Assembly: GCA_003009755.1 (NCBI GenBank)
Contig: PXUB01000022.1
Location: 1 to 64,000 of the forward strand
Length of the DNA stretch: 64,000 bases
Reading direction: 5' to 3'
From: Thermoplasmatales archaeon SW_10_69_26
Lineage (GTDB): Archaea > Thermoplasmatota > SW-10-69-26
Shown: positions 1-64,000 of the stretch, in pieces
Layout: each line of letters opens with the position of its first letter
Numbering within the stretch: the stretch's first letter is position 1
The notes under the pieces: generated by a model
The model's database searches: none
Seen by the model: only the letters and a program-made list of their open reading frames with translations
Told to the model about the DNA's origin: nothing
Position numbers and translations under genes: made by a program

Positions 1-233
1 GGTTCGAGCAAGCGTTAAGCTCGTTGGTCTCGGCCAAGCCGGTGCGGTGGGAGGGGTTGGTCAGCGGGGTGAACTGAGACAGCTACACACCCTCCCCCTT
101 CGGGCATTCCTTCGTCTCGGCTCCGCGCTTTCACCGCCTGAGGGCGGCGAGAGCCTAACCCAAGCATCGCCGGCAGTCTAGGCAACCGCCGAGGAACGGG
201 TCCAACGGTCCGCCGGTCCTTCCGTCGGGCCCC

Positions 234-1859
234 TCAGCGTTCGATGACGTCGGGTTCGATCGCCTCGGACAGGTCCCAGGGCTCGGGCGCCGGCATCGGG
301 GCCTCGTCGTCGTAGGCGAACGTGACCAGGCCCTGGTCGCCGGCGGAGCCGACGAGCGTGCCGTCGGGCTGGCCCAGCACCTCCTCGAAGGTGGGGGCCC
401 AGCGGCCCGGCTCGGCCGGCTCGGCGGGACCATCGCGGTCCGGCAAGAACACGCCCTCCGAGTCTAGGGCGAGCACGCCGTCCTCTTCGGGTGGGCCGTC
501 GGCCAGCGGGGACAGATCGACCGCCCAGACGCCGCCGTGGTACATCGAGACGAACAGCGTCTCGTCGACGACGGTGAGGTAGTGGTTGCTGAACTGGAAG
601 GTGCCGTTCCAGTTGACCTGGGCGGGTAGCGTCCAGGCGCCCACCGGTTCGGGCTCGGTCGGGTCGGTGGTGTCCATGACCCAGATGACGCCCGTCGGGG
701 CGCCTTCGGGGTGGCCGGCGTGCTCGGGGCCGATCACCGTGTAGTGGGTGCCGTTCCACAGCTCCTCGAGCGGGTAGGCGCTGTGCAGCGTGCCCTCCTC
801 GGCCGGCGTCGCCGAACCCTCGACCTCCCAGCGGCCCAGCTCCTCGGGGTTCTCGGGGTTGGACATGTCCAGCGTCGTGAACCGGTCGCCACCGGCCAGG
901 TAGGCGATCTTCTCGTCCGTCTTCGGGTGGATCTTCATGCGGCCGTCGTGACCGCGCGGGCCCAGCTGGGCTCCGTCGTCGTCGGGCAGGCGCTTCCACG
1001 TCGCGACGTGCTCGGCGTGGCCGCGGTCGGCCAGATCCTCGATCCGGTAGAACTGGTAAGCGGAGAAGCTGTTCTCCGACAGCTCGGGCACGCCCATGAC
1101 GGGCACGCGCGTCGTCGTGACCATCGCCCAGTTCGTGCCGTCGATGTTGCGCGTGTAGACGCTGTGTCCGCTGCCGGCCAGCGGCTGCTGCTCCTCGATC
1201 ACCGGCTCCTCGGGATCGGAGATGTCGACGACGAGGAGGCTCATCGGGCGCGGGACGGGATCGTCGGTCTCATCCTGCTCGCCGGCGCTCCACACCGGGT
1301 TCACGGGCTCGTCGGTGCACGGCGAGTTCCAGGCGATGCCCTCGTGGCGGCGCTCGTCGGTGCCCGGGACGACGTCGAGCTGGTCCTCGCGCGCCTCGCT
1401 CGTCACCAGCACGACGTGCTCGCCGTCGGGGACGACGGCCAGGTCGTAGATCCTCGTCGTCTGCATCACGAGCTCGCCGAGGTTCTCGATGTCGGTCGGG
1501 TCGGTGACGTCGGCGATCGTGAACCCGACCTGGCTGCGGGATTCGAACACGGCCAGCCGCCGGTCGTCGTCCACGGGCTTGGCGTCGCCGCAGAAGTACG
1601 AGCCGGCCGGCTGCCCGTAGTAGCTGGAGTTCAGCTGATCGTAGCCCAGCACATCGAAGTTCGGCGTGGACAGGTTCGCGTGGTCGGTCGGATCGGTGTG
1701 GTCGTGCGAGGGGCCGAACGCCAGCGCCTGCTCGTGCCAGATCGGCACCGGCTCGTCCTGCTCGGTCGATGCCTCGCTCAACTCGTCGCTCCCGATGCAG
1801 CCCGCGAAGCCCATCGCGAGCATGAGCGCTGCCAGTGCAACGGCGCCAAGCCTACCCAT
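234..1859 (-). CDS. LVIVD-repeat beta-propeller lipoprotein
   Basis: ATG at 1859 gives a signal peptide ending in lipobox FAGC. Repeated LLVVDISDP / IADVTDP / VMDTTDP motifs. Acidic composition. Confidence 0.7.
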   Translation of the reverse strand: MGRLGAVALAALMLAMGFAGCIGSDELSEASTEQDEPVPIWHEQALAFGPSHDHTDPTDHANLSTPNFDVLGYDQLNSSYYGQPAGSYFCGDAKPVDDDRRLAVFESRSQVGFTIADVTDPTDIENLGELVMQTTRIYDLAVVPDGEHVVLVTSEAREDQLDVVPGTDERRHEGIAWNSPCTDEPVNPVWSAGEQDETDDPVPRPMSLLVVDISDPEEPVIEEQQPLAGSGHSVYTRNIDGTNWAMVTTTRVPVMGVPELSENSFSAYQFYRIEDLADRGHAEHVATWKRLPDDDGAQLGPRGHDGRMKIHPKTDEKIAYLAGGDRFTTLDMSNPENPEELGRWEVEGSATPAEEGTLHSAYPLEELWNGTHYTVIGPEHAGHPEGAPTGVIWVMDTTDPTEPEPVGAWTLPAQVNWNGTFQFSNHYLTVVDETLFVSMYHGGVWAVDLSPLADGPPEEDGVLALDSEGVFLPDRDGPAEPAEPGRWAPTFEEVLGQPDGTLVGSAGDQGLVTFAYDDEAPMPAPEPWDLSEAIEPDVIER

Positions 1860-1986
1860 CGACCCCCGAGGAGACCTCGCCGGTGAAAAAGGTGTGGGCG
1901 ACACTTCCCGGGGGAAGAACCGCTACACGGTCGCGGTTGACAGAACACGCAGAGGAGCCCAGATGCAGGGCAGCAGACCCGGTGCA

Positions 1987-3852
1987 CTACATGCTCTCGG
2001 GCGCGTCGATCCCGAGCAGCGCCAGAGCGTTGGCCAGCACCTGCCGGGTCGCGTCGACGAGCGCCAGCCGGGCCTCGCGCAGCTCGGGCGAGCCGGCCTC
2101 CAGCACGGGGCAATCGCGGTAGAACTTGTTGAGGTCCTGCGCCGTCTCCACGGCGTAGGCGGTGACCGGGTGGACCTTGCGGTCGTCGGCGCACTCGCGG
2201 ACCAAGCTGGGCAGCTGAGCCAGCCGGCGGACGAGCTGGATCTCGCTGTCGTGCATCAACGCTGTGAGATCGCCCGCGGGAGCCTGGCCAGGGTCGAGGC
2301 CGGCCTTCTCGAGGATGCCGCACGTGCGAGCGTGGCTGTACTGGACGAAGGGGGCGGTGGAGCCCTCGAAGTTCAGCGCCTTCTCCCAGCTGAACTCGAT
2401 CGGCTTCTCCGACTGGACGCTGACGACGTTGAACCGAAGGGCGGCGGGTCCGACGAGGTCGGCGATCTCCTCCATGCGCGCCTCGGACAGCTCCTCGCCG
2501 CGGCGCTCGCGCACCTCGGCCAGGGCTCGGGTCCGCGACTCCTCGAGCAGGTCGTCGAGGTAGACGACGCGGCCCGAGCGCGTGCTCATCGAGCCCTCGG
2601 GCAGGGACACGAAGTTGTAGAACACGACGTCGAGGGGGACCTCGATGCCGAGCGCGGACAGGGCCGCCTGGATCTCCGTCGCGTGGAGCTTGTGATCCTC
2701 GCCGAGCACGTCCACGAGCTCGTCGGCTCGCTCGAGCTTGTCGAGGTGGTAGGCGACGTCGCGGGTCCCGTACAGGGTCGTGCCGTCGCCGCGCGTGATG
2801 AACATCTGCGGCTTGTCGGTGTCGACGCCCAGCTGCTCCATGTCGAGGTACTCGGCGCCGTCCTCGGTCTGGCAGGCATCCAGCTCGCGCAGGTCCGCGA
2901 GCACGCGCTCGACGCTGCCGTCCAGCACGAGCTCGGACTCGAACACGACGTTGTCGTGGTGGACGTTGGCGTCCTCCAGCGAGGAGCGGATGCCCTTCAT
3001 CGCCCAGGTGACGATCTGCCGGAACTCGGTCGCCGTCTCCTCGTCGTCGGCCTCGAAGGCCTGGATCAGGTCGGCGATCTCGTCCTCGGGGTCGCGGTCG
3101 GGCAGCGCCCGTCCCTGGTCGTGCAGTTCGAGCGCGCGGTTGGCCGCCTGGTAGTACTGGACGAGCAGGCGGTCGAGCTTGCCCGCCTCGTCCGGGCCCG
3201 GGTCGAGCACGCGTTTCGATGCGGCATCGCGAGGCTGGGCGAGCAGGTCGAAGCTGAACGCCTCGGCCTCGTCGGGGTCGAGCTCGTAAGCGTCGCCGCG
3301 GAGGTCGACGTTCTTGGCGCCCCAGACCAGCGTGGCGGCTTGCCGACCCATGTCGTTGACGTAGTACTCGGCGACGACGTGGTGGCCGGCGGCGCGCAGC
3401 AGGCGCACGATCGAGTCGGCCAGCAACGGGTTGCGGGCCCGACCCACGTGCAGGGGGCCGGTCGGGTTCGCCGAGGTGTGCTCGACGAGCACGCTGGATC
3501 CGCGCTCGGGCAGCTCGCCGTAACCGGCCGAGCGCTCGCGCACGCTGTCCAGCGTGGTGGTCACGAGCGCCTCCGGCTCGACGTCGAAGTTGAGGTAGGG
3601 ACCCTCGGCCCGGACCGTCATCTCGTCGGTGGGCGGGAGAGCGTCCTCGAGGTTCTCGGCGATGTCGGCGGGCGCCGCCTGGGCCTGGCTGGCGAAGGCG
3701 TGGCAGGGGAAGGCGAAGTCCGCCAGCTCGGCGTCGGGCTCCTCGACGAGGTGATCGATCTCCTCGGCGATGCCGTAGGCTGCGTGCAGGGCCTCGCAGG
3801 TCCAGGCGATCGCCTCGTCGCGGAAGCTGCCCCACGGATCGGGCTCGACCAT
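1987..3852 (-). CDS. argS: Arginine--tRNA ligase
   Basis: EHTSANPTGPLHVGRARN (HIGH region), EYYVNDMGRQ, SMSTRSG (KMSK-like), PFVQYSHAR, C-terminal LLGIDAPESM. Confidence 0.97.
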   Translation of the reverse strand: MVEPDPWGSFRDEAIAWTCEALHAAYGIAEEIDHLVEEPDAELADFAFPCHAFASQAQAAPADIAENLEDALPPTDEMTVRAEGPYLNFDVEPEALVTTTLDSVRERSAGYGELPERGSSVLVEHTSANPTGPLHVGRARNPLLADSIVRLLRAAGHHVVAEYYVNDMGRQAATLVWGAKNVDLRGDAYELDPDEAEAFSFDLLAQPRDAASKRVLDPGPDEAGKLDRLLVQYYQAANRALELHDQGRALPDRDPEDEIADLIQAFEADDEETATEFRQIVTWAMKGIRSSLEDANVHHDNVVFESELVLDGSVERVLADLRELDACQTEDGAEYLDMEQLGVDTDKPQMFITRGDGTTLYGTRDVAYHLDKLERADELVDVLGEDHKLHATEIQAALSALGIEVPLDVVFYNFVSLPEGSMSTRSGRVVYLDDLLEESRTRALAEVRERRGEELSEARMEEIADLVGPAALRFNVVSVQSEKPIEFSWEKALNFEGSTAPFVQYSHARTCGILEKAGLDPGQAPAGDLTALMHDSEIQLVRRLAQLPSLVRECADDRKVHPVTAYAVETAQDLNKFYRDCPVLEAGSPELREARLALVDATRQVLANALALLGIDAPESM

Positions 3853-3915
3853 CGCTTCCGGCAGGCCCCGCCCAGGGTTAAACGGTTGGGCCGAGGGCCA
3901 AGCGCGGGCCTGGCC

Positions 3916-4509
3916 TCACTCGTCCCGCCAGGGTAGGTCGTAGGCCTCCGCCAGCGCCTGCGCCCACTCGGCGAGGATCTCGGTCGGATGGTACTCGACG
4001 GCGCGCCCGAGGCGGAGCCGTTCGACGAGGTCGCGCTCCAACAGGGAGCGCAGGTGGTGTTGGACGGTGACCTTCGTGAGGTTCAAGGCGTCGGCGATCG
4101 CCTGGCTCGAGCAGCCCGGGTGCTGGGCGACGTGAACGCCGACCAGGCGTACGGGCTCCCGGCCGAAGAGGATGCGCGTGGCTTCCTCCTGCCACAGGTG
4201 CTCGTCGCCCTGGACGAAGCACAGCACCTCGCGACCCTGGGGACCGTCGACGGTCCGCACCAGGCCCCTCTCCTCGAGGCGTTCGAGGTGGAAGGTGACG
4301 AGGCTGCTGCGCACGCCCAGCCGGTCGCTGAGCTGGTTTTTGTTCTGTCCGGGCGTCCTGCGTAGGGCCTGGACGATCGCTCGCCGGGTCTCGTCCTTCA
4401 AGAGGACGGACTGGATCTCGGTCAGATCCCGGTCCGACGAGCGCTCGCGCTCGAACCGCGAGCTCGTGGCCTGGCATTGGGTTGACCGCGAGCGGACCTT
4501 CTCAGCCAT
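3916..4509 (-). CDS. Tandem winged-HTH (ArsR-like) transcriptional regulator
   Basis: Two wHTH units (TPG..NQLSDRLGV..VTFHLERLE; HPG..QAIADALNL..TVQHHLRSL). Overlaps the stop of the upstream gene. Confidence 0.8.
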   Translation of the reverse strand: MAEKVRSRSTQCQATSSRFERERSSDRDLTEIQSVLLKDETRRAIVQALRRTPGQNKNQLSDRLGVRSSLVTFHLERLEERGLVRTVDGPQGREVLCFVQGDEHLWQEEATRILFGREPVRLVGVHVAQHPGCSSQAIADALNLTKVTVQHHLRSLLERDLVERLRLGRAVEYHPTEILAEWAQALAEAYDLPWRDE

Positions 4510-6049
4510 GGCTCGTCCCTCCCCGGCCGCTTGCGCCTGTGCGCGGGTCCTGGGCCCAACCGCCGAGGTCGAGCAGATCGCGCAGATCCCGGGCTTGCGT
4601 GGGCGCGGTGCACGAGAGCTCGGCCAGAGCCCGGCGAGCTCTCGCCCGCTGGCCGGCCTCGACTGCGGCGGCGACCTCGACCTCCATCATGTCCACCGGG
4701 AGCGCAGGCAGCGATCGCTCGGCCGCCGCCAGCTCCGCAAGCGCCTCACCGTGCCGGTCGGCCTCGTGCAGGCACAGCGCTCGGCCGTACCAGCCGCGGA
4801 CCCGCTCAGGGTCGAGCCGGCGCAACCGGCCATAGAGGGTGGCCGCCCGATCGAAGGCACGGTCGTCCTCGGCCTCGATCGCGGCCCGCTTCCACCGCTC
4901 GTACAGGTGCTCGCGCACGGTGGCCGGCAGGAGGGCGACCAACCGCCAGCGCGCCAGGTACGCCAAGCACGCCATCGCGCTCGTGAGCAACAGCCCGCCG
5001 AGCCACGGCGTCGCAGCCTCGCCGTCGGTCGCCGTTTGCGCCGCGATCGCGGGTCCCTGGGCCACGGTGAACGTGTCGGAGCTTTCGGCCTCGACCACTG
5101 GGCCGCCCGCCTGTCCGGGATCGATCTCGGAGGTGAACGCCCCGTCGCCGGCCAGGCTCAGGGCCGAGCCGCCGAGGTCGACGGTGCCCTGCGGCGAGAA
5201 GAGCGACCCCTGGGGCGCATCGGCCTCCACCGAACCATCCACCTGCGTGGTCATCGAGGAGGCGTAGACCGAACCGCCGGTCAGCAGGGACAGGCTCCCT
5301 CCGCGGATCGTGACGGTGACGACCCGCATCTCGTACTGGGAGGTCGGGCCGGGCTGATCCGTGTGGCGGTGGCCCGCCCAGGTCGACCAGGTCTCGCCGT
5401 CGGCCGTCTCGACCGTCAAGGTCGCGTTGTTGTAGAAAAGCTCGACGGTGCCCTCCACCTGTGCCTGATCGAGCTCCCGGTGTTCGACGAGCGGGTCCGA
5501 GAGACGGTAGACGTATGACGGGTAGGATTGTTCGTCGCCGAGGCCCTCGGCGGCCTCGGAGTACCCGCCCTGCGCGAGCAGGGTGCCAGCCGGGACCGCG
5601 AGTTGGCTGGAGACCCCAGCATCCTCGCCGGTCACCTCGGCGCGGGCGGACGGCTCGGTGAAGATCTGCCCGCCGGCCGAGCGGGGCTCGCCGATCTCGG
5701 CCTCGACGTCCGAGAAGGATCGATGGATCCGCTCGCGGTCCTCGATGATGTGCGTTTCGTGGCCCGTCGGGCTCTTCGTGGCGATCCCGACCTCTCGCGT
5801 GAGGGTCACCTCGAGCCGATCGGCCGAGATCTCGGCGCCCGATCCGACCGACCAGGTCGCGCCGAGGCCGCCCGAACCGGTGACGGTGGTCTTCCCGCCG
5901 ACGTCGATCGGCTCGTGGGTCCACAGATCCCACGCGGTGGTGCGCGGAGCCTCGGCCTGAGCCGGTGCTCCGGCGAGGACGAGAAAACCCAAGATGACGA
6001 TCGCCAGCCCTGTGCGCAGCGGTCCTCCCAGTCGTGCCACGGTATCCAA
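4502..6049 (-). CDS. Signal-peptide membrane protein with C-terminal TPR repeats
   Basis: N-terminal signal peptide (AQA), beta-rich ectodomain, TM helix WLGGLLLTSAMACLAYL, TPR-like GWYGRALCLHEADRHGEAL. Confidence 0.65.
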   Translation of the reverse strand: MDTVARLGGPLRTGLAIVILGFLVLAGAPAQAEAPRTTAWDLWTHEPIDVGGKTTVTGSGGLGATWSVGSGAEISADRLEVTLTREVGIATKSPTGHETHIIEDRERIHRSFSDVEAEIGEPRSAGGQIFTEPSARAEVTGEDAGVSSQLAVPAGTLLAQGGYSEAAEGLGDEQSYPSYVYRLSDPLVEHRELDQAQVEGTVELFYNNATLTVETADGETWSTWAGHRHTDQPGPTSQYEMRVVTVTIRGGSLSLLTGGSVYASSMTTQVDGSVEADAPQGSLFSPQGTVDLGGSALSLAGDGAFTSEIDPGQAGGPVVEAESSDTFTVAQGPAIAAQTATDGEAATPWLGGLLLTSAMACLAYLARWRLVALLPATVREHLYERWKRAAIEAEDDRAFDRAATLYGRLRRLDPERVRGWYGRALCLHEADRHGEALAELAAAERSLPALPVDMMEVEVAAAVEAGQRARARRALAELSCTAPTQARDLRDLLDLGGWAQDPRTGASGRGGTSHG

Positions 6050-6190
6050 CGATGACCATCAGGGACCTAAACCCCTCGGCTGGCCGGATCCCGAGACGAG
6101 AGAGCCTCAAGGCTGTCGGCGTACTAGCTGAGATCGGGCCAGATGGACCGAGGAAAAGACTGAAGCGACGGATTATCCATCGAACTGTTG

Positions 6191-7768
6191 ATGGCGCCGG
6201 CCTGGGAGGCGGGAGCCCTCGCCGCGATGGCTCTCATCCAGTTCGCCGTAGGCTACTGGTGGTGGAAGGGACCCCACCTGAAGGGAACCCGGTATTGGAT
6301 TGGCGGTCTGTTTGCCCTCAACGGGATTTCGAGCGCCCGCAAATCCCTCATGCTCCTGCCCGGGATCGAGTCCACCGTCCTAGACGTTATCGGAGCCCTT
6401 TCCGACAAGTGGACCAACTTCTTCCTGTTCGGCTTCGTCCTCCTCGTACTGGCACGAAAGCGGAATCTCCCCTCCCGTTTGTTGCTGTCTGCCGTCGGAG
6501 TCCTGATGGCCGTGGCAAGCCCGTTCTTCTTTTGGGACGGACTGAGTTCAGCAGCCTCGTTTCCTCAGGCCAGCAGTATGATGCACTTAGTGCTGAACCT
6601 GGCCATCATCGTGGGCGCAGTCGCGCTCGCCCAAGAGGCGCAAACGACCTCAGAAGGCCAGGATGCGATCTGGCTTTTCGCCCTGAGCGTGATCGGATTC
6701 CGATTCGCAGAGCTCAGCGCCTGGCTCGTTGGGGTCGATCTACTCGTGGATCTCCGTCAAGGCTTACCGGGCCTGGCCTCGAGCCTGCTTCAGACGGCTA
6801 CCCTTCCCGCCTTGCTCATCGGGTTCGCTATCGTCGTGCGGGAAAGGTTCCGGACCACCGCGAGTCGGGATCATACGCTATTCGATATCAGCCTCCTCCT
6901 TCTCCTTGCGGGGTTCCTGTTCGGGTTCGCGAGGGCGATCTCGACCGGGAGGAGCTTTGCGGTCTTCTTCTCGATCGGGCTCGTCCGTCCTGCGGGCTTC
7001 CTGGTCACGCAGTGGAAGCTTGCTGATCGCCCGTTCCGCGACACGGCCCAGTGGCGCCAGCTCCGGCTCGGAGGCGCCGCTCTTTGCGGCGCTATCCTGG
7101 CTGTTCCCCTGGCCTCTCCCTTCGGCATGGGAACGGGTGGGACCGTGATCCTCGGCCTCACGCTGGCGGTCTTCGGTCTCGGCCTCGTCCGGTCTCTATG
7201 GTTTTCACGAGGGCCAGCGGCGGTTTCGGACTCCAACCCGACCCCGGAGGGCGACTGGCCTGTCGATCCCGAGAACGTCGCACTCCCGCAGGATTGGAAG
7301 GAGCAGTTCACGGAGAACCTGGCCGCTTTCGGGGACCTGCCGGAACCCGTCCAAGACGGTCTCGATCGGCTCTCACGATGGCAGCGCCTGGTCCTAGCCC
7401 TTTACGCGGCGCCCGAATCCGACCGCCTTCCCCCGTACGAACGGACTACACCGGGGCTGCACTTTCTGACCCACTGTCCGTACCCAAGCATCGGCGCGGA
7501 GATCGCGCGAACCAACGAGCGGTGGACAAAGATCCTCGAGGAGTTAGGGATCGACACCCCCTCCGCCCGCTCTCCCTCCGAAACCCCCCTCATCGAGTCC
7601 ACGACAGGGCGGGCGGAGGGGCTCGACAGTCCCAGGGCCAAAGCCTACCACCTGACCCCCTTGGGCAAGCGAGTCGCCAAGCGACTGGTCGAGGAGAACG
7701 GGTTCGGCACGTTGAACGTCGAGAGGCTCAGGCGCGTCATCGGCGAGGGGTACGCGGACAACACGTAG
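6191..7768 (+). CDS. Polytopic membrane protein with probable C-terminal winged-helix domain
   Basis: About 10 hydrophobic segments, then a soluble tail ending KAYHLTPLGKRVA (wHTH wing-like). Confidence 0.6.
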   Translation: MAPAWEAGALAAMALIQFAVGYWWWKGPHLKGTRYWIGGLFALNGISSARKSLMLLPGIESTVLDVIGALSDKWTNFFLFGFVLLVLARKRNLPSRLLLSAVGVLMAVASPFFFWDGLSSAASFPQASSMMHLVLNLAIIVGAVALAQEAQTTSEGQDAIWLFALSVIGFRFAELSAWLVGVDLLVDLRQGLPGLASSLLQTATLPALLIGFAIVVRERFRTTASRDHTLFDISLLLLLAGFLFGFARAISTGRSFAVFFSIGLVRPAGFLVTQWKLADRPFRDTAQWRQLRLGGAALCGAILAVPLASPFGMGTGGTVILGLTLAVFGLGLVRSLWFSRGPAAVSDSNPTPEGDWPVDPENVALPQDWKEQFTENLAAFGDLPEPVQDGLDRLSRWQRLVLALYAAPESDRLPPYERTTPGLHFLTHCPYPSIGAEIARTNERWTKILEELGIDTPSARSPSETPLIESTTGRAEGLDSPRAKAYHLTPLGKRVAKRLVEENGFGTLNVERLRRVIGEGYADNT

Positions 7769-7868
7769 TGACGCGGCCACTTCTGGCTTCTCAGGCCGTT
7801 CACCTTTCACTACCTTGCAATCCAACTTAGGCGAGTTTTGAAACCTCTAACCGCGGACTCTGGTCTCG

Positions 7869-10800
7869 ATGACAGTCAGCCGATTGAGCGATGGACTTCC
7901 GACAGCCCCGAACGTCATAGTTTGTTTCATGGCCATGGTCGGTCTATCATTGGTTCTGTGGGCTCCGGGAGCGGAAGCCTCGGCTCAATTTCAGATCCAC
8001 ACGATTGCAGACGGCCTGGACGCTGCTTTTTCCGTTGACACCGGAGATATGGATGGAGATGGCGCGACTGATGTAGTCGTCGCGGAACGAGACTCTGATG
8101 CCATCCGATGGTACGAGAATGACGGTGGAGGGTCATCTACCGAGCACACCGTCACTTCTGACCTGACGAAAGCCAGGTCGGTGTCAGTCGCCGAGATCAA
8201 TGGAGACACTCACCCTGACGTGGTGGGAGTCTCCCGGGAAGACAACCTGGTGAATTGGTACAGAAACGACGGTGGAGGGTCATTTACAGAGCATACAATT
8301 TCAACCGCTCCCGACGAGCCCAAGTCAGTGGCTACTGGCGATGTGGACGAAGATGGAGATATCGATGCCCTAAGTGCATCGCGAGATGACAGTCGAATCG
8401 CCTGGTATGAAAACGATGGCAGCGGCTCCTTTGAGGCTCATACCATCACCACGGACGCCGATGGAGGGACATCGGTGACGACGGCAGATGTCGATTCAGA
8501 CGGGGATACCGACATTCTTAGCTCTTCCAAATTAGATAACCGGATCGCTTGGTACGAGAACGACGGCTCCGAATCCTTCACAACTCACACCGTCACGTCC
8601 GAGGCGAGTCACGCCAAAGACGTCACTACAGCAGATGTCAATTCTGACGGTCACCTGGATATCCTCTCTGCCGCCTCCGATGACAACGAAGTTACATGGT
8701 ACGAAAATGATGGAACCGAGTCATTCTCCACTCAGATAATCACAACCGAAGCGGAGAATGCGAATACAGTTCGCGCCACTGATATGGACAGGGACGGGGA
8801 TGTCGATGTCCTGAGCGCGTCCAACCAGGACGATACGGTCGCACTCTATGAGAACGATGGTTCTGAGTCCTTTACCACGCACATCCTCGACTCTAACCAG
8901 GAGAGCGTCAACGACTTGGCTTTGGTCGATTTGGAGGAAGAGGGGGACGTGGATGTCTTCGCACCCCCCGACGGACAAGTGACCTGGTTCGAGAATACCG
9001 TTTCGGCAAAGTTGCCGGATACCCCGCGAAACTTCGCAGTCGAACCCGGCCCCGATCCCACGGACATCGCCACGACCTGGGACCCGCCGGAAGACACGGT
9101 GTCGGTCCCGCTTGACCACTACAACATCTACCGTGGCAAGTCCAGCGACGGGCTCTCCAAGGTTACCGAAACCACGGACTCATCCTACCCCGACACGGAT
9201 CTGGACTGCTCGACCACGTACTACTACGAGGTCACCGCGGTCAACGAGGACGGTTTAGAAAGCGAACCCACGGATACGAAAAGCATCACCATCGACTGCT
9301 CTCCCACACCGCCGCGAAACCTGGACCTGGAACCCGGGATGCGGATGAATGCAATGAAGCTCTGGTGGACGGAACCCCAAGATAGTGGCTCAGCCCCTAT
9401 TGACCAGTACCCTGTTTATCGGAAGATCGGGGACAACCCGTTCGCGAAAGTCGGGACCGCTGAGGAGACATCCTTCATGGACAAGGGGTTGGAGTGTGAC
9501 CAGACCTACCACTACCACGTCACAGCAGTGAATGAGGATGGGTTCGAGAGCGAGCCCTCTGCCTCGACAACCACCCAGGAGTCCACCGCGAGCCTGGACA
9601 TTCCATGGGCGCCTGAAAACCCGAACTACGCACCATCCGCTCCCGCAACGCCGACCCTGGGGTACGAGGATTCCGCCAGTGCGGCAGAATTGAGCGAGTG
9701 TCCGGGTGAGGACAAGATGGTGGAGTTTTCGATTGACTCGGGCGCGTTCGACCATTACGACGCGGTGGACGCGAACACCGTCCCGCTGAACTTGGACTTG
9801 AACGCGCATCTCCGCATTCCCAGCGGGAACGTGACCTGGAACGATACGCCCCGGGACGTGGCCACGGTCCAGATCAACGACTCGGAGGAATGGACCACGC
9901 TGGAGACGCTAGACGCGAGGCCCGAAGACCCGAATCAGTCCACCACTGCCTGGAACGTGACCCGGCAGGATGTTCGCGTGCCGACGGAGTTCTTGTCGGA
10001 CGGCGAGAACGAGTTCCGGGTCGTTTTCGAGGACTTCCCCGAGGAGAACAAGACTGGGTGGAATGGGACCGTGGATGCGGCCCGGTTGGACTTGGTTGCC
10101 CCACCGACGTTCATTCTGCATGGGTGGGATGCGAGCCCAAACGCGGCGTTGACATGGAACAATGAAGACCAGCAATCGGACTGCGCTCAACGCCTGGACC
10201 TCAATGGATTAGCCCAGTGGCAGTGTGATTTGCACAACAAGCTCCTCATCCGTAGTTTGGCCGCTTTCGGGCAAAACCCGTGGACGTGGGCTGCCGACGA
10301 GGACCAATCATCGAGAGCCGCGATGCCGTTGTTCGGATACAACCCCAAGCAGGGTATCAACCAGACGGTCGCCGACTTGCACGAGAATGTGACCCAGCGG
10401 CTGGATCGCTTGGACTGGAACGGTCAGGCCAGCTTCGTCGGCCACAGCATGGGCGGATTGGTATCGCGAACTTATAGCGTGTCTGATTGCCCATCAAGTC
10501 CCAGGCTCCCGACATGTCCGCTTGCGAGTGACGGGACGGACTTCCGTGCCAACCGCATCGTCACGCTTGGGACACCTCACTTGGGCTCGCAGCTTGCCGA
10601 TATTTATACCTGTCAGCCAGAGCAGCTACCTTTCGGGATAGCGAACCACGACTATAGCTGGGGCCCCGCTGACTCGGATGCCGCACTGTTAGACTACCAA
10701 GAGGACAACGTGCTCCCGACAAGCGACTGCGGATGGCACGACTACTATGCCAGTGGGTTTGCGTATGATTCCCATTGCAGTGTGTTCGGCTGCGATATTC

Positions 10801-11327
10801 ATTCCAGTGAGGATGCGGGCGCGTACAAACATACCACGCCAGGCGGGGATGGGTTGAGCTACCTGGCGGATTTCCAAATCCGCACCCAAGGCCCAGACCC
10901 GGCAACCACCAACACGTTCCTCCGCTGGCTAAACAAGGAGTACGCGACTCTCGCCGAGAATCAGCGAACCAGCTATTACGCGATTGCTGGGGATTGTGAT
11001 GCCAACTGGCTGCTCCGGCAGTGTGATGGCTGGAAAAACGCGGAGGAAGCGCTCGGAACCAATAACGACGGCATCGTGCCCCTGGAAAGCGCCCTTAAGA
11101 CCGTGAAAGGGCCCACTCTCGAAGAGGAACACCCGCACCTTGCTCGGAACGCGGATTCCTCCACGATGCTGTCAGCAGTGTGCACGGGCAGCCAATACGA
11201 GCATAACAATCTCCACTCGACGGGGCCAATCCAAGCGTTGTCCTTGGCGGGACTTGCGGAAACCGTGGGCGAGACCCGAGCGCTTGAGAATACTTACGAC
11301 GAGGATTGCGGTTACGCGAGCACGTAG
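7869..11327 (+). CDS. Large secreted protein: FG-GAP/VCBS repeats + 2 fibronectin type III domains + alpha/beta-hydrolase (lipase/PGAP1-like)
   Basis: About 7 49-aa repeats with DxDxDGDxD and WYENDG. FN3 motifs YYYEVTAVNEDGLESEP and YHYHVTAVNEDGFESEP. Hydrolase motifs ILHGW, GHSMGGL, VTLGTPHLGS, NDGIVP. Visibly lower GC. Confidence 0.85.
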   Translation: MTVSRLSDGLPTAPNVIVCFMAMVGLSLVLWAPGAEASAQFQIHTIADGLDAAFSVDTGDMDGDGATDVVVAERDSDAIRWYENDGGGSSTEHTVTSDLTKARSVSVAEINGDTHPDVVGVSREDNLVNWYRNDGGGSFTEHTISTAPDEPKSVATGDVDEDGDIDALSASRDDSRIAWYENDGSGSFEAHTITTDADGGTSVTTADVDSDGDTDILSSSKLDNRIAWYENDGSESFTTHTVTSEASHAKDVTTADVNSDGHLDILSAASDDNEVTWYENDGTESFSTQIITTEAENANTVRATDMDRDGDVDVLSASNQDDTVALYENDGSESFTTHILDSNQESVNDLALVDLEEEGDVDVFAPPDGQVTWFENTVSAKLPDTPRNFAVEPGPDPTDIATTWDPPEDTVSVPLDHYNIYRGKSSDGLSKVTETTDSSYPDTDLDCSTTYYYEVTAVNEDGLESEPTDTKSITIDCSPTPPRNLDLEPGMRMNAMKLWWTEPQDSGSAPIDQYPVYRKIGDNPFAKVGTAEETSFMDKGLECDQTYHYHVTAVNEDGFESEPSASTTTQESTASLDIPWAPENPNYAPSAPATPTLGYEDSASAAELSECPGEDKMVEFSIDSGAFDHYDAVDANTVPLNLDLNAHLRIPSGNVTWNDTPRDVATVQINDSEEWTTLETLDARPEDPNQSTTAWNVTRQDVRVPTEFLSDGENEFRVVFEDFPEENKTGWNGTVDAARLDLVAPPTFILHGWDASPNAALTWNNEDQQSDCAQRLDLNGLAQWQCDLHNKLLIRSLAAFGQNPWTWAADEDQSSRAAMPLFGYNPKQGINQTVADLHENVTQRLDRLDWNGQASFVGHSMGGLVSRTYSVSDCPSSPRLPTCPLASDGTDFRANRIVTLGTPHLGSQLADIYTCQPEQLPFGIANHDYSWGPADSDAALLDYQEDNVLPTSDCGWHDYYASGFAYDSHCSVFGCDIHSSEDAGAYKHTTPGGDGLSYLADFQIRTQGPDPATTNTFLRWLNKEYATLAENQRTSYYAIAGDCDANWLLRQCDGWKNAEEALGTNNDGIVPLESALKTVKGPTLEEEHPHLARNADSSTMLSAVCTGSQYEHNNLHSTGPIQALSLAGLAETVGETRALENTYDEDCGYAST

Positions 11328-11740
11328 GAGCCGATTCCCGGGGTCGAGGTGGAGATTCGTCGGCCCCGGGGAGCCCTTTCTCACCCACGATAGGTCTGTG
11401 TTGGGTGCTAACCGCTGGCTCTCAATAGACGTCACAGCATCCTCCGGTCGAACTCACACCACACGAAGACTGGCAATACTTGGGTTGGAGGCCTCGAAAC
11501 TCAGATGAGGAACTTCGAGAGCCCTCAGACCACGAGTTCAGCGGGAGGTGGCATCCGTGACCAGAGGACGACAACAGCTGCGATCGCCCTTGGCCGGATG
11601 ATTGGGGTGCCGATCGGCGGCACCGGCCGCCTGGCTGGTTCCCTGTCACGACCGCTTTCACGCCTGGCTTGATGGGGTAGATGGACTGGTTAGGGCTGGT
11701 TGGCCGCACGAAGCCCGAGTGAGACGCCGCGTTCAGGATC

Positions 11741-12104
11741 TGATGAAAATTCCCGCAGATGCCGCTCGTCATCGGCGTGCAGTAGCGGCGATCATGTGGG
11801 GGTATCGGGGATATCGCGACCCCCGTTTTGATGAAAGTTGCCGGCGATGCCGCGCGTTATCGGCTTGCGATAGCAGCGATCGTTCAGGGGCTACGACGGA
11901 GTTGAGGCCCCCCATTTTGACGAAAATTTCCTCGCCCACCGCGTGATGCGGCTACCGTGGAATCGGAAATTTTCTTCGCCATCGGCTCACGGTAGCGGCG
12001 TTCGTCCGGGGGGCTGCTGCGGATATCGAGGCCCCCCTTTTTAGTGAAAATTTCCTCGTCTACCGCGTGACGCAGACACCGTAGAACCGGAAATTTTCAA
12101 GGGG
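11741..12104. repeat. Degenerate intergenic tandem repeat (88/89/124-bp spacing) with hairpins and GAAAATTTCC inverted repeats
   Basis: GAAAATT-type motif at 11745, 11833, 11922 and 12046. GAAAATTTCC-N33-GGAAATTTTC occurs at 11922-11974 and 12046-12098. Confidence 0.85.
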
Positions 12105-12286
12105 TGAGTCCCGGGCGCAGGTCGGCTTAGTGGGGCCCACGAGGGACCCGCACCATCCCAATCCCGAGTTCGTCCGCCGGCTCCCGCGAGGGAGCCCAGC
12201 AGGACATCGACCGGACTGGACAGGGCCCCTAAGCCGTTTTCTGCGAAAGCCTCAAGCCCCGTGAAATCGCGGTCCCAACGCCTTTA

Positions 12287-12886
12287 GTGAAGAAGGTTCT
12301 CGTGGAGGGCGTGACCGGGTCGCGAACGCTCGTGCTCGTCGCCAACCACGCCCGCCCCGAGCCGGACCTGCCGCTCGACGATCTGCCTGGGCTCGGCGGC
12401 CGCTTCGACCTCGTGGCCCGCTTCGTGAACGCCGCCCTCCTCACCAGCCACGGCATCCGCGAGGACACCGACGCGATCGTCGTCTTCACCCAGCCCGGGG
12501 AACCGCTGGCGATCCGCGTCCGCGGCGACGAGGTCACCGGGGTCGGCCCCGACGAGCGCTCGACCGCCGCCCGCCTGCTCGGGGCCCTCGAGGCCACCCC
12601 GATGCCGGTCTGGCAGGCGGTCGCCGAAGGCATCGAGCTGCGCACCGGCGCCCTCTCGGACCTGTTGACGGATCTGGCCGACCCGCTGGTGCTCGTCCAC
12701 GGGGATGGCGAGCCCCTCGCAGGCGACCGCGGCGCGGGCACGTTCGTGATCGGCGACCACGCGGGCTTCACCCAGGCCCAGCGGGACCGGCTGGTCAAGC
12801 AGGCCGGGGGCGTCGCCAGCCTCGGGTCCACGGCACTGCAGGCCGACCACGTCGCCGCCGTGCTCCACCACGAGCTCGATCGCTGA
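12287..12886 (+). CDS. trmY: tRNA (pseudouridine54-N1)-methyltransferase TrmY-like (SPOUT)
   Basis: LDDLPGLGGRFDLVARFVNAALLTSHGIRED, PDERSTA, FVIGDHAG, SLG..LQADH. Start may be the GTG at 12311. Confidence 0.85.
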   Translation: MKKVLVEGVTGSRTLVLVANHARPEPDLPLDDLPGLGGRFDLVARFVNAALLTSHGIREDTDAIVVFTQPGEPLAIRVRGDEVTGVGPDERSTAARLLGALEATPMPVWQAVAEGIELRTGALSDLLTDLADPLVLVHGDGEPLAGDRGAGTFVIGDHAGFTQAQRDRLVKQAGGVASLGSTALQADHVAAVLHHELDR

Positions 12887-12984
12887 GGGCGGCCGCGGCC
12901 CGTGGACGCGGCGGTCGAGCCGTGCGGTCGAACCCTAGGTTGTAGACTGGGTAGGCGTGTCGGAGATCGAGGTCGAGTGTCCAC

Positions 12985-13347
12985 ATGCCGCACGTCATCG
13001 TCGACGAGGAGCCGGATCTGCGCGCCGTTCTCGAGGCCTTCGAACCCGACGTCCACCAGGAGGAGGGCCGCGTGGCTCGGACGAAGGAGGCGTTCGTCAG
13101 CGCCGACGAGACCGAGCTCGTGATCACCGGGCTCGCGATCGACCAGGGCGACAAGGCCAACGTCCTGCTCCGCGTCACGCGCCGCGAGGGGGACGGCGTC
13201 GTCCGTCTCGACGAGCAGTTCCGCCCGGAGGTCACCGAGCCGGTCAAGCGCCTGGTGGCTCGGATCGCGGACCTCGTGCTCGAGGTGACCGGTGCCGGCA
13301 TCGAGCGCACCAACGTCCAGGCCCAGCTCGACGCCGTCCGGGCCTGA
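12985..13347 (+). CDS. Hypothetical protein
   Basis: 120-aa acidic ORF with host-like codon usage. Confidence 0.7.
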   Translation: MPHVIVDEEPDLRAVLEAFEPDVHQEEGRVARTKEAFVSADETELVITGLAIDQGDKANVLLRVTRREGDGVVRLDEQFRPEVTEPVKRLVARIADLVLEVTGAGIERTNVQAQLDAVRA

Positions 13348-13356
13348 TCTCGCGCT

Positions 13357-14805
13357 TCAGCCAGGCGCGGCCTCGATCGGGTCCGCGTCGGCCGCCCGAG
13401 CCTCGGCCTCCTCGGCGATCGCCTCCGCCATCCGCGAGAACACTGGGCCGTGCAGCGGGTACAGGCCGTACCAGTACAGCGCCCCGGCCAGGCCCCGCGG
13501 AGCGAACAGCGCCTCCTGCACGAGGCGGGAGCCGCCGCCGTCGGCGGGCTTGGCTGTCCACTCCAACCACGCGCGGCCGGGGACCCGCATCTCGGCCCGC
13601 AACCGCAACCGTCGGCCGGGTTCGACCTCCTCGACCCGCCAGAAGTCGATGGCATCCCCGACGCGCACCTCGTCGTGGGCCCGCCGGCCGCGCGAGAGGC
13701 CGGGACCGCCGGTCAGCCGATCGATCCACCCTCGGATCTCCCACAGCGCGGACAGGCCCGGCCAGCCGCGCTCGCCGCCGAGGCCCGTGAACACGTCGAA
13801 CACCGTCTGGGGCGGAGCGTCGACGTCGACCGTGCGGGTCTCCCGCGCCAGGCCCTCGTCTTCGGTCATCTCGAAGGCCGGCGCCGGGCCTCGCGCCGAG
13901 CTCCAGCGCGTCGGCACCGAGCCGGTGTCCACGACGACGAGGGCCCGATGGACGGCTTCCCGGTACCCGATCGGGTCAACGTCGTACAGCTCGCGCGCCC
14001 TGGTCGTGTCCGCGACGACCGGCTTCACGATGCCCTTGATCAAGGGCAGCGCCAGGGCGTTCGGGATCGGCGTGACGAGACCGACCCACAACCCGGCCAG
14101 CCGCGGCGTGAGCACGGGGACGGGCTGGATGCGGCGCTCGAGGTCCCGCACGTCCGCGTAGACGAGCATCATGTCGCGGAACGAGAGCACGTCCTGGCCG
14201 CCGATCTCCACGATGCCGGCGGGGTCGTGTTCGATCGCCGCGGCCAGGTAGGCCTTGACGTCCCGGATCGCGATCGGTTGCACGTCGTTCAAGATCCACT
14301 TGGGCGCGACCATGACCGGCAGGCGCTCGGTCAGGTAGCGCACCATCTCGAACGAGCCGCTGCCGGACCCGATCACGGGGCCGGCGCGGAGCTCGGTCGT
14401 CGGCAGCGCCTCGCGCAGGATGCGGCCGACCTCGGCCCGGGAGGCCAGGTGCTCGCTCTCGGTGCCCTCGTCGGGCAGCAGGCCGCCGAGGTAGACGAGG
14501 TGGTCGATCCCCGCGGCAGCCTCGGCGACGTTGCGCGCCGCCTGCCGGTCGCGCTCCGCGAAGCCCTCCCCGGCGTGCATCGAGTGCACGAGGTAGTAGG
14601 CGGCATCGACGTCGTCGAAGACACCCTCGAGGCTCGCCGGCTCCAGCAGATCGCCCTCGTGCACCTCGACCCGGGACCCCCACGGCCGGTCGCGCACCCG
14701 CTCGGGTCCCCGCGTGAGGACGCTGACCTCGTGGCCGCGATCCAGCAGCTCGGGCACCAGGCGACCGCCGACGTATCCCGTAGCGCCAGTGACGAGGACG
14801 CGCAT
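13357..14805 (-). CDS. NAD(P)-binding SDR-like protein with C-terminal SRPBCC/DUF2867 domain (YbjT-like)
   Basis: VLVTGATGYVGG, AYYLVHSM, HLASRAEVG, IGSGSGSFEM, IDFWRVE, LRAEMRVPGRAWLE. Confidence 0.9.
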   Translation of the reverse strand: MRVLVTGATGYVGGRLVPELLDRGHEVSVLTRGPERVRDRPWGSRVEVHEGDLLEPASLEGVFDDVDAAYYLVHSMHAGEGFAERDRQAARNVAEAAAGIDHLVYLGGLLPDEGTESEHLASRAEVGRILREALPTTELRAGPVIGSGSGSFEMVRYLTERLPVMVAPKWILNDVQPIAIRDVKAYLAAAIEHDPAGIVEIGGQDVLSFRDMMLVYADVRDLERRIQPVPVLTPRLAGLWVGLVTPIPNALALPLIKGIVKPVVADTTRARELYDVDPIGYREAVHRALVVVDTGSVPTRWSSARGPAPAFEMTEDEGLARETRTVDVDAPPQTVFDVFTGLGGERGWPGLSALWEIRGWIDRLTGGPGLSRGRRAHDEVRVGDAIDFWRVEEVEPGRRLRLRAEMRVPGRAWLEWTAKPADGGGSRLVQEALFAPRGLAGALYWYGLYPLHGPVFSRMAEAIAEEAEARAADADPIEAAPG

Positions 14806-14854
14806 ATCTCCAACCGGCAGGTGATGGTGGATGAAGGCTTCGCCGTCGGCGCCG

Positions 14855-15418
14855 TCACCGGTAGCGGACGGCCCACAGCATCAGCGACGCCAGCGAGGTC
14901 AACGCGCCGACGAGCAGCGGGCTCACGCTGCCGGTCGTCGTGGCCGACTCACCGTAGGGGCGAACCTCGGCGTCGTCGCCGATCGTCTTCTCGCCGGCCG
15001 AGTAGGCCGCGTCCCGGGTCTCCGCATCGTGCTCGTGCCCGTGGCCGTGGTCGCCCACGTCGAGGGCCTGGTTCCCGTTCGTGTCCTGGTAGAGGGCCGC
15101 GATCAACGGCTGCGGCTCGCTGATCGGGGTGCCCATCGTGACCGGCACGTCCTGGTGGAAGCCCGGCCCCAGCAGGTTCGAGGCCCCGACGACGGGGCCG
15201 AGGGCGCCCCCCTCGGCCAGGCTGGGATCGTGCACGGCGACGAAGCCGCCGTCGGGGAGCTGGACCGCGTCGACGAGCAGGACCTCTCCGCTCGTCCGCT
15301 GGTCGTCGAACACGATCGCCGGATGCGGCTGGGCGCTGGCTGCCGGCACCACCCCGGCCCCGAGGGCCAGCCCGACCGCTGCAACGACGAGCACCCGTCG
15401 CATCAACCCCACCATCAC
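14855..15418 (-). CDS. Secreted/surface protein with C-terminal membrane anchor
   Basis: Signal peptide. FDDQ..VQLPDGGFVAVHD..VVGAS..L.PG.H domain of the kind seen in haloarchaeal surface proteins. His-rich patch and C-terminal TM. Confidence 0.65.
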   Translation of the reverse strand: MMVGLMRRVLVVAAVGLALGAGVVPAASAQPHPAIVFDDQRTSGEVLLVDAVQLPDGGFVAVHDPSLAEGGALGPVVGASNLLGPGFHQDVPVTMGTPISEPQPLIAALYQDTNGNQALDVGDHGHGHEHDAETRDAAYSAGEKTIGDDAEVRPYGESATTTGSVSPLLVGALTSLASLMLWAVRYR

Positions 15419-15478
15419 GGTCGGAGGTCAAAAGCTCTTGCTGGACACGCGCCATCGATACCGGCTGGCCAGGGAAGG

Positions 15479-15718
15479 CTATGGGGCCGCGGTCGGGGAG
15501 CCCCCGGGCGGGGACCGCACCCGGGCGACGAGCAGCACCACGGCCGCACACGTCGCCGCCAACGATCCCAGCGTGCCCATCCCGATCGCCCACAGGGACA
15601 GGCTGGGCCCGTCGGCGACAGCGCCCGGCACCCGGCGGCCGAGGCTCCAAGCAACGTACAGCGAGACCGAGGCCGCGATCGCGGCATCGGCCGGTCCCAG
15701 TCGCTCGACCCATCGCAT
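15479..15718 (-). CDS. Small 2-TM hypothetical membrane protein
   Basis: MRWVERLGPADAAIAASVSLYVAWSL...LWAIGMGTLGSLAATCAAVVLLV, the 3' part of ORF 15479..15964. Confidence 0.45.
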   Translation of the reverse strand: MRWVERLGPADAAIAASVSLYVAWSLGRRVPGAVADGPSLSLWAIGMGTLGSLAATCAAVVLLVARVRSPPGGSPTAAP

Positions 15719-16084
15719 GGGTGTGGGGACCGACCGGACACGGTCGAAGGTGATCGAGGTGGTCTCCGTAGGGCTCGGGAACCTCCGGAGCCACGAGGGC
15801 CGCCGCTGACCGGCGACGAGGGAGTGGGGAGGGCCCGGCCCCGAGGCGAAGCACCACACACAGGCGAGGCGGAGGAGGGGAGGCAAGGGAGGCAGGGAGT
15901 CCATGTGGGGGCCGGGCGGGTTGGGGAGCGTCCTCCGCCACCTCCACTCTCGGTTGGAACCCACTTAACCGCTTTCGCGGAACCGTCGAAATGGCCGGCT
16001 GCCGGAGGCCAGCGCCCGGCCCAGCGGGGGTCGGCGTGGACCCTGGGCAACGTTCATGTGGCAGGTTCGCCTCCCTGAGCGTGG

Positions 16085-18106
16085 ATGGCCACCTGCGACT
16101 CCTGTGGGACCCTTCTCGAGATGGTTCGCACGGGTGACAGCGTCGAGCATCGATGCCCCGACTGCGATCCAGGCTCGGCCACCGAGACCAGCTACGAGGG
16201 AGCGGTCGACGCCGACGTCGAGGCGGCCGGGGTCCGATCGGGCGATGCGCCCGCCGGCGCCGGCCGGTTCTTCCCCTTCGAGGACACCCGGCCCGGCCAG
16301 GCACGCTTCCTCTCCGACGTGCGCGACACGCTGAAGAGCGGCGACGTGCTCGTGGCCCAGGTCCCGACCGGGGTCGGCAAGACCGCCGGCGTGCTCTCGC
16401 CGGCGCTCGAGGTGGCCGCCCGCTCCGGCTCGACGGTGTTCTTCCTCACCAGCAAGCAGAGCCAGCACAAGGTCGCCGTCGAGACGTTGAGCCTCACCGA
16501 GCAGGTCTCCGGGACCGACATCGTCGTCTCCGACATGATCTCCAAGAAGGCGATGTGCCCCCGGCCCGAGTCCGAGCAGCTCGGAGCCCGAGCCTTCGGC
16601 GAGTTCTGCTCGAAAGCGATGGCGCAGGGCACCTGCGACTACTACGAGACCGACGAGGAATCGGTGTTCCGCGAGCTCGCCCGCGACATCCACCACGTCG
16701 AGGATGCCGTCGAGCTCAGCGAACGCGAGCACGTGTGCCCCTACAAGGCGCTCACCGAGGTCGCCCGCGTGGCCGACGTCGTCGTCCTCGACTACAACCA
16801 CTTCTTCTCCGACCTCGTCACGACCACGATGGATCGGTTCCAGATGGACCTCAGCGACGCCATCCTCGTCGTCGACGAGGCCCACAACCTGCCCGACCGG
16901 ATCCGCTCGCACCTCACCTGGCGCCTGACGCCGGGTTTGCTCGGCGAGGCTTCCGACGAGGCCCGCACCCACGGTGCCCACCCGCTGGCTCGGTTCCTCG
17001 ACCGCCTGGCCGACCTCGTGCAGCGCCACGATGGCCAGGAGGAGCAAAAGCTGGAGCCCGAGGCCCTGCTGGATCCGATCGACGAGCTGCTGGAGAAGGC
17101 CTTCCGCCTGGCCCAACCGGACCTCCACGAACTGCTCGACGAGCTGCACGACGTCGCCGAGGTCGTCCGCAAGGAGGAGGCCGTTAGCGCCTGCGGCGAG
17201 GTCACCGAGTTCCTCGAGCGCTGGCCCGGCAAGCGCGACCTCGACGAGGATGCCGTCCTCCGCATGTGGGAGCCCGAGGCGACCGCGTTCACGTTCAAGG
17301 TGCTCGACGCCGGCCGCCTGGCGGGCCCGATCCTCAGCCAGGTGCAAGGCGCCGTGCTCATGAGCGGGACGCTGTACCCGATGGGCATGTACGCCGGCAT
17401 CCTCGGCGTCCCCAACGACCGCGCCCGGCTGGAGCGCTACCAGAACCCGTTCCCCGAGGAGAACCGCAAGGTCGCCATCGATCCCGGCGTCTCTTCGAAG
17501 GCGACCGAGCGCGGGCCCCAGATGTACCGGCGGATCGCGTCCACGATCCAGGACGTGGCCAAGGCCACGCCCGGCAACGTGGCCGCGTTCTTCCCCTCGT
17601 ACAAGATGATGAGCAACGTCGAGACGAAGCTGGGCCGCTCGAGCCGGCGCCGCCTCGTCGAGCAGCGCTCCTTCGACAAGGAGGAGCGCGAGAGCCTGGT
17701 CAACCGGCTCGAACGCGCCGACGGCAACGCGCTCATGCTCGGCGTCCAGGGCGGCTCGCTGTCCGAAGGGTACGATTTCGAGGCCGACGGCGAGAACCTG
17801 CTCAAGAGCGTGCTCGTCGTCGGCGTGCCCTACGCCCCACCCACGACCGAGGTCGAGTCGCTCCAGTCGTTCTTCGACGAGCGCTTCGGCGACGGCAAAG
17901 GCTGGCAGTACGGGTACCTCGCGCCGGCGATCCAGCGCACGCTGCAAGCCGCCGGTCGCGCCGTGCGCGCCGCCCACCACGAGGCGTTCGTCGGCCTGCT
18001 CGACCGCCGATTCAGCCAACGCCAGATCCAATCGTGGCTGCCGCCGGACGTGAACCCCCACGTCGAGCAGGATCTGCCCGCCGCCGCCGAGCGGTTCTTC
18101 AGCTGA
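16085..18106 (+). CDS. XPD/Rad3-family FeS DNA helicase with N-terminal Zn ribbon
   Basis: Q motif RPGQ, Walker A PTGVGKT, four FeS cysteines (MCP..FC..TC..VCPY), DEAHN, MSGTL, FFPSY, QAAGRAVR. N-terminal CxxC..CxxC. Confidence 0.93.
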   Translation: MATCDSCGTLLEMVRTGDSVEHRCPDCDPGSATETSYEGAVDADVEAAGVRSGDAPAGAGRFFPFEDTRPGQARFLSDVRDTLKSGDVLVAQVPTGVGKTAGVLSPALEVAARSGSTVFFLTSKQSQHKVAVETLSLTEQVSGTDIVVSDMISKKAMCPRPESEQLGARAFGEFCSKAMAQGTCDYYETDEESVFRELARDIHHVEDAVELSEREHVCPYKALTEVARVADVVVLDYNHFFSDLVTTTMDRFQMDLSDAILVVDEAHNLPDRIRSHLTWRLTPGLLGEASDEARTHGAHPLARFLDRLADLVQRHDGQEEQKLEPEALLDPIDELLEKAFRLAQPDLHELLDELHDVAEVVRKEEAVSACGEVTEFLERWPGKRDLDEDAVLRMWEPEATAFTFKVLDAGRLAGPILSQVQGAVLMSGTLYPMGMYAGILGVPNDRARLERYQNPFPEENRKVAIDPGVSSKATERGPQMYRRIASTIQDVAKATPGNVAAFFPSYKMMSNVETKLGRSSRRRLVEQRSFDKEERESLVNRLERADGNALMLGVQGGSLSEGYDFEADGENLLKSVLVVGVPYAPPTTEVESLQSFFDERFGDGKGWQYGYLAPAIQRTLQAAGRAVRAAHHEAFVGLLDRRFSQRQIQSWLPPDVNPHVEQDLPAAAERFFS

Positions 18107-18308
18107 CGATCAGCTGGGCCCACCCAGCTCGCCGGTGCCCAGTTCCTCCTCGGGCGCGTCCTCGTGCTCCGCGCTGGCCACGCCCGAAGCCCTCGGGACC
18201 CTGGACCGATCCGTGCCGGCGTCGGCGCTGCGAGGGCTCGGCCCCTGACGGGTTCCACCGGGGGGAGACATGTCGACCCCCTGGAGATATGTTTAAGAGC
18301 CTCCAGGG

Positions 18309-19412
18309 GTGGGCCGGGGCGTGGTGGCCGCAGCGCGCCCGCTGGCGTTCGCCCTCCTCGTCGTCCTGACCCCCGTCGCCGGATGCATGGGGGACACCGG
18401 CGAGCCCGAGGGCGTCATCGTCACCAGCCAGCCCCTGGTCGACGCCTTCCACGAGCTCGATCGGGCCGACCAGCTCGCCGGCGTCCCCGATTGGGCGATC
18501 GTCGACGAGCCGCCCGCCGCCGACCGGGTCGGACGCCCGTTCGTGATCGAGGCCGAGGAGGTCGTCCGACGGGAACCGGCCCTCGTCCTCGACCAACCCC
18601 ATCCCCTCGTCACGGGGCCCTCGCGCGAGGCGATGGCGACCGGCGTCCAGCAGGCCGGCATCGGCTACGAGAAGCTTCCGAGCGAGCCCGCGCTGGGCAC
18701 CGTCGAGGCCACGCTGGCGGCCGCCGGCGAGGCTACCGGCACCGATCACACCGACGCCTGGCAGCAGATCCGATCGGACCTGGCTGACCTGAACGAGACG
18801 CTGGCCGACCAGCCGCGTCCCAGCGCGCTGTTCCTGTTCCCCGCCGGCCTCGTCGCGGGCACCGACACCGACGTCGACCTCATCCTCGAGCTGGCCGGCA
18901 TGGAGAACGCCGCCCGCGAGGCCGGGCTCACCGGCTACGCGCAGATCACCGACGAGGCCGTGCAACGCACCGACGTCGACCTCGTCATCGCGACGGCAAC
19001 GATGCACACCACGCCCGAGGAGATCGCCGGCCGCCCGATGTTCGCGGACACCGCGATCGAGGACAGCCCCGAGCGCGTGCTCGTCGTCGACCCCAGCCGA
19101 ACCACGCGCCTGGGCCCCCACGTGGCCGAGGCCGCCTCCCAGCTGGCCGCCTGGAGCCACGAGGAGATGCCCGGGCCGCGCGTGAGCCCGACGCTGGACC
19201 CCTACGAGGTCCACGCCTGCGAGCCGGTCGACGTCGACGTCGACGCACCGAACGCGACCGTCACCCTCCTGGGCGAGACCCACGACCCCGGCACGGTCAC
19301 CGTGCCCGACGTCGCGGAGGGCCACTACCGCCTGACGGTCGAAGCCCGCGACGACACGGGCACGGCCACCACGACGACGATGCTCACCGTGGAGGGATCG
19401 GATTGCGCCTGA
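18309..19412 (+). CDS. ABC transporter substrate-binding lipoprotein (BtuF/FecB-like)
   Basis: Lipobox VAGC, EEVVRREPALVL, ILELAGMENAA, RLGPHVAEA. First gene of an overlapping four-gene operon. Confidence 0.75.
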   Translation: MGRGVVAAARPLAFALLVVLTPVAGCMGDTGEPEGVIVTSQPLVDAFHELDRADQLAGVPDWAIVDEPPAADRVGRPFVIEAEEVVRREPALVLDQPHPLVTGPSREAMATGVQQAGIGYEKLPSEPALGTVEATLAAAGEATGTDHTDAWQQIRSDLADLNETLADQPRPSALFLFPAGLVAGTDTDVDLILELAGMENAAREAGLTGYAQITDEAVQRTDVDLVIATATMHTTPEEIAGRPMFADTAIEDSPERVLVVDPSRTTRLGPHVAEAASQLAAWSHEEMPGPRVSPTLDPYEVHACEPVDVDVDAPNATVTLLGETHDPGTVTVPDVAEGHYRLTVEARDDTGTATTTTMLTVEGSDCA

Positions 19413-21040
19413 CGCCGCTCGTGCTCGCCTGCCTGCTCGTCTCCCCGCCCGCCCTCGGCCAGGCCTGGTCGCAGGAGAACGCCGACCCGGCCAACACCGG
19501 CCGCCTGGACAGGGCCGGCCCCACGAGCCTGGAGGACGCCCAGTTCACGCCCGTCGACGACCAGGTGCTCACCCAGGTCACCGAGGGCCCGGCCGGGCTC
19601 GCCCTGGCCGGCTCGCTGGGTGGGACCGTCTACGCCGTCGACGCCAGCGGCGAGGTCGTCTGGCAGGCCGACGTCGCCGACGAGATCCGCACCGCGCCTC
19701 TCTGGACCGGCGAGGTCGTCGTCGTGGTCCCCCGCGGCGACCGGGTTCACGCCTTCACCCCCGAGGGCGAGGAGGCCTGGACGGTCCCGATCGCCAACGA
19801 CCGCGGCGCCACGCTCGTCCGCATGGCCAGCCCCGTCGAGCACCCCAGCGGCGACGTCATCGTGGGCACGATGGACGGGACCGTCTACCGCCTCACGCCG
19901 CAGGGCTCGACCGTCTGGACGACGACCATCGGCGAGGACGACGCCGTCGAGGCCACTCCCGCCATCACGCCCGACGGCGACGTGATCGCCGCCGCCTTCG
20001 AACCCGGGCGAGAGGGGCGAGGCTTCCTCGCTCGCCTCGACGCCGACACGGGCGAGCGCACCTGGCAGCTCGACATCGGGTCCCAGGTCGTCGGCGCCCC
20101 CGCCGTCGTGGCCGACACCGTGCTCGTGCCCCTGCGCGACGGCAACGCCGTGCAGGCTCGCAGCCTCTCCGACGGCTCGCTGATCTGGGAGACGGCCTTC
20201 GACTCCCGCGTCCCCGCCTCACCCTCACTGCACGAGGGGCTGGCGATCGTGGGCGACATCCGCGGCACGGTGCGCGCCCTGGAGGTCTCCGGCGGCAAGA
20301 TCGCCTGGGAGTTCAACCCCCTCAGCGACGATCCCGACGTCGAGCTGGGCGGCAGCGGCCGCTACACGATCGCCGACAGCCTCGCCGTCGACGACGAGGG
20401 CGTCGCCTGGGTTCCCTACTGGGTGTTCGAGGCCGGCTGTTGCCCCCCCTCCGACTCGGTGCGCAGCCCCATCTACCGCCTCGACGCCGACGACGGCGAG
20501 ATCCTCGACCGGCGCTCGGACGCCAAGGCCAACCACGGACCCGCCCTCCACGCCACCGGCGTCTGGACCGGCAGCGACGAGCAGGGCGTCCGCTCGTTCC
20601 CGCTGGATCCCAGCCTCCAGCTCGACGCCCGCACCGACGCGGGCCAAGCCCGGTTGATCGTCAACACCGACGCGACCGGCGACTGGCGGGTCGCGACCGG
20701 GGACCGCTCGCTGGACGAGGGCCAAGGCCGCCCGCCGACGGTCTCCGGCTACGATCTCGACCCCGGCCAACACAACCTGACCGTCACCGTCGACGACCTC
20801 GCCAGCCAGGCCACCGTCGAGATCGAGGCCGACGACGGCGACGACGATCCCGCCCGCCCCGAGGACCAAGACCCCTCGGCGCCCACGGACGATGCCGAGC
20901 CGGAGCCCGAGCCCTCAGGCGAGGACGAGGAGCCCAACACCTCCGAGGGCGGCGCCGAGGACCCCCAACCGGCCCCGCTGGCCGCCTGGGCCGCCTGGCT
21001 CGCCATCGGGCTCGCCGCCGGGGTGCGACAACGTGCGTAG
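19403..21040 (+). CDS. PQQ-like (BamB-type) beta-propeller surface protein with C-terminal anchor
   Basis: Repeats such as VYAVDASGEVVW, LDADTGERTW, ALEVSGGKIAW. Acidic linker and C-terminal TM with basic tail. Confidence 0.8.
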   Translation: MRLTPLVLACLLVSPPALGQAWSQENADPANTGRLDRAGPTSLEDAQFTPVDDQVLTQVTEGPAGLALAGSLGGTVYAVDASGEVVWQADVADEIRTAPLWTGEVVVVVPRGDRVHAFTPEGEEAWTVPIANDRGATLVRMASPVEHPSGDVIVGTMDGTVYRLTPQGSTVWTTTIGEDDAVEATPAITPDGDVIAAAFEPGREGRGFLARLDADTGERTWQLDIGSQVVGAPAVVADTVLVPLRDGNAVQARSLSDGSLIWETAFDSRVPASPSLHEGLAIVGDIRGTVRALEVSGGKIAWEFNPLSDDPDVELGGSGRYTIADSLAVDDEGVAWVPYWVFEAGCCPPSDSVRSPIYRLDADDGEILDRRSDAKANHGPALHATGVWTGSDEQGVRSFPLDPSLQLDARTDAGQARLIVNTDATGDWRVATGDRSLDEGQGRPPTVSGYDLDPGQHNLTVTVDDLASQATVEIEADDGDDDPARPEDQDPSAPTDDAEPEPEPSGEDEEPNTSEGGAEDPQPAPLAAWAAWLAIGLAAGVRQRA

Positions 21041-21929
21041 GCGCTGGCTGGCCGGCCTCGTCGGCCTCGCCATCGTGACCGTCGGCACGCTCGTCGCCCG
21101 CGTCGTCGTCTTCCCTCGGCCCCTCTCGATCGAGGTCGCGGGCACGATCGTGAACCTACGAGCCCGCATCGCCGTCGCCGGGCTCGTGATGGGTGCCGGG
21201 TTCGGGCTCGCCGCCGTCGGCGCCCAAGCCCGCGCCCGCGAGATCCGCATCGACGCGACCCTCGCCGGTCCCGCCTGGGGCGCCCTGCCCGGCCTGTTGC
21301 TCCCCGTGCCGGTCGCCGGGCAAGCGATCGCGTGCCTGGTCGGCGCCGGCCTCGTCGCCTGGCTGACGCGCCGCTCGGCGGGCCTGTCGGCCACGCTGAC
21401 CCGCGGCGTCGCCGTCGCGGGCGCCGTCGTCGGCCTCGCCGCGCTGGGCCTGTTCGTCGGGCCCGGGCTCACCCCGACGACCGCGACCGCGTTCCTGCAC
21501 GCCTCCCTGGGCGGCGCCCTCACCCAAGCGACCTGGCTCCGCACCGCGATCGGGGGAGCGCTCGTGCTCGGCGCGCTCGGCCTCGCCTGGGCGCGCTGGC
21601 GCCAACTGGCGCTGGCCCGCGCCGGCCTGGACGAGGAGGCCTCCGCGGCCGCACTCGTCACCGTGCTGGCCTCCGCCGGCGCCGTGCTCGTCGCCGGCGT
21701 CGTGGCCGGGCTGGGCCTCATCGCGACCGCGATCGCCCGCCCCATCGTCGGCGAGGATCCCCGCTTGGCGGCCCCAGGCGGCCTGGCCGCCGGCGCCGGC
21801 GTGGGGTTGGCCCTCGACGGGATCGGGCAAGCCCTCGCCTGGCCGGGCGAGCTGCCCGTCGGCGTGTTGACCTTGATCGTCGCGAGCCTGCTGCTGGCTC
21901 GGGAGGTGGTGCCCGCTGATCCGCGTTGA
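21033..21929 (+). CDS. FecCD/BtuC-family ABC permease
   Basis: Highly hydrophobic. NLRARIAVAGLVMGAGFGLA and PGELPVGVLT motifs. GTG at 21033 overlaps the upstream stop. Confidence 0.75.
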   Translation: MRRRWLAGLVGLAIVTVGTLVARVVVFPRPLSIEVAGTIVNLRARIAVAGLVMGAGFGLAAVGAQARAREIRIDATLAGPAWGALPGLLLPVPVAGQAIACLVGAGLVAWLTRRSAGLSATLTRGVAVAGAVVGLAALGLFVGPGLTPTTATAFLHASLGGALTQATWLRTAIGGALVLGALGLAWARWRQLALARAGLDEEASAAALVTVLASAGAVLVAGVVAGLGLIATAIARPIVGEDPRLAAPGGLAAGAGVGLALDGIGQALAWPGELPVGVLTLIVASLLLAREVVPADPR

Positions 21930-22578
21930 GGAGCTGGGCGTCCGCCGCGGCCACGAACCCGTCCTGTTCGCCAGCGAGCTGACCGTCGGCGACGAGGTCG
22001 TGGCCCTCATGGGCCCCAACGGCGCCGGCAAGACCACGCTTTTGCAGACGCTGGCCGGTCAACTGAACCACAGCGGCACCCTCGAGCAGGGTCCGACGGC
22101 GTTCCTGGGAGCTCGCCCGCCCGAGCCCGTCGACATGCAGGCCGTCGAGCTCGTGCGCGCCCACGGCGCCGAGGACCCGCAGGCGTGGCTGGATCGCGTC
22201 GGGTACGAGGGCCCCGAGCTCGTCTCCCGCGGCAGCGCCGGCGAGCGCGCGCTCGTGGGTCTGGCCGGCGCCCTCAGCCGCGCGCGCGACCTGCTCCTCG
22301 ACGAACCCTTCGGCCCGCTGGACCCACCCCACACCGCCCGCGTGTGGCCAAGGCTGGCCGACCACGCCGAGGACCACGCCGTCCTGCTGGCGACCCACGA
22401 CCCGACCGTCGCCGCCCGCGCCGACCGCGTCGTGCTCCTCGCCGGCACGATCGTGGCCCAAGGCCCGCCCCGCGAGGTGCTGGCCGAGGAGCCCTTGTCC
22501 GACTGCTATGGCGCCCCGGTCGACGTCGCCTGGACCGATCTGGGGCCCGTCGTGCGGGGCCGAGAGCGCTCCCATTGA
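21916..22578 (+). CDS. ABC transporter ATP-binding protein (FecE/BtuD-like)
   Basis: GPNGAGKTT, degenerate signature GSAGER, LLLDEP, ATHD. The frame is open from about 21916 (CTG) and the start is uncertain. Confidence 0.85.
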   Translation: MIRVEELGVRRGHEPVLFASELTVGDEVVALMGPNGAGKTTLLQTLAGQLNHSGTLEQGPTAFLGARPPEPVDMQAVELVRAHGAEDPQAWLDRVGYEGPELVSRGSAGERALVGLAGALSRARDLLLDEPFGPLDPPHTARVWPRLADHAEDHAVLLATHDPTVAARADRVVLLAGTIVAQGPPREVLAEEPLSDCYGAPVDVAWTDLGPVVRGRERSH

Positions 22579-22917
22579 CGAACCCGACCACAGAGGCACA
22601 GAGGCTCAGAGAACACACAGAGGATGGAAGGTAGCGGTGGGAAGGGGGAAGACGAGAGGAGGGAGGGAAAAGACAAGATCGAGGAGAGGGCATGAGGGGC
22701 CGGTGGGGTCACCGGTCACCGGGATCACCCCAGGTCGACACCACGCCCACCGCATCGAAGGAGGCGGGGAGGGATCCGCCGGTCGGCGGGCTCGGCCCCA
22801 GCCCTCCTGTTGCCTGCGCCTTCACGGCGCCGATCGTCGGTCGTCTGCTCCGAGCGGCCCGATCGGCCCCTTCTCCTCTGCGTGTTCGCTGCCAACCGCG
22901 ATCGTGCCGTCTCCGGT

Positions 22918-24945
22918 TCAGTCGAGGCGGGGCTCGAAGGGATCCACGTCCCACCAGACGTGCGTGGCGTGCGTGGCCGACCCCAGCGGGACCGGGCTGG
23001 CGGGCACGGCGGCGTCCCCGCCGCCGAGCTGGTCGTCCGCGACCGTGACGATCGCGGCCGCCGCCAGGCCGTCGCCCTCCAGCGGCTCGCCGGCGATCTG
23101 CCAGCTGCTCGTGAAGCCGCCCGTCGGCTCCCCGCACTGCGGCTGGAAGGCGTCCTCGATCGCGACGACGGGTCGGTCACCGGCGGCTCGGTCGATCGCA
23201 TCCTGGACCACCGGGTCGGCCTGGTCGAGACCCTCGGAGAGCATCACGACGGCCGTCGGCTCGGCCACGACCCGCGTCTCGCCGGTCTGCGGGTTGGACA
23301 GCACACCGTCGGTGAGGCGCAGCGTGATGGCCAACCCGGTCGGGTCGGCGTAGCCGGCCCCGGTCGCGAGGTCGCCGATCGTGGTCCCCGACCGGAACGA
23401 GCAGCCCTCGCCCGCGGCGTGGTGGTCCCACAGGATCGGGTAGGCGCCGTGGTCCTCGATCGAGAAGACCTCCGAGCCGGGCGCCTGCTCGTAGTCGCCG
23501 TCGTCCTCGACGTCGGTGAACAGGCCCACGTGCCCGGTGACGCGCATGCTGGGGCGCGGCTGGTGGTCGGGCTCGGGCTCGGCGCCGGCAGGCGTGCCGA
23601 ACCCGGCCGCGGTCCGGGTGACGTGCGCGTCGATCACGTTCACCCACGGGTCGGCCTCCTCCTCCCCGGTGGCCAGCGTCTGGCAGTCGGTCAGCGTGCG
23701 GTTCTCGGAGACCTCGTGGCTGGATTCGAGGATGCCCATCCACTCGTCGGCGTTGGGCTCGGGCTCGTGCGAGGTGACGGCGGGGCTGGCGGTCACGTTC
23801 TCGCCGGCCGGCGTGTCGGCCACGTCCGGCGCGCGTCCATCGCGCAGCGGACCCAGGCCGGGCACGTTCTCGGAGGCCTCGTCCCAGACGAAGGGCACGC
23901 CTTGGGCCGGCGTGTCGTCGCTGGGCGGCTCGTAGATGTCGAGATCGTGGGCGAGGAACGCAGTGGAGCTCGTATCGAAGCCCGGTTCGGCGGCGCCGCA
24001 CTTGTCCGGCGGGCTCGGCGCGACGACGCCGTGCCAGACGGCGAAGTGGTGGGCGCTGTTCCAGGCGTCGGACAGATAGCAGGCGGCGTGCCACATCGGG
24101 CACATCGTCGTGCCGCGCCAGGCCGGCTGCGCCTGACCGCAGACGTAGGTCTCGGCCTCGCAGGGCTCGTTCTCGTCCTCGCCGGTGCCCATCCAGTCCA
24201 GCTCGACCTCGCAGCGGCCGGCGTCGGGCGCGTGCGTGCCGAGGTGGGCCTCGGGCGTGAACGCGCACACCTTGGCGGTAGCCGTCGGGTCGAGGCCGCC
24301 GCCGTTCTTCTCGTCGGTGACGATCGTCGACAGGCGGTCCTCGTCGACCGGGTCGCCCTCGTCATTGGTGACGAAGGCGACGAAGCTCGTGTCGGTGACC
24401 GGCAGCAGCCAGCCTTGGCCGGCCGCGTCGTAGGCCTGCATCGGCGAGACCGCGTACAGGTTGCCGCCGTAGGCCTGCGTGCCGCCGTCGTCGACCTCCC
24501 CGGGAGTTGGCGTCAGGCCGACGCTGGCGCCGGCCTCGTGCACGGCGTCGTAGGTGCCCGGGCTGTTGCACCAGGGCTCGCACGCCGTCGTCCCGTACAG
24601 GCCGACGTAGGTGGCGAACTGCAGGTCGACGGTGATGGCCTCGTCGGCGCCCGCCGCCTGGTCGGGCGGACTCGTCGTATTCATCTCGGTGCCCTGGTTG
24701 TACACGAGCTCGCCGCAGAACCCGTCGGCGGTGAGCGTTCGGGCGCCCTCGGGCTCGGCGCAGCCGGTGTCCGTCCCGCGGTCCCAAAGCTCCTCGTCGG
24801 TGTCGGCCGGCGGCTCGGCCTTCGAGAGACCGGCGGTGTCCTCGGCGCCGGCGCTGAGGTGGAAGGCCACGCCGGTGGGGGCGAGCAGCGCAGCGACGAT
24901 CGCAGCCAGCAGCGCGAACCGGATCGGGGATCGGTCTCGGGGCAT
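22918..24945 (-). CDS. Secreted Cys-containing acidic protein of unknown function
   Basis: Signal peptide and about 14 Cys. Its ATG overlaps the stop of the FTR1 fusion gene (TGATG). Confidence 0.75.
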   Translation of the reverse strand: MPRDRSPIRFALLAAIVAALLAPTGVAFHLSAGAEDTAGLSKAEPPADTDEELWDRGTDTGCAEPEGARTLTADGFCGELVYNQGTEMNTTSPPDQAAGADEAITVDLQFATYVGLYGTTACEPWCNSPGTYDAVHEAGASVGLTPTPGEVDDGGTQAYGGNLYAVSPMQAYDAAGQGWLLPVTDTSFVAFVTNDEGDPVDEDRLSTIVTDEKNGGGLDPTATAKVCAFTPEAHLGTHAPDAGRCEVELDWMGTGEDENEPCEAETYVCGQAQPAWRGTTMCPMWHAACYLSDAWNSAHHFAVWHGVVAPSPPDKCGAAEPGFDTSSTAFLAHDLDIYEPPSDDTPAQGVPFVWDEASENVPGLGPLRDGRAPDVADTPAGENVTASPAVTSHEPEPNADEWMGILESSHEVSENRTLTDCQTLATGEEEADPWVNVIDAHVTRTAAGFGTPAGAEPEPDHQPRPSMRVTGHVGLFTDVEDDGDYEQAPGSEVFSIEDHGAYPILWDHHAAGEGCSFRSGTTIGDLATGAGYADPTGLAITLRLTDGVLSNPQTGETRVVAEPTAVVMLSEGLDQADPVVQDAIDRAAGDRPVVAIEDAFQPQCGEPTGGFTSSWQIAGEPLEGDGLAAAAIVTVADDQLGGGDAAVPASPVPLGSATHATHVWWDVDPFEPRLD

Positions 24946-27224
24946 CAGGTGTCAGTCTCCGTCTCGAAGAGGGGGTCCATGGCGTCGACGATCGTGTCGA
25001 CTTGGGCCTGAGCGCGCGTCTCGTGACCGAACGCGCTCGAGGTGATCGTGATCTCCACGTTCTGCCGGGTGAGGTGGGTCTGGTAGTCGGCGTCGTAGTG
25101 GGGGGCCTGGCGGGGATCGAGGTCGTAGCTGAGCCGGTGGTTGACCAGGTTGTCGAACCCGTCGCCGGGCAGCTCGTAAGGCACGTCGAGCAACAGCTCG
25201 TGGCCCTGCTTGCTGGCGTTCTCGACCGCCTCGGTCGGCGAGTAGATGCCGTCGTCGGGGTCGTCGGCGCCGGCACCGTACACCTGGTGGATCGAGGTGT
25301 TCGGCGCCAGCGAGCGGTTGTCGAGCGCGGCCTCGACGTTGGCGAACATCGCCATCGTCTGGTTCACGTAGGGATCCTTGCGGTCCCGGCACTGGCTGTC
25401 CAGATCGGGGTCGGCACCGTGATGGGTGAGGGACAGCCAGACGTCCTCGCTCTGCGGGTAGGCGGTCAGCTTGTCGGCGATCGCGTCGGCCATGCCCTGG
25501 GCGAAGGTGTCCGTCAGGCCGCTGGGGCCGGCCTCGAGCACGCGGCCCTCGTAGCCGTGCTCGTCGAGGGCCTCGTGGAAGGCCTTCTCCTTCATGCACT
25601 CGTTCATGATGTCGCTGTGCAGGTGGCTGGTGTAGGCGTCGACGATCACGTCGACGTCGGCCTCGACCAGCTGCTCGGCGCTGGCGGAGACGCTCTCGTC
25701 CCTCGGATCGACCATCGGGCGGATGTGGTGGGCGCGCTCGACGACGAGCTCGCCGTCGAAGCGCTCGTCCAGCGTCTGCTCGATGCGGTCGAGCACCTCG
25801 GTCTTGGCCTCGTGCATCTGGCTGGCGTTCTCCATCTGCCGGTAGTCCTTCCACGCGCCCAGACCGGCCGCCTCGAGGATGTCGGGCTCGCCCAGCCCGG
25901 GGCCGCCGGGCATCACGTACATGCCGTCCACGGCGGGCACCTGCTGACGGTCGGGGACCGGGCTGCCGACGTAGGTGGCCGGCCCGGCGTGGTGCTCGAG
26001 CCAGGCGTCCATGTAGTCCGGCATCGGGCGCGGCTCGTTCGCGTGGGGACGGTCCTCGTCGACGAGCACCGTGCCCTGGTCGATCGCGAGCAGCTCTTCG
26101 AACCCGAGCTGGATCAGCAGGTTGCGGGTGAACTCGGCGAACTCCACGTACGTCGTCGCGTTGTACTCGAGGGGCTCGCCGTGGGAGCGAAGCATGACGC
26201 CCACGGTCGCGTCGTCGGGCAGCTCCTCGCCGGTCGGCGCCTCGTCGCCGTGGGCGGAGGGACCGTGGTCGTGGCCGGTCGCCGCCGTGCCCAGGCCCTC
26301 GACGGGGTCCTGGGCGGCCATGCCGACCGTCGAGAAGGCGAGCACGAGCGCGAGCGCGACGGCGCCGACGCGGCCGGGCCGCAGCTGGCGGCCCTGCGTC
26401 GTCGCCGTGGTGAAGAAGCCCTGCTGGTAGAGGAAGGCGCCGCCGGCGATCGCGAGGTACCCAAGGTAGGCCAGCGCCTGGTACAGGGTGGGCGCGGCCG
26501 TGTAGCCGACGGCGGCGTGAAGGATGCGGCCGAGGACGGAGTCGGGCGCCAACAGCCACGAGGTGTCCCACAGGGCCGCCTGCGGGGCCAAGAAGCCGAG
26601 CTCGGTGAGCGCTTCGACGGCGTGCGTGAGCAGCATCGCCGCGACGACGAGCAGGAAGGCGCCCGTGACCTGGAAGAACCGCTGCAGGTTCACGTGCCGG
26701 CTGGCGCGCAGCACGAGGTACACGAGGCCGGCGCTGACGGCGAAGCCGACCGCGCCGCTCCACAGGAGGTCGAGCATGGCGTGCTCGGTCGCCAGCGTCG
26801 CGTAGAACAGCACGGTCTCGAGGCCCTCGCGGACGACGCTCAGGAACGTGATGGCCACGATCGTGGCGACCGATCCCGCCGTCAAGGCCTCGCGGACCTG
26901 CTCTTTGGCCTCCGAGAGGACCTGGGTGGTGTGGCTCCACATCCAGAAGACCATGTAGGTCAGCGTGCCGACAGCCAACAGGATGGCCACCAGCTCGAAC
27001 CAGGCGCCGTAGCCGCCCTCCTCGAAGGCCGTGAACAGGTGCTCGTAGATCAGCCAGCCCGCGCCCACGCTGGCGATCACGGCCGCGCCGAACCCGGCCC
27101 AGACGTGCTTGCGGACGTCGGGCCGACCCAGCCGTGACACCAGGCCGAGCAGGATGCCGGTGATCAACAGCGCCTCGAGTCCCTCGCGGAGCGCGATGAG
27201 CGCGGCCTCGGTGACGAACGCCAT
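24945..27224 (-). CDS. FTR1/EfeU iron permease fused to a ferrochelatase (HemH)-like domain
   Basis: Two REGLE motifs in a 7-TM FTR1 domain, an extra TM and a His-rich linker. Then GVMLRSHGEP, LSLTHHG, DPYVNQ and DVPYELPGDGFDNL in HemH order. Confidence 0.8.
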   Translation of the reverse strand: MAFVTEAALIALREGLEALLITGILLGLVSRLGRPDVRKHVWAGFGAAVIASVGAGWLIYEHLFTAFEEGGYGAWFELVAILLAVGTLTYMVFWMWSHTTQVLSEAKEQVREALTAGSVATIVAITFLSVVREGLETVLFYATLATEHAMLDLLWSGAVGFAVSAGLVYLVLRASRHVNLQRFFQVTGAFLLVVAAMLLTHAVEALTELGFLAPQAALWDTSWLLAPDSVLGRILHAAVGYTAAPTLYQALAYLGYLAIAGGAFLYQQGFFTTATTQGRQLRPGRVGAVALALVLAFSTVGMAAQDPVEGLGTAATGHDHGPSAHGDEAPTGEELPDDATVGVMLRSHGEPLEYNATTYVEFAEFTRNLLIQLGFEELLAIDQGTVLVDEDRPHANEPRPMPDYMDAWLEHHAGPATYVGSPVPDRQQVPAVDGMYVMPGGPGLGEPDILEAAGLGAWKDYRQMENASQMHEAKTEVLDRIEQTLDERFDGELVVERAHHIRPMVDPRDESVSASAEQLVEADVDVIVDAYTSHLHSDIMNECMKEKAFHEALDEHGYEGRVLEAGPSGLTDTFAQGMADAIADKLTAYPQSEDVWLSLTHHGADPDLDSQCRDRKDPYVNQTMAMFANVEAALDNRSLAPNTSIHQVYGAGADDPDDGIYSPTEAVENASKQGHELLLDVPYELPGDGFDNLVNHRLSYDLDPRQAPHYDADYQTHLTRQNVEITITSSAFGHETRAQAQVDTIVDAMDPLFETETDT

Positions 27225-27256
27225 GTGGGGGTCCTCCCGGGATCCATGCTCCCGGC

Positions 27257-27270
27257 TTAGGCTGACCTAA
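27257..27270. promoter_or_regulatory. DtxR/IdeR/SirR-type metal-responsive operator
   Basis: Palindrome TTAGG-CTGA-CCTAA about 30 bp upstream of the FTR1 start, just downstream of a minus-strand TATA-like CAAAGACTATAT. Confidence 0.7.
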
Positions 27271-27470
27271 ACCACGGGCCGATATAGTCTTTGTGGACGA
27301 ACGCGGTCCTATTTGGGTCGCCCTCGCTAGGGTGACCCTCACGCCCGTCGATCGCCGCCAGTGCCTCATCGCACTGCCGACGCATCCCCCCGCCTCGGCA
27401 AATATGTAACCTCTTAGCGTCGACATGTGTATCCCAGGGGTCTTGGTCGAGTGGCTCCCTGGGCATAGCG

Positions 27471-28253
27471 ATGGGCGAGACCGTCCGCACGGAGCGTCGG
27501 GGGCCGGTGCTGGAGATCGTGCTCTCACGGCCGGACAAGCGCAACGCGATCGACGGCGAGATGGCCGCCGAGCTCTTCGAGGCCTGGGCCCGCCTCGGTG
27601 ACGACGACGTCCGCGCGGGGGTGCTCGCCGCCGACGGTCCCGCCTTCTGCGCTGGCGCCGACCTCGAGGCCCTCGAGACGCTGGGTCCCGGGGACGGCTT
27701 CCAGTTGGGGGACCCCGAGCGCGAGGCGTTCGTCTCCGGCGAGGAGGGCTATTTAGGCCCGACCCGCCAACCGTTCCCGCCCGTCCCCGTGATCGCGGCC
27801 GTCCAGGGTCCAGCCCTGGCCGGCGGTCTCGAACTGACCTGCCTTTGCGATCTCCGCGTCGCGGGCGAGGAGGCGACCTTCGGCGCCACCAACCGCGAGT
27901 GGGGGGTCCCGCTCGTCGACGGCGGCAGTCAGCGACTCCCGCGCATCGTCGGCCTCGGTCGCGCGCTCGAGCTGGTGCTCACCGGCCGGGTGCTCCGGGC
28001 CGAACATGCCGCCCAGATCGGCCTCGTCAACGATCTCGTGCCCGAGGGCGGCGAGCGCACCCGGGCCGGCAAGATCGCCGACCGGATCACCCAGCTGCCC
28101 CAAGACGCGCTGCGAGCCGACCGCCGGTCGGTCTACGAGGGCATGGACCGTCCGATGGCCGACGGGTTGGAGATCGAGGCACGCAACGGGCAAGAGGTCG
28201 TCGAGGCCGAGGGCTTCGAGGCCGGCCCGCGCCGGTTCGCGCTGGACGAGTAG
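27471..28253 (+). CDS. Enoyl-CoA hydratase/crotonase family protein
   Basis: RPDKRNAID, FCAGADL, GPALAGGLEL, GVPLVDGG, LPRIVGLGRALELVLTGR. Confidence 0.93.
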   Translation: MGETVRTERRGPVLEIVLSRPDKRNAIDGEMAAELFEAWARLGDDDVRAGVLAADGPAFCAGADLEALETLGPGDGFQLGDPEREAFVSGEEGYLGPTRQPFPPVPVIAAVQGPALAGGLELTCLCDLRVAGEEATFGATNREWGVPLVDGGSQRLPRIVGLGRALELVLTGRVLRAEHAAQIGLVNDLVPEGGERTRAGKIADRITQLPQDALRADRRSVYEGMDRPMADGLEIEARNGQEVVEAEGFEAGPRRFALDE

Positions 28254-28257
28254 ATCC

Positions 28258-28629
28258 TCAGATCGACTGCGCCCCCCAGCGTCCGATCAGGGCGCCGGCG
28301 AGGCAGGCGACGAGCGTGAGCGCGAGGTACCCGATCGCCCAGCCGAGGCTCCCGTCGCTGCCGAGGGCGACCGTCTCGTAGCTGAACGTGCTCATCGTCG
28401 TGAACGAGCCCAAGAACCCCACGCCCACGGCGGCGGTAGCGGCCGGCGTCACCCACTCCGTGCCGGGCTCGGTACCCAACAGCAGGCCGAGCAGGAAGCT
28501 GCCGAGCACGTTCACCGTCAACGTCCCCCAGGGCAGATCCCCGCGGGTGAGGAGCTCGCTGATCCACCAGCGGGCGAGACCGCCGCCCGCCGAACCGGTC
28601 GCAACCCAGGCTGCCACGTGCCAATCCAT
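28258..28629 (-). CDS. crcB: Fluoride channel Fluc/CrcB
   Basis: GGLARW, PWGTLTVNVLGSFLLG, GFLGSFTTMSTFSYE. ATG at 28629. Confidence 0.93.
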   Translation of the reverse strand: MDWHVAAWVATGSAGGGLARWWISELLTRGDLPWGTLTVNVLGSFLLGLLLGTEPGTEWVTPAATAAVGVGFLGSFTTMSTFSYETVALGSDGSLGWAIGYLALTLVACLAGALIGRWGAQSI

Positions 28630-28654
28630 CGTCGTCTGCCTCGTGCCCTGCGGG

Positions 28655-28698
28655 GTCGGGCCTCGGCCGGGCCGGCGGTTCCCTCGGCCCCATCGCCC
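28655..28698 (-). ncRNA. Fluoride (crcB) riboswitch-like element, divergent
   Basis: Minus strand reads GGCGATGGGGCC-GAGGG-AACCGCC-GGCCC-GGCCGA-GGCCCGAC directly 5' of crcB, resembling GGCGAUG..AACCGCC..GGCUGAUG..CCUAC. Confidence 0.5.
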
Positions 28699-28810
28699 GA
28701 CTCGTCGAGGCCGAGCAACGGCCTCAACGTTGCGGTCTCCGACGAGCTGCCCCGGTGGGTGACCGAGGCCGACACGCCCTGTCCCTGCTTCGTCGGAGGT
28801 GGCGGTCCGG

Positions 28811-29227
28811 TCAGCCGTCCTCGGCCAGGGCCTCGTGTTCGGCGAGCAGCGCGCGGACCCGCCCTCGGATCTCGTCGCGCGTCTCGCGGTACTCGTCCAG
28901 CGAGTCCGGGTGGTCGAGGCTCCAGTCCGCCACGTCGTAGGGCTCGAACACCGGCATGGCGGCTTGCCCGCAGCCCATCGTGGCGATCGCGTCGGCGGCC
29001 TCGAGGTCCTCCTCGTCCACGGGTGTGCTCGCGTGGTCGGAGAGGTCGAGGCCGATCTCATCCATGACGGTCAGGGCCTTCTCGCGGACCCGACCCAGCG
29101 GGTCGGTGCCGCCGCTGAGGCACTCGACGTGGTCGGCGCCCACCTCCTCGCAGAACGCCTGCGCCATCTGGCTGCGCGCGCTGTTGCCGACGCACGCGAA
29201 GTACAGGCGGACGGGTTCGGGGCTCAT
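28811..29227 (-). CDS. arsC: Arsenate reductase, LMW-PTP family
   Basis: CVGNSARSQMA P-loop, TMGC, DWSLDHP. Lies downstream of arsR and the MIP gene. Confidence 0.85.
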   Translation of the reverse strand: MSPEPVRLYFACVGNSARSQMAQAFCEEVGADHVECLSGGTDPLGRVREKALTVMDEIGLDLSDHASTPVDEEDLEAADAIATMGCGQAAMPVFEPYDVADWSLDHPDSLDEYRETRDEIRGRVRALLAEHEALAEDG

Positions 29228-29964
29228 CCGGCCACCTCCGGCTCGGTGTCGGCGGCGGTCTCGCTCGGTCGGGCCCGCGGCGTCCGCACGTCCTCGTAGT
29301 CGACCGTCCGCACAAGCTCGTAGCCGAACATCGCCGCGATCGATCCCACGACGGGGGCCGCGAGGTAGATCCACACCATCGACCAAGTGCCGGAGACGAC
29401 GGCCGGTCCGAGGGTGCGGGCCGGGTTCATGCTGCCACCGGTCAGCGGACCCGCGAAGAGGGCGCCGATCGTGACGGCCAAGCCGATCGCCAGCCCGCCG
29501 GCGGCCTCGGGCACGCGGTCGTCGGTGGCGACGGCCGCGATGACGAACGCCAGCAGCGCGGTTGCCAGCGTCTCGGCCAGCACGGCGCCGGTCACCGAGA
29601 GCTCGGCGGCCGGCACGGTGGCGCCCAGCTGCCCCACCGGCCCCACCATGACGAGGAGCGTGCCGGCCGCGGCGGTGGCCCCCGCGAGCTGGGCCCCGAT
29701 GTAGGTGGGCACCCGCCGCCAGGGGAAGTGCCCGATGGCGGCGAACCCGAGCGTGATGGCCGGGTTGAAGTGGGCGCCGCTGACGTGACCGAGCGCGTAA
29801 ACCATCACGGCGATCGTCAACCCGAAGGTCCAGGCGACGCCGACGTGGGAGACGCTCGCGCCCGCCACGAAGCCATCCGCCACGATCGCCCCGCAACCGG
29901 CGAGCACGAGCGCGAACACGCCGATCGCCTCGGCCAGCTCGGCCCGCGGGTGCCGGCCGCCCAT
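29224..29964 (-). CDS. MIP-family aquaporin/aquaglyceroporin (probable arsenite channel)
   Basis: SGAHFNPA and GGSMNPARTLGP motifs. Sits between arsR and arsC with overlapping stop/start codons. Confidence 0.92.
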   Translation of the reverse strand: MGGRHPRAELAEAIGVFALVLAGCGAIVADGFVAGASVSHVGVAWTFGLTIAVMVYALGHVSGAHFNPAITLGFAAIGHFPWRRVPTYIGAQLAGATAAAGTLLVMVGPVGQLGATVPAAELSVTGAVLAETLATALLAFVIAAVATDDRVPEAAGGLAIGLAVTIGALFAGPLTGGSMNPARTLGPAVVSGTWSMVWIYLAAPVVGSIAAMFGYELVRTVDYEDVRTPRARPSETAADTEPEVAG

Positions 29965-30275
29965 CAGCAACAGCCCTCCGCGCGGCAGGCCTCGGGGTCG
30001 CTGGCTTCGATGTGGTCGACCAGCCAGGCCCCCTCCTCGAGGAGATCGGCCAGCCGAGGGTGGGCCAAGCGGTACAGCCGCCGCTTGCCCTCGCGGTCGG
30101 CGACGGCCAGCCCGCAGTCCCGCAGCTCGGCCAGGTGGTGGCTGAGGTTGCTCTGCTCCTGGTCGGTGGCGTCCGCCAGCTGGGACACCGAGGCCGGGCC
30201 CTCCCGGGCCAGGTGGTGGAGCACCGCCAGCCGGGTCCCGTCGGCGAGGCACCGATAGAATGAGGCCTCGTTCAT
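29964..30275 (-). CDS. arsR: ArsR/SmtB-family repressor
   Basis: LADGTRLAVL, QSNLSHHLAELRDCGL, REGKRRLYRL, C-terminal C..CC. Confidence 0.88.
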   Translation of the reverse strand: MNEASFYRCLADGTRLAVLHHLAREGPASVSQLADATDQEQSNLSHHLAELRDCGLAVADREGKRRLYRLAHPRLADLLEEGAWLVDHIEASDPEACRAEGCC

Positions 30276-30344
30276 ATCAACGGGTATTCATTCGTCTGGT
30301 ATGAGTGTACCGGCGGGGGATCGCTCCCCGCCGGACCGGTCGGC

Positions 30345-31496
30345 CTACAGCTCGCCCAGCAGGCCCAAAAAGCGCGGGTGGTCGCGCAGGTTGGCCATCT
30401 CGTCGTCCTCGCGCAGCCGGTCGCGCAGCTCGGGGACGCGGGGGGCCAGGCGCTCGAGGGCGTCGAGGGCCTGGCTACAGCGGCCCAGGCGGGCCAGCAC
30501 GCTGGCGTGGGCGTAGGCGGCCATCGGATCGTCCTCGAGCTTGCGAGCCTGGCGCAGCTTTCGCTCGGCATCGCCGAGCCGGCCCTGCTCGTCGAGGCAA
30601 AGGCCCAGGCAAAAGCGGGCCACCTGCAGGCCCGGCGCCAGCTCGATCGCGGTCTCGAACCAGCCGATCGCCGCCTCGATCTCGCCCTCGTCGAGGGCCT
30701 GCTGGCCGGCCGTGATCACGCCCACGATCCCGCCCTCGGTCGCCGCCGCGTCCATCGTCGCCCCCCGATCACCGTCGCCGGCATCGGTGCAGGTCGTCGG
30801 CTCGGGCTCCTCGAGCTCGTCGACGGGCTCGGCCGTTTCCGGCTCGGGGTCGGGGGCCTCGGGTCGTCGCCGGGTCCGGTGGGGCTGGTGGTGGACGGCC
30901 AGCGCGAGCACGCCGATCGCACCGATCAACGCCCCCGGCACGAGGCCGGTCACGGAGGTCGGCGCGGTGGCGTCGTTGGCGGTCGCCTCGTTCGCCGAGC
31001 CGCCGGAGGACGGGTCGACGTCGTCGCCCGCCAGCGGCCGGTCCACCTCGTCCTCGGGCGCCGGCTGCTGCTCGACGGTGGCCTGGACGGCCAGGCGGGC
31101 GGCCGGCTCCTCCCGGTCGTGCGTCAGGTCCTCGACGCTCTCGTCCGCGGTCCTCGTCTCCGTGGCGTCGGAACCGCCGGCGGTGTCGTCCCTCGTCCCG
31201 GAGCTAGCGACGTCCTCGGCCGTCGACGGTTCCGGTTCGCCCGTGTCGGATCCCTCGGCCGTGGCGGCCTCGCTGCTCGTGTCCGCCGCCGATTGGGTGG
31301 GATCGTCGCCGCTTTCCCCCTCCTCGGTGGCCGCCTGCGAGCTGGCGGCGTGGGCCGGGGACCCGCGCTCGGGTCCCGGATCGGGCGGACCGTTGCCCGC
31401 CGCGTGCTCGGGCGGACCCCCCTCGGCGAGGGCGGTCGTGGCGGCGGCTCCGAACACGAGCACGAGGGACGCGACGACGAGGCAGCTTGTCCGCAT
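30345..31496 (-). CDS. Signal-peptide, low-complexity, single-TM protein with C-terminal TPR repeats
   Basis: Signal peptide, acidic Ser/Thr/Ala stalk, TM LVPGALIGAIGVLALAV, TPRs, and a terminal ANLRDHPRF motif. Confidence 0.75.
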   Translation of the reverse strand: MRTSCLVVASLVLVFGAAATTALAEGGPPEHAAGNGPPDPGPERGSPAHAASSQAATEEGESGDDPTQSAADTSSEAATAEGSDTGEPEPSTAEDVASSGTRDDTAGGSDATETRTADESVEDLTHDREEPAARLAVQATVEQQPAPEDEVDRPLAGDDVDPSSGGSANEATANDATAPTSVTGLVPGALIGAIGVLALAVHHQPHRTRRRPEAPDPEPETAEPVDELEEPEPTTCTDAGDGDRGATMDAAATEGGIVGVITAGQQALDEGEIEAAIGWFETAIELAPGLQVARFCLGLCLDEQGRLGDAERKLRQARKLEDDPMAAYAHASVLARLGRCSQALDALERLAPRVPELRDRLREDDEMANLRDHPRFLGLLGEL

Positions 31497-31699
31497 AGCG
31501 GCGACGCAGACGGTGGGAAGCGGTGGGAGGGGCCCGGCGTTGGGGTCTCGGTCCTCTCCCGCGAGCGGCCAAGGCCCAACGTGGACCTTCCCGAAGGTTG
31601 AACCGACGGTCGGCTTCGCCGGCTGGTCCTCCCGACCCCGTCGACCGGCCGAGGCCGAGGGCTTGATGAACCCGCCAGGCGTGGTCGACCGCGCCGGGC

Positions 31700-33244
31700 A
31701 TGTCGGCCGACAGCGATCGCCCCGACCCCCGACCCGCGTCGAGGTGGGCCCAGCTGCGGGCCCGCCTGGCCGGGCTTTGGGCCGGCGTCCGCCGCCGGTT
31801 CAGCGTCGACCTGCGCGCCCTCGCCGTGATGCGCATGGTGCTGGGAGCGGTGATCGTCGGCGATCTGATCCACCGCGCCCAGCACCTGCGGTTCTTCTAC
31901 ACCGACGAGGGCGTCTACCCGCTGGCGGCCTTCACCTCGACGTACGTCAAGTTCAACGACCTCTCCCTGCACGCCCTCTCCGGCGAAGCCTGGGTCCAAG
32001 CGTCCTTGTTCGTGCTCGCCGGCGCCCTCGCGGTCGCCTTCGCCCTCGGGTACCGCACCCGGTGGACCGGTCTGGCGTCCTTCGTGTTGCTGGTCTCGCT
32101 GCAGGCGCGGAACCCGCACGTGCTCAACGCCGGCGACCGCCTGCTGCGCATCCTGTTGCTCGTCGCGCTCGTCACCCCGCTGGGCGAGCGATGGTCGCTG
32201 GATGCCCTCCGCCGCGAGGACACGCGCCAGACGGTCGCGAGCCCGGCGACCGCGGCCCTGCTCGTGCAGCCGATCGTCGTCTTCACGGCCAACGCGATCC
32301 TCAAGCACCCCGGCGACCACTGGTACGCCGGCGACGGGCTGCAGATCGCGCTGGCCAACGACGCCGTGACGCTCCCCCTCGGCAAGCTCCTCGCCCGACA
32401 AGAGCTGGTGACGACCGCGCTCACCTACGGCTGGGTCGGCCTGCTCGCCGGCTCCTCCCTGCTCCTTCTGGCCACGACCGGCCGCCTGCGCGCCGCGGCC
32501 GCCCTGGCCTACGTGGGTGCGTTCGTCGGCATGATGGCCACGATGGCGGTCGGCCTGTTCCCCCTCGTGCTCGTGGCTGCGCTGGTCCCCTTCCTCACGA
32601 CGCCGGTCTGGGAGGCAGTGACCGCGAGGGTTCCCCCACGCTGGCGGGACCGGTGGCCCCCGCCGGCGCTCGTCGACCCATCGAGCAGGCCCTGGCTGAG
32701 GGACCGGCTGGCGGCTCGCCTCCCGGTGGGCGACCGAGGCCATGTACAAGGGGGCCTGGCCCGCGTCGGTCGACGCCTCTGCGCAGCCGCCGGCCTCGCC
32801 TTGTTGGCCTGGATGCTCGTGTTCAGCGGCGCCCACGTCACCGACACCGACCTGCCGGACGCGATCGACGACCCCAACCTCGACGTCCAACGATGGGGCG
32901 TGTTCGCGCCCGACCCCGCCACCGCCTACAGCTGGTACGAGACCGAAGCCCAGCTCGCCGACGGACGCTCGGTCGACGCCCACGACGGCGGTCCCCTCGG
33001 CTTCGAGCGGCCCGCGCACGCCGGGGAGGCCTTCGAGACGTTCCGCCACCGCAAGTACATGGGCCACGTCAAGGACAGCGAGGTGCTCCCCGGCCCCTAC
33101 GTGGACTGGGCCTGCCAGCACGCCCAGCAGGTCGTCGACGGCGACGTTGAGCGTGTGCGCCTGCACCGGTCCTACCAGCCCAGCCCGCTGGATGGGACCT
33201 ACGAGGACCCGACTCGGAGCGTCGTCGCCGAGCGGGCGTGCTAA
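31700..33244 (+). CDS. HTTM-domain membrane protein
   Basis: DLRALAVMR, FYTDEGVYP, LGYRTR, SLQARNP.VLNAGD, WSLDA, QRWGVFAPDP. Confidence 0.85.
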   Translation: MSADSDRPDPRPASRWAQLRARLAGLWAGVRRRFSVDLRALAVMRMVLGAVIVGDLIHRAQHLRFFYTDEGVYPLAAFTSTYVKFNDLSLHALSGEAWVQASLFVLAGALAVAFALGYRTRWTGLASFVLLVSLQARNPHVLNAGDRLLRILLLVALVTPLGERWSLDALRREDTRQTVASPATAALLVQPIVVFTANAILKHPGDHWYAGDGLQIALANDAVTLPLGKLLARQELVTTALTYGWVGLLAGSSLLLLATTGRLRAAAALAYVGAFVGMMATMAVGLFPLVLVAALVPFLTTPVWEAVTARVPPRWRDRWPPPALVDPSSRPWLRDRLAARLPVGDRGHVQGGLARVGRRLCAAAGLALLAWMLVFSGAHVTDTDLPDAIDDPNLDVQRWGVFAPDPATAYSWYETEAQLADGRSVDAHDGGPLGFERPAHAGEAFETFRHRKYMGHVKDSEVLPGPYVDWACQHAQQVVDGDVERVRLHRSYQPSPLDGTYEDPTRSVVAERAC

Positions 33245-33825
33245 GTAGGACGATATTCCTCCCAGTGTTCCTCAAACTCTGCCTTCGCCTTGCGGAGCTG
33301 TTGAACGTCCCCGACCGGTTTCGTCACTGCCGCTCCCACGAGGGCCGCCGAGAGGACAACGGCATTTTCCGGGATAGCAACCTGGGAAAAGAGGATTCCG
33401 AGGGCGAAGGAGAGGATTCCCAGCCCGAGCATCCATCTCCTCAATGAGACATTCTTTTCCCTTATTGTCTCCTCCAGAGACGTTATCTCCTCCCTCGCCT
33501 GAAACTCCTCAACGAAATCACCAAGCCTTTGCGGCTCGTGGTCAATCTCGATGAGGTTAACAATCATCTCTTCTTGCCCGGCGTCTTCGAGGTCGGCTCC
33601 GTCCTCGATCTCGTTCGTGATCTTGTCGCCCCAGTCGTTGATGGTCTGACTGACATAATGGCCAAGCTGTTCGCTGACGTTGCTCCATCGCCAGTTACGG
33701 AGCGTTTCGCTACGATCACCTATCTCATTATGGTGGTTATCCACTCTGTTTTGAAAGTAAAGGAAGGAAGCGAAGCAGGCTGCCGTGAGGGTGAAAAAGA
33801 GCTGGCTTGGCAATTCTACAGACAA
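33241..33825 (-). CDS. Hypothetical 3-TM membrane protein (low-GC islet)
   Basis: N-terminal TM, helical core, two C-terminal TMs. AT-richer codons. Confidence 0.6.
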   Translation of the reverse strand: MSVELPSQLFFTLTAACFASFLYFQNRVDNHHNEIGDRSETLRNWRWSNVSEQLGHYVSQTINDWGDKITNEIEDGADLEDAGQEEMIVNLIEIDHEPQRLGDFVEEFQAREEITSLEETIREKNVSLRRWMLGLGILSFALGILFSQVAIPENAVVLSAALVGAAVTKPVGDVQQLRKAKAEFEEHWEEYRPT

Positions 33826-33834
33826 GGGAAGTCC

Positions 33835-34323
33835 TCAGGCGAGATAATCGTCCGCGATTTCCGAGTTAGTGGCCATTGACGGGTACTCATTATAAACAAA
33901 ACTGAGTAAACTATGAAGAGATTGGGATATATGGCGATATTTCAGCCAGGTCACCATTTCCCTAACCTCGGAAGCGGTGTCTCGCCATAGCTGTCTAGCT
34001 ATATCCGTGCCTCTGTTGGTAAGCTGTATTTTCTCTACGGACTGTTCGGGTTCTTCGCCTTCAACGATGACCAACAGGCCTTTCTCAGAGAGGTCTAAGA
34101 CAGTCTGCCAAAGTTCATCCGCGTAAGGGCCGTATTTGTGGGGTCGGAAATCGAAGCCGGTCTCTCTTCCAAATTCTTCCTTTAGGTGCCGGTCTAGCAG
34201 GAAGACTGCCTTCATGAGTCGGGTCCGCCCGTAAATCCAAGTGTCGTGATCTCTCGAAGGGTTGTTGGGGGCGTAGATTAGGCGTAAGACCCATTTTTCT
34301 TCCTTCGAGAGGTTCTCTGGCAT
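33835..34323 (-). CDS. SocA/Panacea/YwgA-like winged-helix protein (low-GC islet)
   Basis: GRTRLMKAVFLL, FRPHKYGPY, IQLTNRG, LLSFVYNEYP. Confidence 0.65.
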   Translation of the reverse strand: MPENLSKEEKWVLRLIYAPNNPSRDHDTWIYGRTRLMKAVFLLDRHLKEEFGRETGFDFRPHKYGPYADELWQTVLDLSEKGLLVIVEGEEPEQSVEKIQLTNRGTDIARQLWRDTASEVREMVTWLKYRHISQSLHSLLSFVYNEYPSMATNSEIADDYLA

Positions 34324-34427
34324 CTCTTTTCACCACTTCGCAGGCGGGAATGACACAACTCTATTTACCTGCTTGAGCATTTAAATTCGACGACATGGGG
34401 TGGAAGTACTGACGGCGCCATTTTAGA

Positions 34428-36074
34428 TTAGACCTCGACGACGGCCTCGCCCCGCGCCGCCTCGGCGAAGCCTTTGCCCTCGAAGAGGACGACGTCCTTC
34501 TGCACGTCGTGGAACGCGCGCGGCTTCTCGGTGTGGATCGGCACGATCCGGTCGGCCGCCATCGAGCGGTAGAACTCGGCCAGGTCGGGGCCGGCCGCGT
34601 GCCCGCTCACGTGGGTGAGGCCCGTCAACGCGCCCGGCGGACCGCCCGGCGTCTCGGGCAGATTGTGGTCGAGCCCGAAGCGATCCAGCCAGTTGCGCTG
34701 GCGGTCGATGTTGAGCGCCATCTCCTCGTTGAACGGCTCCGTGAGACACCGGATCCAGCGCGACCCCGGCGGCGGATCGACATCGATCAGGTCCTGGATC
34801 GACCAGTACGACAAGTGCAAGAGGTAGTCCTGCGGGTTCTCGCGGATGTCCGTGGCGCGCACTCCCCCCTGCAGGTGAGCCAACGGATCCCTCAGCGTCA
34901 CCTGGTCGTTGGCCTTCCAGGCGGGCTTGATCGTGTCCCGATCCCACTTCGTCTTGTAGCCGGCCTCGTGCTTGCGGCGGGTGTAGTCGCTGGGGTTGTA
35001 GCGCATCGTGCCCCGGCGCAGCAGGTAGGGCTCGACGTGATCGTAGCGCTCGGGTGAGCGCGAGGGCACGTCCTGGCGGTGGTCGAGCTGCTTGAGCAGG
35101 TAGGCCAACCGCGGGTCGACGACGAGCGTGCGGTCGGTCTTGGCGGCGACCTGCTGCATCGTGTCGAAGCGCGTGGTGTCCTTCCAGCCGAACTCGACGA
35201 CGCCGAGCCCGGGGCAGTTCTCCAGCAGTTCGGCCACGTCGCGCTCGACGCCGGCCTCGTCCTCGGCGGCCGCGTCCGTGATCCGCGTGCCCTCGGCGAG
35301 CAACAGGTCCGGCTCCAGGCCCTCGGCGTACTCGCGCAGGCGCTGGGTTCGGGTCGTCAAGCGTCCGTGGAACCGGAGATCGCCGGTGTAGAAGATGTCG
35401 GCGCCGCTCGGCGTGCGGACGTGGAAGGCGACGGCGCCCGGCACGCTGTGGTCGACCGGGACGGCCGTCACGTCGAAGGGCCCGATCGTGAACGCGGTGC
35501 CGACCGGGCACGTCTCGATCGTGCGCTCGCGCCGCTGGGTCTTGACGTCGTCGTCGCCGGGGAAGTAGGCGCCCGAGCCCAGCTGTTCGATCGAGCGCTC
35601 GCGCACCTCGACGATCTCCTCGCCGATGCCGCCCGAGCCCAGGTGGTCGATCGATTCGAGCATGCGTTGCGTCGTCGCTGTGCAGTGCACCGGGATGTCC
35701 GGGTCCAGGAACGCCATGTCGCCGAAGTGGTCCAGGTGGGCGTGCGTGAGCAACGCGCCGTGCACGAAGGGCTCGCCGGTGCGCTCCTCGTAGGCCTTGG
35801 CGCTCTCCGGCGGCTCGCTGTCGAGCTCCTCCCACGCCAGATCGACCAGATCCTGCCGGTAGAGCCCGTCGACGTCCGGCAACAGGTCGAGATCGATCAG
35901 GTCGGTGAGGATCGTCGTCGTACGCGGCTGCAGGTAGGAGTCGAAGTACGTCTTGCGCGCGCCGAAGCTCATCCCGAAGTCCAACAGGACCCGGTCGTCG
36001 CCGTCCTCGACGAGGAACTTGTTCCCGCCAATCTCGTTGAGGCCGCCGAGCAGGTGGACGCGGACGGAGGACAC
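34428..36074 (-). CDS. MBL/beta-CASP ribonuclease (RNase J-like)
   Basis: [49 protein letters not shown]. Confidence 0.88.
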
Positions 36075-36365
36075 GGTCGACCAACGCCTCGCTCGGGATT
36101 AAGGATGCGGGCCCCGTCCCGGGTGCGAGCCCGAGAGCCGCCCCTCGCGGCGGCAACGGCGCGCACCCGTGGCCCCTCCCAGGTACCCCACAGGCTTCCG
36201 AGGACGCCCTCGGGCGGGGCCTCCGTTCGAGGGGGCCTCGGCCCGTGCACGGACCTCCCGGCCCCCGACCGTGATCGAAGCACGCTCTCCACGCCGGTGC
36301 ACGGGCCCTCCGCTGGTCTCCGTCTCCCCCTACCGATTATAACGAGAGGCGACGGTGCCCCGCTG

Positions 36366-36947
36366 ATGATCCTGTCCGACGGGGACATCCGCGAGCGCTT
36401 GGCGGAGGGGGACCTGGTCGTCGATCCGCTCGACGACCCGGAGCTGCAGATCCAGCCCTCGAGCATCGACCTCCGGCTGGGCCACGAGTTCGTCACGTAC
36501 CAGACGACCCACGTCCCCTACATCGACCCCGAGGACGCCAACACCCAGAACGAGTACACGAACCGCGTCGAGATCGAAGAGGGCGAACGCTTCATCCTGC
36601 ACCCCGGCGAGTTCGCGCTCGCCTCCACGCTGGAACGCATCGAGCTCCCGCCCGACCTCGTCGCGTTCGTCGAGGGACGCTCGAGCCTCGGCCGTCTGGC
36701 CATCGTCGTGCACGCCACCGCCGGCCTCTGCGATCCCGGGTTCGAGGGCAAGATCACGCTCGAGCTGTCGAACCTCGGCAAGGTGCCCGTCGCCCTACAC
36801 CCCCGGATGCGGATCTCGCAGATCGTCGTCCACGAGATGAAAAGCGAGGCCGAGGTCCCCTACGGCGCCGACCGCGGCTCCAAGTACCAGGGCCAAGACC
36901 GGCCCGAGCTCACCCGCATCGACCAAGACTTCGCCGACGGGGAGTAA
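36366..36947 (+). CDS. dcd: dCTP deaminase
   Basis: [49 protein letters not shown]. Confidence 0.96.
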
Positions 36948-37375
36948 CGGTCGACGCAGGACCGGTGGGCGCCGAGCACCCAAGCTACAGAGGCCCACAG
37001 GCCCAGAGGATCGACCTGGGCAGCGATACCCTCTGGAGGGGCCGGCGGACGAGGGGAAGACGACGGACGATCTCGACCGGGCGAGCGGGCGACATGGTTC
37101 GACGATGGGTGCCTCGACACCCGACGATGAAAGGGGTCCCCACATGGGCTTCGTGGGCCGGTTCTCTCGACCCTCGCCCCCGGACGCCATAGCTACATCG
37201 TCGCCATCCTGGTCCACTCAGCGCTCTGGGCGGCCTCCGAGCCTCAGCCGGATGCCCGGCTCTGTGGCTCTGTGTCTCCGCGTCTCTGTGTGCCCAGCTC
37301 CCACCGCGCTCGCGGAGCCCCGCCGTTGGCCCGTTCCCCTCGGGATTGAAGAAGGACCCCCACCGTGGCCTGGAC

Positions 37376-38749
37376 ATGTTCGACGGCGGGAGAGCGGCCG
37401 GGCTCGGCATCGTGCTCGTGGCTGCCGCGTTCGCGGGCTGCGCCGGCACCGGCCCCTCGGACGCCGAGCACGCCCGGTCGATCGCCCGCGAGGCCGCCGA
37501 CGGCCTCACCACGCCCGACGCCGCGAAGGCCGCCGGCTACGAACCCGATCCCTTCTGCGCCCCCGACGAAGGCGTGCACTGGATCGACCACGACCGCGTC
37601 GACGGCGAGCTCGATCCCACCGATCCCGAGGCGTTGGTCTTCCTGCCGACGACCGACGACATCGAGAGCACCGCGCCCGGCGACCAGCGGTTCCTGGGCG
37701 TCGAGTACATCCAGGCCGTCGAGGATGCCGACGCCGAGGCGCCCAGCCTGATGGGCGTCCCGATGAAGGGTCCGATGCCGGGCCACACGCCCGAGATGCC
37801 CCGCCACGCCGAGCTGCACGTCTACCAGGCCGACGAGGCCGACGCCTCCGACACCTTCGCATCCAGCGTCGCCGGGATCGACTGCCCCGCCTCCACCACG
37901 CCCCCGGGCGTCCAGGACGAGGGCAACGGCGACACCCAGCGAGCGCAAACGGAGCCGGCCTCCTGCAGCGAGACGCTCGACGGCCAGCGCACCCACGACC
38001 ACGCCCGCATCGAGCTGTACCTGGACAGCGAGCGCCCCTTCGACCTCTCCCCCGAACGCTACCAGCTGGCCGACCGTAGCATCCACTTCGAGGCCGGCGA
38101 CCGCGACGCCGGCGGAGCGATCGTGCACCTGCACGAGGGCGGCGCCACGATGGGCTGCATGCTCGAGGCCCTGGGCTGGAACGTCGACCACGATCGGCTG
38201 ATCCTCGACGACGGCACCACGTACCAGACGACCGACGACACGCCCTTCGAGGTGTTCGTCGACGGCTCACGCAGCCCCGACGGCTTCGACACCCGCCTCG
38301 AGCACGGACGAACCTACGTGCTCCGCTACAACAGCACCGCCGCGGTCTCACCCTGCCCGGACGTCGGCGGGACCGCCGTGCACGAGCACGCCGAGCTCGA
38401 CGTCCGGCTCAACAGCTCCGAGCCGTGGGACTTCTCCCCGTCCCGCTACCAGGACCAGTCCAGCGCGGTCCGCCTCGAGGACGGCTCGGCGGACGCCGAC
38501 GGCGCCCGCATCCACGTCCACGAGGACCGCCCCTCGCTGGGCTGTTTGTTCGCCACGCTCGGCTGGGAGACCCACGAGCAGCGGATCGAGACCGACACCG
38601 GCGACATCTACGAGGCCGCCAACGGCACCGAGATCGAGGTCCTCGCCGACGGCGAGCCTCTGCAGGAGGGCTTCGATGCCCCGATCCAGCAGGCCAGGAC
38701 CTACGAGATCCGCTACAACGCGACCCCGGCCAATGCCTCGGCCGAGTGA
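37376..38749 (+). CDS. Lipoprotein with duplicated His-rich putative metal-binding domain
   Basis: Lipobox FAGC. Two repeats of H(D/E)HA..FD.SP.RYQ..H(L/V)HE..GC...LGW. Confidence 0.75.
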   Translation: MFDGGRAAGLGIVLVAAAFAGCAGTGPSDAEHARSIAREAADGLTTPDAAKAAGYEPDPFCAPDEGVHWIDHDRVDGELDPTDPEALVFLPTTDDIESTAPGDQRFLGVEYIQAVEDADAEAPSLMGVPMKGPMPGHTPEMPRHAELHVYQADEADASDTFASSVAGIDCPASTTPPGVQDEGNGDTQRAQTEPASCSETLDGQRTHDHARIELYLDSERPFDLSPERYQLADRSIHFEAGDRDAGGAIVHLHEGGATMGCMLEALGWNVDHDRLILDDGTTYQTTDDTPFEVFVDGSRSPDGFDTRLEHGRTYVLRYNSTAAVSPCPDVGGTAVHEHAELDVRLNSSEPWDFSPSRYQDQSSAVRLEDGSADADGARIHVHEDRPSLGCLFATLGWETHEQRIETDTGDIYEAANGTEIEVLADGEPLQEGFDAPIQQARTYEIRYNATPANASAE

Positions 38750-38849
38750 CGCTGGGCCCGGCCGGTCTCGAGAGTCTCTGCAGGGAGACGGAGATATCCG
38801 GGCCAGCATCTATGCCCGATCGCCGGGTCCAGTTTCCCCGGAGACCGCG

Positions 38850-39179
38850 ATGGAAGCGTTGCAGACGTGGGAGGAACGAGCCCTCTCGCAGGGCGCCCAC
38901 CAAGAGGTGCGGATCCGCCCGATCCCCGAGGCCCACCTCGTCGACCTCGGCTACCGGCGCTCCCTTGGCACCCCCAAGGGCCAGCGCGCCGACTACCGCA
39001 AGCCGCTGGACGACGGCCGCGGCCTCCACGTCCGCGAGTACGAGGACCACATGCGCGTGCACTGGGACCGGACCGCCCCCTCGGTGGACCTCGTGGGCCA
39101 CCTCGTCGACGACGCGCGCGGCGTGACGCTGACCGGCGGCCTGACGCTTGTGGCCCTCCTCGTCTGGCCGCTGCTTTGA
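38850..39179 (+). CDS. Conserved-looking hypothetical protein with C-terminal TM
   Basis: GQRADYR..GLHVREY..VHWDR..GHLVDDA followed by a hydrophobic tail. Confidence 0.6.
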   Translation: MEALQTWEERALSQGAHQEVRIRPIPEAHLVDLGYRRSLGTPKGQRADYRKPLDDGRGLHVREYEDHMRVHWDRTAPSVDLVGHLVDDARGVTLTGGLTLVALLVWPLL

Positions 39180-39253
39180 CTCGCGCGGCCGGCCGGGACC
39201 TCGGCCATTCTTGTCCCTCAACCGTGAAACCGCCACCGAGGGCTCGGCCGACC

Positions 39254-39673
39254 ATGGCTGCCCGCGAGCTCCGCCACGTCACACGGGAGACCCGCGAGGT
39301 CCTCGACCGATACCTGAGGGCGGCGATGGCCGCCGAAGACGCGCTCGACCTCTGCCTGGATGAGGATGGACCCGAGGGTGCCCAGGCCGCCGCGGTCTGC
39401 CGGGACGTCGCCGCCCTCGCCACGACGACGGCCCGACTGATGGCTCGAGGCTCGCCTCACCTCACCGGCGTGGCGGCAGCCTGCGCCGACGCGTGTTGGG
39501 TGGCCAACGACGCCCTCTCTCGGATCGACGCCGAGGAGCTGGACTGGTACGACGAGGTGTTCGGGCGGTGCGCCCACGCCTGCGAGACCCTCGCCGGGCA
39601 GGGCCCGGCCCGCGTCGACACCTCCGGAGACGTCCCCGACGAGGCCCCGCCCTGGTCGGGCGCCGGCGGCTAG
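39254..39673 (+). CDS. Four-helix-bundle Cys-rich protein (DUF326/Csp-like), degenerate
   Basis: CRDVA, ARLMARGSP, ACADAC, RCAHAC. Several expected Cys are replaced. Confidence 0.65.
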   Translation: MAARELRHVTRETREVLDRYLRAAMAAEDALDLCLDEDGPEGAQAAAVCRDVAALATTTARLMARGSPHLTGVAAACADACWVANDALSRIDAEELDWYDEVFGRCAHACETLAGQGPARVDTSGDVPDEAPPWSGAGG

Positions 39674-39754
39674 GGAGACGATCGATCCCCCGCGGCGGCG
39701 GGCGAGGGAAACCCTCACGCCTTTCCCTCACCTCTCCTGTCGAGTCACGCAGCC

Positions 39755-41024
39755 GTGGACGAGAGCATCGTCGACAGCGACGAGACCCTGCGCCATCCGC
39801 TCACGGCGCTGACCCTCGTCGTGGCGTTGACGATCCCGTGGACCGTCGCCCGCCTGACGGGAGCCGCCGGCAGCCTGCCGACGGTCGCGGTGATCGCGCT
39901 CAGCGGCACCGCCGTGCTCGGCGCCGCCTTCGTGCTAACCTGGGCGGCCGAAACCGCCGAGAAGGACGTCCCGCGCGCCTTCGCGCTCGCCGTCCTCGCC
40001 GTCATCGCGGTGGCGCCCGAGTACGCCGTGGACGCGCTCTACGCCTGGGAAGCCGGCCTCGTCCCCGGCTCGCCGGCCTCGGAGGCCGCCGCCGACCTCG
40101 CCGTCGCCAACATGACCGGCGCCAACCGGATCCTGATCGGTCTCGGCTGGTCCGGCATCGCGCTGTACGCGATCTACCGCGCCATGAAGAACCCCGACCA
40201 GGCCGTCGAGCGCCGCGAGGGCCTGCTTACCGACCAGGTCCGCCTCAACGACCGGATCAGCATCGAGCTGATCTTCCTCGCCATCGCGACGGTCTACGCC
40301 TTCTTCATCCCGTTCAACGACGGCATCGACGTCTTCGACGCCCTGTTCCTCGTCGGGCTGTACGTCACCTACATCGCCGTCATCTTGAAGGGCGACGCCG
40401 GCGAGGAGACCCACCTGGGCGTCCCCGGCTACCTGCAAGGGTTAGCCCGGGGTCCACGCATCGCCTCCGTGCTGGCGCTGTTCGCCTTCTCCGCGTTCGT
40501 CATCCTGATCGCCGTCAAGCCCTTCGCCAAGGGCCTGGAGACGTTGGGGCCGATGATCGGGCTCTCCTCGTTCTTCATGATCCAGTGGGTCGCCCCGCTG
40601 GCCAGCGAGAGCCCCGAGTTCATCGCGACCGCCTACCTCGTCCGCAAGGCCCGCACCACCGCCTCGTTCAACACGCTGATCTCCTCGAAGCTGAACCAGT
40701 GGACGCTGCTCATCGGGACGCTGGTCATCGTCTACAGCTTCTCCCTGGGCTACTACGACTCCCTGTCCTTCAGCGCCCGCCAGGCCGGCGAGATTTGGCT
40801 GACGGCCGCCCAGAGCTTCTTCGCCGTCGTCCTCCTCGTCGACCTCACGATCAGCATCCCACCCGTACTTCCACACCTACGAGGGCCTGCTCGTCGTCTC
40901 GGGCATCTACCTCGTCATCGGGCTGGGCCTGCTCGTGGCCCGCCTGGGCCACCTCCCGGACCTGTGGGCCAAAGCCCGAGATCACGCCAGCGAGGACCAG
41001 AGCTCGCCACCCCACGAAGGCTAA
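39755..41024 (+). pseudogene. Na+/Ca2+ (CaCA) antiporter with a frameshift near the 3' end
   Basis: PEYAVD, ANMTGANR, PLASESPE, SSKLNQWTLL. At about 40860 the frame becomes non-hydrophobic, while another frame encodes the last TM (GLLVVSGIYLVIGLGLLV) to TAA at 41024. Confidence 0.75.
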
Positions 41025-41079
41025 CCCGGCGAGTTCGACCCCACCTTGATGCCGGCTGAGCCCCTACGTCGAGGCAACC

Positions 41080-41751
41080 ATGGCCGAACGAACGCCCACG
41101 ATCCACGTCTTCTTCGACTACGTGTGCCCGTACGCCTACATCGGCAAGCACCGGGCCGATGCCCTCCAGCGCGAGTACGACGTCGAGATCAACTACCTGC
41201 CCTGGGAGATCCATCCGAACGCCATCCCCGAGGGCCGCGAGATCGATCACGAGCCGCCCGAGGCCAGCCGAGACTACCTGCAGCGGCTCGCCGACGAGGT
41301 CGACACCGACATCGAGGGGCCCGACGTCTCGATCAACGCCAACCTGGCGCTACGCGGCGCCCTGTACGCCCGGGACCAGGGCGACGACGTCTTCCAAGCC
41401 TACCACAGCGAGGCCTTCGAGGCCGTCTGGAGCCGCGGCGAGAACCTCGGCGACCGCGACGTGCTCGCCGACGTGGTCGACGAGGCCGGCCTCGAGGTGG
41501 AGACCTTCTTCGAGCAGATCGACCACCACAGCTACCAGTGGCGGCTCGACCGCATCGACGATGTCGCCCAGAACGACGTCGGCGTCACGCGCGTACCCAC
41601 GTTCGTCTTCGGCGACCAGCGCATCGTCGGCAACGACCCCTTCGAGCCCTCCCTCAAGCGCCCCCTCGAGGCCCACCTCGAGCGCCGCAAGACGCTCGGC
41701 GAGGGGACCTCGACCCTCGAGGCCGATCTCGGCATCGGCCGTCTCGGCTAA
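41080..41751 (+). CDS. DsbA/FrnE-family oxidoreductase
   Basis: FDYVCPYAYIG (CxxA variant), WEIHP, GVTRVPTFVF. Confidence 0.88.
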   Translation: MAERTPTIHVFFDYVCPYAYIGKHRADALQREYDVEINYLPWEIHPNAIPEGREIDHEPPEASRDYLQRLADEVDTDIEGPDVSINANLALRGALYARDQGDDVFQAYHSEAFEAVWSRGENLGDRDVLADVVDEAGLEVETFFEQIDHHSYQWRLDRIDDVAQNDVGVTRVPTFVFGDQRIVGNDPFEPSLKRPLEAHLERRKTLGEGTSTLEADLGIGRLG

Positions 41752-42085
41752 GCGGCGCCGAGGTTGCCGACGGGCGGTCCGTGAGAGGTGAAGGGAACCG
41801 CGGGGCCCCACCAGGGACCCCGCGGGTGGTGGTGTCGTCGCCATCACGGGTGCCCGAGCCGACGGCAGGCTGGCGGTCTCGCCAGCAGGCCGCTCCGCTC
41901 GAACCCCGCGCCAGCGCCGCCACCCCCGACCGTGGAGCCCGGCGCCCGCTGCGTGTGCGACGACACCATCCCCAACTTCGTGCCCGGTCGGTATCAAGCA
42001 TTGTGGTGGCGCGCGTGGAACCAGCCCCGAGCGCGCAGCTCGAGCCACGCGGAAGCCTTTAGGTCACCGTCGCCTTGCTGGACGC

Positions 42086-43354
42086 GTGACGGGGACCAGC
42101 GTCATCATCGGCGCCCAGTACGGCGACGAGGGCAAGGGCAAGATCACCGACGTCCTGGCCGCGGACGCGGACGTCGTCGCCCGGTTCCAGGGCGGCAACA
42201 ACGCCGGCCACACCGTCGTCGTCGGGAACACCGAGCACAGCCTGCACCTGGTGCCCTCCGGCATCCTCCGCGAGGACGTGACCGCCGTCCTCGGCAACGG
42301 GACCGTGATCGACCCGGTGGCGCTCGTCGAGGAGATCGAGGGCCTGCAAGCAGACGACGCGCTCAGCGGCGAGCTCGTCGTCGCCGACAACGCCCACGTC
42401 GTCTTCCCCCACCACCGCGAGCTCGACGCCGCCCACGAGGAGGGCGAGGACGCGATCGGGACCACCAAGCGCGGCATCGGGCCCACCTACGCCTCCAAGA
42501 TGTCCCGCTTCAACGCCCGCATCGGCGACCTCGTCCGCTCCGGGCCCGACGGCGGGACGATGGAGCGCGCCCTGCGCGGCCTCGAACGCCGCTGCAAGGC
42601 CGAGGGCGTCGAGGCGCCCAGTCGCGACGAGATCCGCGAGTGGTTCGACAGCTGGCGCGACACGCTGGCGCCCCACATCGACAACGCCAGCGCCCGCCTG
42701 CTGGATGCCGCCGAGGGCGATCAGACCCTCGTCCTCGAGGGCGCCCAGGGCTCCCTGCTCGACATCGACCACGGCACCTACCCCTTCGTCACCTCCAGCT
42801 CGACGACCGCCGGCGGCGCCGCCACCGGCACCGGGCTGCCCCCGACCGCCATCGACGAGGTCGTCGGCATCGCCAAGGCCTACGTCTCCCGCGTCGGCGA
42901 CGGCCCGTTCCCGACCGAGCTCGACGACGAGGTGGCCGACCACTTGGTCGAGGTCGGCAACGAGTACGGCACCACGACCGGGCGCCGACGCCGCGTCGGC
43001 TGGCTGGACCTCGTGTCCCTGCGATGGACGGCCCGCGTCAACGGGTTCACCAGCCTCGCGTTGACGAACGTCGACGTGCTCGAGGGCCTCGACGAGGTCA
43101 AGGTCTGCACCGCCTACGAGCTCGACGGCGAACGCCGCACGCGCCCGCCGCCGTCCGCCAGCCAACTGGCCGAGGCCCAGCCCGTGCTCGAGGCGATCGA
43201 GGGCACCTTTGCCGACGCCGGCGAGGCCGACGCCTTCCGCGAGCTGCCGCCGGGCGCGCAGAACCTCGTCGAGCGCGTCGAGGAAGCCATCGACGTGCCC
43301 GTCGACATCGTCTCCAACGGTCCCCACCGCCGGGACACGATCGACCGTACGTGA
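42086..43354 (+). CDS. purA: Adenylosuccinate synthetase
   Basis: GAQYGDEGKGK, QGGNNAGHT, GTTKRGIGPTY, EGAQGSLLDIDHGTYPFVTSS, EYGTTTGRRRRVGWLD. Confidence 0.98.
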   Translation: MTGTSVIIGAQYGDEGKGKITDVLAADADVVARFQGGNNAGHTVVVGNTEHSLHLVPSGILREDVTAVLGNGTVIDPVALVEEIEGLQADDALSGELVVADNAHVVFPHHRELDAAHEEGEDAIGTTKRGIGPTYASKMSRFNARIGDLVRSGPDGGTMERALRGLERRCKAEGVEAPSRDEIREWFDSWRDTLAPHIDNASARLLDAAEGDQTLVLEGAQGSLLDIDHGTYPFVTSSSTTAGGAATGTGLPPTAIDEVVGIAKAYVSRVGDGPFPTELDDEVADHLVEVGNEYGTTTGRRRRVGWLDLVSLRWTARVNGFTSLALTNVDVLEGLDEVKVCTAYELDGERRTRPPPSASQLAEAQPVLEAIEGTFADAGEADAFRELPPGAQNLVERVEEAIDVPVDIVSNGPHRRDTIDRT

Positions 43355-43679
43355 GCGAGCCGCGCGCGGGGAGCCCCCGCGCTTGGATGAGGCTGTGTCA
43401 CGGTCGTGACAGGCCACCCTTGATGAGGGGCTAGATATAGCGGGGGGTCAGCGGGAGACGTCAGGCGCCGCACGTCCGCTCAGCCCCCCACCCTTTCCCC
43501 CCGCGGCACCGATCGGCTTTCCCCCGCCGAAGCCCTGGCGTCTTCCCCTTCTCCCTCTCGTCGACCAGGGTCGGTGCCGGCACCTCAGCATCTAGGAGAC
43601 GCGGAGGGGTTGAGGGTCTGTCCATCCGCCGGGAAGCGTGGGATTCATGCCGACACGGGGTGAACCTTTTGTACAGCGG

Positions 43680-43694
43680 CAAAATGCTTAAATA
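43680..43694 (+). promoter_or_regulatory. BRE/TATA promoter of the gar1-tfb operon
   Basis: CAAAATGCTTAAATA within a conspicuous AT-rich patch 55-70 bp upstream of the gar1 ATG. Confidence 0.55.
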
Positions 43695-43748
43695 CAACCT
43701 GTTTCTTATGTTAAAGATACCCCGAACCGTCCCCGGGCGAGCCCTCTC

Positions 43749-44012
43749 ATGTCCACACACACCACCCGTGACCTGCCCCCTGTCGGCACCGTGCTACGCC
43801 CTGCCCCCGACGGCGACCTGCTCGTCGAATCCGACGGCGAGCCGGTCGAACCGGGCACGCGGTGCGAGACCGACAGCGGCCGGATCGCAGGAACCGTGGA
43901 GGACGTGATCGGGCCCGTCGACCAACCCTTCCTCGTGGTCTCCCTCCCGGGAGATGCCGAGGGAGCCTCTGATCTCGAAGAGCTCGCCGGTACGCGGCTC
44001 TACCCAAGGTGA
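43749..44012 (+). CDS. gar1: Gar1/Naf1-family H/ACA RNP protein
   Basis: [17 protein letters not shown] motif. Archaeal gar1-tfb synteny. Confidence 0.8.
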
Positions 44013-44016
44013 TACC

Positions 44017-44964
44017 ATGAGCCAAGAAGAGCAACCCGCTGACATGGACGACGTCGAGGAGATCAACGAGTGCCCGGAATGCGGATCCGAGCACCTCACC
44101 CAGGACTACGAGCGAGGTGAGCTGATCTGCGAGACGTGTGGCCTCGTCCTCGACGAGACGTACATCGACCAAGGGCCCGAGTGGCGGGCCTTCGACGCCG
44201 AGCAGCGGGAGAAACGCGCACGCGTCGGTGCGCCGATGACGTACACGATCCACGACAAGGGCCTGTCGACCGAGATCGGCTGGCGTAACAAGGACTCCTA
44301 CGGGAAGAACATCCCCACGAAGTCCCGCGCCCAGCTGTACCGGCTGCGTAAGTGGCAACGCCGCATCCGCGTCTCCAACGCCACCGAGCGCAACCTCGCC
44401 TTCGCTCTGTCCGAGCTGGACCGCATGGCCTCGCGGATGGGGCTCCCGCGCAACGTGCGCGAGACCGCCGCGATGATCTACCGCCGCGCCGTCCAGAAGA
44501 ACCTGATCCGCGGCCGCTCGATCGAGGGCGTCGCCGCCGCGAGCCTGTACGCTGCCTGCCGGCAGTGCAACGTGCCGCGCACCCTCGACGAGATCGCCGA
44601 GGCCTCGCGCGTCTCGCGCAAGGAGATCGGCCGCACCTACCGGTTCATCGCCCGCGAGCTCAAGCTCAAGCTGTTGCCCACGAGCCCGACGGACTACATC
44701 CCGCGGTTCTGCAGCGAGCTCAAGCTCTCTGGCGAGATCCAGGCCAAGGCGGTCGAGATCCTCAAGCAGGCGGCCGACAAGGAGCTCACCAGCGGCCGAG
44801 GCCCCACCGGCGTCGCCGCCGCGGCCCTCTACATCGCCTCGATCCTGTGCGGTGAGCGCCGCACGCAGCGCGAGGTCGCCGACGTCGCCGGCGTGACCGA
44901 AGTGACGATTCGGAACCGCTACAAGGAATTGGCTGAGAAGCTGGACATTGACATCATCCTGTAG
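44017..44964 (+). CDS. tfb: Transcription initiation factor IIB
   Basis: [17 protein letters not shown] Zn ribbon, GPEWRAF, HDKGLST, RLRKWQ, two cyclin repeats, [12 protein letters not shown]. Confidence 0.99.
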
Positions 44965-45130
44965 AGGGATCACAGCTTCGAAGCCTCGGCGGTAGCGGTT
45001 CCGAAGAGTACGGGTCCGTCAGGACCCGTACGAATCTGGAGACGACCAGGGTCAGCCGTGTCAAGGTCGTCTCCAGAGTAACCGCTACAAGGAATTGGCT
45101 GAGAAGCTGGACATCGACATCATCCTGTAA
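44914..45130 (+). repeat. 51-bp direct repeat of the tfb 3' end (att-like), copies at 44914-44964 and 45080-45130
   Basis: 49/51 identical. Both differences are synonymous (ATT/ATC, TAG/TAA) and both copies encode [16 protein letters not shown]. Confidence 0.95.
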
Positions 45131-45342
45131 GCGCGACGACGACCGCACGCGCTTGCAGGAGAGTACGAACGGCGCGACGTCCACGAGCGCGCGCCGTTCG
45201 TACGAATCGCCAGCGTCGTTAGCCCGGGAGCTACCGTGCGGGCTCGACGCTGGCGAGAGCCCGAACCGGCACCGGAGGCACGGTTCGGGCGAATCGCGGG
45301 CATCGCTAGCTCGGTCGATACCGTGCGAGATCGATGCTCGCG
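45006..45342 (+). repeat. Array of structurally repeated hairpin pairs (GA-hairpin A-GAA-hairpin B) x3
   Basis: Stems at 45008-45031, 45035-45077, 45163-45203, 45207-45256, 45259-45290 and 45295-45342. CCGTG lies in every B loop. Confidence 0.85.
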
Positions 45343-45537
45343 CCTTGGTTCTCCTCGTCACCGGGCCCGCATCGTCGGCCAACGACGGTTCTCGCAGTGG
45401 TCGGCACCCCTGGCCTGGCGGGCAGTCCCCACCGGGCGGAGTGAGGTCGGGGCCGAGGACGCGTCATCGGTCGGCGATCGGCACCTCCACGTTCCCGGCG
45501 GAGAGAGCTTAACGGTGAGCCCGCCGGCACGGGAACC

Positions 45538-45843
45538 GTGGACATCGCCATCCTCTCGCTTCACGTGGAGATGTGGATCGCCGTAACGGGCAGCATCACG
45601 CTGGCGGTGTTCAGTGGCATCTTCGCCGCGCTCGGTTACGGCGTCCACGAGATCCGTAAGGTCAGGAACCTCATCCACGAACGGAAGATCGAGCACGAGT
45701 CGCTGCGTCGAGAGATCGAAGGCGAGCTGGCCATCCGAGATCTGGAAGAGCCACCGGGCGAGCCGAACGTTGAAGATGGAGGAGCAACAACCGTAGGGGG
45801 AGATGGTCCCCCGCCCGAGGGGGACGACAGCGAGGGTCCCTGA
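45538..45843 (+). CDS. Small single-TM hypothetical protein
   Basis: N-terminal TM, coiled segment and acidic tail. TGATG-coupled to the next ORF. Confidence 0.55.
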   Translation: MDIAILSLHVEMWIAVTGSITLAVFSGIFAALGYGVHEIRKVRNLIHERKIEHESLRREIEGELAIRDLEEPPGEPNVEDGGATTVGGDGPPPEGDDSEGP

Positions 45844-46046
45844 TGGCGTACCGGTTGCAACGAGAGGAGTTGGACCGGGTCCGCGAGCTCCTCGACCAAC
45901 TGCGTCGGCGGGAGGGTTTCGGGGAACGTGAGCGACAGGAGCTGCGGTCGCTCCTTTCCAAACGAGATGCTCGCGTCGAGTCCATGCGTCTCCACACGCT
46001 CGTCCGCTTCGCGAAGAAGCTCCTCGATCAGCGCGAAGCAAGATAG
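45843..46046 (+). CDS. Small basic helical hypothetical protein
   Basis: 67 aa, translationally coupled to the upstream ORF. Confidence 0.5.
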   Translation: MAYRLQREELDRVRELLDQLRRREGFGERERQELRSLLSKRDARVESMRLHTLVRFAKKLLDQREAR

Positions 46047-46056
46047 AAGCGGACCG

Positions 46057-46435
46057 TCAGCTCCATCCCAGGCCGCCAGCGGGCCACCGCCTGGCCTGCC
46101 AGCCCGCAGGCCGTCCATCCGCGTCCTGGTCATCTTCCGGTCTTGATCCCCGCCACGCCTTGACGTCCGTGAAAGTCGGCTCCTCGGTGCAAAGCGGGTA
46201 GAGCGTGTCGACGAAGGCCTCGACGTGGTCGCTGGTGCGGGGGGCCTCCTTGGCGGCTTCGTTCTCGAACGCCATCACGTGGGTGAACCGGGTCGGCGTC
46301 TGCTGATCCTGGTAGGAGGTGTAGGTGAGGGGTCCCCGGCTCCTCCTCGACCGCGTCGACGAACGTGCGGATGGCAGCCACCGCCTCGTCGATCGCCTCC
46401 CCCCGGACCTCGAAGCGGGCGATCTTCCGGATCAC
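46057..46435 (-). pseudogene. Frameshifted ABM/putative quinol monooxygenase
   Basis: IRKIARFEV..EEEPGT continues in another frame as LTYTSYQD..RFTHVMAFENEAA..FVDTLYPLC. The shift is at a C4 run near 46330. Confidence 0.7.
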
Positions 46436-46569
46436 ACCGCCGGGGATGGCAGAGCCGGTGGGAGAAGCTTGCCCCCGACGCAGACATGCGCCTCTTCGCG
46501 AGGCCCGCGAGCGGAGAGCCGGAGACGTCGAACGCTGGCCCTTTCCCGGGGTCGATGCAATGTCGGCGC

Positions 46570-47520
46570 GTGGACGGCCAGGCCTCCCGCTCCGTCGCCA
46601 TCGTCGGCGCCAACCGTCCCCTTCGCTCGACAGAACACCGCCTACCACGACCTGTCGAACCAGGAGATGCCGACCGACACCCTGCAAGGCCTCGTCGACC
46701 GCTGCGGGCTCGAGGGCGAGCGCCTGGGGGAGGTCGCCGGCGGCACCGTGATGAAGCACGCCCGCGATTTCAACCTCGTCCGCGAGTCCGTGCTCGGGAC
46801 GACCCTGGACCCGCACACCCCGGCCTACGACGTCCAGCAGGCTTGCGGGACAGGGCTCGAGACGGCGGTCCTCGTGGCCAACAAGATCGAGCTCGGACAG
46901 ATCGAGGTAGCCGTCGCCTGCGGCACGGACACGACCAGCGACATGCTGGTCAGCGTCAGCGAGGACAGCAGCGGGCCCTGATGGACCTCGCCGACGCGAA
47001 GGGTCCACGACAGCAGCTGAAGGCGCTCGCGGGCGTGTTGAACCCGGCCCACCGCCTCCCGGAGATCCCCGAGAACGCCGAGCCACGCACCGGCATGTCG
47101 ATGGGCGAGCACGCCCAGCGCACCGCCGACGGCTACGGCATCACGCAAGAGGAGATGGGCGAGCTCGCCGTCGCCAGCCACCACAACCTGGCCGAGGGCT
47201 ACGACGAGGGCTTCTTCGACGATCTGGTGATGCCCTACGAGGGCCCGGCACGCTCACGGCCGCCAACTCCTCGCCGCTCACCGACGGCGCCAGCTCGGTG
47301 CTGCTCGCCAGCCAGGCCTGGGCCGAGGAGCACGACCGGCCGGTGTGGGCCTGCCTCGTCGACGCCGAGACCGGCGCCAGCGACTACGTCGACGGCGAGG
47401 GGGGCCTGCTGATGGCGCCCGCGCTCGACGCCGTGCCCCGGCTGCTCGAGCGCAACGACCTCACGCTGGAGAGCTTCACCCTCGTCGAGGTCCACGAGGC
47501 CTTCGCCAGCGTCGTCCTCT
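46570..47520 (+). pseudogene. Decayed acetyl-CoA C-acyltransferase (thiolase, FadI/FadA2-like)
   Basis: Fragments in different frames: VAIVGANR; FARQN..QQACGTGLE; EPRTGMSMGEH; NSSPLTDGASSVLL..EVHEAFA. Internal deletions, and the C-terminus is missing. Confidence 0.85.
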
Positions 47521-47627
47521 GTCCCCGCGATCCTCGAAGCCAAGGGCCAGGCCCGCCGCTCCGCCGCGCCCGCCGCGGCCCGCTCGCGACCCCCACATTC
47601 TTCTCCCCGACCCTCCTCGCCTCGCTG

Positions 47628-48164
47628 ATGAGCTCGGCCCGCATCGAGCTGCGCTCGGCCCGCCCCGAGGAGACCGAGGCGATCGCCTCGCTCGTCAACG
47701 ACGCCTACGGCCGCACGCCGACCGAGAGCGGCTGGACCAGCGAGGACGACATCCTCGAGGGCCCGCGCGTCCAGGCGGCGGACCTCGAGGCGATGATCGA
47801 CGAGGACGACGCTCGGCTGCTCGTCGCCGAGAGCGACGACGGCGAGGAGCTCGTCGGCTGCGTCCACCTGCAGCGGATCGACGGGGGCGCCGTCGAGCTG
47901 GGGCTGTTCTGCGTGCGCCCCCACCGCCAGAACGGCGGCCTCGGCCAGCAGATGCTCGCCGCCGCCGAGGAGGCGGCCATCCGCGAGTTCGGCGCCGAGC
48001 GCATCGTGCTGAAGGTCATCACCGAGCGGACCGAGCTGCTCGACTGGTACGACCGCCGCGGCTACGAGCGCACCGGCGAGACGAAGACGTTCGAGCCCGA
48101 GGCGCCCCAGCGGTCGCTGGTCGGCGAGCTGGCGTTCGAGGTGTTGGAGAAGCGCGTGGCCTGA
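47628..48164 (+). CDS. GNAT N-acetyltransferase
   Basis: LVNDAY..GWTSE, LGLFCVRPHRQNGGLG, VITERTELLDWYDRRGY. Confidence 0.9.
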   Translation: MSSARIELRSARPEETEAIASLVNDAYGRTPTESGWTSEDDILEGPRVQAADLEAMIDEDDARLLVAESDDGEELVGCVHLQRIDGGAVELGLFCVRPHRQNGGLGQQMLAAAEEAAIREFGAERIVLKVITERTELLDWYDRRGYERTGETKTFEPEAPQRSLVGELAFEVLEKRVA

Positions 48165-48358
48165 CGACGGCAGCCGGAACGATCGCAGGGCATCGAAGAG
48201 AAGCTGAGGGAGAGCGAGATCCAGAGAGTCCGGCGCCGGGACGCCCGCCCGGGGGATAGAGCGCGGGCCCCGTGCGCCGTCGCCCCTGGTACGCGGTGGC
48301 ATGGGTGGGATGGAGGAAAGGGTTGCGTTGTCACGGGCGGGAGAGGCTCGTAGCCCAC

Positions 48359-48709
48359 CTATCCGCGGGCCAGGTCCTCCCCGAAATACCGCTCCCAGTG
48401 CTCCTCACACCCCTGGTTGAAGCTTTGCCCGCACTCTGGACACGCGTGCTCGCTCCCGACGTATTCCTCGATGCTCATCGTCGCATGACACGCGCCGCAC
48501 AGCACGGCGTGCTCGTCGACCTCGCCTGACCCCCAGGTCTCCGTGGCGTGGTCGGTCGACTCGTCGTGGCAGGCGCGGCACGGGTACCAGTCGCCGCAGC
48601 AGGCGAACTTGAACGCGACGACGTCGCGCTCGCTGGCGTAGTGCTCGCAGCGCGTCTCGTCGTCGATCGTCGCGCCCTGCACCTCGATGTCGTCGCCGCG
48701 TTCGCTCAT
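48359..48709 (-). CDS. CHY zinc-finger protein
   Basis: ETRCEHY, KFACC..YPCRACH, VLCGAC, CPECGQSFNQGC..H. Confidence 0.92.
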   Translation of the reverse strand: MSERGDDIEVQGATIDDETRCEHYASERDVVAFKFACCGDWYPCRACHDESTDHATETWGSGEVDEHAVLCGACHATMSIEEYVGSEHACPECGQSFNQGCEEHWERYFGEDLARG

Positions 48710-48752
48710 CGTCGCTCCTGCTCGGCGCGTTTGCGGTGCCCGCTTTCCTGCG

Positions 48753-50147
48753 TTAGTCGCTCGCCGGTCGGATGTTCTGGTTGACCGAGAAGCGGTTGTC
48801 GGGGTCCCAGTTGGCCTTGACCTGGCGCAGGCGCTCGTAGGTCTGCTTGCCGTAGGCGGCCTCGATGCGGTCCTGGTCGTCGCGGGCGAGGTAGTTGACG
48901 TAGACGCCCTCGCGCACGTGCTCGGCGACGTCCTCGAACAGCTCGCGCACCCAGGCGATGTTGGCCTCGTCCTCGGCCGGGTCCTCCCAGCGGCCGTTGA
49001 TCTTGAAGATGTGCTCGGCCCAGCGGCCGCTGAAGGCGCTGGCGTGCTCGTCGACCTCGGCCATGGCTCCGCCGGCGTGCTCGAGCTTGACGTCCATGAT
49101 CGTCGAGGGCATCTCGTGGACGCGCTCGACCATCGCCTCGAGCACCTCGTCCGGCAGCTCGTCGAGGTAGCAGGACTTCCAGTAGTCCCGGTAGCCGGCT
49201 TGCCAGGCGTCGTCGCTGCTGGACTGCCACTCCGTGAACGGGCGCTCTCGCACGTCCTCGTGGATCGGGTCGCCGAAGCTGGTGAGCGGCTCCAGCACCT
49301 TGCGGCCGCGGTCGGGGTCGCCGGCGTAGCAGGCGGCCAGGGCCACGACCGGCTCGCCGCGGTGCTCGGCGGGGATCTCGCTCGTTTCGGGCGCGGTCTT
49401 GACGATGGCGGCCGTGACGACCTCGGTGGGGGCCCGGGCCGTCCACTCCTCGTAGAAGTCGAGGACCTCGCCGGCGTCCCGAGCCGGGTGCAGGTTGGCG
49501 CCGGCGTAGACGGTGGGCCCGAGCTCGACCGTGTCGTACGTGAACCGGGTCACGATCCCGAAGTTGCCGCCACCCCCTTGCAGCGCCCAGAACAGGTCCG
49601 CGTTCTCGTCCTCGCTGGCGCGCACCAGCTCGCCCTCAGCCGTGACGACGTGGGCCTCGGCGAGGTGATCGCAGGTGAGCCCGTGCTCGCGCATCAGCCA
49701 GCCGACGCCGCCGCCGAGCGTGAGCCCGGCCATGCCGGTCATCGAGACGACGCCGCTGGGGACGGCGAGGCTGAAGGCCTGGGTCTCGTGGTCGACGTCG
49801 CCCAGCGTGGCGCCGGGCCCGACGTGGACGCGCTCGGTCTCGGGGTCCAGGCGCACCTCGTCCAGCGCCCCCAGGTCGATCACGATGCCGTCGTCGGTGG
49901 TGCCGTCGCCGGCGACGCTGTGCCCGCCGCCGCGCACGGCGACCGGTCGTTGGTGCTCGCGGGCGAACTCGACCGCCGCGATCACGTCGGCGGTGCCGGT
50001 GGCCTCGACCACGAGGTCGGGGCGTTGGTCGATCATGCCGTTCCAGACGCTGCGCGCCTGGTCGTAGTCGGGGTCCGTCGGTCGGACCAGGCGGCCGCGC
50101 AGATCGTCGGCGAGCTCGTCCACGGCGGGGGCTGGGGGGTCGGCCAT
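48753..50147 (-). CDS. FAD-linked oxidase (BBE/VAO family)
   Basis: VRGGGHS, GLTLGGG.GW, LFWALQGGGGNFGIVT, YVNY, WDPDNRF. Confidence 0.93.
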   Translation of the reverse strand: MADPPAPAVDELADDLRGRLVRPTDPDYDQARSVWNGMIDQRPDLVVEATGTADVIAAVEFAREHQRPVAVRGGGHSVAGDGTTDDGIVIDLGALDEVRLDPETERVHVGPGATLGDVDHETQAFSLAVPSGVVSMTGMAGLTLGGGVGWLMREHGLTCDHLAEAHVVTAEGELVRASEDENADLFWALQGGGGNFGIVTRFTYDTVELGPTVYAGANLHPARDAGEVLDFYEEWTARAPTEVVTAAIVKTAPETSEIPAEHRGEPVVALAACYAGDPDRGRKVLEPLTSFGDPIHEDVRERPFTEWQSSSDDAWQAGYRDYWKSCYLDELPDEVLEAMVERVHEMPSTIMDVKLEHAGGAMAEVDEHASAFSGRWAEHIFKINGRWEDPAEDEANIAWVRELFEDVAEHVREGVYVNYLARDDQDRIEAAYGKQTYERLRQVKANWDPDNRFSVNQNIRPASD

Positions 50148-50279
50148 CAGCCGAGCCAAGCGGGATGGGGTCCTTGGCGTTAGGGTTCAACGGATGGAAA
50201 GCGACCGCGGGCCGGGGGAGCTACCCCCGGCCGCGGGCTTGCCTCCCCGCAGGGCACCGCGGTGGACGCGATCTCGCGC

Positions 50280-50716
50280 CCGACGGCACCTGCGAGCGTC
50301 AACAGCGTCCCATAGCGACCTTGTCAGGCCGCATCCCCACCGTCCGCGAGTGTCCTTAAAAACCTCATCGTGAGGGTGGCTTCGCGACCTGTGTCACGCG
50401 TGGGTGGTGAAGGCCGCTCTCGCTCGGCGTGACGGCCAAGCGAGCGCTTGCAACGCCTCCGCGTCCGGTGGACGAGGGTGGGGCGATCGAGGGTGTCGGA
50501 CGGGAGAAGATGAAGGGCCACCGGCCGGGGCCTCGAGCCCGGCCGGCGGCGCGTGCCTTGCCTCCTCGCCGTCAGCCGCGATGGACACCCGATGGCGTCC
50601 GACGGCACCGGCGAGACGAACAGCGTCCCATAGCGACCTTCTCAGGCCGCATCCCCACCGTCCGCGAGTGTCCTTAAAAATCTCATCGTGAGAGCGGCTT
50701 CACGTCGCTGTCACGG
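50280..50716. repeat. Tandem non-coding direct repeat, 318-bp period
   Basis: 50301-50374 vs 50619-50692: 74 bp with 2 mismatches, with weaker similarity extending on both sides. Confidence 0.92.
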
Positions 50717-51239
50717 GGCGTCGTGACACGGCGCCGGGGAATCGCTCGCACCTCCACGCTGCGGGGCGAGGCCCTAACCGGCAGAGACCGCCTTAAGCGG
50801 TTCCCCTGCCGCGTTGGGGTCCGAGAGGTCGTCGGAGTGCCAGCATGTGCAGGACCTCTCCCCTCCCCGGTACGCGCTCGTCGCCGTTCCACTGTTCTCA
50901 ACCCGAGGCAGCGCTCGGACTGGCACTCCGGCGGCGGCCGAGCGTTTACCCCTCCCGCGGACGCGGATCCTGGCCGGGCCCTGGAAAGGCTCTTGGATGG
51001 GATGCCTCCGCGGGAGGATCCCCTTCACTCGATCCAGATCCCCACATCGAAAAGCAGCCCACCGTGCCGGCGAGCCCCTGCGTGGGCGGGGGCGATGACC
51101 CGGCCTCATGTTCATCCCCTGCTGCTCCCGCGATCACTCCGCGGGACCTCCATCCATCTCCGCCCGCCGGCTTGCCTCGCAGGTACCCACCTGTCCCTCT
51201 TGAGCGAGGGTGCATCCTGCCGGCGGGCGCATCCACTCT

Positions 51240-51422
51240 ATGGGTGTACACACCTTCGTCATCGAGACCGATAGCACGATCGCGGACACCGACGCCCTCG
51301 AAGACCTCGTCAAGCTCCTCGAGGACCACGACGACGTCGGCGCGATCAAGGACGCCGGCGACTTCCACGACACCGTCGCCGGTCACCTGCTCGGACGCGA
51401 CGGACCGCCCGAGCTCTCCTGA
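51240..51422 (+). CDS. Small acidic hypothetical protein
   Basis: 60-aa ORF MGVHTFVIETD... with typical codon usage. Confidence 0.5.
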   Translation: MGVHTFVIETDSTIADTDALEDLVKLLEDHDDVGAIKDAGDFHDTVAGHLLGRDGPPELS

Positions 51423-51752
51423 CGGTCCCGGTCCTAGCCCCGGCCCGACCGGGCCGGGAGCCTTCCCCTCCTGCTCACACAAGCGGGATCGCGTAGCCGT
51501 GCCCGCGGATTGGACGCCGCGGCAGGCCACGCGCAACCGGTCCCGCATCGGCCGCTTCCACCCTCGATCGTCTTACTCAGTCTACGGGAACCTCGACGGT
51601 GGTCTCTCTCAGATCGCAATCCACGGGAGCGGCCCCTCCCCCCTCTCACACGTCACGACCCGGGTGCCCCCTGACCTTCTCCAACAGCCTCCCAAGCCTC
51701 CACACTCAGGGGCGCCCGGGTCCGACCCTCACCCCTCAGAGGGAGGCTCGCC

Positions 51753-52157
51753 ATGACGAAACCCGGCCCCGACCCCGGGCACGGCGGACGCCCACGCCTA
51801 CCCTGCGAGATTTGCCACCGCCCGAGAGACAGCGACCGCCCGGCGCGAGCCCTCCGGATGAACCGTCACGGTCACGAGATCCGCGCCTGCGAGCGCTGCC
51901 TCGAGGCCGCTGAGACCACGCGAGACCGCCGCCGGGCCGACCCCAGCGGTCTCGGCCCTGACTCCTCACGAGAGGAGATCATCGCCGACCTGCGAGCCAG
52001 AACCCCCATCACGATCGCCAGCGGCGACGCCGAGACGATTACCGTTCACGAGGCCGATCACGACGCCGTCACCGAGACCGACGACGGCGTCCTCGTCGAT
52101 CCCAGTCCTTCCCATCACGACAGGAACGGACAGGAGGTGAACGGCGGAGCGCCGTAA
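51753..52157 (+). CDS. Viral hypothetical protein with CxxC..CxxC
   Basis: SD GGAGG upstream. CEIC and CERC motifs. Confidence 0.6.
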   Translation: MTKPGPDPGHGGRPRLPCEICHRPRDSDRPARALRMNRHGHEIRACERCLEAAETTRDRRRADPSGLGPDSSREEIIADLRARTPITIASGDAETITVHEADHDAVTETDDGVLVDPSPSHHDRNGQEVNGGAP

Positions 52158-52400
52158 CGCCCAACGAACGCGTCACACCCATCCGTAGGGTGTGAAGAAG
52201 AACGAGGGAGGGAGCGGGCACCGGTCCCCTACCCGGGACCGGAGCAGAGAAGGCCCGCCCCATGCCCCCTGCCATCCGGGGCGTAGATGAGCGTATGCAG
52301 CCCGAAGGTAAAGAAGTTGCGATGCGCGCGCACGCGCGCAGAAAGCGCTCGGCCCTCGTTACGCGTTCGTTACGCGTAACGTGCCACAACGCCGCATACG

Positions 52401-52823
52401 ATGTTCGTCGACGATCGAGACAACACACCGAACCAGGAGACGAAAGCCGCGCGCGCCTACGAGACCGACCTCGAGAACATGGCGGAGGAGATGCCGAACA
52501 TGACGACCTCTGACCGGATCCGCGCCGCCTGGCGAGCCTACCAGAAGCAGGAGGCCGACCACCCGTACGCGGGCGCGGTGAAGAACCTCGAGGACCGGAT
52601 GCGCCAGCAGGGCTACACCGAGGAGGCCGACGTGTTCGACCTCCTGTTCGCTCTCTTCCAGCAATGGGCGCGGAACCCGGGGCGGCGCGAGCACGCGGTC
52701 GGCATCGTGACGGAGGCCATCATCGACGCGATCGAGCACGAGAGCGAGACCAGCTGCGACGACGCTGGGGAGGGTTCGTCCCTCAGCATCCGGCCGAACC
52801 CTGCGGCGGAGGTGGACTCGTGA
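52401..52823 (+). CDS. Viral hypothetical protein
   Basis: Acidic helical 140-aa ORF, first of a coupled gene run. Confidence 0.7.
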   Translation: MFVDDRDNTPNQETKAARAYETDLENMAEEMPNMTTSDRIRAAWRAYQKQEADHPYAGAVKNLEDRMRQQGYTEEADVFDLLFALFQQWARNPGRREHAVGIVTEAIIDAIEHESETSCDDAGEGSSLSIRPNPAAEVDS

Positions 52824-53044
52824 CCTCGTGCGTCGCGTGCGAGGACGGCGACGGGACCGAGGTCCCGGCCGAGCTCGGGTTCCTCGAGGTCCCGTTCCTG
52901 TGCGCGGACTGCCGGCAGGCAGCCCAAACGCCACCCATGGATGGGTCCACGTTCACGCTTCCTCGGGAACGCGAGGCGTTCCTCGAGCATCGCGAGAACG
53001 TTCTGGGCGTCCAAGACGAGACGGACGCGGAGGTGGCCGCCTGA
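52820..53044 (+). CDS. Viral small Zn-finger protein
   Basis: GTGA overlap with the upstream stop. CVAC..CADC. Confidence 0.6.
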   Translation: MTSCVACEDGDGTEVPAELGFLEVPFLCADCRQAAQTPPMDGSTFTLPREREAFLEHRENVLGVQDETDAEVAA

Positions 53045-53322
53045 TGCCCGTCTGGCGGCGCCGCATCAGTCCCGGTGAAAGCCCAAGCCGCAAGCTGCCC
53101 GGTCCCGAGGAGAGCCTCGAGAATCAGGACATCCCGCGGCACCGGACGTGCAGCACGACCGACTGCTACGAGATCCCCGTCATCCCGACGGAGGACGGCT
53201 ACCGATACAAGCGCGAGGGCGAGACCCGGTACTGCGAGGGTTGCGAGACGGCAGCCGACCAGGCCGAACGCGACCACGATCGCGCCCAGCACCTCGAGAT
53301 GACGCAGGGGGACTCATTGTGA
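53044..53322 (+). CDS. Viral small Zn-finger protein
   Basis: TGATG overlap, SD GGAGGTG. CSTTDC..CEGC. Confidence 0.6.
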   Translation: MPVWRRRISPGESPSRKLPGPEESLENQDIPRHRTCSTTDCYEIPVIPTEDGYRYKREGETRYCEGCETAADQAERDHDRAQHLEMTQGDSL

Positions 53323-53591
53323 GCCTGGTTCCGCCGCAGGATCAGCGCTCGCTCGCCGAGCTCCGGGAGACCTGCGGGAATAGGCTGGACAAGCAGAAGA
53401 TCGCCGTGCTCGTCCTCGACGAGCATGACGATCCCGTGCCGGCCCGCGTCATCGCCGACCAGGTCCACAGGTACGGTGGCATCAGCTCCTGCGAGGCCGC
53501 GACCGCGCTCCGCACGCACCCCAGCGTCGAGCACGAGACCTGCCCAGACCGGGGCGTCCACGTCTACTGGACCACGGAGGGGGAGACGTGA
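53319..53591 (+). CDS. Viral hypothetical protein, possible wHTH
   Basis: GTGA overlaps at both ends. Confidence 0.55.
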   Translation: MSLVPPQDQRSLAELRETCGNRLDKQKIAVLVLDEHDDPVPARVIADQVHRYGGISSCEAATALRTHPSVEHETCPDRGVHVYWTTEGET

Positions 53592-54160
53592 CTCTCCTCG
53601 GCATCGACCCCAGCCTGCGGAACACCGGCGTCGTCAGCCTCGACCCGTCGATGGGCACGATCACCCGCGTCGAGGTTATCCGCACAAGCAAGCAGGCCGA
53701 CCGGAAGAACCTGCGCGTCGGCGAGGACGATCTCCGCCGAGCCCGACGCATCGCTCGCGAGCTCGAGCAGCTCGTCGACCAGGAGCAGCCCGTCGCCGTG
53801 TTCGGCGAGCTTCCCGGCGGCTCCCGATCGAACCGCGCGTCCAAGGGCTTCGGCATCGTGCTCGGCGCGATCGGCGCCGTCACCGAGCTGCGCGACCTCC
53901 CCACCGGATGGGAGACCCAGTTCGCGCTGAAGAAAGCCTGCACCGGCGACGGGCAGGCGACCAAGACCGCGGTCGCCGACCACGTCCAGGACCACTACGC
54001 CTGGGAGGACGAGCTCCCGGACGCGAAGACCCGCCGGCAGCACGTGTTCGACGCGGCCGCGGCCCTGTACGCGAACCGCGAGTGCGACCTCTACCGCATG
54101 GCCGTCCAGCAGTCCACCCCTCACGCTTCAGCCGCTCAGCAGGAAGGTGAACACACGTGA
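53588..54160 (+). CDS. RuvC-like Holliday junction resolvase
   Basis: LLGIDPSLRNTG, acidic GE, LKKACTGDGQATK, HVFDAAA. Confidence 0.88.
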   Translation: MTLLGIDPSLRNTGVVSLDPSMGTITRVEVIRTSKQADRKNLRVGEDDLRRARRIARELEQLVDQEQPVAVFGELPGGSRSNRASKGFGIVLGAIGAVTELRDLPTGWETQFALKKACTGDGQATKTAVADHVQDHYAWEDELPDAKTRRQHVFDAAAALYANRECDLYRMAVQQSTPHASAAQQEGEHT

Positions 54161-56067
54161 CCGAACAGACCGACCAGCGCGGCCTCGGCGCCTACGCGCC
54201 CGAGCTCGCGCCCGACCTACCCGACGCGACCACCGTCCGGATCAGCCTCAACGAGCTGCATCCGGGCGACGAGAACCCGAGAGAACAACTCGACGACATC
54301 GAACCCCTCGCCCAAAGCATCGCGAGCGAGGGCCTCCAGAACCCCATCGCCGTCCGCCCGAACGGCGACGGGTTCGAGATCGTTCACGGCCACCGCCGCT
54401 ACGCTGCCCTCGACCAGTTAGGCGTTGAGGACGCGCCTTGTCTCGTGCGCGAGGACCTGGACGATGAGGGCACCGCGCTGGCGCGCACGATCGAGAACCA
54501 CCAGCGCGCCGACCTCACCCCCTACGAGGAAGCCCACAGCTTCCAGGTCGCGCTCGACACCGGCCTCACCCAGGCCGAGCTCGCCGAGCGCGCCGGCGTC
54601 AGCCCGGACACGATCCGCCGACGCCTCAAGCTGCTCGACGTCCCCGAGGACGTCGCCGAGAAGGTCGGCACAACGACCGGGTACTCGATGGAAATCGCCG
54701 ACCTCGTCCGCGACCTGATCCTGGCGAAGGACGACGTCGACGACGGGTTCCAGGACCACGTCGACACGATGATCGAGCACACGATCGAGAAACTGCCCGC
54801 CGTCAACCACAACGGCCACACCCAACGCGTCGACAGCTGGGCGCGCAACGTCTCCCACAAATGGGCCCAAGCCGGCCTGGTGGTCGGTCACTCCTTCAAA
54901 CGCGACGTCGGGCTCAGCCACCAAGAGAAAGCGTGGTTCAACGAGACCGACCACCCGCGTGTCCAGGAGCTCCACGAGGAGCTCGACGAGCTCGAGTCCA
55001 TCTCTTGGATGGACCACCAGGGCGAGGAGTACCAGGAGGTCATCGACCTCGACGGTTACGCCCGCATCATGGGGGAGGCCGCTGGCCTCTACGAGGACGC
55101 CCACGAGGACGATGACGACGACGGGAAGACTCTAAGACAGCGCCGCAACCGACTGAAGCGAAAGCAGCGAAGCGCCGTCAAGAGCGCCACGAAGCAACGC
55201 GTCCGCGACACCGTGAGCGAGAAACTCGCCGGGCGTGTAACCACGTTCGACCAAGCCCGAGACAGCCTCGCCCGCATCCGCCTTCGCTCCGCGTCCTGGT
55301 GGAACCCGGACAAGCGCGACATCGCCACGATCGCCGAGACCGTCGACGTCGATGTCGCCCGCCTCGAAGACGTGTTCGGGGGTCGAGCTGGGAACGAGGA
55401 GGCGATGGACGAGCTCGTCGACGGCCTGCTCGAGAGCGATGATACGGGCGCCGCCTTGGCCCGGTTCTGGCTGAGCGTCGAGATTCTCCGCCAGGAGCCC
55501 GCGGACCCGACTACGCCCGAGGTCAACACCTGGTCCGAGATCGCGAAGGAGTGGCTCGGTGGAACGCCTGCCCAGCTGGCACAGTGGAGCCGTCAAAGCC
55601 TCGAGGCCAACGGCGAGCTACCGCCGTCGTCGCCGACGGTCCGCCTCGCCCGCGAGTCCACGCCGAACGAGGACGGCGAGATGGAGCACCTCGCGCAAGC
55701 CGTCTCGAAGGGGTCCCGTGCCTTGTGCGGGCACCGGTTCGAGGACGTCGAGACGGCGGACGAGACCCAGGCCGGCCAGTGCGAGGCGTGCTGGGACATG
55801 GCCGACGAGTACGACCTGACCATCCTCACCGGCGAACGCGCCACCAAGGAAGACCTCGAGGCTGTGCTCGACACGCTCGGGGAGTACGTGGACCCGGGCA
55901 TCCCTCTCGATCGGACCCTGCCCGACCTCGCGCCGAGCGATCTGCGGGACCTGGCCGACGACCTGGGCGTCCCCGACGACGTCGACGACGAGGACATCAT
56001 CGTCGCCGTGAAGGAACAAATCCCCGCGGAGGCCGACATCGGGGAGGAAGGTGGCGACGATGGCTGA
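54157..56067 (+). CDS. ParB/Spo0J-family protein with long C-terminal extension
   Basis: NPR..LAQSI..GLQNPIAVR..IVHGHRRYAA, ENHQRADLTPYEEA, HTH TQAELAERAGVS. Confidence 0.9.
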   Translation: MTEQTDQRGLGAYAPELAPDLPDATTVRISLNELHPGDENPREQLDDIEPLAQSIASEGLQNPIAVRPNGDGFEIVHGHRRYAALDQLGVEDAPCLVREDLDDEGTALARTIENHQRADLTPYEEAHSFQVALDTGLTQAELAERAGVSPDTIRRRLKLLDVPEDVAEKVGTTTGYSMEIADLVRDLILAKDDVDDGFQDHVDTMIEHTIEKLPAVNHNGHTQRVDSWARNVSHKWAQAGLVVGHSFKRDVGLSHQEKAWFNETDHPRVQELHEELDELESISWMDHQGEEYQEVIDLDGYARIMGEAAGLYEDAHEDDDDDGKTLRQRRNRLKRKQRSAVKSATKQRVRDTVSEKLAGRVTTFDQARDSLARIRLRSASWWNPDKRDIATIAETVDVDVARLEDVFGGRAGNEEAMDELVDGLLESDDTGAALARFWLSVEILRQEPADPTTPEVNTWSEIAKEWLGGTPAQLAQWSRQSLEANGELPPSSPTVRLARESTPNEDGEMEHLAQAVSKGSRALCGHRFEDVETADETQAGQCEACWDMADEYDLTILTGERATKEDLEAVLDTLGEYVDPGIPLDRTLPDLAPSDLRDLADDLGVPDDVDDEDIIVAVKEQIPAEADIGEEGGDDG

Positions 56068-56833
56068 GACGGTCAAAACGGTCAAGACGGTGCACTCTGA
56101 GCGCGAGCCGGTGGCCTCGTGCAAGATTTCGAGCGCGAACCTCCAGTACCTCCTCGACTGGGTGTCAACCATCAACGGGGAGGTGAAGCTTGAGCTCGAC
56201 GGTGGCACGCTGTCGTATCGGGAGATCGGCGCGGCGCACGTCTGCATGGTCACCGGCAGTGCGCCCGTGCTTGAGCAGGAGGGCGAGGCCGAGATCGGGG
56301 TCGACGTCGACCTCGTCACGGACCTGCTCAAGCCGGTGCCGATCGCGGCGCCCGACCCGTTCCGGCTCGAGGTGTACGAGGCGGGCCCGCTCGTTCTCGA
56401 ACACGCTCGCTATGAGTACGAGCTCCAGGTCCTCGACACGAGCGGCATGACGGATCCGAAGGACCCGGACCTCGAGCTCCCCTGCCGGTTCACGATCACG
56501 GCGCGGGACTGGAGCAACTTCCTCCGCCGCGCGGACAAGGCCAGCTCCTACATCAAGCTCGCCGGGCACCCGGACGGCGTCACAGGGACTGCCGAGGGCG
56601 ACCAGGTGTCCCTCACGCACAAGCTCGACTGTGACGAGCACGAGTTCGACAGCGGGCACGAGGACCAGGTCGCCAGCCTGTTCAGCCTGGACTACCTGGA
56701 CAGTTTCCGAAAGGCGCAAAGCTTCCAGGGAGACGTCCGCTTCCGGCTGGGGAACGACTACCCGATCGACTGGGAAGCTCGCCCCGGCGAGTGCGTGCTG
56801 ACGGGTCAACTGGCGCCGCGCATCGAGGACTAA
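56060..56833 (+). CDS. pcn: Virus-encoded PCNA (DNA sliding clamp), divergent
   Basis: AHVCMV, EIGVD, LDTSGMTDPK, SLFSLDYL, LGNDYP, LAPRIE. Confidence 0.9.
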   Translation: MAETVKTVKTVHSEREPVASCKISSANLQYLLDWVSTINGEVKLELDGGTLSYREIGAAHVCMVTGSAPVLEQEGEAEIGVDVDLVTDLLKPVPIAAPDPFRLEVYEAGPLVLEHARYEYELQVLDTSGMTDPKDPDLELPCRFTITARDWSNFLRRADKASSYIKLAGHPDGVTGTAEGDQVSLTHKLDCDEHEFDSGHEDQVASLFSLDYLDSFRKAQSFQGDVRFRLGNDYPIDWEARPGECVLTGQLAPRIED

Positions 56834-56879
56834 CCATGTCGGACGTCACCGACGAGGACGAGGACGGGGGTGAGGCGTG

Positions 56880-57368
56880 ATGGTGGGTGGCCTGTCGAAT
56901 AGCTTCCAGGAGCACGTCAGCGTCGGCGAGGCCGCGTTCGGGCTATTCCAAGAGCACCTGCCCGTCGACGAGTGGGCCAAGGAGGCCGCCGACCGCCCCG
57001 CCAAGCGCGAAGCCGAGGGCGAGGACCACGAGCCGGACGAGCTGTACGAGGTCGCAGAAGACCATCGGCACGTGTTCATCGAGGCGTGGAGCGAGGTCCG
57101 CGCACTCCTCGAGGAGGAGGGCTACGAGACGAAGGAGTTCCACGAGCAGGTGATGGGCCACTCGTCAGGTGCGACGTGCGCGTGGTGCCACCCCGACCTC
57201 GACGGCACCTGGCAGATCGTCGGCCCCGACGGCGACCCCTGGTTCGGCGAAGGCAGCCCGAACCCGGTGTTCCAGGCGTTCTTCGACCAGGCGCGCGAGC
57301 AGCTGCCGCAGCCGGTGTTCGAGGCCGCGTTCCCGATGAGCGACTACGAGACGGACGGTGAGGCGTGA
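56880..57368 (+). CDS. Viral hypothetical protein
   Basis: Acidic ORF with TGATG coupling and a CAWC motif. Confidence 0.65.
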   Translation: MVGGLSNSFQEHVSVGEAAFGLFQEHLPVDEWAKEAADRPAKREAEGEDHEPDELYEVAEDHRHVFIEAWSEVRALLEEEGYETKEFHEQVMGHSSGATCAWCHPDLDGTWQIVGPDGDPWFGEGSPNPVFQAFFDQAREQLPQPVFEAAFPMSDYETDGEA

Positions 57369-57724
57369 TGGCCAGCCGACCGAAGACACTTGAGGAACTC
57401 CTCGACCTCCTCCACGAGAGGGCCGGCGCGGACGGGCTCGACGTCCGCATCGAAGCATCAACGGAACACGACGAGTTGAGCGAAGTCACGCCCGTCGAGG
57501 TCACCGTCTCCCTTCCCGCTGGTGGGAGGACTGTGGCTGAGGAGTCCAATCCCTGCCGGGAGATGGATCTCAGCACGGCGCTCTACCGCGTCGTCCGTCG
57601 CGTCCTCAGAGAGCGCGAGCGGGGACACTACGAGGACTGGCAGCCCGACGGAGACGACGTCCAATCCGTCGAGATGGGAGCCCTGCTTGAAGAGGACGAG
57701 GACGGAGGCGAGGCGGATGGGTAG
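57368..57724 (+). CDS. Viral hypothetical protein
   Basis: TGATG coupling, SD GGTGA. Confidence 0.6.
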   Translation: MASRPKTLEELLDLLHERAGADGLDVRIEASTEHDELSEVTPVEVTVSLPAGGRTVAEESNPCREMDLSTALYRVVRRVLRERERGHYEDWQPDGDDVQSVEMGALLEEDEDGGEADG

Positions 57725-57839
57725 GACCATCCGCATGGCCTGCCGCTGCCCGACCGGGAGCAGCGCCATGCTCCAGGACCACATGGACCGAGAGGGCGAA
57801 TGGCAGGTCCGGCTCTGCCGCTACGGAGGTGACGCCTGA
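57717..57839 (+). CDS. Viral microprotein (40 aa)
   Basis: Fills the gap between coupled ORFs and overlaps both neighbours. Confidence 0.4.
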   Translation: MGRTIRMACRCPTGSSAMLQDHMDREGEWQVRLCRYGGDA

Positions 57840-58033
57840 TGGATCTTACCGGCGCCGAGACCGACGGGGACCGGCCGGGCGTCTGCGATACCGACGGTTG
57901 CGGGCGCCCGGCAGCGTTCGGGAGATGTCGACCCTGTCAGCGCGCCTGGAGACGCGGCAAGGAGTACGCGACCGACCGCATCGAGGCGCGGATCCGAGAG
58001 AAACTGCTCGGCGGGGTGGTCGACCGTGCCTGA
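57839..58033 (+). CDS. Viral small Zn-finger protein
   Basis: SD GGAGGTGA. CDTDGC..CRPC. Confidence 0.6.
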   Translation: MDLTGAETDGDRPGVCDTDGCGRPAAFGRCRPCQRAWRRGKEYATDRIEARIREKLLGGVVDRA

Positions 58034-59027
58034 CGGCGAGCCGCGCCCATCTCAGGCCCCGCCGCGCGTCCAGCCGGCGCCCGAGGGCGACTACGAGACG
58101 ACCGAGGACGACGCGCCCGGGAAGCACGTGTGCCCGTTCTGTCCCGAGGACAGCCAGTACAGCAGCTACGCGAAGGCGAAGATCGTGCAGCACGCGACGA
58201 CGTGGTGCGAGCACGCGTCCGACGAAGTGACGCGCGCCGATGTCGAGGCGATCCTCGACCCCGACGACGAGACCACGGTCGACCAGATCCTCGCCGAGTA
58301 CGACCCTGACCACGAGCCCTCGCCGGACGCCGTCGACGAGGACACTTCCCACGAAGACGACGAGCCCGCCGAAGAGTCCATCCTGGCGAAGGGTCAAAAC
58401 GAGCCGCCGCACCCCGTCGACGAGGATCCCGACCAGGACGACGGCGAGGCGGACGATCTCGACCGGGCCGACCTGCCCGCCCTCCCCAAGGACCTCGAGC
58501 AGCACGTCAAAGAGCAGTCCTACCAGGGCGACACGGTGCGCGCCATGCTGCACCTCGCAGACCGGGGAGAGCCCGTCTCCACGAGCGATCTCGATGACGT
58601 GCTCGGCCAAGTCTGGGACCTCGACGACCCCAGCCAGCGCCGGTCCGACGCGGTCAAACTCGTGAACAAGAAGGGCTGCCTCGAGGATGAGGGCTGGGGA
58701 GAGTGGAGCCTTGCCCGGCGACACCAGCGCCGGCGGCGACGTCGACGATCCGGATCCCGGGGACCCCCCTCCTCCGAGCCCTCCTCCCCAACCGAGGACA
58801 CCAAGCCCGACCCGGAACCCGTGAGGGAGACGACCACCACCAACGAGGACTCCCCCGACAAGGACGAGCGGGCGGTCAGGCTCGAGCTCGACTCCGAGGA
58901 GGCCGAGCTCGCCGAGCAGGCGCTACGCGAGATGCTTGCCGGCATGAACCAGACGCCGTCCGGGCAGCGCACCGTCCTGAAGCTCTGGCACCGCTTAGAC
59001 GAGCAGCGACAGGAGGCCGAGCCATGA
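58026..59027 (+). CDS. Viral protein with Zn finger, acidic linker and wHTH-like domain
   Basis: CPFC..H...C, low-complexity acidic region, VSTSDLDDVLG..GWGEWSL. Confidence 0.65.
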   Translation: MPDGEPRPSQAPPRVQPAPEGDYETTEDDAPGKHVCPFCPEDSQYSSYAKAKIVQHATTWCEHASDEVTRADVEAILDPDDETTVDQILAEYDPDHEPSPDAVDEDTSHEDDEPAEESILAKGQNEPPHPVDEDPDQDDGEADDLDRADLPALPKDLEQHVKEQSYQGDTVRAMLHLADRGEPVSTSDLDDVLGQVWDLDDPSQRRSDAVKLVNKKGCLEDEGWGEWSLARRHQRRRRRRRSGSRGPPSSEPSSPTEDTKPDPEPVRETTTTNEDSPDKDERAVRLELDSEEAELAEQALREMLAGMNQTPSGQRTVLKLWHRLDEQRQEAEP

Positions 59028-59338
59028 CCCCCGACACCGTCACCCACGAAGATCTCCTCATCGAGGACAACGCGGACTGGTCGGAACCGCGCACGGTCAC
59101 TCAGGAGGACTGCGCGGCATGCGGCACCACGCACGAGATCCGATACTACCCCATCGAGGACGCTCCCGTCCCCGTCGGTGAAAAGACGATCAACGGGCGT
59201 ACCGGAGAGTGCTACCTCTTGGCCGCGGGACCGTGCCCGGAGGCCGACCGGCTCGTCCACGTCTACGCGACCCGGGATGGGTGGGACTGCCCGCCCGAGT
59301 GCAGCATCGACCACGTGCAAGACGGTCCAGACCCATGA
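59024..59338 (+). CDS. Viral Cys-rich hypothetical protein
   Basis: ATGA overlap, SD GGAGG, CAAC motif. Confidence 0.6.
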   Translation: MTPDTVTHEDLLIEDNADWSEPRTVTQEDCAACGTTHEIRYYPIEDAPVPVGEKTINGRTGECYLLAAGPCPEADRLVHVYATRDGWDCPPECSIDHVQDGPDP

Positions 59339-59351
59339 GACGGTGACACCC

Positions 59352-59807
59352 ATGAGCCAGGACGCAGACCTCCCGCCCGACGACCGCCGCTGCACGGCCA
59401 CGAACAACCGCGGCGAACGCTGCCGCAAGTACGCCATCAAGGGCGGGAACGTCTGCGAGGTCCACGGTGGTAGCGCCCCCCAGGTCAAGAAGAAGGCCGG
59501 GGAGCGGATGAGAGAGGCCGCCGCCCCCGCAATCCACGACCTCGACACCACACGGCAGGAAATCCGCGACATCCTGGCAGACCTCCTCGACGGTCTCGAC
59601 GCCGCCGACCTACTCGAGAGCGAGGACGTCGACGACGAGGACCTCCTCCACCTGGCGATGAGCCTCAGCGGCCACCACGAAGACCTCACCGCTGACATCC
59701 TCGACCGCGCCGGATACCCGAAGGCCGAACGCCGCGAGATCGCCAGCGACGAAGCCAACCCGCTCACCCTCCTGATCGACAGCCTCCGCGACGATGAACC
59801 AGCTTAA
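59352..59807 (+). CDS. Putative terminase small subunit (HGGxSTG-like Zn finger)
   Basis: RCTA..GERC..A..G..VCEVHGG motif directly upstream of TerL. Confidence 0.75.
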   Translation: MSQDADLPPDDRRCTATNNRGERCRKYAIKGGNVCEVHGGSAPQVKKKAGERMREAAAPAIHDLDTTRQEIRDILADLLDGLDAADLLESEDVDDEDLLHLAMSLSGHHEDLTADILDRAGYPKAERREIASDEANPLTLLIDSLRDDEPA

Positions 59808-61248
59808 GACCGCAGCCGAGCACCTCCAACGCCTCCGACACGAGCGCGACGTTCGCGCCCTGTGCCAGCACCTCCTCGGCTTCGACCCCAGCCCCCGCCA
59901 ACAGGAGATCATCGAGGCCATCGCCTACGAGGACCACGACCGCCTCGCCATCACGGCCCCGACCCGATACGGGAAGACGCTCGCCGTCGCCGCCGGCCTG
60001 TGCCTGCTCATCCTCCTCAACGACGAGCCGATCGGGATCGGCGTCATCAGCGCCACCAAGGGCCAGGCGAAGAAGATGCGCGACTACGTAGCCGAGTTCG
60101 TCGTCGCCTGCCCGTTGCTCGAGGAGCTGCTCGAGCTCGATGTCGGCCAGAAGGACGTCGAGCGCCTCACCAAGGAGGTCAGCCGCGAGAAGCTAACCTT
60201 CCAGGACGGCAAGACCTTCGAGATCCACTCGGCGCACGGTAAGGCCAACCGCGTCATGGGCGAGGGCGAAGAGGTGCTCGTCATCGAAGAGTGCGCCCTC
60301 ATCGACGACGACACCTACCGCGAGAAGGTGCGCCGCATGGCCGAGGGCGCCCTCTACGAAATCAGCAACCCCTGGAGCAAACACTCGGAGTTTTTCAACA
60401 GCTGGCAGAGCGACCGCTACCACAACATCCAGGTCCTCCTCGAGGACGCCCTCAAGGAATACGAGACGAACGAGGACTGGGGCGTTGACCCGGACCTCGT
60501 CGAGGAGCAACGCGAGCGCCTCGACGAGATCACGTTCACCGTCCAATACGAATCCCGATTCCCCGACGACGTTGAGGATACCCTCGTCAAGTGGAGCTGG
60601 ATCGTCGACGCCGTCGAGGCCAGCCCGCCGGACCCCGACGATCACCCTGTGGACCAGGTCCAGTACGGCATGGACGTCGCCAACGAGGGCACGGACTCGA
60701 CCGTCCTCATCCGCGTCGAGTGGCGCAACAGCGTCGCGACCGTGACGCACGTCTGGTCGTGGCAGCGCGCCGACACGCAGGAGAACGCTGACCGCGCGGA
60801 GAAACGGATCCGCGAAACCGACGGCCTCGAGGACTGGGACCTCGGCGTCGACGCCGTCGGCGAAGGCAAGGGAACCTACGACGAGATGGCCGACCGGTTC
60901 CCCGACCAAGTCCACGACTTCAAAGGCTCCCGGAAGCCGTCGAAGAAGGAGCGCCGGGAACGCGAGAGCCTCGACGCGGACGAGTACCGGTTCAAGAGCA
61001 TCAAGCACGAGGCGCACTGGCACACGCGCGACCTGTTCGAGGACGGCGCCATCCGGATCCCCGACCACGCCGACCTGAGGCAGGACTGCTCGCGGTCACG
61101 CTACGAGATTAAGCGCGGCAAGGTCCACGTCCACTTCGAGGACGAGGACAACGACAGCCCCGACCACTTCGACGCCCTCACAATCAGCCTGTTCCCCACC
61201 GACCGCTTCGCGAGCGGGATCCAGGTCGAGCCCGCCTGGACCGCCTGA
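59794..61248 (+). CDS. Terminase large subunit
   Basis: Walker A APTRYGKT, Walker B LVIEE, ISNP coupling motif, nuclease GMDVA..D, VDAVGEG.G, SPDHFDAL. Confidence 0.92.
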   Translation: MNQLKTAAEHLQRLRHERDVRALCQHLLGFDPSPRQQEIIEAIAYEDHDRLAITAPTRYGKTLAVAAGLCLLILLNDEPIGIGVISATKGQAKKMRDYVAEFVVACPLLEELLELDVGQKDVERLTKEVSREKLTFQDGKTFEIHSAHGKANRVMGEGEEVLVIEECALIDDDTYREKVRRMAEGALYEISNPWSKHSEFFNSWQSDRYHNIQVLLEDALKEYETNEDWGVDPDLVEEQRERLDEITFTVQYESRFPDDVEDTLVKWSWIVDAVEASPPDPDDHPVDQVQYGMDVANEGTDSTVLIRVEWRNSVATVTHVWSWQRADTQENADRAEKRIRETDGLEDWDLGVDAVGEGKGTYDEMADRFPDQVHDFKGSRKPSKKERRERESLDADEYRFKSIKHEAHWHTRDLFEDGAIRIPDHADLRQDCSRSRYEIKRGKVHVHFEDEDNDSPDHFDALTISLFPTDRFASGIQVEPAWTA

Positions 61249-61265
61249 CTTACAACTCCCACTCC

Positions 61266-61625
61266 ATGTCTATGAACAGCGTGCTCTACCGGGCCCGCGT
61301 CTGGCTCGCCCGCCTAGCAGCCCGTCTCCTCTTCCTTCACCCGAACGAGGTCGCGCTCACGCCCTACGAGGTCGTCCCGGACCTCGAGGACGAGCCCGAC
61401 CAGGTCCACGTCTGGGTGTGCCCCGACGCCACTGACGAGCAAGAGGTGGACCTGCTCGAGGCCGTAGAGCGCGCGCACCGTGCCCACTTCGGGCGTGAGT
61501 CACGAGCGTTGAACATCGTGACGAACGAGGCCGCTGAGGTCAGCGAGCTGCGGCGGGAGGAGGTCGAAGCCTACGTGGACCCCTGGACCAAACGCACCCC
61601 TCAGCAACGGAGGAACGGACGATGA
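61266..61625 (+). CDS. Viral hypothetical protein
   Basis: 119-aa ORF between TerL and the portal gene. Confidence 0.65.
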   Translation: MSMNSVLYRARVWLARLAARLLFLHPNEVALTPYEVVPDLEDEPDQVHVWVCPDATDEQEVDLLEAVERAHRAHFGRESRALNIVTNEAAEVSELRREEVEAYVDPWTKRTPQQRRNGR

Positions 61626-61813
61626 CGACCTCAGCATCGACATCGACGAACTCGCGCCCCAACCCCCGCTGCCCGATGCACGGCGACGACGAAGAGCCCA
61701 TCATGGGGATTCGCGTGGATGCCGACCTGACCGAGGACGAGCTCAACCAGCTCCGCGAAGAGCACCGCCAGATGAACGACGACGTCGACGTCACGCTCCA
61801 GGAGGATCGCTGA
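61622..61813 (+). CDS. Viral small hypothetical protein
   Basis: ATGA and TGATG overlaps on both sides. CPMH motif. Confidence 0.55.
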   Translation: MTTSASTSTNSRPNPRCPMHGDDEEPIMGIRVDADLTEDELNQLREEHRQMNDDVDVTLQEDR

Positions 61814-64000
61814 TGCCCACGACCACGCTGAAGAAGCAGGCCCAAATGGCCGCGGCGAACGCAGACCCCGAAGCCCCGAAGGCTCTCCGCAACACGCACC
61901 TCTGGGACACACAAGGATACGGCAGCCCGCGCTACCAGGACCTCGTCACCGCGCGAACGCTCGAGCAAACCCACACCTTGCAGATCCCGATCGGGACGAT
62001 CAAGGAGCAGATCGCGACCACGCCCATCACGGTCCGCCCCACCGTGGACGACCCGACGGACGCGCACTGGGACGCCGCCGAGCAGGTGCTGGAGTGGCTG
62101 CAGGGCAACTTCAATCCGAACCGCGAGAGCTTCAGCCACTTCCTGAAGCAGATCACGAACGACATCCTGAGCATCGACGCTGGCGTCATCGAGCTCATCC
62201 CCGACAGCGAGGGCCTCCTCTGGGGGATGAAGGCCCGCGACGGCGCCGCGTTCACAAAGGACCCTGACGAGCACGGGTTCCTCCCGGAGCCCGGCAGCGA
62301 CGACACCGCCTACTGGCAGTTCGGCGCCGGCATGGGCCACCTCGCTATCGACCGGGACAAGACCTTCCGCGAGGCTCTGCTTGAGCAGCAGCAGGTGTTC
62401 AGCCAGGCCGGGATGCAGAAACCGGTCGCGTTCACGCGCGACGAGATCTGCTGGATCGAGACGAACCCGCGCTCCTGGCACGACTACGGTCTCGGGCGCG
62501 TCCAAATCGTGCAGCGCGTCGTCGAGATCATCGCGAACCAGGACGTCGAGAACAAGCGCTTCTTCACGAGCGGTGAACTCGCCGACCTCATCATGTCGCT
62601 ACCCGGCTTCAGCGACAACGACCTGGAGAACTTTAAGGAGTTCTGGACGGACGAAGTCGTCGGGCAAGAGCACGTCGCGCCCATGGTGAACCACGAGGTC
62701 GACGTGAACCGCCTGCGCCCACCCCTGCAGGACCTGCAGTTCCTCGAGAGCCAGGAGTGGTATCACAAGCTCGTGTGGTTCGCGTTCGGCGTCCCCGTCG
62801 GCGAGGTCGGCGAAAGCGCCGAGGTCAACCGCGCCACCGCCGAGTCCCACCGAGGCACGATGTGGGAGAAGACGACGCGCCCACTCATGCACTCGATCGA
62901 GCAGGAGATCAACGACACCGTCCTCATCTTCCACCCGGCCTGGCACGAGGTCGACGGCGAGCTTGAGTTCGCGTTCGACCCCGACTTCACGCCCAAGGAC
63001 GCCGAGCGCCGGCGCCGCCAGACCGAGGACCTAGCGAACGGCTTGGCCACGATCAACGAGGTCCGCCAAGAACGCGGCGAGGAAGAGGTCCCCTGGGGCG
63101 ACCTCCCCGACCCCTTGCTTCAGGCCGTCGCACGGAACCATCCCGAATGGGCGCTCGAGCACTGGGCCGACGTCGACGACCCGCCCGAGAGCGATCCCGG
63201 CATGGGGTTGCTCGGCGCCAACCCCAATGGCGGCGGCCCCCACGACCCCGACAACGATGATGGCGCCGCCGCCACCCAATCCCGGCCCCGGTCGCAAGCG
63301 CCGACCATGCAGGCGCTTGCGACGGAGCGCGACGCGCTGCGCGACACGGACGAGGGCGAGGGCGACGAGATCCCCCGCCAGGCACGGCGAGTCATCAGCC
63401 TCGCCAGCCAGCTGGGCACGATCATCGAGCGCGAGCTCACACTCGTCCTTGAGGACTTGCAGGACGAGTGGCCCAACCAGGACGAGGCCCAGCCTGACCG
63501 GAAGGCGTTCGCCCCCGACCTCGAGACGCTGGTCGGAACCATTCGGTTCGCGCCCGCTATGAAGGCCGCGGCCGTCGCCGCTGGCGAGGACGCACTCCAG
63601 GAGAGCGTCGACACGCACGCGGAGAACCTCGAGGAGGAGATCAACGACCTCGTCGAGGACGAGCCTGAGCTTGAGCTCGACCTGGACGTGGAGGACACGG
63701 CCGCACTCAAGCGCCTCGAGGAGAACGCCGGCTGGCGCATGGAGGAAGTCGAGGACACCGTCAAGGAGCGCATCAATCGGACCTTGTCGCGCGTCGCCGA
63801 GGGGGATGGCACCGTGGGCGACATGACCGAGGCGTTGCGCGAGGAGATCGACGCGATCACAAGCGAGCACGCCCGCACGGTGGCCCGGACCGAGGTCATG
63901 GACGCCAGCCGCGAAGGCTCACAGGCCTTGGCAGAGAGCACGAGCGTCGTCAATCGGAAGGAGTGGATGGCGACCAGCGACGCCCGCACGCGTCCCTGGC
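61813..64000 (+). CDS. Portal protein fused to MuF/SPP1 gp7-like head morphogenesis domain (3' truncated, absent from the ORF track)
   Basis: Own translation from ATG 61813 with no stop seen. Portal motifs DLQFLE, FGVP, VNRATAE and TINEVRQERG, then ARTVARTEV and KEWMATSDARTRPW. Confidence 0.88.
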   Translation, partial: MPTTTLKKQAQMAAANADPEAPKALRNTHLWDTQGYGSPRYQDLVTARTLEQTHTLQIPIGTIKEQIATTPITVRPTVDDPTDAHWDAAEQVLEWLQGNFNPNRESFSHFLKQITNDILSIDAGVIELIPDSEGLLWGMKARDGAAFTKDPDEHGFLPEPGSDDTAYWQFGAGMGHLAIDRDKTFREALLEQQQVFSQAGMQKPVAFTRDEICWIETNPRSWHDYGLGRVQIVQRVVEIIANQDVENKRFFTSGELADLIMSLPGFSDNDLENFKEFWTDEVVGQEHVAPMVNHEVDVNRLRPPLQDLQFLESQEWYHKLVWFAFGVPVGEVGESAEVNRATAESHRGTMWEKTTRPLMHSIEQEINDTVLIFHPAWHEVDGELEFAFDPDFTPKDAERRRRQTEDLANGLATINEVRQERGEEEVPWGDLPDPLLQAVARNHPEWALEHWADVDDPPESDPGMGLLGANPNGGGPHDPDNDDGAAATQSRPRSQAPTMQALATERDALRDTDEGEGDEIPRQARRVISLASQLGTIIERELTLVLEDLQDEWPNQDEAQPDRKAFAPDLETLVGTIRFAPAMKAAAVAAGEDALQESVDTHAENLEEEINDLVEDEPELELDLDVEDTAALKRLEENAGWRMEEVEDTVKERINRTLSRVAEGDGTVGDMTEALREEIDAITSEHARTVARTEVMDASREGSQALAESTSVVNRKEWMATSDARTRPW

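Follow-up and report, generated by a model that had tools for sequence, protein, structure and literature searches.

The window considered here (the whole 64,000-nucleotide stretch analysed, from Thermoplasmatales archaeon SW_10_69_26) very probably encodes an iron-regulated FTR1 permease that carries, facing outwards, a domain with the fold of a ferrochelatase. We infer further that the ligand of the domain is iron, drawn from a free or loosely bound source rather than from a tetrapyrrole, and that the iron is handed over to the permease; the full mechanism, with that source, has about an even chance of being right.

The features of the locus are collected in Table 1, and all those described in an earlier, sequence-only reading were found in the sequence where that reading had placed them. 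Both genes are strongly coding, to judge from the GC content of their third positions. They meet at ...gac acc TGATG ccc..., where TGATG causes the stop codon of one and the start codon of the other to overlap by one base, and the two would make up a single iron-acquisition operon in this high-GC archaeon. The closest relative of the 759-aa protein is 85% identical to it, equal in length, and identical in architecture.

Table 1. Features of the permease locus (positions in the window; aa numbering of the 759-aa protein)
Feature	Position	Strand	Basis or location
759-aa fusion gene (FTR1 permease, eighth transmembrane helix, His-rich tether, chelatase-fold domain)	24945..27224	-	ORF; third-position GC 0.96
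675-aa Cys-rich protein gene, TGATG-coupled, N-terminal hydrophobic signal/anchor	22918..24945	-	ORF; third-position GC 0.95
FTR1/OFeT permease core, aa 7-265, seven hydrophobic helices	26430..27206	-	Pfam PF03239
Eighth transmembrane helix (predicted), aa 286-304	26313..26369	-	Hydropathy and flanking charges
His-rich tether GHDHGPSAHG, aa 317-326	26247..26276	-	Read in sequence
Predicted extracytoplasmic ferrochelatase-fold domain, aa 341-753	24966..26204	-	AF2, Foldseek, hhalign
Perfect 14-bp palindrome TTAGGTCAGCCTAA, putative DtxR/IdeR-type operator core	27257..27270	.	32 bp upstream of ATG
TATA-box-like element ACTATATC, putative promoter	27281..27288	-	10 nt upstream of palindrome

The permease and the placement of its extension

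The permease is intact, as first claimed: Pfam PF03239 matches its core with an E-value of 6.9e-33 (114.6 bits, against a cutoff of 25.3), and the two REGLE motifs lie at aa 13-17 and 132-136. Compared with EfeU itself, the protein falls short, reaching 178.4 bits with the NCBIfam model, below the equivalog cutoff of 255. The permease core, with its seven helices and two REXXE motifs, is shared with the known FTR1/OFeT systems (yeast Ftr1p-Fet3p, EfeUOB/M, FtrABCD, P19-cFtr1, and FetMP), and so is the logic by which an outward metal-binding component supplies a permease (PMC9174327, in excerpt). The partners in those systems are multicopper oxidases, cupredoxins, P19, M75 domains, and DyP peroxidases, whereas here the outward component is covalently fused by way of an extra helix and has a predicted class II chelatase fold. 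None of those partner domains was found among the 54 window ORFs scanned, which agrees with the earlier claim that the usual partners of FTR1/EfeU are absent. FTR1 systems studied so far rely on a redox partner, according to the excerpted text of PMC9174327; that none was found among these 54 ORFs counts against the main reading.

The proposed eighth helix has the highest hydropathy in the protein (2.18; Kyte-Doolittle, 19-residue). The loop before it (aa 266-285) contains three Arg/Lys and no Asp/Glu, while the 455 residues after it contain 26 Lys/Arg and 90 Asp/Glu, and the charge pattern over all eight helices fits a protein with both its N-terminus and its C-terminus out. By the positive-inside rule, the C-terminal domain would thus lie outside the cell. 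Among the 30 stand-alone or extended homologues of the domain, 27 have a signal-like hydrophobic segment at the N-terminus, in several cases followed by His-rich stretches, and one has a lipoprotein-like Cys. Loop charges and signal-bearing homologues together support the prediction, made already in the first reading, that the domain is extracytoplasmic.

The seventh FTR1 helix ends in the cytoplasm, so if aa 286-304 did not span the membrane, the domain would be inside, perhaps as a ferrochelatase that channels imported iron into heme synthesis. Such a protein would have the fold and the catalytic His of a ferrochelatase and would keep to the seven membrane helices given for FTR1 proteins in the excerpt of PMC9174327. 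However, the segment to be discounted is the most hydrophobic in the protein, its flanking charges fit a true crossing, and the homologues with their signal-like segments and the one lipoprotein-like Cys point outwards. Moreover, the His-rich tethers are conserved, and an iron-repressor box would suit an uptake gene better than a biosynthetic gene. A cytoplasmic domain is most improbable.

The His-rich linker noted in the first reading is indeed present. At least two His fall within the 30 residues before the domain in 29 of the 32 other fused relatives, mostly as G-H-x-H, and also in 9 of the 30 stand-alone or extended forms. The fusion as such recurs: Pfam FTR1 is carried by 32 of 62 other aligned relatives of the domain, and at six Thermoplasmatota genome loci, FTR1 and the domain share a single frame, so the fusion is no artefact of assembly. 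In the tree, a split with 100/100 support divides a side that contains all 33 fused rows (the window's included) from 28 stand-alone or extended rows. By these comparisons, the fusion is ancient and stable.

Fold and conserved residues of the C-terminal domain

The class II chelatase fold proposed for the 430-aa C-terminal domain was found by structural comparison. Its AF2 model has a pLDDT of 92.8 and a pTM of 0.92, and Foldseek returned 83 PDB matches with E <= 0.001. Ferrochelatases fill every listed rank from 1 to 44 (best E 2.1e-10; TM of 0.64-0.76 when normalised to the target), and below them come periplasmic CbiK, P. gingivalis FetB, and SirB. In the ESM Atlas, the nearest cluster bears the name 'Ferrochelatase domain-containing protein' (TM 0.77). 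Alignment by hhalign of the profile of the domain family with E. coli HemH (probability 95.8, E 8e-9, 304 columns) reproduces the pairing of motifs, in HemH order, drawn in the first reading: GVMLRSHGEP at aa 342, LTHHG at aa 599, DPY at aa 617, and VPYELPGDGFDNL at aa 681. Model and profile support a class II chelatase fold resembling that of ferrochelatases.

The domain shares with the ferrochelatases (HemH/PpfC and CpfC; PF00762) a two-lobed fold, the order of motifs, and a His, invariant in the domain family, that occupies the place of the catalytic His in the alignment; no more than about 10-15% of the residues are identical. It differs in its ~70-residue insert with an invariant motif of its own, in the N-terminal loop motif (H-G-E-P here, L-G-T-P in E. 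coli HemH), in its predicted extracytoplasmic position, and in having the regulation and neighbours of iron uptake rather than of heme synthesis. PF00762 matches 27 of 63 members of the domain family at E <= 0.01, but the window's own domain has no Pfam ferrochelatase match even at E <= 1, and it has Asp in place of the catalytic Glu. These last two observations count against the main reading.

That the class II fold can be exported to work beyond the cytoplasm is evident from the two known extracytoplasmic class II chelatases, the periplasmic CbiK of D. vulgaris (PDB 2xvz, 2xvx) and IhtB/FetB of P. gingivalis (PDB 9b86), both significant Foldseek matches of the domain (E 2e-6 and 1.4e-5, respectively). 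They are bacterial proteins of the CbiK type, about 260 aa in length and without a fused permease, whereas the window protein is archaeal and fused, and its longer domain is nearer to HemH. Their partners, in the excerpt of PMC12094164, are TonB-dependent receptors and ABC importers, in contrast to FTR1 here, and IhtB is proposed there to take heme iron for an adjacent transporter.

Conservation was counted over the columns of a 63-row alignment of the domain family (the window and 62 relatives). H602, which lines up with the catalytic His of HemH, occurs in all 63 rows, as do E350, D448, and E451; D691, which lines up with the catalytic Glu, occurs in 61, and H348 and E684 in 59 each. H348, E350, H602, E684, and D691 are conserved residues of the predicted cleft and appear to be under selection. 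The family-specific insert (domain residues about 60-130), which has no HemH counterpart by hhalign, carries an invariant PGGPGLGEPD..E motif.

A cleft of this kind might also serve an extracytoplasmic dechelatase, which would bind heme or an iron tetrapyrrole, run the chelatase reaction in reverse, and deliver Fe(II) to the fused permease, the porphyrin staying outside. True porphyrin ferrochelatases, some of them with coproheme or porphyrin bound, head the listed structural matches, and no row lacks the catalytic His. At the position that lies over the porphyrin ring (Leu in E. coli HemH, Tyr13 in the B. subtilis enzyme, and Met76 in human ferrochelatase), 59 of the 63 rows have an aligned His and two have Tyr, which could furnish an axial ligand for heme. 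A link to heme also exists for the known extracytoplasmic relatives: IhtB/FetB is described in the excerpt of PMC12094164 as a heme-binding lipoprotein and a reverse ferrochelatase, although there the activity is only putative. However, conservation in the family falls overwhelmingly on carboxylates, joined by two His and only one invariant Arg, and this resembles a cation site more than a propionate-binding pocket; also, the insert could fill the cleft. As a separate observation, the strictly conserved cleft is of the porphyrin type, with His on both faces, and also suits a tetrapyrrole ligand, which counts against the main reading.

The iron box and the genomic neighbourhood

A DtxR-type box had been claimed upstream of the permease gene, and comparison strengthens the claim. 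The statistics from the window alone are weak evidence: TTAGG-N4-CCTAA occurs once, where 0.13 matches are expected, and at least one match arises in 12 of 100 shuffles. Over 288,447 bases, there are 27 matches with at most one mismatch, 16 of them exact, against 0.87 and 0.02 expected from 100 Markov-1 simulations. Twenty of the 27 lie 2-84 bp upstream of a chelatase-like gene, in 15 of 22 sources that span Thermoplasmatota and Actinomycetota, hence two domains of life. Because it recurs in related loci, the palindrome is highly non-random. It is missing from four of the 22 sources (L004, L006, L007, and L019), and in L006 and L007, the upstream sequence is cut or short.

The palindrome exactly matches the final 14 nt of the IdeR/DmdR1 iron box, printed as the 19-mer TTAGGTTAGGCTAACCTAA (PMC4598388 and PMC7174319, both in excerpt), with the same outer half-sites, the same 4-nt spacer, and the same location in the promoter of an iron-uptake gene. 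Over the entire 19-mer, the best stretch of the window agrees at 14 of 19 positions, and most loci have only a single palindrome of 14-16 bp, often duplicated (L010, L012, and L017). Bacterial IdeR/DtxR boxes lie over the -10 region, whereas in the archaeal loci, the box follows a TATA-like element (TTATATC or TCATATAC in the relatives L001 to L003, which have the same layout as the window) at a distance of 9-10 nt. This element probably acts as the promoter; the window encodes an archaeal TFIIB/TFB at 43954-44964. The candidate regulator is of the DtxR type, and genes of that type adjoin three related loci; no DtxR gene was found among the 54 window ORFs scanned, and this, like the sources that lack the box, counts against the main reading.

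Neighbours were surveyed through 69 ORFs selected from the loci, at most about 4 kb away from the gene, and by tblastn over all loci. At the 15 stand-alone loci, ferritin adjoins five and a DtxR-type repressor three, FTR1 occurs in the same gene string in two, and FeoB and Peripla_BP_2 occur in one each. The ORFs scanned in the window and 21 loci included no heme oxygenase, hemophore, or heme receptor. Gene content thus points to iron generally, not to heme, and tells against a dechelatase. The ABC importer of the Peripla_BP_2/FecCD type that adjoins in the window (18309-22578) belongs to a class that includes importers of heme, siderophores, and cobalamin, and this might favour heme as the source; however, that cluster has no copy of the box, the palindrome being the single match in the window. 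Removal of iron from heme by the domain seems doubtful.

The domain might instead handle another metal (Mn, Co, Ni, or Zn), or it might act as a sensor or gate of the permease rather than as a donor. The class II matches include the cobalt chelatase CbiK and SirB structures with Co2+ or Fe3+, some DtxR-family regulators respond to manganese, and His-rich tails are found in zinc- and nickel-binding proteins. But the domain is fused to an FTR1 iron permease in which both REGLE motifs are present, ferritin and FeoB are among the neighbours, and the box fits the iron-type IdeR/DmdR1 operator. Either role would be rather improbable.

The coupled 675-aa protein, put forward in the sequence-only reading as a secreted partner, is a different matter. 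The gene and its coupling are real, but its family is missing from all 21 related loci, so the protein is not a core component of the system. It has one hydrophobic segment (aa 10-28). None of its 23 relatives has a Pfam domain, and it matches nothing in PDB, either by sequence profile or by fold at E <= 0.001. Its AF2 model is poor (pLDDT 57.5), confident mostly only from about aa 470 to 670. By these comparisons, the secreted protein appears to be a lineage-specific accessory from an orphan family.

A proposed route for iron

When iron is plentiful, an iron-loaded repressor of the DtxR family would most likely bind TTAGG-N4-CCTAA just downstream of the TATA box and turn the operon off. The first gene would give rise to an FTR1-type permease with seven helices and two REGLE iron-binding motifs, the eighth helix would return the chain to the cell exterior, and the flexible His-rich tether would hold the two-lobed ferrochelatase-fold domain there. 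The domain would stand in for the oxidase, cupredoxin, P19, or EfeO that serves as partner in other FTR1 systems, capturing iron, with the assistance of the tether, in the His/Glu/Asp cleft (H348, E350, H602, E684, and D691) and passing it to the permease directly beneath. The coupled 675-aa protein could, however, be the redox partner, and the chelatase-fold domain would then not be the primary iron donor. As it stands, the arrangement looks like an undescribed way to feed iron to an FTR1-type channel.

An FTR1 fusion and the window that carries it

The 759-residue fused protein, P0001, begins as a permease. Its residues 7-265 match Pfam FTR1 (PF03239) at 114.6 bits, where the cutoff is 25.3 (E = 6.9e-33), and the REXXE motif of the family appears twice as REGLE, at residues 13 and 132, each time within a predicted hydrophobic segment. 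Against the NCBIfam equivalog model for EfeU (NF041756), P0001 scores 178.4 bits, under the cutoff of 255. Since the FTR1 match is strong and the EfeU cutoff is missed, P0001 is a predicted FTR1-family permease and is not an orthologue of EfeU. A phmmer search of PDB with the whole of P0001 returned a single meaningless match, to an aldolase (E = 0.09). The motifs quoted in the sequence-only reading were all found by a motif search of P0001 where that reading had placed them.

The fusion is real, and it is old. The earlier reading had allowed for an assembly artefact absent from relatives, but Pfam detects FTR1 in 32 of the 62 other aligned relatives, and FTR1 and the C-terminal domain are contiguous in six loci from Thermoplasmatota/Thermoplasmatales metagenome-assembled genomes. 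Because the fused architecture recurs in this way, an artefact is ruled out as its source. A maximum-likelihood tree of the domain contains a split supported in 100/100, with all 33 fused rows and two short rows on one side and 28 stand-alone or extended rows on the other.

The window has a GC content of about 70% and encodes a homologue of TFIIB/TFB, an XPD-type helicase, and haloarchaeal-type HTH domains. The TFIIB homologue identifies the window as archaeal and rules out a bacterial origin. Scanned against Rfam and for tRNA genes, the window gave no matches. The open reading frames of P0001 and of P0002, its 675-residue partner, meet at TGATG, where one base is common to the stop and start codons. 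A gene for enoyl-CoA hydratase is the divergent neighbor of the fusion gene, and a convergent cluster encoding an ABC importer adjoins the locus on its other side. The ATPase of that cluster seems to have been called too short at its N-terminus, because its residue 1 already lies at position 14 of the ABC_tran profile. A scan of the window for TTAGG-N4-CCTAA found none upstream of the cluster. Farther away, numerous ORFs without a family occupy what may be a virus or mobile element, possibly integrated; throughout 52-64 kb, a strongly positive AT skew (0.16-0.34) accompanies a slight drop in GC.

Features of the window, with coordinates in nucleotides
Feature	Coordinates	Strand	Remark
Low-GC island	6000-12000		57-62% GC, against about 70%
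FG-GAP/fn3 repeat protein, 1152 aa	7869-11327		within the low-GC island
ABC importer cluster	18309-22578	+	adjoins the fusion locus
Peripla_BP_2 protein	18309-19412	+	ABC importer cluster
PQQ_2 / PQQ-type beta-propeller protein	19403-21040	+	ABC importer cluster
FecCD permease	20892-21929	+	ABC importer cluster
ABC ATPase	22000-22578	+	ABC importer cluster
P0002 (partner) ORF, 675 aa	22918-24945	-	third-position GC 0.95, strongly coding
P0001 (fusion) ORF, 759 aa	24945-27224	-	third-position GC 0.96, strongly coding
Palindrome TTAGGTCAGCCTAA	27257-27270	.	32 bp before the ATG
TATA-like ACTATATC	upstream of the palindrome	-	10 nt before the palindrome
Possible virus or mobile element	53400-64000
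ParB-like protein	54157-56067		possible virus/mobile element
Terminase large subunit match	59794-61248		possible virus/mobile element

The ferrochelatase-fold domain and its predicted side of the membrane

The C-terminal domain (P0001 residues 330-759) was modeled by AlphaFold2 from an alignment of 63 rows (A1), with a pLDDT of 92.8 and a pTM of 0.92. When the model was compared by Foldseek with PDB, 83 matches were obtained at E <= 0.001, and among the matches listed, ranks 1-44 are ferrochelatases throughout (human, yeast, Bacillus subtilis, B. anthracis, and CpfC of Listeria monocytogenes), with a best E of 2.1e-10 and TM scores, normalized to the target, of 0.58-0.76. After them come the periplasmic CbiK of Desulfovibrio vulgaris (2e-6), FetB of Porphyromonas gingivalis (1.4e-5), and SirB. 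Alignment of the family profile by hhalign with HemH, the ferrochelatase of Escherichia coli, gave probabilities of 95.1-95.8 and E values from 3e-8 to 8e-9, pairing GVMLRSHGEP with GILLANLGTP, LTHHG with LSYHG, and GDGFDNL with ADCLETL. The pairing with HemH motifs given in the sequence-only reading was thus reproduced exactly, and the domain has a class II chelatase fold of the ferrochelatase kind. The nearest cluster in ESM Atlas, automatically named 'Ferrochelatase domain-containing protein', has a TM of 0.77. The family profile has one weak match in PDB, again to CpfC (9vi5, E = 0.016), which fits the fold and would be insufficient alone.

Sequence profiles see much less of this. The Pfam scan of the window's domain gave no match at E <= 1, neither to PF00762, the ferrochelatase family, nor to any other. 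PF00762 is found at E <= 0.01 in 27 of the 63 family members (one of them at E 6.4e-17), and its cutoff of 27 bits is reached by three of the 11 scores listed: those of two family members, P0012 (28.8) and P0042 (27.1), and that of the protein from L021, a Thermoplasmata locus (50.8, the highest individual score among those listed). A word-indexed search put the family at 50 clusters; an exhaustive search of 1.84 billion clusters gave only 44 representatives at E <= 0.001.

Conservation within the family was counted over the 63 aligned rows. H602, in LTHHG, pairs with the catalytic His of HemH (SYHG) and occurs in all 63. D691 pairs with the catalytic Glu and is Asp in 61 of 63 rows, Glu in one, and His in one. 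H348 (59 of 63 rows, Tyr in two) and E350 (all 63) pair with the Leu and the Thr, respectively, of L-G-T-P in HemH, and E684 (59 of 63) has no catalytic counterpart there. An insert of about 70 residues, also without counterpart in HemH, contains an invariant PGGPGLGEPD..E motif, whose D448 and E451 are each found in every one of the 63 rows. The domain therefore shares with ferrochelatases the fold and the catalytic His but departs from them in falling short of the profile cutoff, in lacking the catalytic Glu, and, by prediction, in not being located on the cytoplasmic or matrix side.

That last difference comes from topology. The hydropathy profile of P0001 shows the seven helices of FTR1 and an eighth (residues 286-304) that has the top score, 2.18. 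The loop preceding helix 8 has three Arg and no acidic residue, while the 455 residues beyond it include 26 Lys/Arg and 90 Asp/Glu, and loop charges alternate by the positive-inside rule as expected if both termini are outside. Of 30 stand-alone or extended relatives, 27 begin with a signal-like hydrophobic segment and the other three start directly at the domain. A cytoplasmic, biosynthetic role, as might be supposed from the kinship with ferrochelatases, is unlikely given helix 8, the loop charges, and the signal-like N-termini. The domain is predicted to face outward, the extracytoplasmic placement proposed earlier from P0001 being in accord with both the topology and the relatives. The tether between helix 8 and the domain, GHDHGPSAHG in P0001, has counterparts, mainly G-H-x-H, in 29 of the 32 other fused rows, and nine of the 30 stand-alone or extended rows have a His-rich stretch after the signal segment.

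Operator, neighboring genes, and the coupled partner

The palindrome TTAGG-N4-CCTAA upstream of the fusion gene is unique in the window, yet at least one match arose in 12 of 100 shuffles, so by itself it is unconvincing. The window and 21 related loci together (22 sources, 288,447 bases) contain 27 such boxes at one mismatch or fewer, 16 of them exact, where simulation gave 0.87 and 0.02. For 20 of the 27, the chelatase-like gene starts 2-84 bp downstream; these come from 15 of the 22 sources. Others lie ahead of the first operon gene in L014 and between the chelatase-like gene and ferritin in L013 (both bacterial loci), and another precedes the DtxR gene in L021; none was found in L004, L006, L007, and L019 at one mismatch or fewer. 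The iron boxes of IdeR and DmdR1, iron-responsive repressors, are printed as TTAGGTTAGGCTAACCTAA in PMC4598388 and as TTAGGTTAGGCTCACCTAA in Table 1 of PMC7174319, and each of these printed forms terminates in exactly TTAGG-N4-CCTAA. The best 19-mer in the window agrees with the 19-bp iron-box consensus at 14 of 19 positions, the 14-nt core being exact. The box had been described as DtxR-type, and its core and its recurrence support that description.

We infer that the box is bound by a repressor of the DtxR family. Genes for DtxR-type repressors adjoin L011, L014, and L021; none was found among 54 ORFs scanned in the window. Archaeal DtxR homologues act by blocking the initiation of transcription just downstream of the TATA box, and a repressor sitting on the box in the archaeal loci would do the same. 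The spacing from TATA-like sequence to box in the archaeal loci L001-L003 equals that in the window. Several loci of Actinomycetota have two exact 14-bp boxes each (L010 1143-1170, L012 7755-7797, and L017 2670-2715), directly abutting in L010 and offset, start to start, by 29 or 32 bp in L012 and L017. The pairing suggests several repressor dimers per promoter.

The company kept by the gene was surveyed by a Pfam scan of 69 ORFs selected within about 4 kb of it. Among the 15 stand-alone loci, which include the three with a DtxR-type repressor gene, ferritin is near the gene in five (L007, L011, L013, L014, and L015), FTR1 belongs to the same gene string in L014 and, by tblastn, in L013, FeoB is nearby in L021, and Peripla_BP_2 in L015. 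No heme-specific gene was found among the scanned ORFs near the gene or in the window.

Three arrangements deserve description. In L014 (2989-10609) and L013 (79-5171), a bacterial operon under a single exact box encodes, in order, a 366-residue protein without a family, FTR1 (423 residues), a Hydantoinase_A-like protein (700 residues), a protein of about 147 residues, an exported chelatase-fold protein, and ferritin; a DtxR-FeoA repressor is divergent from it in L014, and the hydantoinase-like protein is an unexplained member of this iron operon. In the Thermoplasmata locus L021 (3619-8605, low in GC at 37%), successive genes encode a DtxR-type repressor, FeoB, a 176-residue polytopic membrane protein without a family, and a chelatase-fold protein with a signal-like N-terminal segment and a C-terminal anchor. 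In Actinomycetota there are forms of 620-675 residues (P0051, P0052, and P0061; L012 7830-9827, L017 2735-4759, and L020 2095-3963) that join an exported chelatase-fold domain, through a very His-rich low-complexity linker, to a C-terminal membrane module of about three helices, with a conserved WDVVxHA...VHLLENGGHW and no Pfam match. Possibly this module serves the same domain as a membrane acceptor of a second kind.

P0002 had been proposed as a coupled secreted partner. The TGATG junction and a single N-terminal hydrophobic segment speak for this, but conservation in the related loci does not: tblastn and a family HMM found the P0002 family in 0 of 21. The protein has about 12 conserved Cys and an Asp-rich stretch, FTDxDDDGxYEQAP, and it has 23 relatives. 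Neither Pfam nor NCBIfam has a match to it at E <= 1. When the 24 members of its family were all scanned with Pfam, the one domain recognized was fn3, in a single member (E = 0.004), and the sequence profile had no match in PDB at E <= 10. The AlphaFold2 model is poor (pLDDT 57.5), with no Foldseek match in PDB at E <= 0.001, and ESM Atlas offered no usable feature match and structural TM no higher than 0.31. Resemblance to FetP was rejected, the Foldseek rows at E 0.5-1 being noise. Other proteins stand beside other fused genes: a CarboxypepD_reg lipoprotein-like protein of about 300 residues follows in L001 (9288-10190), L002 (8721-9185), and L005 (9287-10222), the three being mutually related (L001 and L005 are 43% identical), whereas in L004 and L006 the fused gene is preceded by proteins of 649 and 619 residues, respectively. 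BLASTP found no similarity between P0002 and any of these. Because it is absent from the 21 loci and other fused genes have unrelated proteins beside them, P0002 is a clade-specific accessory. The sole hint of co-occurrence in close relatives (60-85% identity) is that the longest contig listed for a fusion protein, P0005, and for a partner, P0100, has the same length, 11,563 bases. A complex prediction between residues 8-425 of the domain and residues 100-675 of P0002, run without controls, scored 0.00 against a mark of 0.32 and is evidence neither way. Perhaps P0002 serves as the redox partner usually needed by FTR1 systems; those studied so far use one (PMC9174327).

Source of the iron and significance

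The best-supported reading is that the locus encodes an FTR1 permease repressed by iron, and that its outward-facing domain of chelatase fold, together with the His-rich tether, would capture iron and deliver it to the REGLE channel. We give about even odds to free or loosely bound iron as the source and rank it above heme because of the context of ferritin, FeoB, FTR1, and DtxR, because no heme gene recurs, and because the invariant residues of the family are mostly carboxylates. The same three observations weigh against a dechelatase that takes iron from heme, a reading that we judge rather improbable; speaking for it is the His strictly conserved on both sides of what is the porphyrin plane in HemH. 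Slightly less probable is its fullest form, in which the domain would be a surface reverse ferrochelatase, passing iron from environmental heme or iron tetrapyrroles to the fused FTR1 while the ring is neither imported nor destroyed, and its secreted stand-alone relatives in Actinomycetota would serve separate transporters in the same way. If true, no chelatase-permease machine would have preceded this one, and archaea and bacteria would share a way of taking iron from heme that spares the ring, controlled by a single conserved switch of DtxR type. That IhtB, an exported class II chelatase of P. gingivalis, might act as a reverse ferrochelatase is a proposal of long standing, still called putative in PMC12094164. 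Soluble stand-alone forms should express easily, so the choice between an extracellular iron receptor and a reverse ferrochelatase is directly testable.

In organisms from yeast to bacteria, FTR1 permeases provide a major route by which iron is taken up, and how the iron is presented to them is a standing question. To our knowledge, each FTR1 system studied has a different outward partner (a multicopper oxidase, a cupredoxin, P19, EfeO/M, or a DyP peroxidase). The domain of P0001 would work similarly to these partners but belongs elsewhere; it would also work similarly to the exported class II chelatases CbiK(P) and IhtB/FetB but is no member of that group. Searches of the full-text literature outside subscription journals yielded no description of an FTR1-chelatase fusion or of an exported HemH-like protein of iron uptake. 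We regard the locus as presenting a new class of FTR1 partner, a new and apparently exported branch of the ferrochelatase fold, and an operator that two domains of life have in common. With it the partners of FTR1 gain another fold and the theme reaches archaea, and because the domain is fused to the permease, there is no doubt that the two belong together. The locus further delimits a small family, without a name until now, of exported proteins with the ferrochelatase fold, located in the predicted DtxR/IdeR iron regulon of Thermoplasmatota and Actinomycetota, and the operator kept in both domains of life provides a handle for predicting the iron regulons of archaea.

Follow-up and report, generated by a model that had tools for sequence, protein, structure and literature searches.

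What is the array of hairpins that directly follows the tfb gene (transcription factor B) of the salt-loving Thermoplasmatales archaeon SW_10_69_26: a singular element aimed at the end of this gene, or a local case of something more general? The window analysed here, 64,000 nucleotides of contig PXUB01000022.1, contains the tfb ORF (43954/44017-44964), with purA as a neighbouring gene, and the array begins directly behind that ORF (Table 1). A preliminary description of this DNA reported three modules of GA, a hairpin A, GAA and a hairpin B (B or C in the terms used here), with perfect stems, a recurrent CCGTG (45056, 45234 and 45321) and a further hairpin over a second stop codon, all of which we recovered. 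It proposed a structure-recognized, guide-like mobile element that would target and duplicate the tfb end through an antisense match to it.

The array behind tfb and its alleles

The end of tfb is present twice, as a direct repeat identical at 49 of 50 positions (44914-44963 and 45080-45129; 0 of 100 shuffles gave a match) in which the stop codon is TAG in copy 1 and TAA in copy 2; the 116-nt insert at tfb has no coding content. The antisense match is present as well: within a', which repeats the tfb end in inverted and degenerate form, a perfect core pairs with 44909-44922 over 14 nt (100%), and its first part (44992-45000) can alternatively pair over 9 nt with 45080-45088. This core crosses the left edge of the duplication, a point in favour of the guide-like element; 5 nt of its paired target fall outside the 50-nt repeat, which fits local copying better than an element-borne a'. 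Within the modules, GA stands 5' of hairpin A and GAA 3' of it, neighbouring hairpins are only 2-3 nt apart, and modules 2 and 3 share 75% identity over 65 nt. No Rfam family reached the gathering score anywhere in the window, a search of 44800-45600 at E values up to 10 gave only four weak matches, to unrelated miRNA/sRNA models, and ARAGORN called no tRNA in the window.

Table 1. Features of the tfb array, with the hairpin types of the wider family in the last three lines
Feature	Position	Strand	Description
tfb (transcription factor B) CDS	44017..44964	+	ORF; translation matches TFB relatives at 81-89% identity
tfb 3' terminal 56 nt		+	Arm a of the first gene-end hairpin
Direct repeat copy 1 of tfb end	44914..44963	+	50 nt; ATT...TAG version
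Direct repeat copy 2 of tfb end	45080..45130	+	TAA stop; version in the 'empty' allele
Indel unit	44914..45079	+	166 nt: repeat copy 1, a', A1 and C1; missing as one exact block in X2 and X4 contigs
a', degenerate inverted tfb-end copy	44965..45005	+	14-nt perfect core 44992-45005
Module 1	45006..45079	+	GA, hairpin A1, GAA, hairpin C1, GT; from inverted repeats and folding
Hairpin A1	45008-45031	+	Tetraloop GTCA; stem 45008-45017/45022-45031, 10 bp, 100% complementary
Hairpin C1	45035-45077	+	TCTGGAGAC foot; stem 45035-45047/45065-45077, 13 bp, 100% complementary
Hairpin X' over second stop codon	45123..45160	+	TCCTGTAAGCGCG / CGCGCTTGCAGGA; 45123-45135/45148-45160, 13 nt, 92%
Module 2	45161..45256	+	GA, hairpin A2, GAA, hairpin B2; from inverted repeats and folding
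Hairpin A2	45163-45203	+	GTACGAAC foot; stem 45163-45176/45190-45203, 14 bp, 100% complementary
Hairpin B2	45207-45256	+	Apex TACCGTGCG; stem 45207-45218/45245-45256, 12 bp, 100% complementary
Module 3	45257..45342	+	GA, hairpin A3, GAA, hairpin B3; from inverted repeats and folding
Hairpin A3	45259-45290	+	GCCCGAAC foot; stem 45259-45268/45281-45290, 10 bp, 100% complementary
Hairpin B3	45294-45342	+	Apex TACCGTGCG
Hairpin A (family)			Foot GNACG/CGTNC; flanks GA and GAA
Hairpin B (family)			Foot TCGCSAGCRTCG; apex ACCGYGCG
Hairpin C (family)			Foot TC.GAGAC

Contigs from four halite metagenome runs (X1-X4) were compared with the window, and the duplication proved polymorphic. In X1, probably the source sample, one unitig of 196 nt (44914-45109) runs from repeat through module 1 to repeat with no difference from the window. 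X2 and X4 belong to a different study; in each, a single contig passes directly from 44913 to 45080, skipping exactly 166 nt (35 nt at this joint fit either side), and runs on into the copy-2 version of the end (ATC, TAA and hairpin X'; 45080-45172). From this exact presence or absence of a 166-nt block it follows that units are gained or lost precisely between direct repeats. Contigs of X2, X3 and X4 cease to match after 45172, inside A2 just beyond its conserved foot, and from strain to strain the variable tops of the hairpins appear to differ. Position 44910 is T in the window, where it pairs with a', and C in other contigs.

The possibility that a foldback or a chimeric join of two alleles had been assembled here, raised in the preliminary description, is scarcely credible. 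Contigs of the source-like run do break at the repeat, and scaffold gaps (N runs) interrupt several other arrays (C25:85115 and C41), but the X1 unitig is continuous through repeat, module and repeat, the independent runs cover the flanks and display an alternative allele, and members of the hairpin family are found on many contigs and in genomes besides this one. For the duplication itself an artefact of assembly is excluded.

A genome-wide hairpin family behind genes

The tfb modules are local members of a genome-wide family and not a singular element. Searches with the window modules (blastn and nhmmer) gave copies on more than 10 other contigs of the source genome (2.82 Mb, 49 contigs, 69% G+C, 95% complete). 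Since MAFFT alignments of the hairpins (loops 4-30 nt) looked unreliable, hairpins were defined by IUPAC patterns with reversed-sequence controls. The family pattern GAGNACG-N13-43-CGTNCGAA, in which only the hairpin A flanks and four pairs of its foot are specified, matched 57 times in the genome versus four times in the control, with a stem of at least 9 bp in 35 of the 57 and in none of the four, and at least 31 arrays are present in the genome. Perfect hairpins of at least 9 bp of any kind number 2148 genome-wide, as against 1078 in a codon-block shuffle.

Across 41 distinct A hairpins, a set selected for at least nine pairs whose own pairing percentage is hence no test, the foot is conserved as G-N-A/C-C-G, mostly followed by AAC (pairs G-C, variable, mostly A-T, C-G and G-C, then mostly AAC/GTT), and stem positions 2 and 6-9 each take three to four Watson-Crick pair types. 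The preliminary view of sequence-variable, structure-conserved hairpins thus holds in so far as a repeated family with differing stems exists, but the stems are not free in sequence. The strict pattern for hairpin B matched nine loci, where the apex is mostly ACCGYGCG or a near variant on the strand with the preceding GAA/GGA, which accounts for the CCGTG noted earlier; many A loops contain GAGC..GCGAG.

Genes were called with a crude GC-frame caller (1899 ORFs, 72% coding) and with ARAGORN. Strict A hairpins are intergenic in 47 of 55 cases, and 39 of the 45 intergenic ones away from a contig edge follow, by these crude calls, a CDS or tRNA gene of the same orientation; their downstream neighbour is oriented at random (22 same versus 21 opposite). 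The 26 arrays away from a contig edge occupy 12 convergent, 9 tandem co-oriented, 2 tandem anti-oriented and 3 divergent gaps, as against 283 convergent, 809 tandem and 342 divergent gaps genome-wide (1434 in total), so that convergent gaps are enriched and divergent ones depleted. One array, on C1, is antisense to tRNA-Ser and situated at its 5' side, and a 3'-UTR position is therefore not obligatory.

Such placement makes an RNA-level cis element under selection the main rival to the DNA-level reading developed below: arrays in 3' UTRs and trailers would serve as terminators, exonuclease blocks or processing sites, and the fold itself would be selected. Purine linkers and loop motifs are indeed conserved on one strand, the strong co-orientation with upstream genes and the loop motifs specific to one strand (ACCGYGCG in B, GAGC..GCGAG in many A) are what an RNA element, too, should show, and hairpins overlap stop codons in relatives too. 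Folding tells against it. The modules gave z = -6.8, -7.2 and -3.9 on the + strand against 200 shuffles, and the 401 nt of 44960-45360 gave z = -14.4, but the - strand of the modules folds nearly as well (z = -6.6, -7.8 and -3.6). G-T pairs, which had been taken to favour folding of the + strand, show no such preference: in the minimum-energy folds there are 7 sense and 8 antisense G-U pairs for the tfb array, and 136 sense versus 161 antisense over 30 of 31 arrays (the one left out contains N), with the sense strand more stable in 18 of the 30 and the stems nearly all perfect Watson-Crick. The want of a sense-strand G-U bias favours a reading at the DNA level rather than the RNA level. Moreover, GAG rather than a U-tract follows the hairpins, the T-rich TTCTC of tRNA trailers stands 5' of the array, one array is 5' of a tRNA gene as described above, and array copy number differs about tenfold between sister genera. 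We regard an RNA-level origin as possible, if unlikely; the arrays are nonetheless probably, or at least plausibly, terminator or insulator structures in a secondary capacity, to judge from their position behind genes.

Copies and inverted copies of gene ends

A hairpin unique to each site, X, nearly always precedes the first A hairpin of an array. Its 5' arm (a) is the last 10-19 nt of the gene, namely the stop-codon region of a CDS or the T-arm/acceptor end of a tRNA, and its 3' arm (a') is a perfectly complementary, inverted copy 10-35 nt downstream; further direct copies of the gene end often lie within the arrays. Such hairpins were present at 24 of 57 ARAGORN calls versus 6 on the 5' side, and only 7 of the 24 had a strict A array nearby. 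With the set narrowed to 46 ARAGORN calls that have a T-loop motif, an antisense copy (at least 10 nt of the last 24) was found within 700 nt downstream of 17 tRNA genes versus upstream of two, and an extra direct copy (at least 12 nt) downstream of 17 versus upstream of one, 22 of the 46 genes having one or the other or both. The antisense piece at tfb is one instance of this general habit, which occurs also without A/B modules. The earlier link between antisense piece and duplication stands as far as the polymorphic duplication of the tfb end goes, but a tfb-specific or guide-carrying element is not supported. The loops of 65 gene-end hairpins share no universal motif (ATAGC in five, CACAG in six); GAG directly follows 19 of the 65, and no common follower is T-rich.

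Behind tRNA-Arg (C32), tRNA-Leu (C14) and tRNA-Gly (C3) and beside tRNA-Ser (C1) these parts form tandem arrays with units of 114-134 nt, each in the order a, spacer, a', C hairpin and A hairpin. Among the three units of the tRNA-Arg array, a and a' together are identical over the first 44 nt in all and over 58 nt in units 2 and 3, and the differences among their C and A stems are fully compensated. An array at C42:29690-29905 is of the module-1 type (a tetraloop A hairpin, then CGAATC, then a TGGAG.. hairpin), its paralogue of module 1 (C42:29836-29898) showing compensated stem changes; a and a' match its own neighbouring gene, and another copy of the end of that gene closes the array.

The range of the family is narrow. 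A GAAC-foot pattern has 19 matches in the source genome and one apiece in three members of its family, as against none in the 17 remaining genomes of the class (controls 0). With a looser pattern, genuine A-like hairpins emerged in a second family too (G013, G014, G016 and G018). Among 185,579 GTDB species genomes the A-hairpin pattern gave only three matches, bacterial and at chance level, and in viral contigs none. All 31 relatives have a tfb orthologue and most have no array there; in G016 and G018, of the other family, the tfb end recurs 100-230 nt downstream, and an antisense piece and a GAG-hairpin separate the two ends. The coding copy in G018 reads AGG AAC AGG, as opposed to CGC AAC CGC in its downstream copy and in all relatives, and the antisense piece matches the coding copy. 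Behind tRNA-Gly(ccc) of G003 the X-then-A layout is kept with a wholly different A hairpin, and a/a' covaries across the two genera (A/T in the source genome, G/C in G003), which favours the RNA-level rival in that it could mean selection for pairing and not mere repair; an a' that pairs with the T-arm would, on the other hand, compete with tRNA folding. Similar features occur at tRNA-Gly(ccc) of G010, and a clear a' was present at tRNA-Gly in 3 of 15 relatives' loci. Among 74 distant metagenome tfb loci (GC 32-68%) no duplication or antisense match exceeded chance; at two of them direct matches reached 12 nt or more, with a maximum of 13 nt.

Candidate partner genes were sought in the 95%-complete source genome. 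Neither a Y1/HUH transposase (RAYT or TnpA; PF01797, a control of which detected 6 of 14 known genomes) nor, among 24 scored candidates, a TnpB (PF07282) was found, nor a reverse transcriptase. There are three IS110 matches (C3:88341, C2:62978 and C41:8005; two full, one partial), and the two full copies lie at contig ends with no A/B/C array adjoining. Tyrosine integrase genes (PF00589) number three (C2:33411-34055, C19:59029-60195 and C1:121991-122953), and all adjoin tRNA genes. At tRNA-Phe, copies of the tRNA end recur 13.4 kb later within a typical array, which is on the chromosomal side of the repeat; at tRNA-Glu, the integrase is followed by four copies of the tRNA end with short remnants between; and at tRNA-Gly(ccc) the integrase gene stands between the X and A hairpins and a second occurrence of them some 4.5 kb further on. 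In appearance, the tRNA-Phe and tRNA-Glu end repeats are att copies on either side of integrated elements, and in this genome repeated gene ends are thus a mark of site-specific integration, for tRNA genes at any rate. The five relatives searched (G002, G003, G016, G017 and G018) have no integrase on the contigs that contain tfb-end copies. Of the companion genes suggested at the outset, then, integrases occur beside tRNA genes, but HUH/Y1 and reverse transcriptase genes were not found and IS110 is not beside the arrays.

With this, the model of a non-autonomous, guide-like antisense element at the tfb end, related to IS608/HUH elements or to the hammerhead, becomes very improbable, and the guide-carrying, HUH- or hammerhead-like reading as such is largely excluded. 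The unit-level polymorphism would suit it, as would the C42 array, in which the same module type comes with an a/a' for a different gene. Against it stand the absence of Y1 transposase, TnpB and reverse transcriptase genes, the distance of IS110 from the arrays and the lack of a hammerhead or any other family in Rfam; a' at many genes is, furthermore, a plain inverted copy that runs into trailer letters with no A/B modules nearby, and we know of no way in which such a guide would be rewritten for each target.

The reading that we prefer, at about an even chance, is a lineage-specific, non-autonomous REP/BIME-like family shaped by DNA-level accretion and exchange at att-like gene-end repeats. 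Duplicated gene ends would act as att-like recombination sites, between which units of 114-166 nt (a, a', A and B or C) may be inserted, excised, duplicated or swapped, either by tyrosine integrases that target the 3' ends of genes or by recombination between short direct repeats. Templated repair from arm to arm, a process described for quasipalindromes, could keep the stems perfect while their sequence drifts. The claim of a mobile element survives in a loose sense, as gain and loss of units and lineage-specific expansion, but the mode of movement proposed here is our inference. Against this explanation stand not only the 5 nt of the core's target outside the repeat and the co-orientation, strand-specific loop motifs and tRNA-Gly covariation that would suit an RNA element, but two further points: a double-stranded circle of 166 bp, if such an intermediate were involved, would be very small for a tyrosine recombinase, and no enzyme is tied to the tfb unit, the relatives' tfb-end contigs being free of integrases.

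Perfect stems with no strand bias would equally be expected if the arrays were a mutational by-product, left by fold-back or template-switch errors at gene ends, growth of palindromes and unequal recombination, with no dedicated enzyme or function. Template switching yields inverted-triplication products, which the layout a, a', a resembles; the downstream copies join at short shared letters (GAA/GAG of the linker and GAATCC/GAGTCC of the T-loop); and derived synonymous changes in tfb raise the pairing with a' (T at 44910 in the window, AGG AAC AGG in G018). A random process would not, however, keep feet, linkers and loop motifs common to many contigs and two families, and at tfb the degenerate a' and the 50-nt copies, which differ at one base, cannot both derive from one recent event. 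We consider this origin quite unlikely. Should the accretion and exchange that we prefer hold, the arrays would be seeded by inverted ends of neighbouring genes and would change by whole units between strains.

Comparison with known systems

The ribozyme and transposon parallels drawn in the preliminary description fade on inspection. Modules share with the hammerhead a GA before and a GAA after a hairpin, but modules 2 and 3 lack its CUGANGA core, which module 1 has in imperfect form only, and Rfam gave no match. Hairpins at an element's end are common to the arrays and to IS608 and other IS200/IS605 elements, but the source genome has no TnpA or TnpB, and its IS110 transposase genes, unlike those expected of a bridge-RNA element, do not adjoin arrays. 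From intrinsic terminators the arrays differ in having no U-tract directly after the hairpins.

Integron attC and the attP of CTX phage are folded single-strand recombination sites that are conserved in structure, variable in sequence and conserved at the foot. The A foot (..CGAAC / GTTCG..) loosely resembles RYYYAAC / GTTRRRY, and the array hairpin likewise rebuilds a duplex copy of its target. One could imagine, in a class of halophilic archaea, enzyme-less mini-cassettes of about 120-170 nt with three hairpins, in which the folded strand, holding a copy of the target end and its complement, would rebuild a duplex att; a recombinase of the host or of integrase type would splice it in and out at gene 3' ends, and loci would exchange hairpin tops as if these were cassettes. 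Archaea would then have a counterpart of attC and CTX attP recombination in which the site copies its target. We think this scenario highly doubtful, and a single-stranded intermediate of the attC/attP kind is pure conjecture. Unlike integrons, the family has no cassette ORFs between hairpins, its stems are perfect and have no extrahelical bases, and no IntI-type gene was identified, the three PF00589 genes all lying beside tRNA genes.

Accretion of elements at tRNA att sites offers a closer likeness. As there, the tfb insert lies between direct repeats of a gene 3' end, the gene is left intact and a precise empty allele exists, and tRNA genes of the source genome are accompanied by integrases, copies of the tRNA end lying at a distance of 8-13 kb. 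The array units differ in their size of only 114-166 nt, in containing no integrase and in the inverted copy of the att-like segment in each; no recombinase is tied to them, and at tfb the target is protein-coding. The available passages of one study record tandem integration at one locus in archaea and recombination on short identical segments by an archaeal integrase (PMC8371274). In excerpts of the literature on archaeal REP sequences, tRNA attachment sites and haloarchaeal termination we came across no account of gene-end-templated arrays.

If our preferred reading holds, the family would provide a natural system for the origin and spread of palindromic repeats in archaea, for the use of gene ends, the end of a basal transcription factor gene among them, as sites of recombination, and for the question whether hairpin pairing can drive synonymous change in coding sequence. 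In practical terms, assemblies break at arrays of this kind, which a genome scan can also mistake for structured RNAs.

The nearest relatives in kind are the REP/BIME (REPIN) repeats of bacteria. For archaea, too, REP-like palindromes have been predicted, with greater frequency where the genome is G+C-rich (PMC12306157). Like REP/BIME repeats, the array family consists of G+C-rich, non-coding extragenic palindromes in tens of copies, clustered 3' of genes, rare in divergent gaps and variable among related genomes. It lacks the GTAG or CGTC tetranucleotide at one end by which REP palindromes are defined, as far as the text available goes (PMC3733652), and has instead a GNACG foot with GA..GAA flanks; its units run head to tail and do not alternate, and the genome has no RAYT/Y1 gene. 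The family would thus represent a REP-like repeat system without its usual RAYT partner, set apart from REP/BIME by a first hairpin templated on the gene end and by the additional copies of that end.

Copied tRNA ends and integrase genes

The 3' end of tRNA-Glu(ctc) was detected in four copies on contig C1 of the window's own genome assembly (G000), all of them downstream of both the tRNA and an integrase gene and separated from one another by short remnants, an arrangement that suggests accretion of integrated elements. On contig C19, a tyrosine integrase gene adjoins tRNA-Phe, the end of which is repeated downstream, and the 13.4-kb stretch from the tRNA to these copies looks like an integrated element.

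Coordinates of the features described (contigs of G000 unless marked as window)
Feature	Position	Details
tRNA-Glu(ctc) end-copy region	C1:107700-123010	end copies at 114569, 114467, 114140 and 107702; integrase gene at 121991-122953
Putative integrated segment (tRNA-Phe)	C19:58919-72740	integrase gene at 59029-60195; tRNA-Phe end copies at 72370 and 72725
N runs in hairpin arrays	C25:85115-85200; C25:104166; C41:~56700
AT-rich hairpin repeat	C12:17705; C32:55430; C43:41706	arms ATTTTTCTTT / AAAGAAAAAT, loop ~32 nt
GAAAATTTCC / GGAAATTTTC repeat family	C5:5283-5415; C15:15837-16108; C43:27045-27210; C48:16380; C28:1121
Full IS110-family transposase genes	C3:88125-89414; C2:62306-63478
Two-block direct repeat	window 50301-50680	blocks of 22 and 39 nt, spacing 318 nt
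Two small ORFs	window 45538-46046	101 and 67 aa

Assembly gaps, other repeats and neighbouring genes

Scaffold gaps (runs of N) occur inside the hairpin arrays, which are evidently sites of assembly breakage in G000, and array copy numbers in this genome are therefore lower bounds.

An unrelated AT-rich hairpin repeat has three copies, each at a gene end, although the genome is 69% G+C. A further, partly tandem family (period 91-125 nt) combines GAAAATTTCC / GGAAATTTTC arms with TCAAAA(A/C)GGGGGG runs. Both full IS110-family transposase genes lie at a contig end, and a short hairpin rich in G+C (GCGCGGCCCCGATTCGCACGGGGCCGCGC) stands in front of each. The window itself contains a local direct repeat, one block of which ends in an AT-rich TTAAAAA, and, directly 3' of the tfb array, two small ORFs that overlap by ATGA, the first with a hydrophobic N-terminus.

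tRNA trailers

Many G000 tRNA genes are followed immediately 3' by TTCTC(G/A) (e.g. C27:6231, C38:41575, C29:7056 and C9:19072), which in five of these trailers opens a CTTCTCGACGG..CCGTCGAGAAG hairpin. This trailer feature may be the terminator signal of the lineage.
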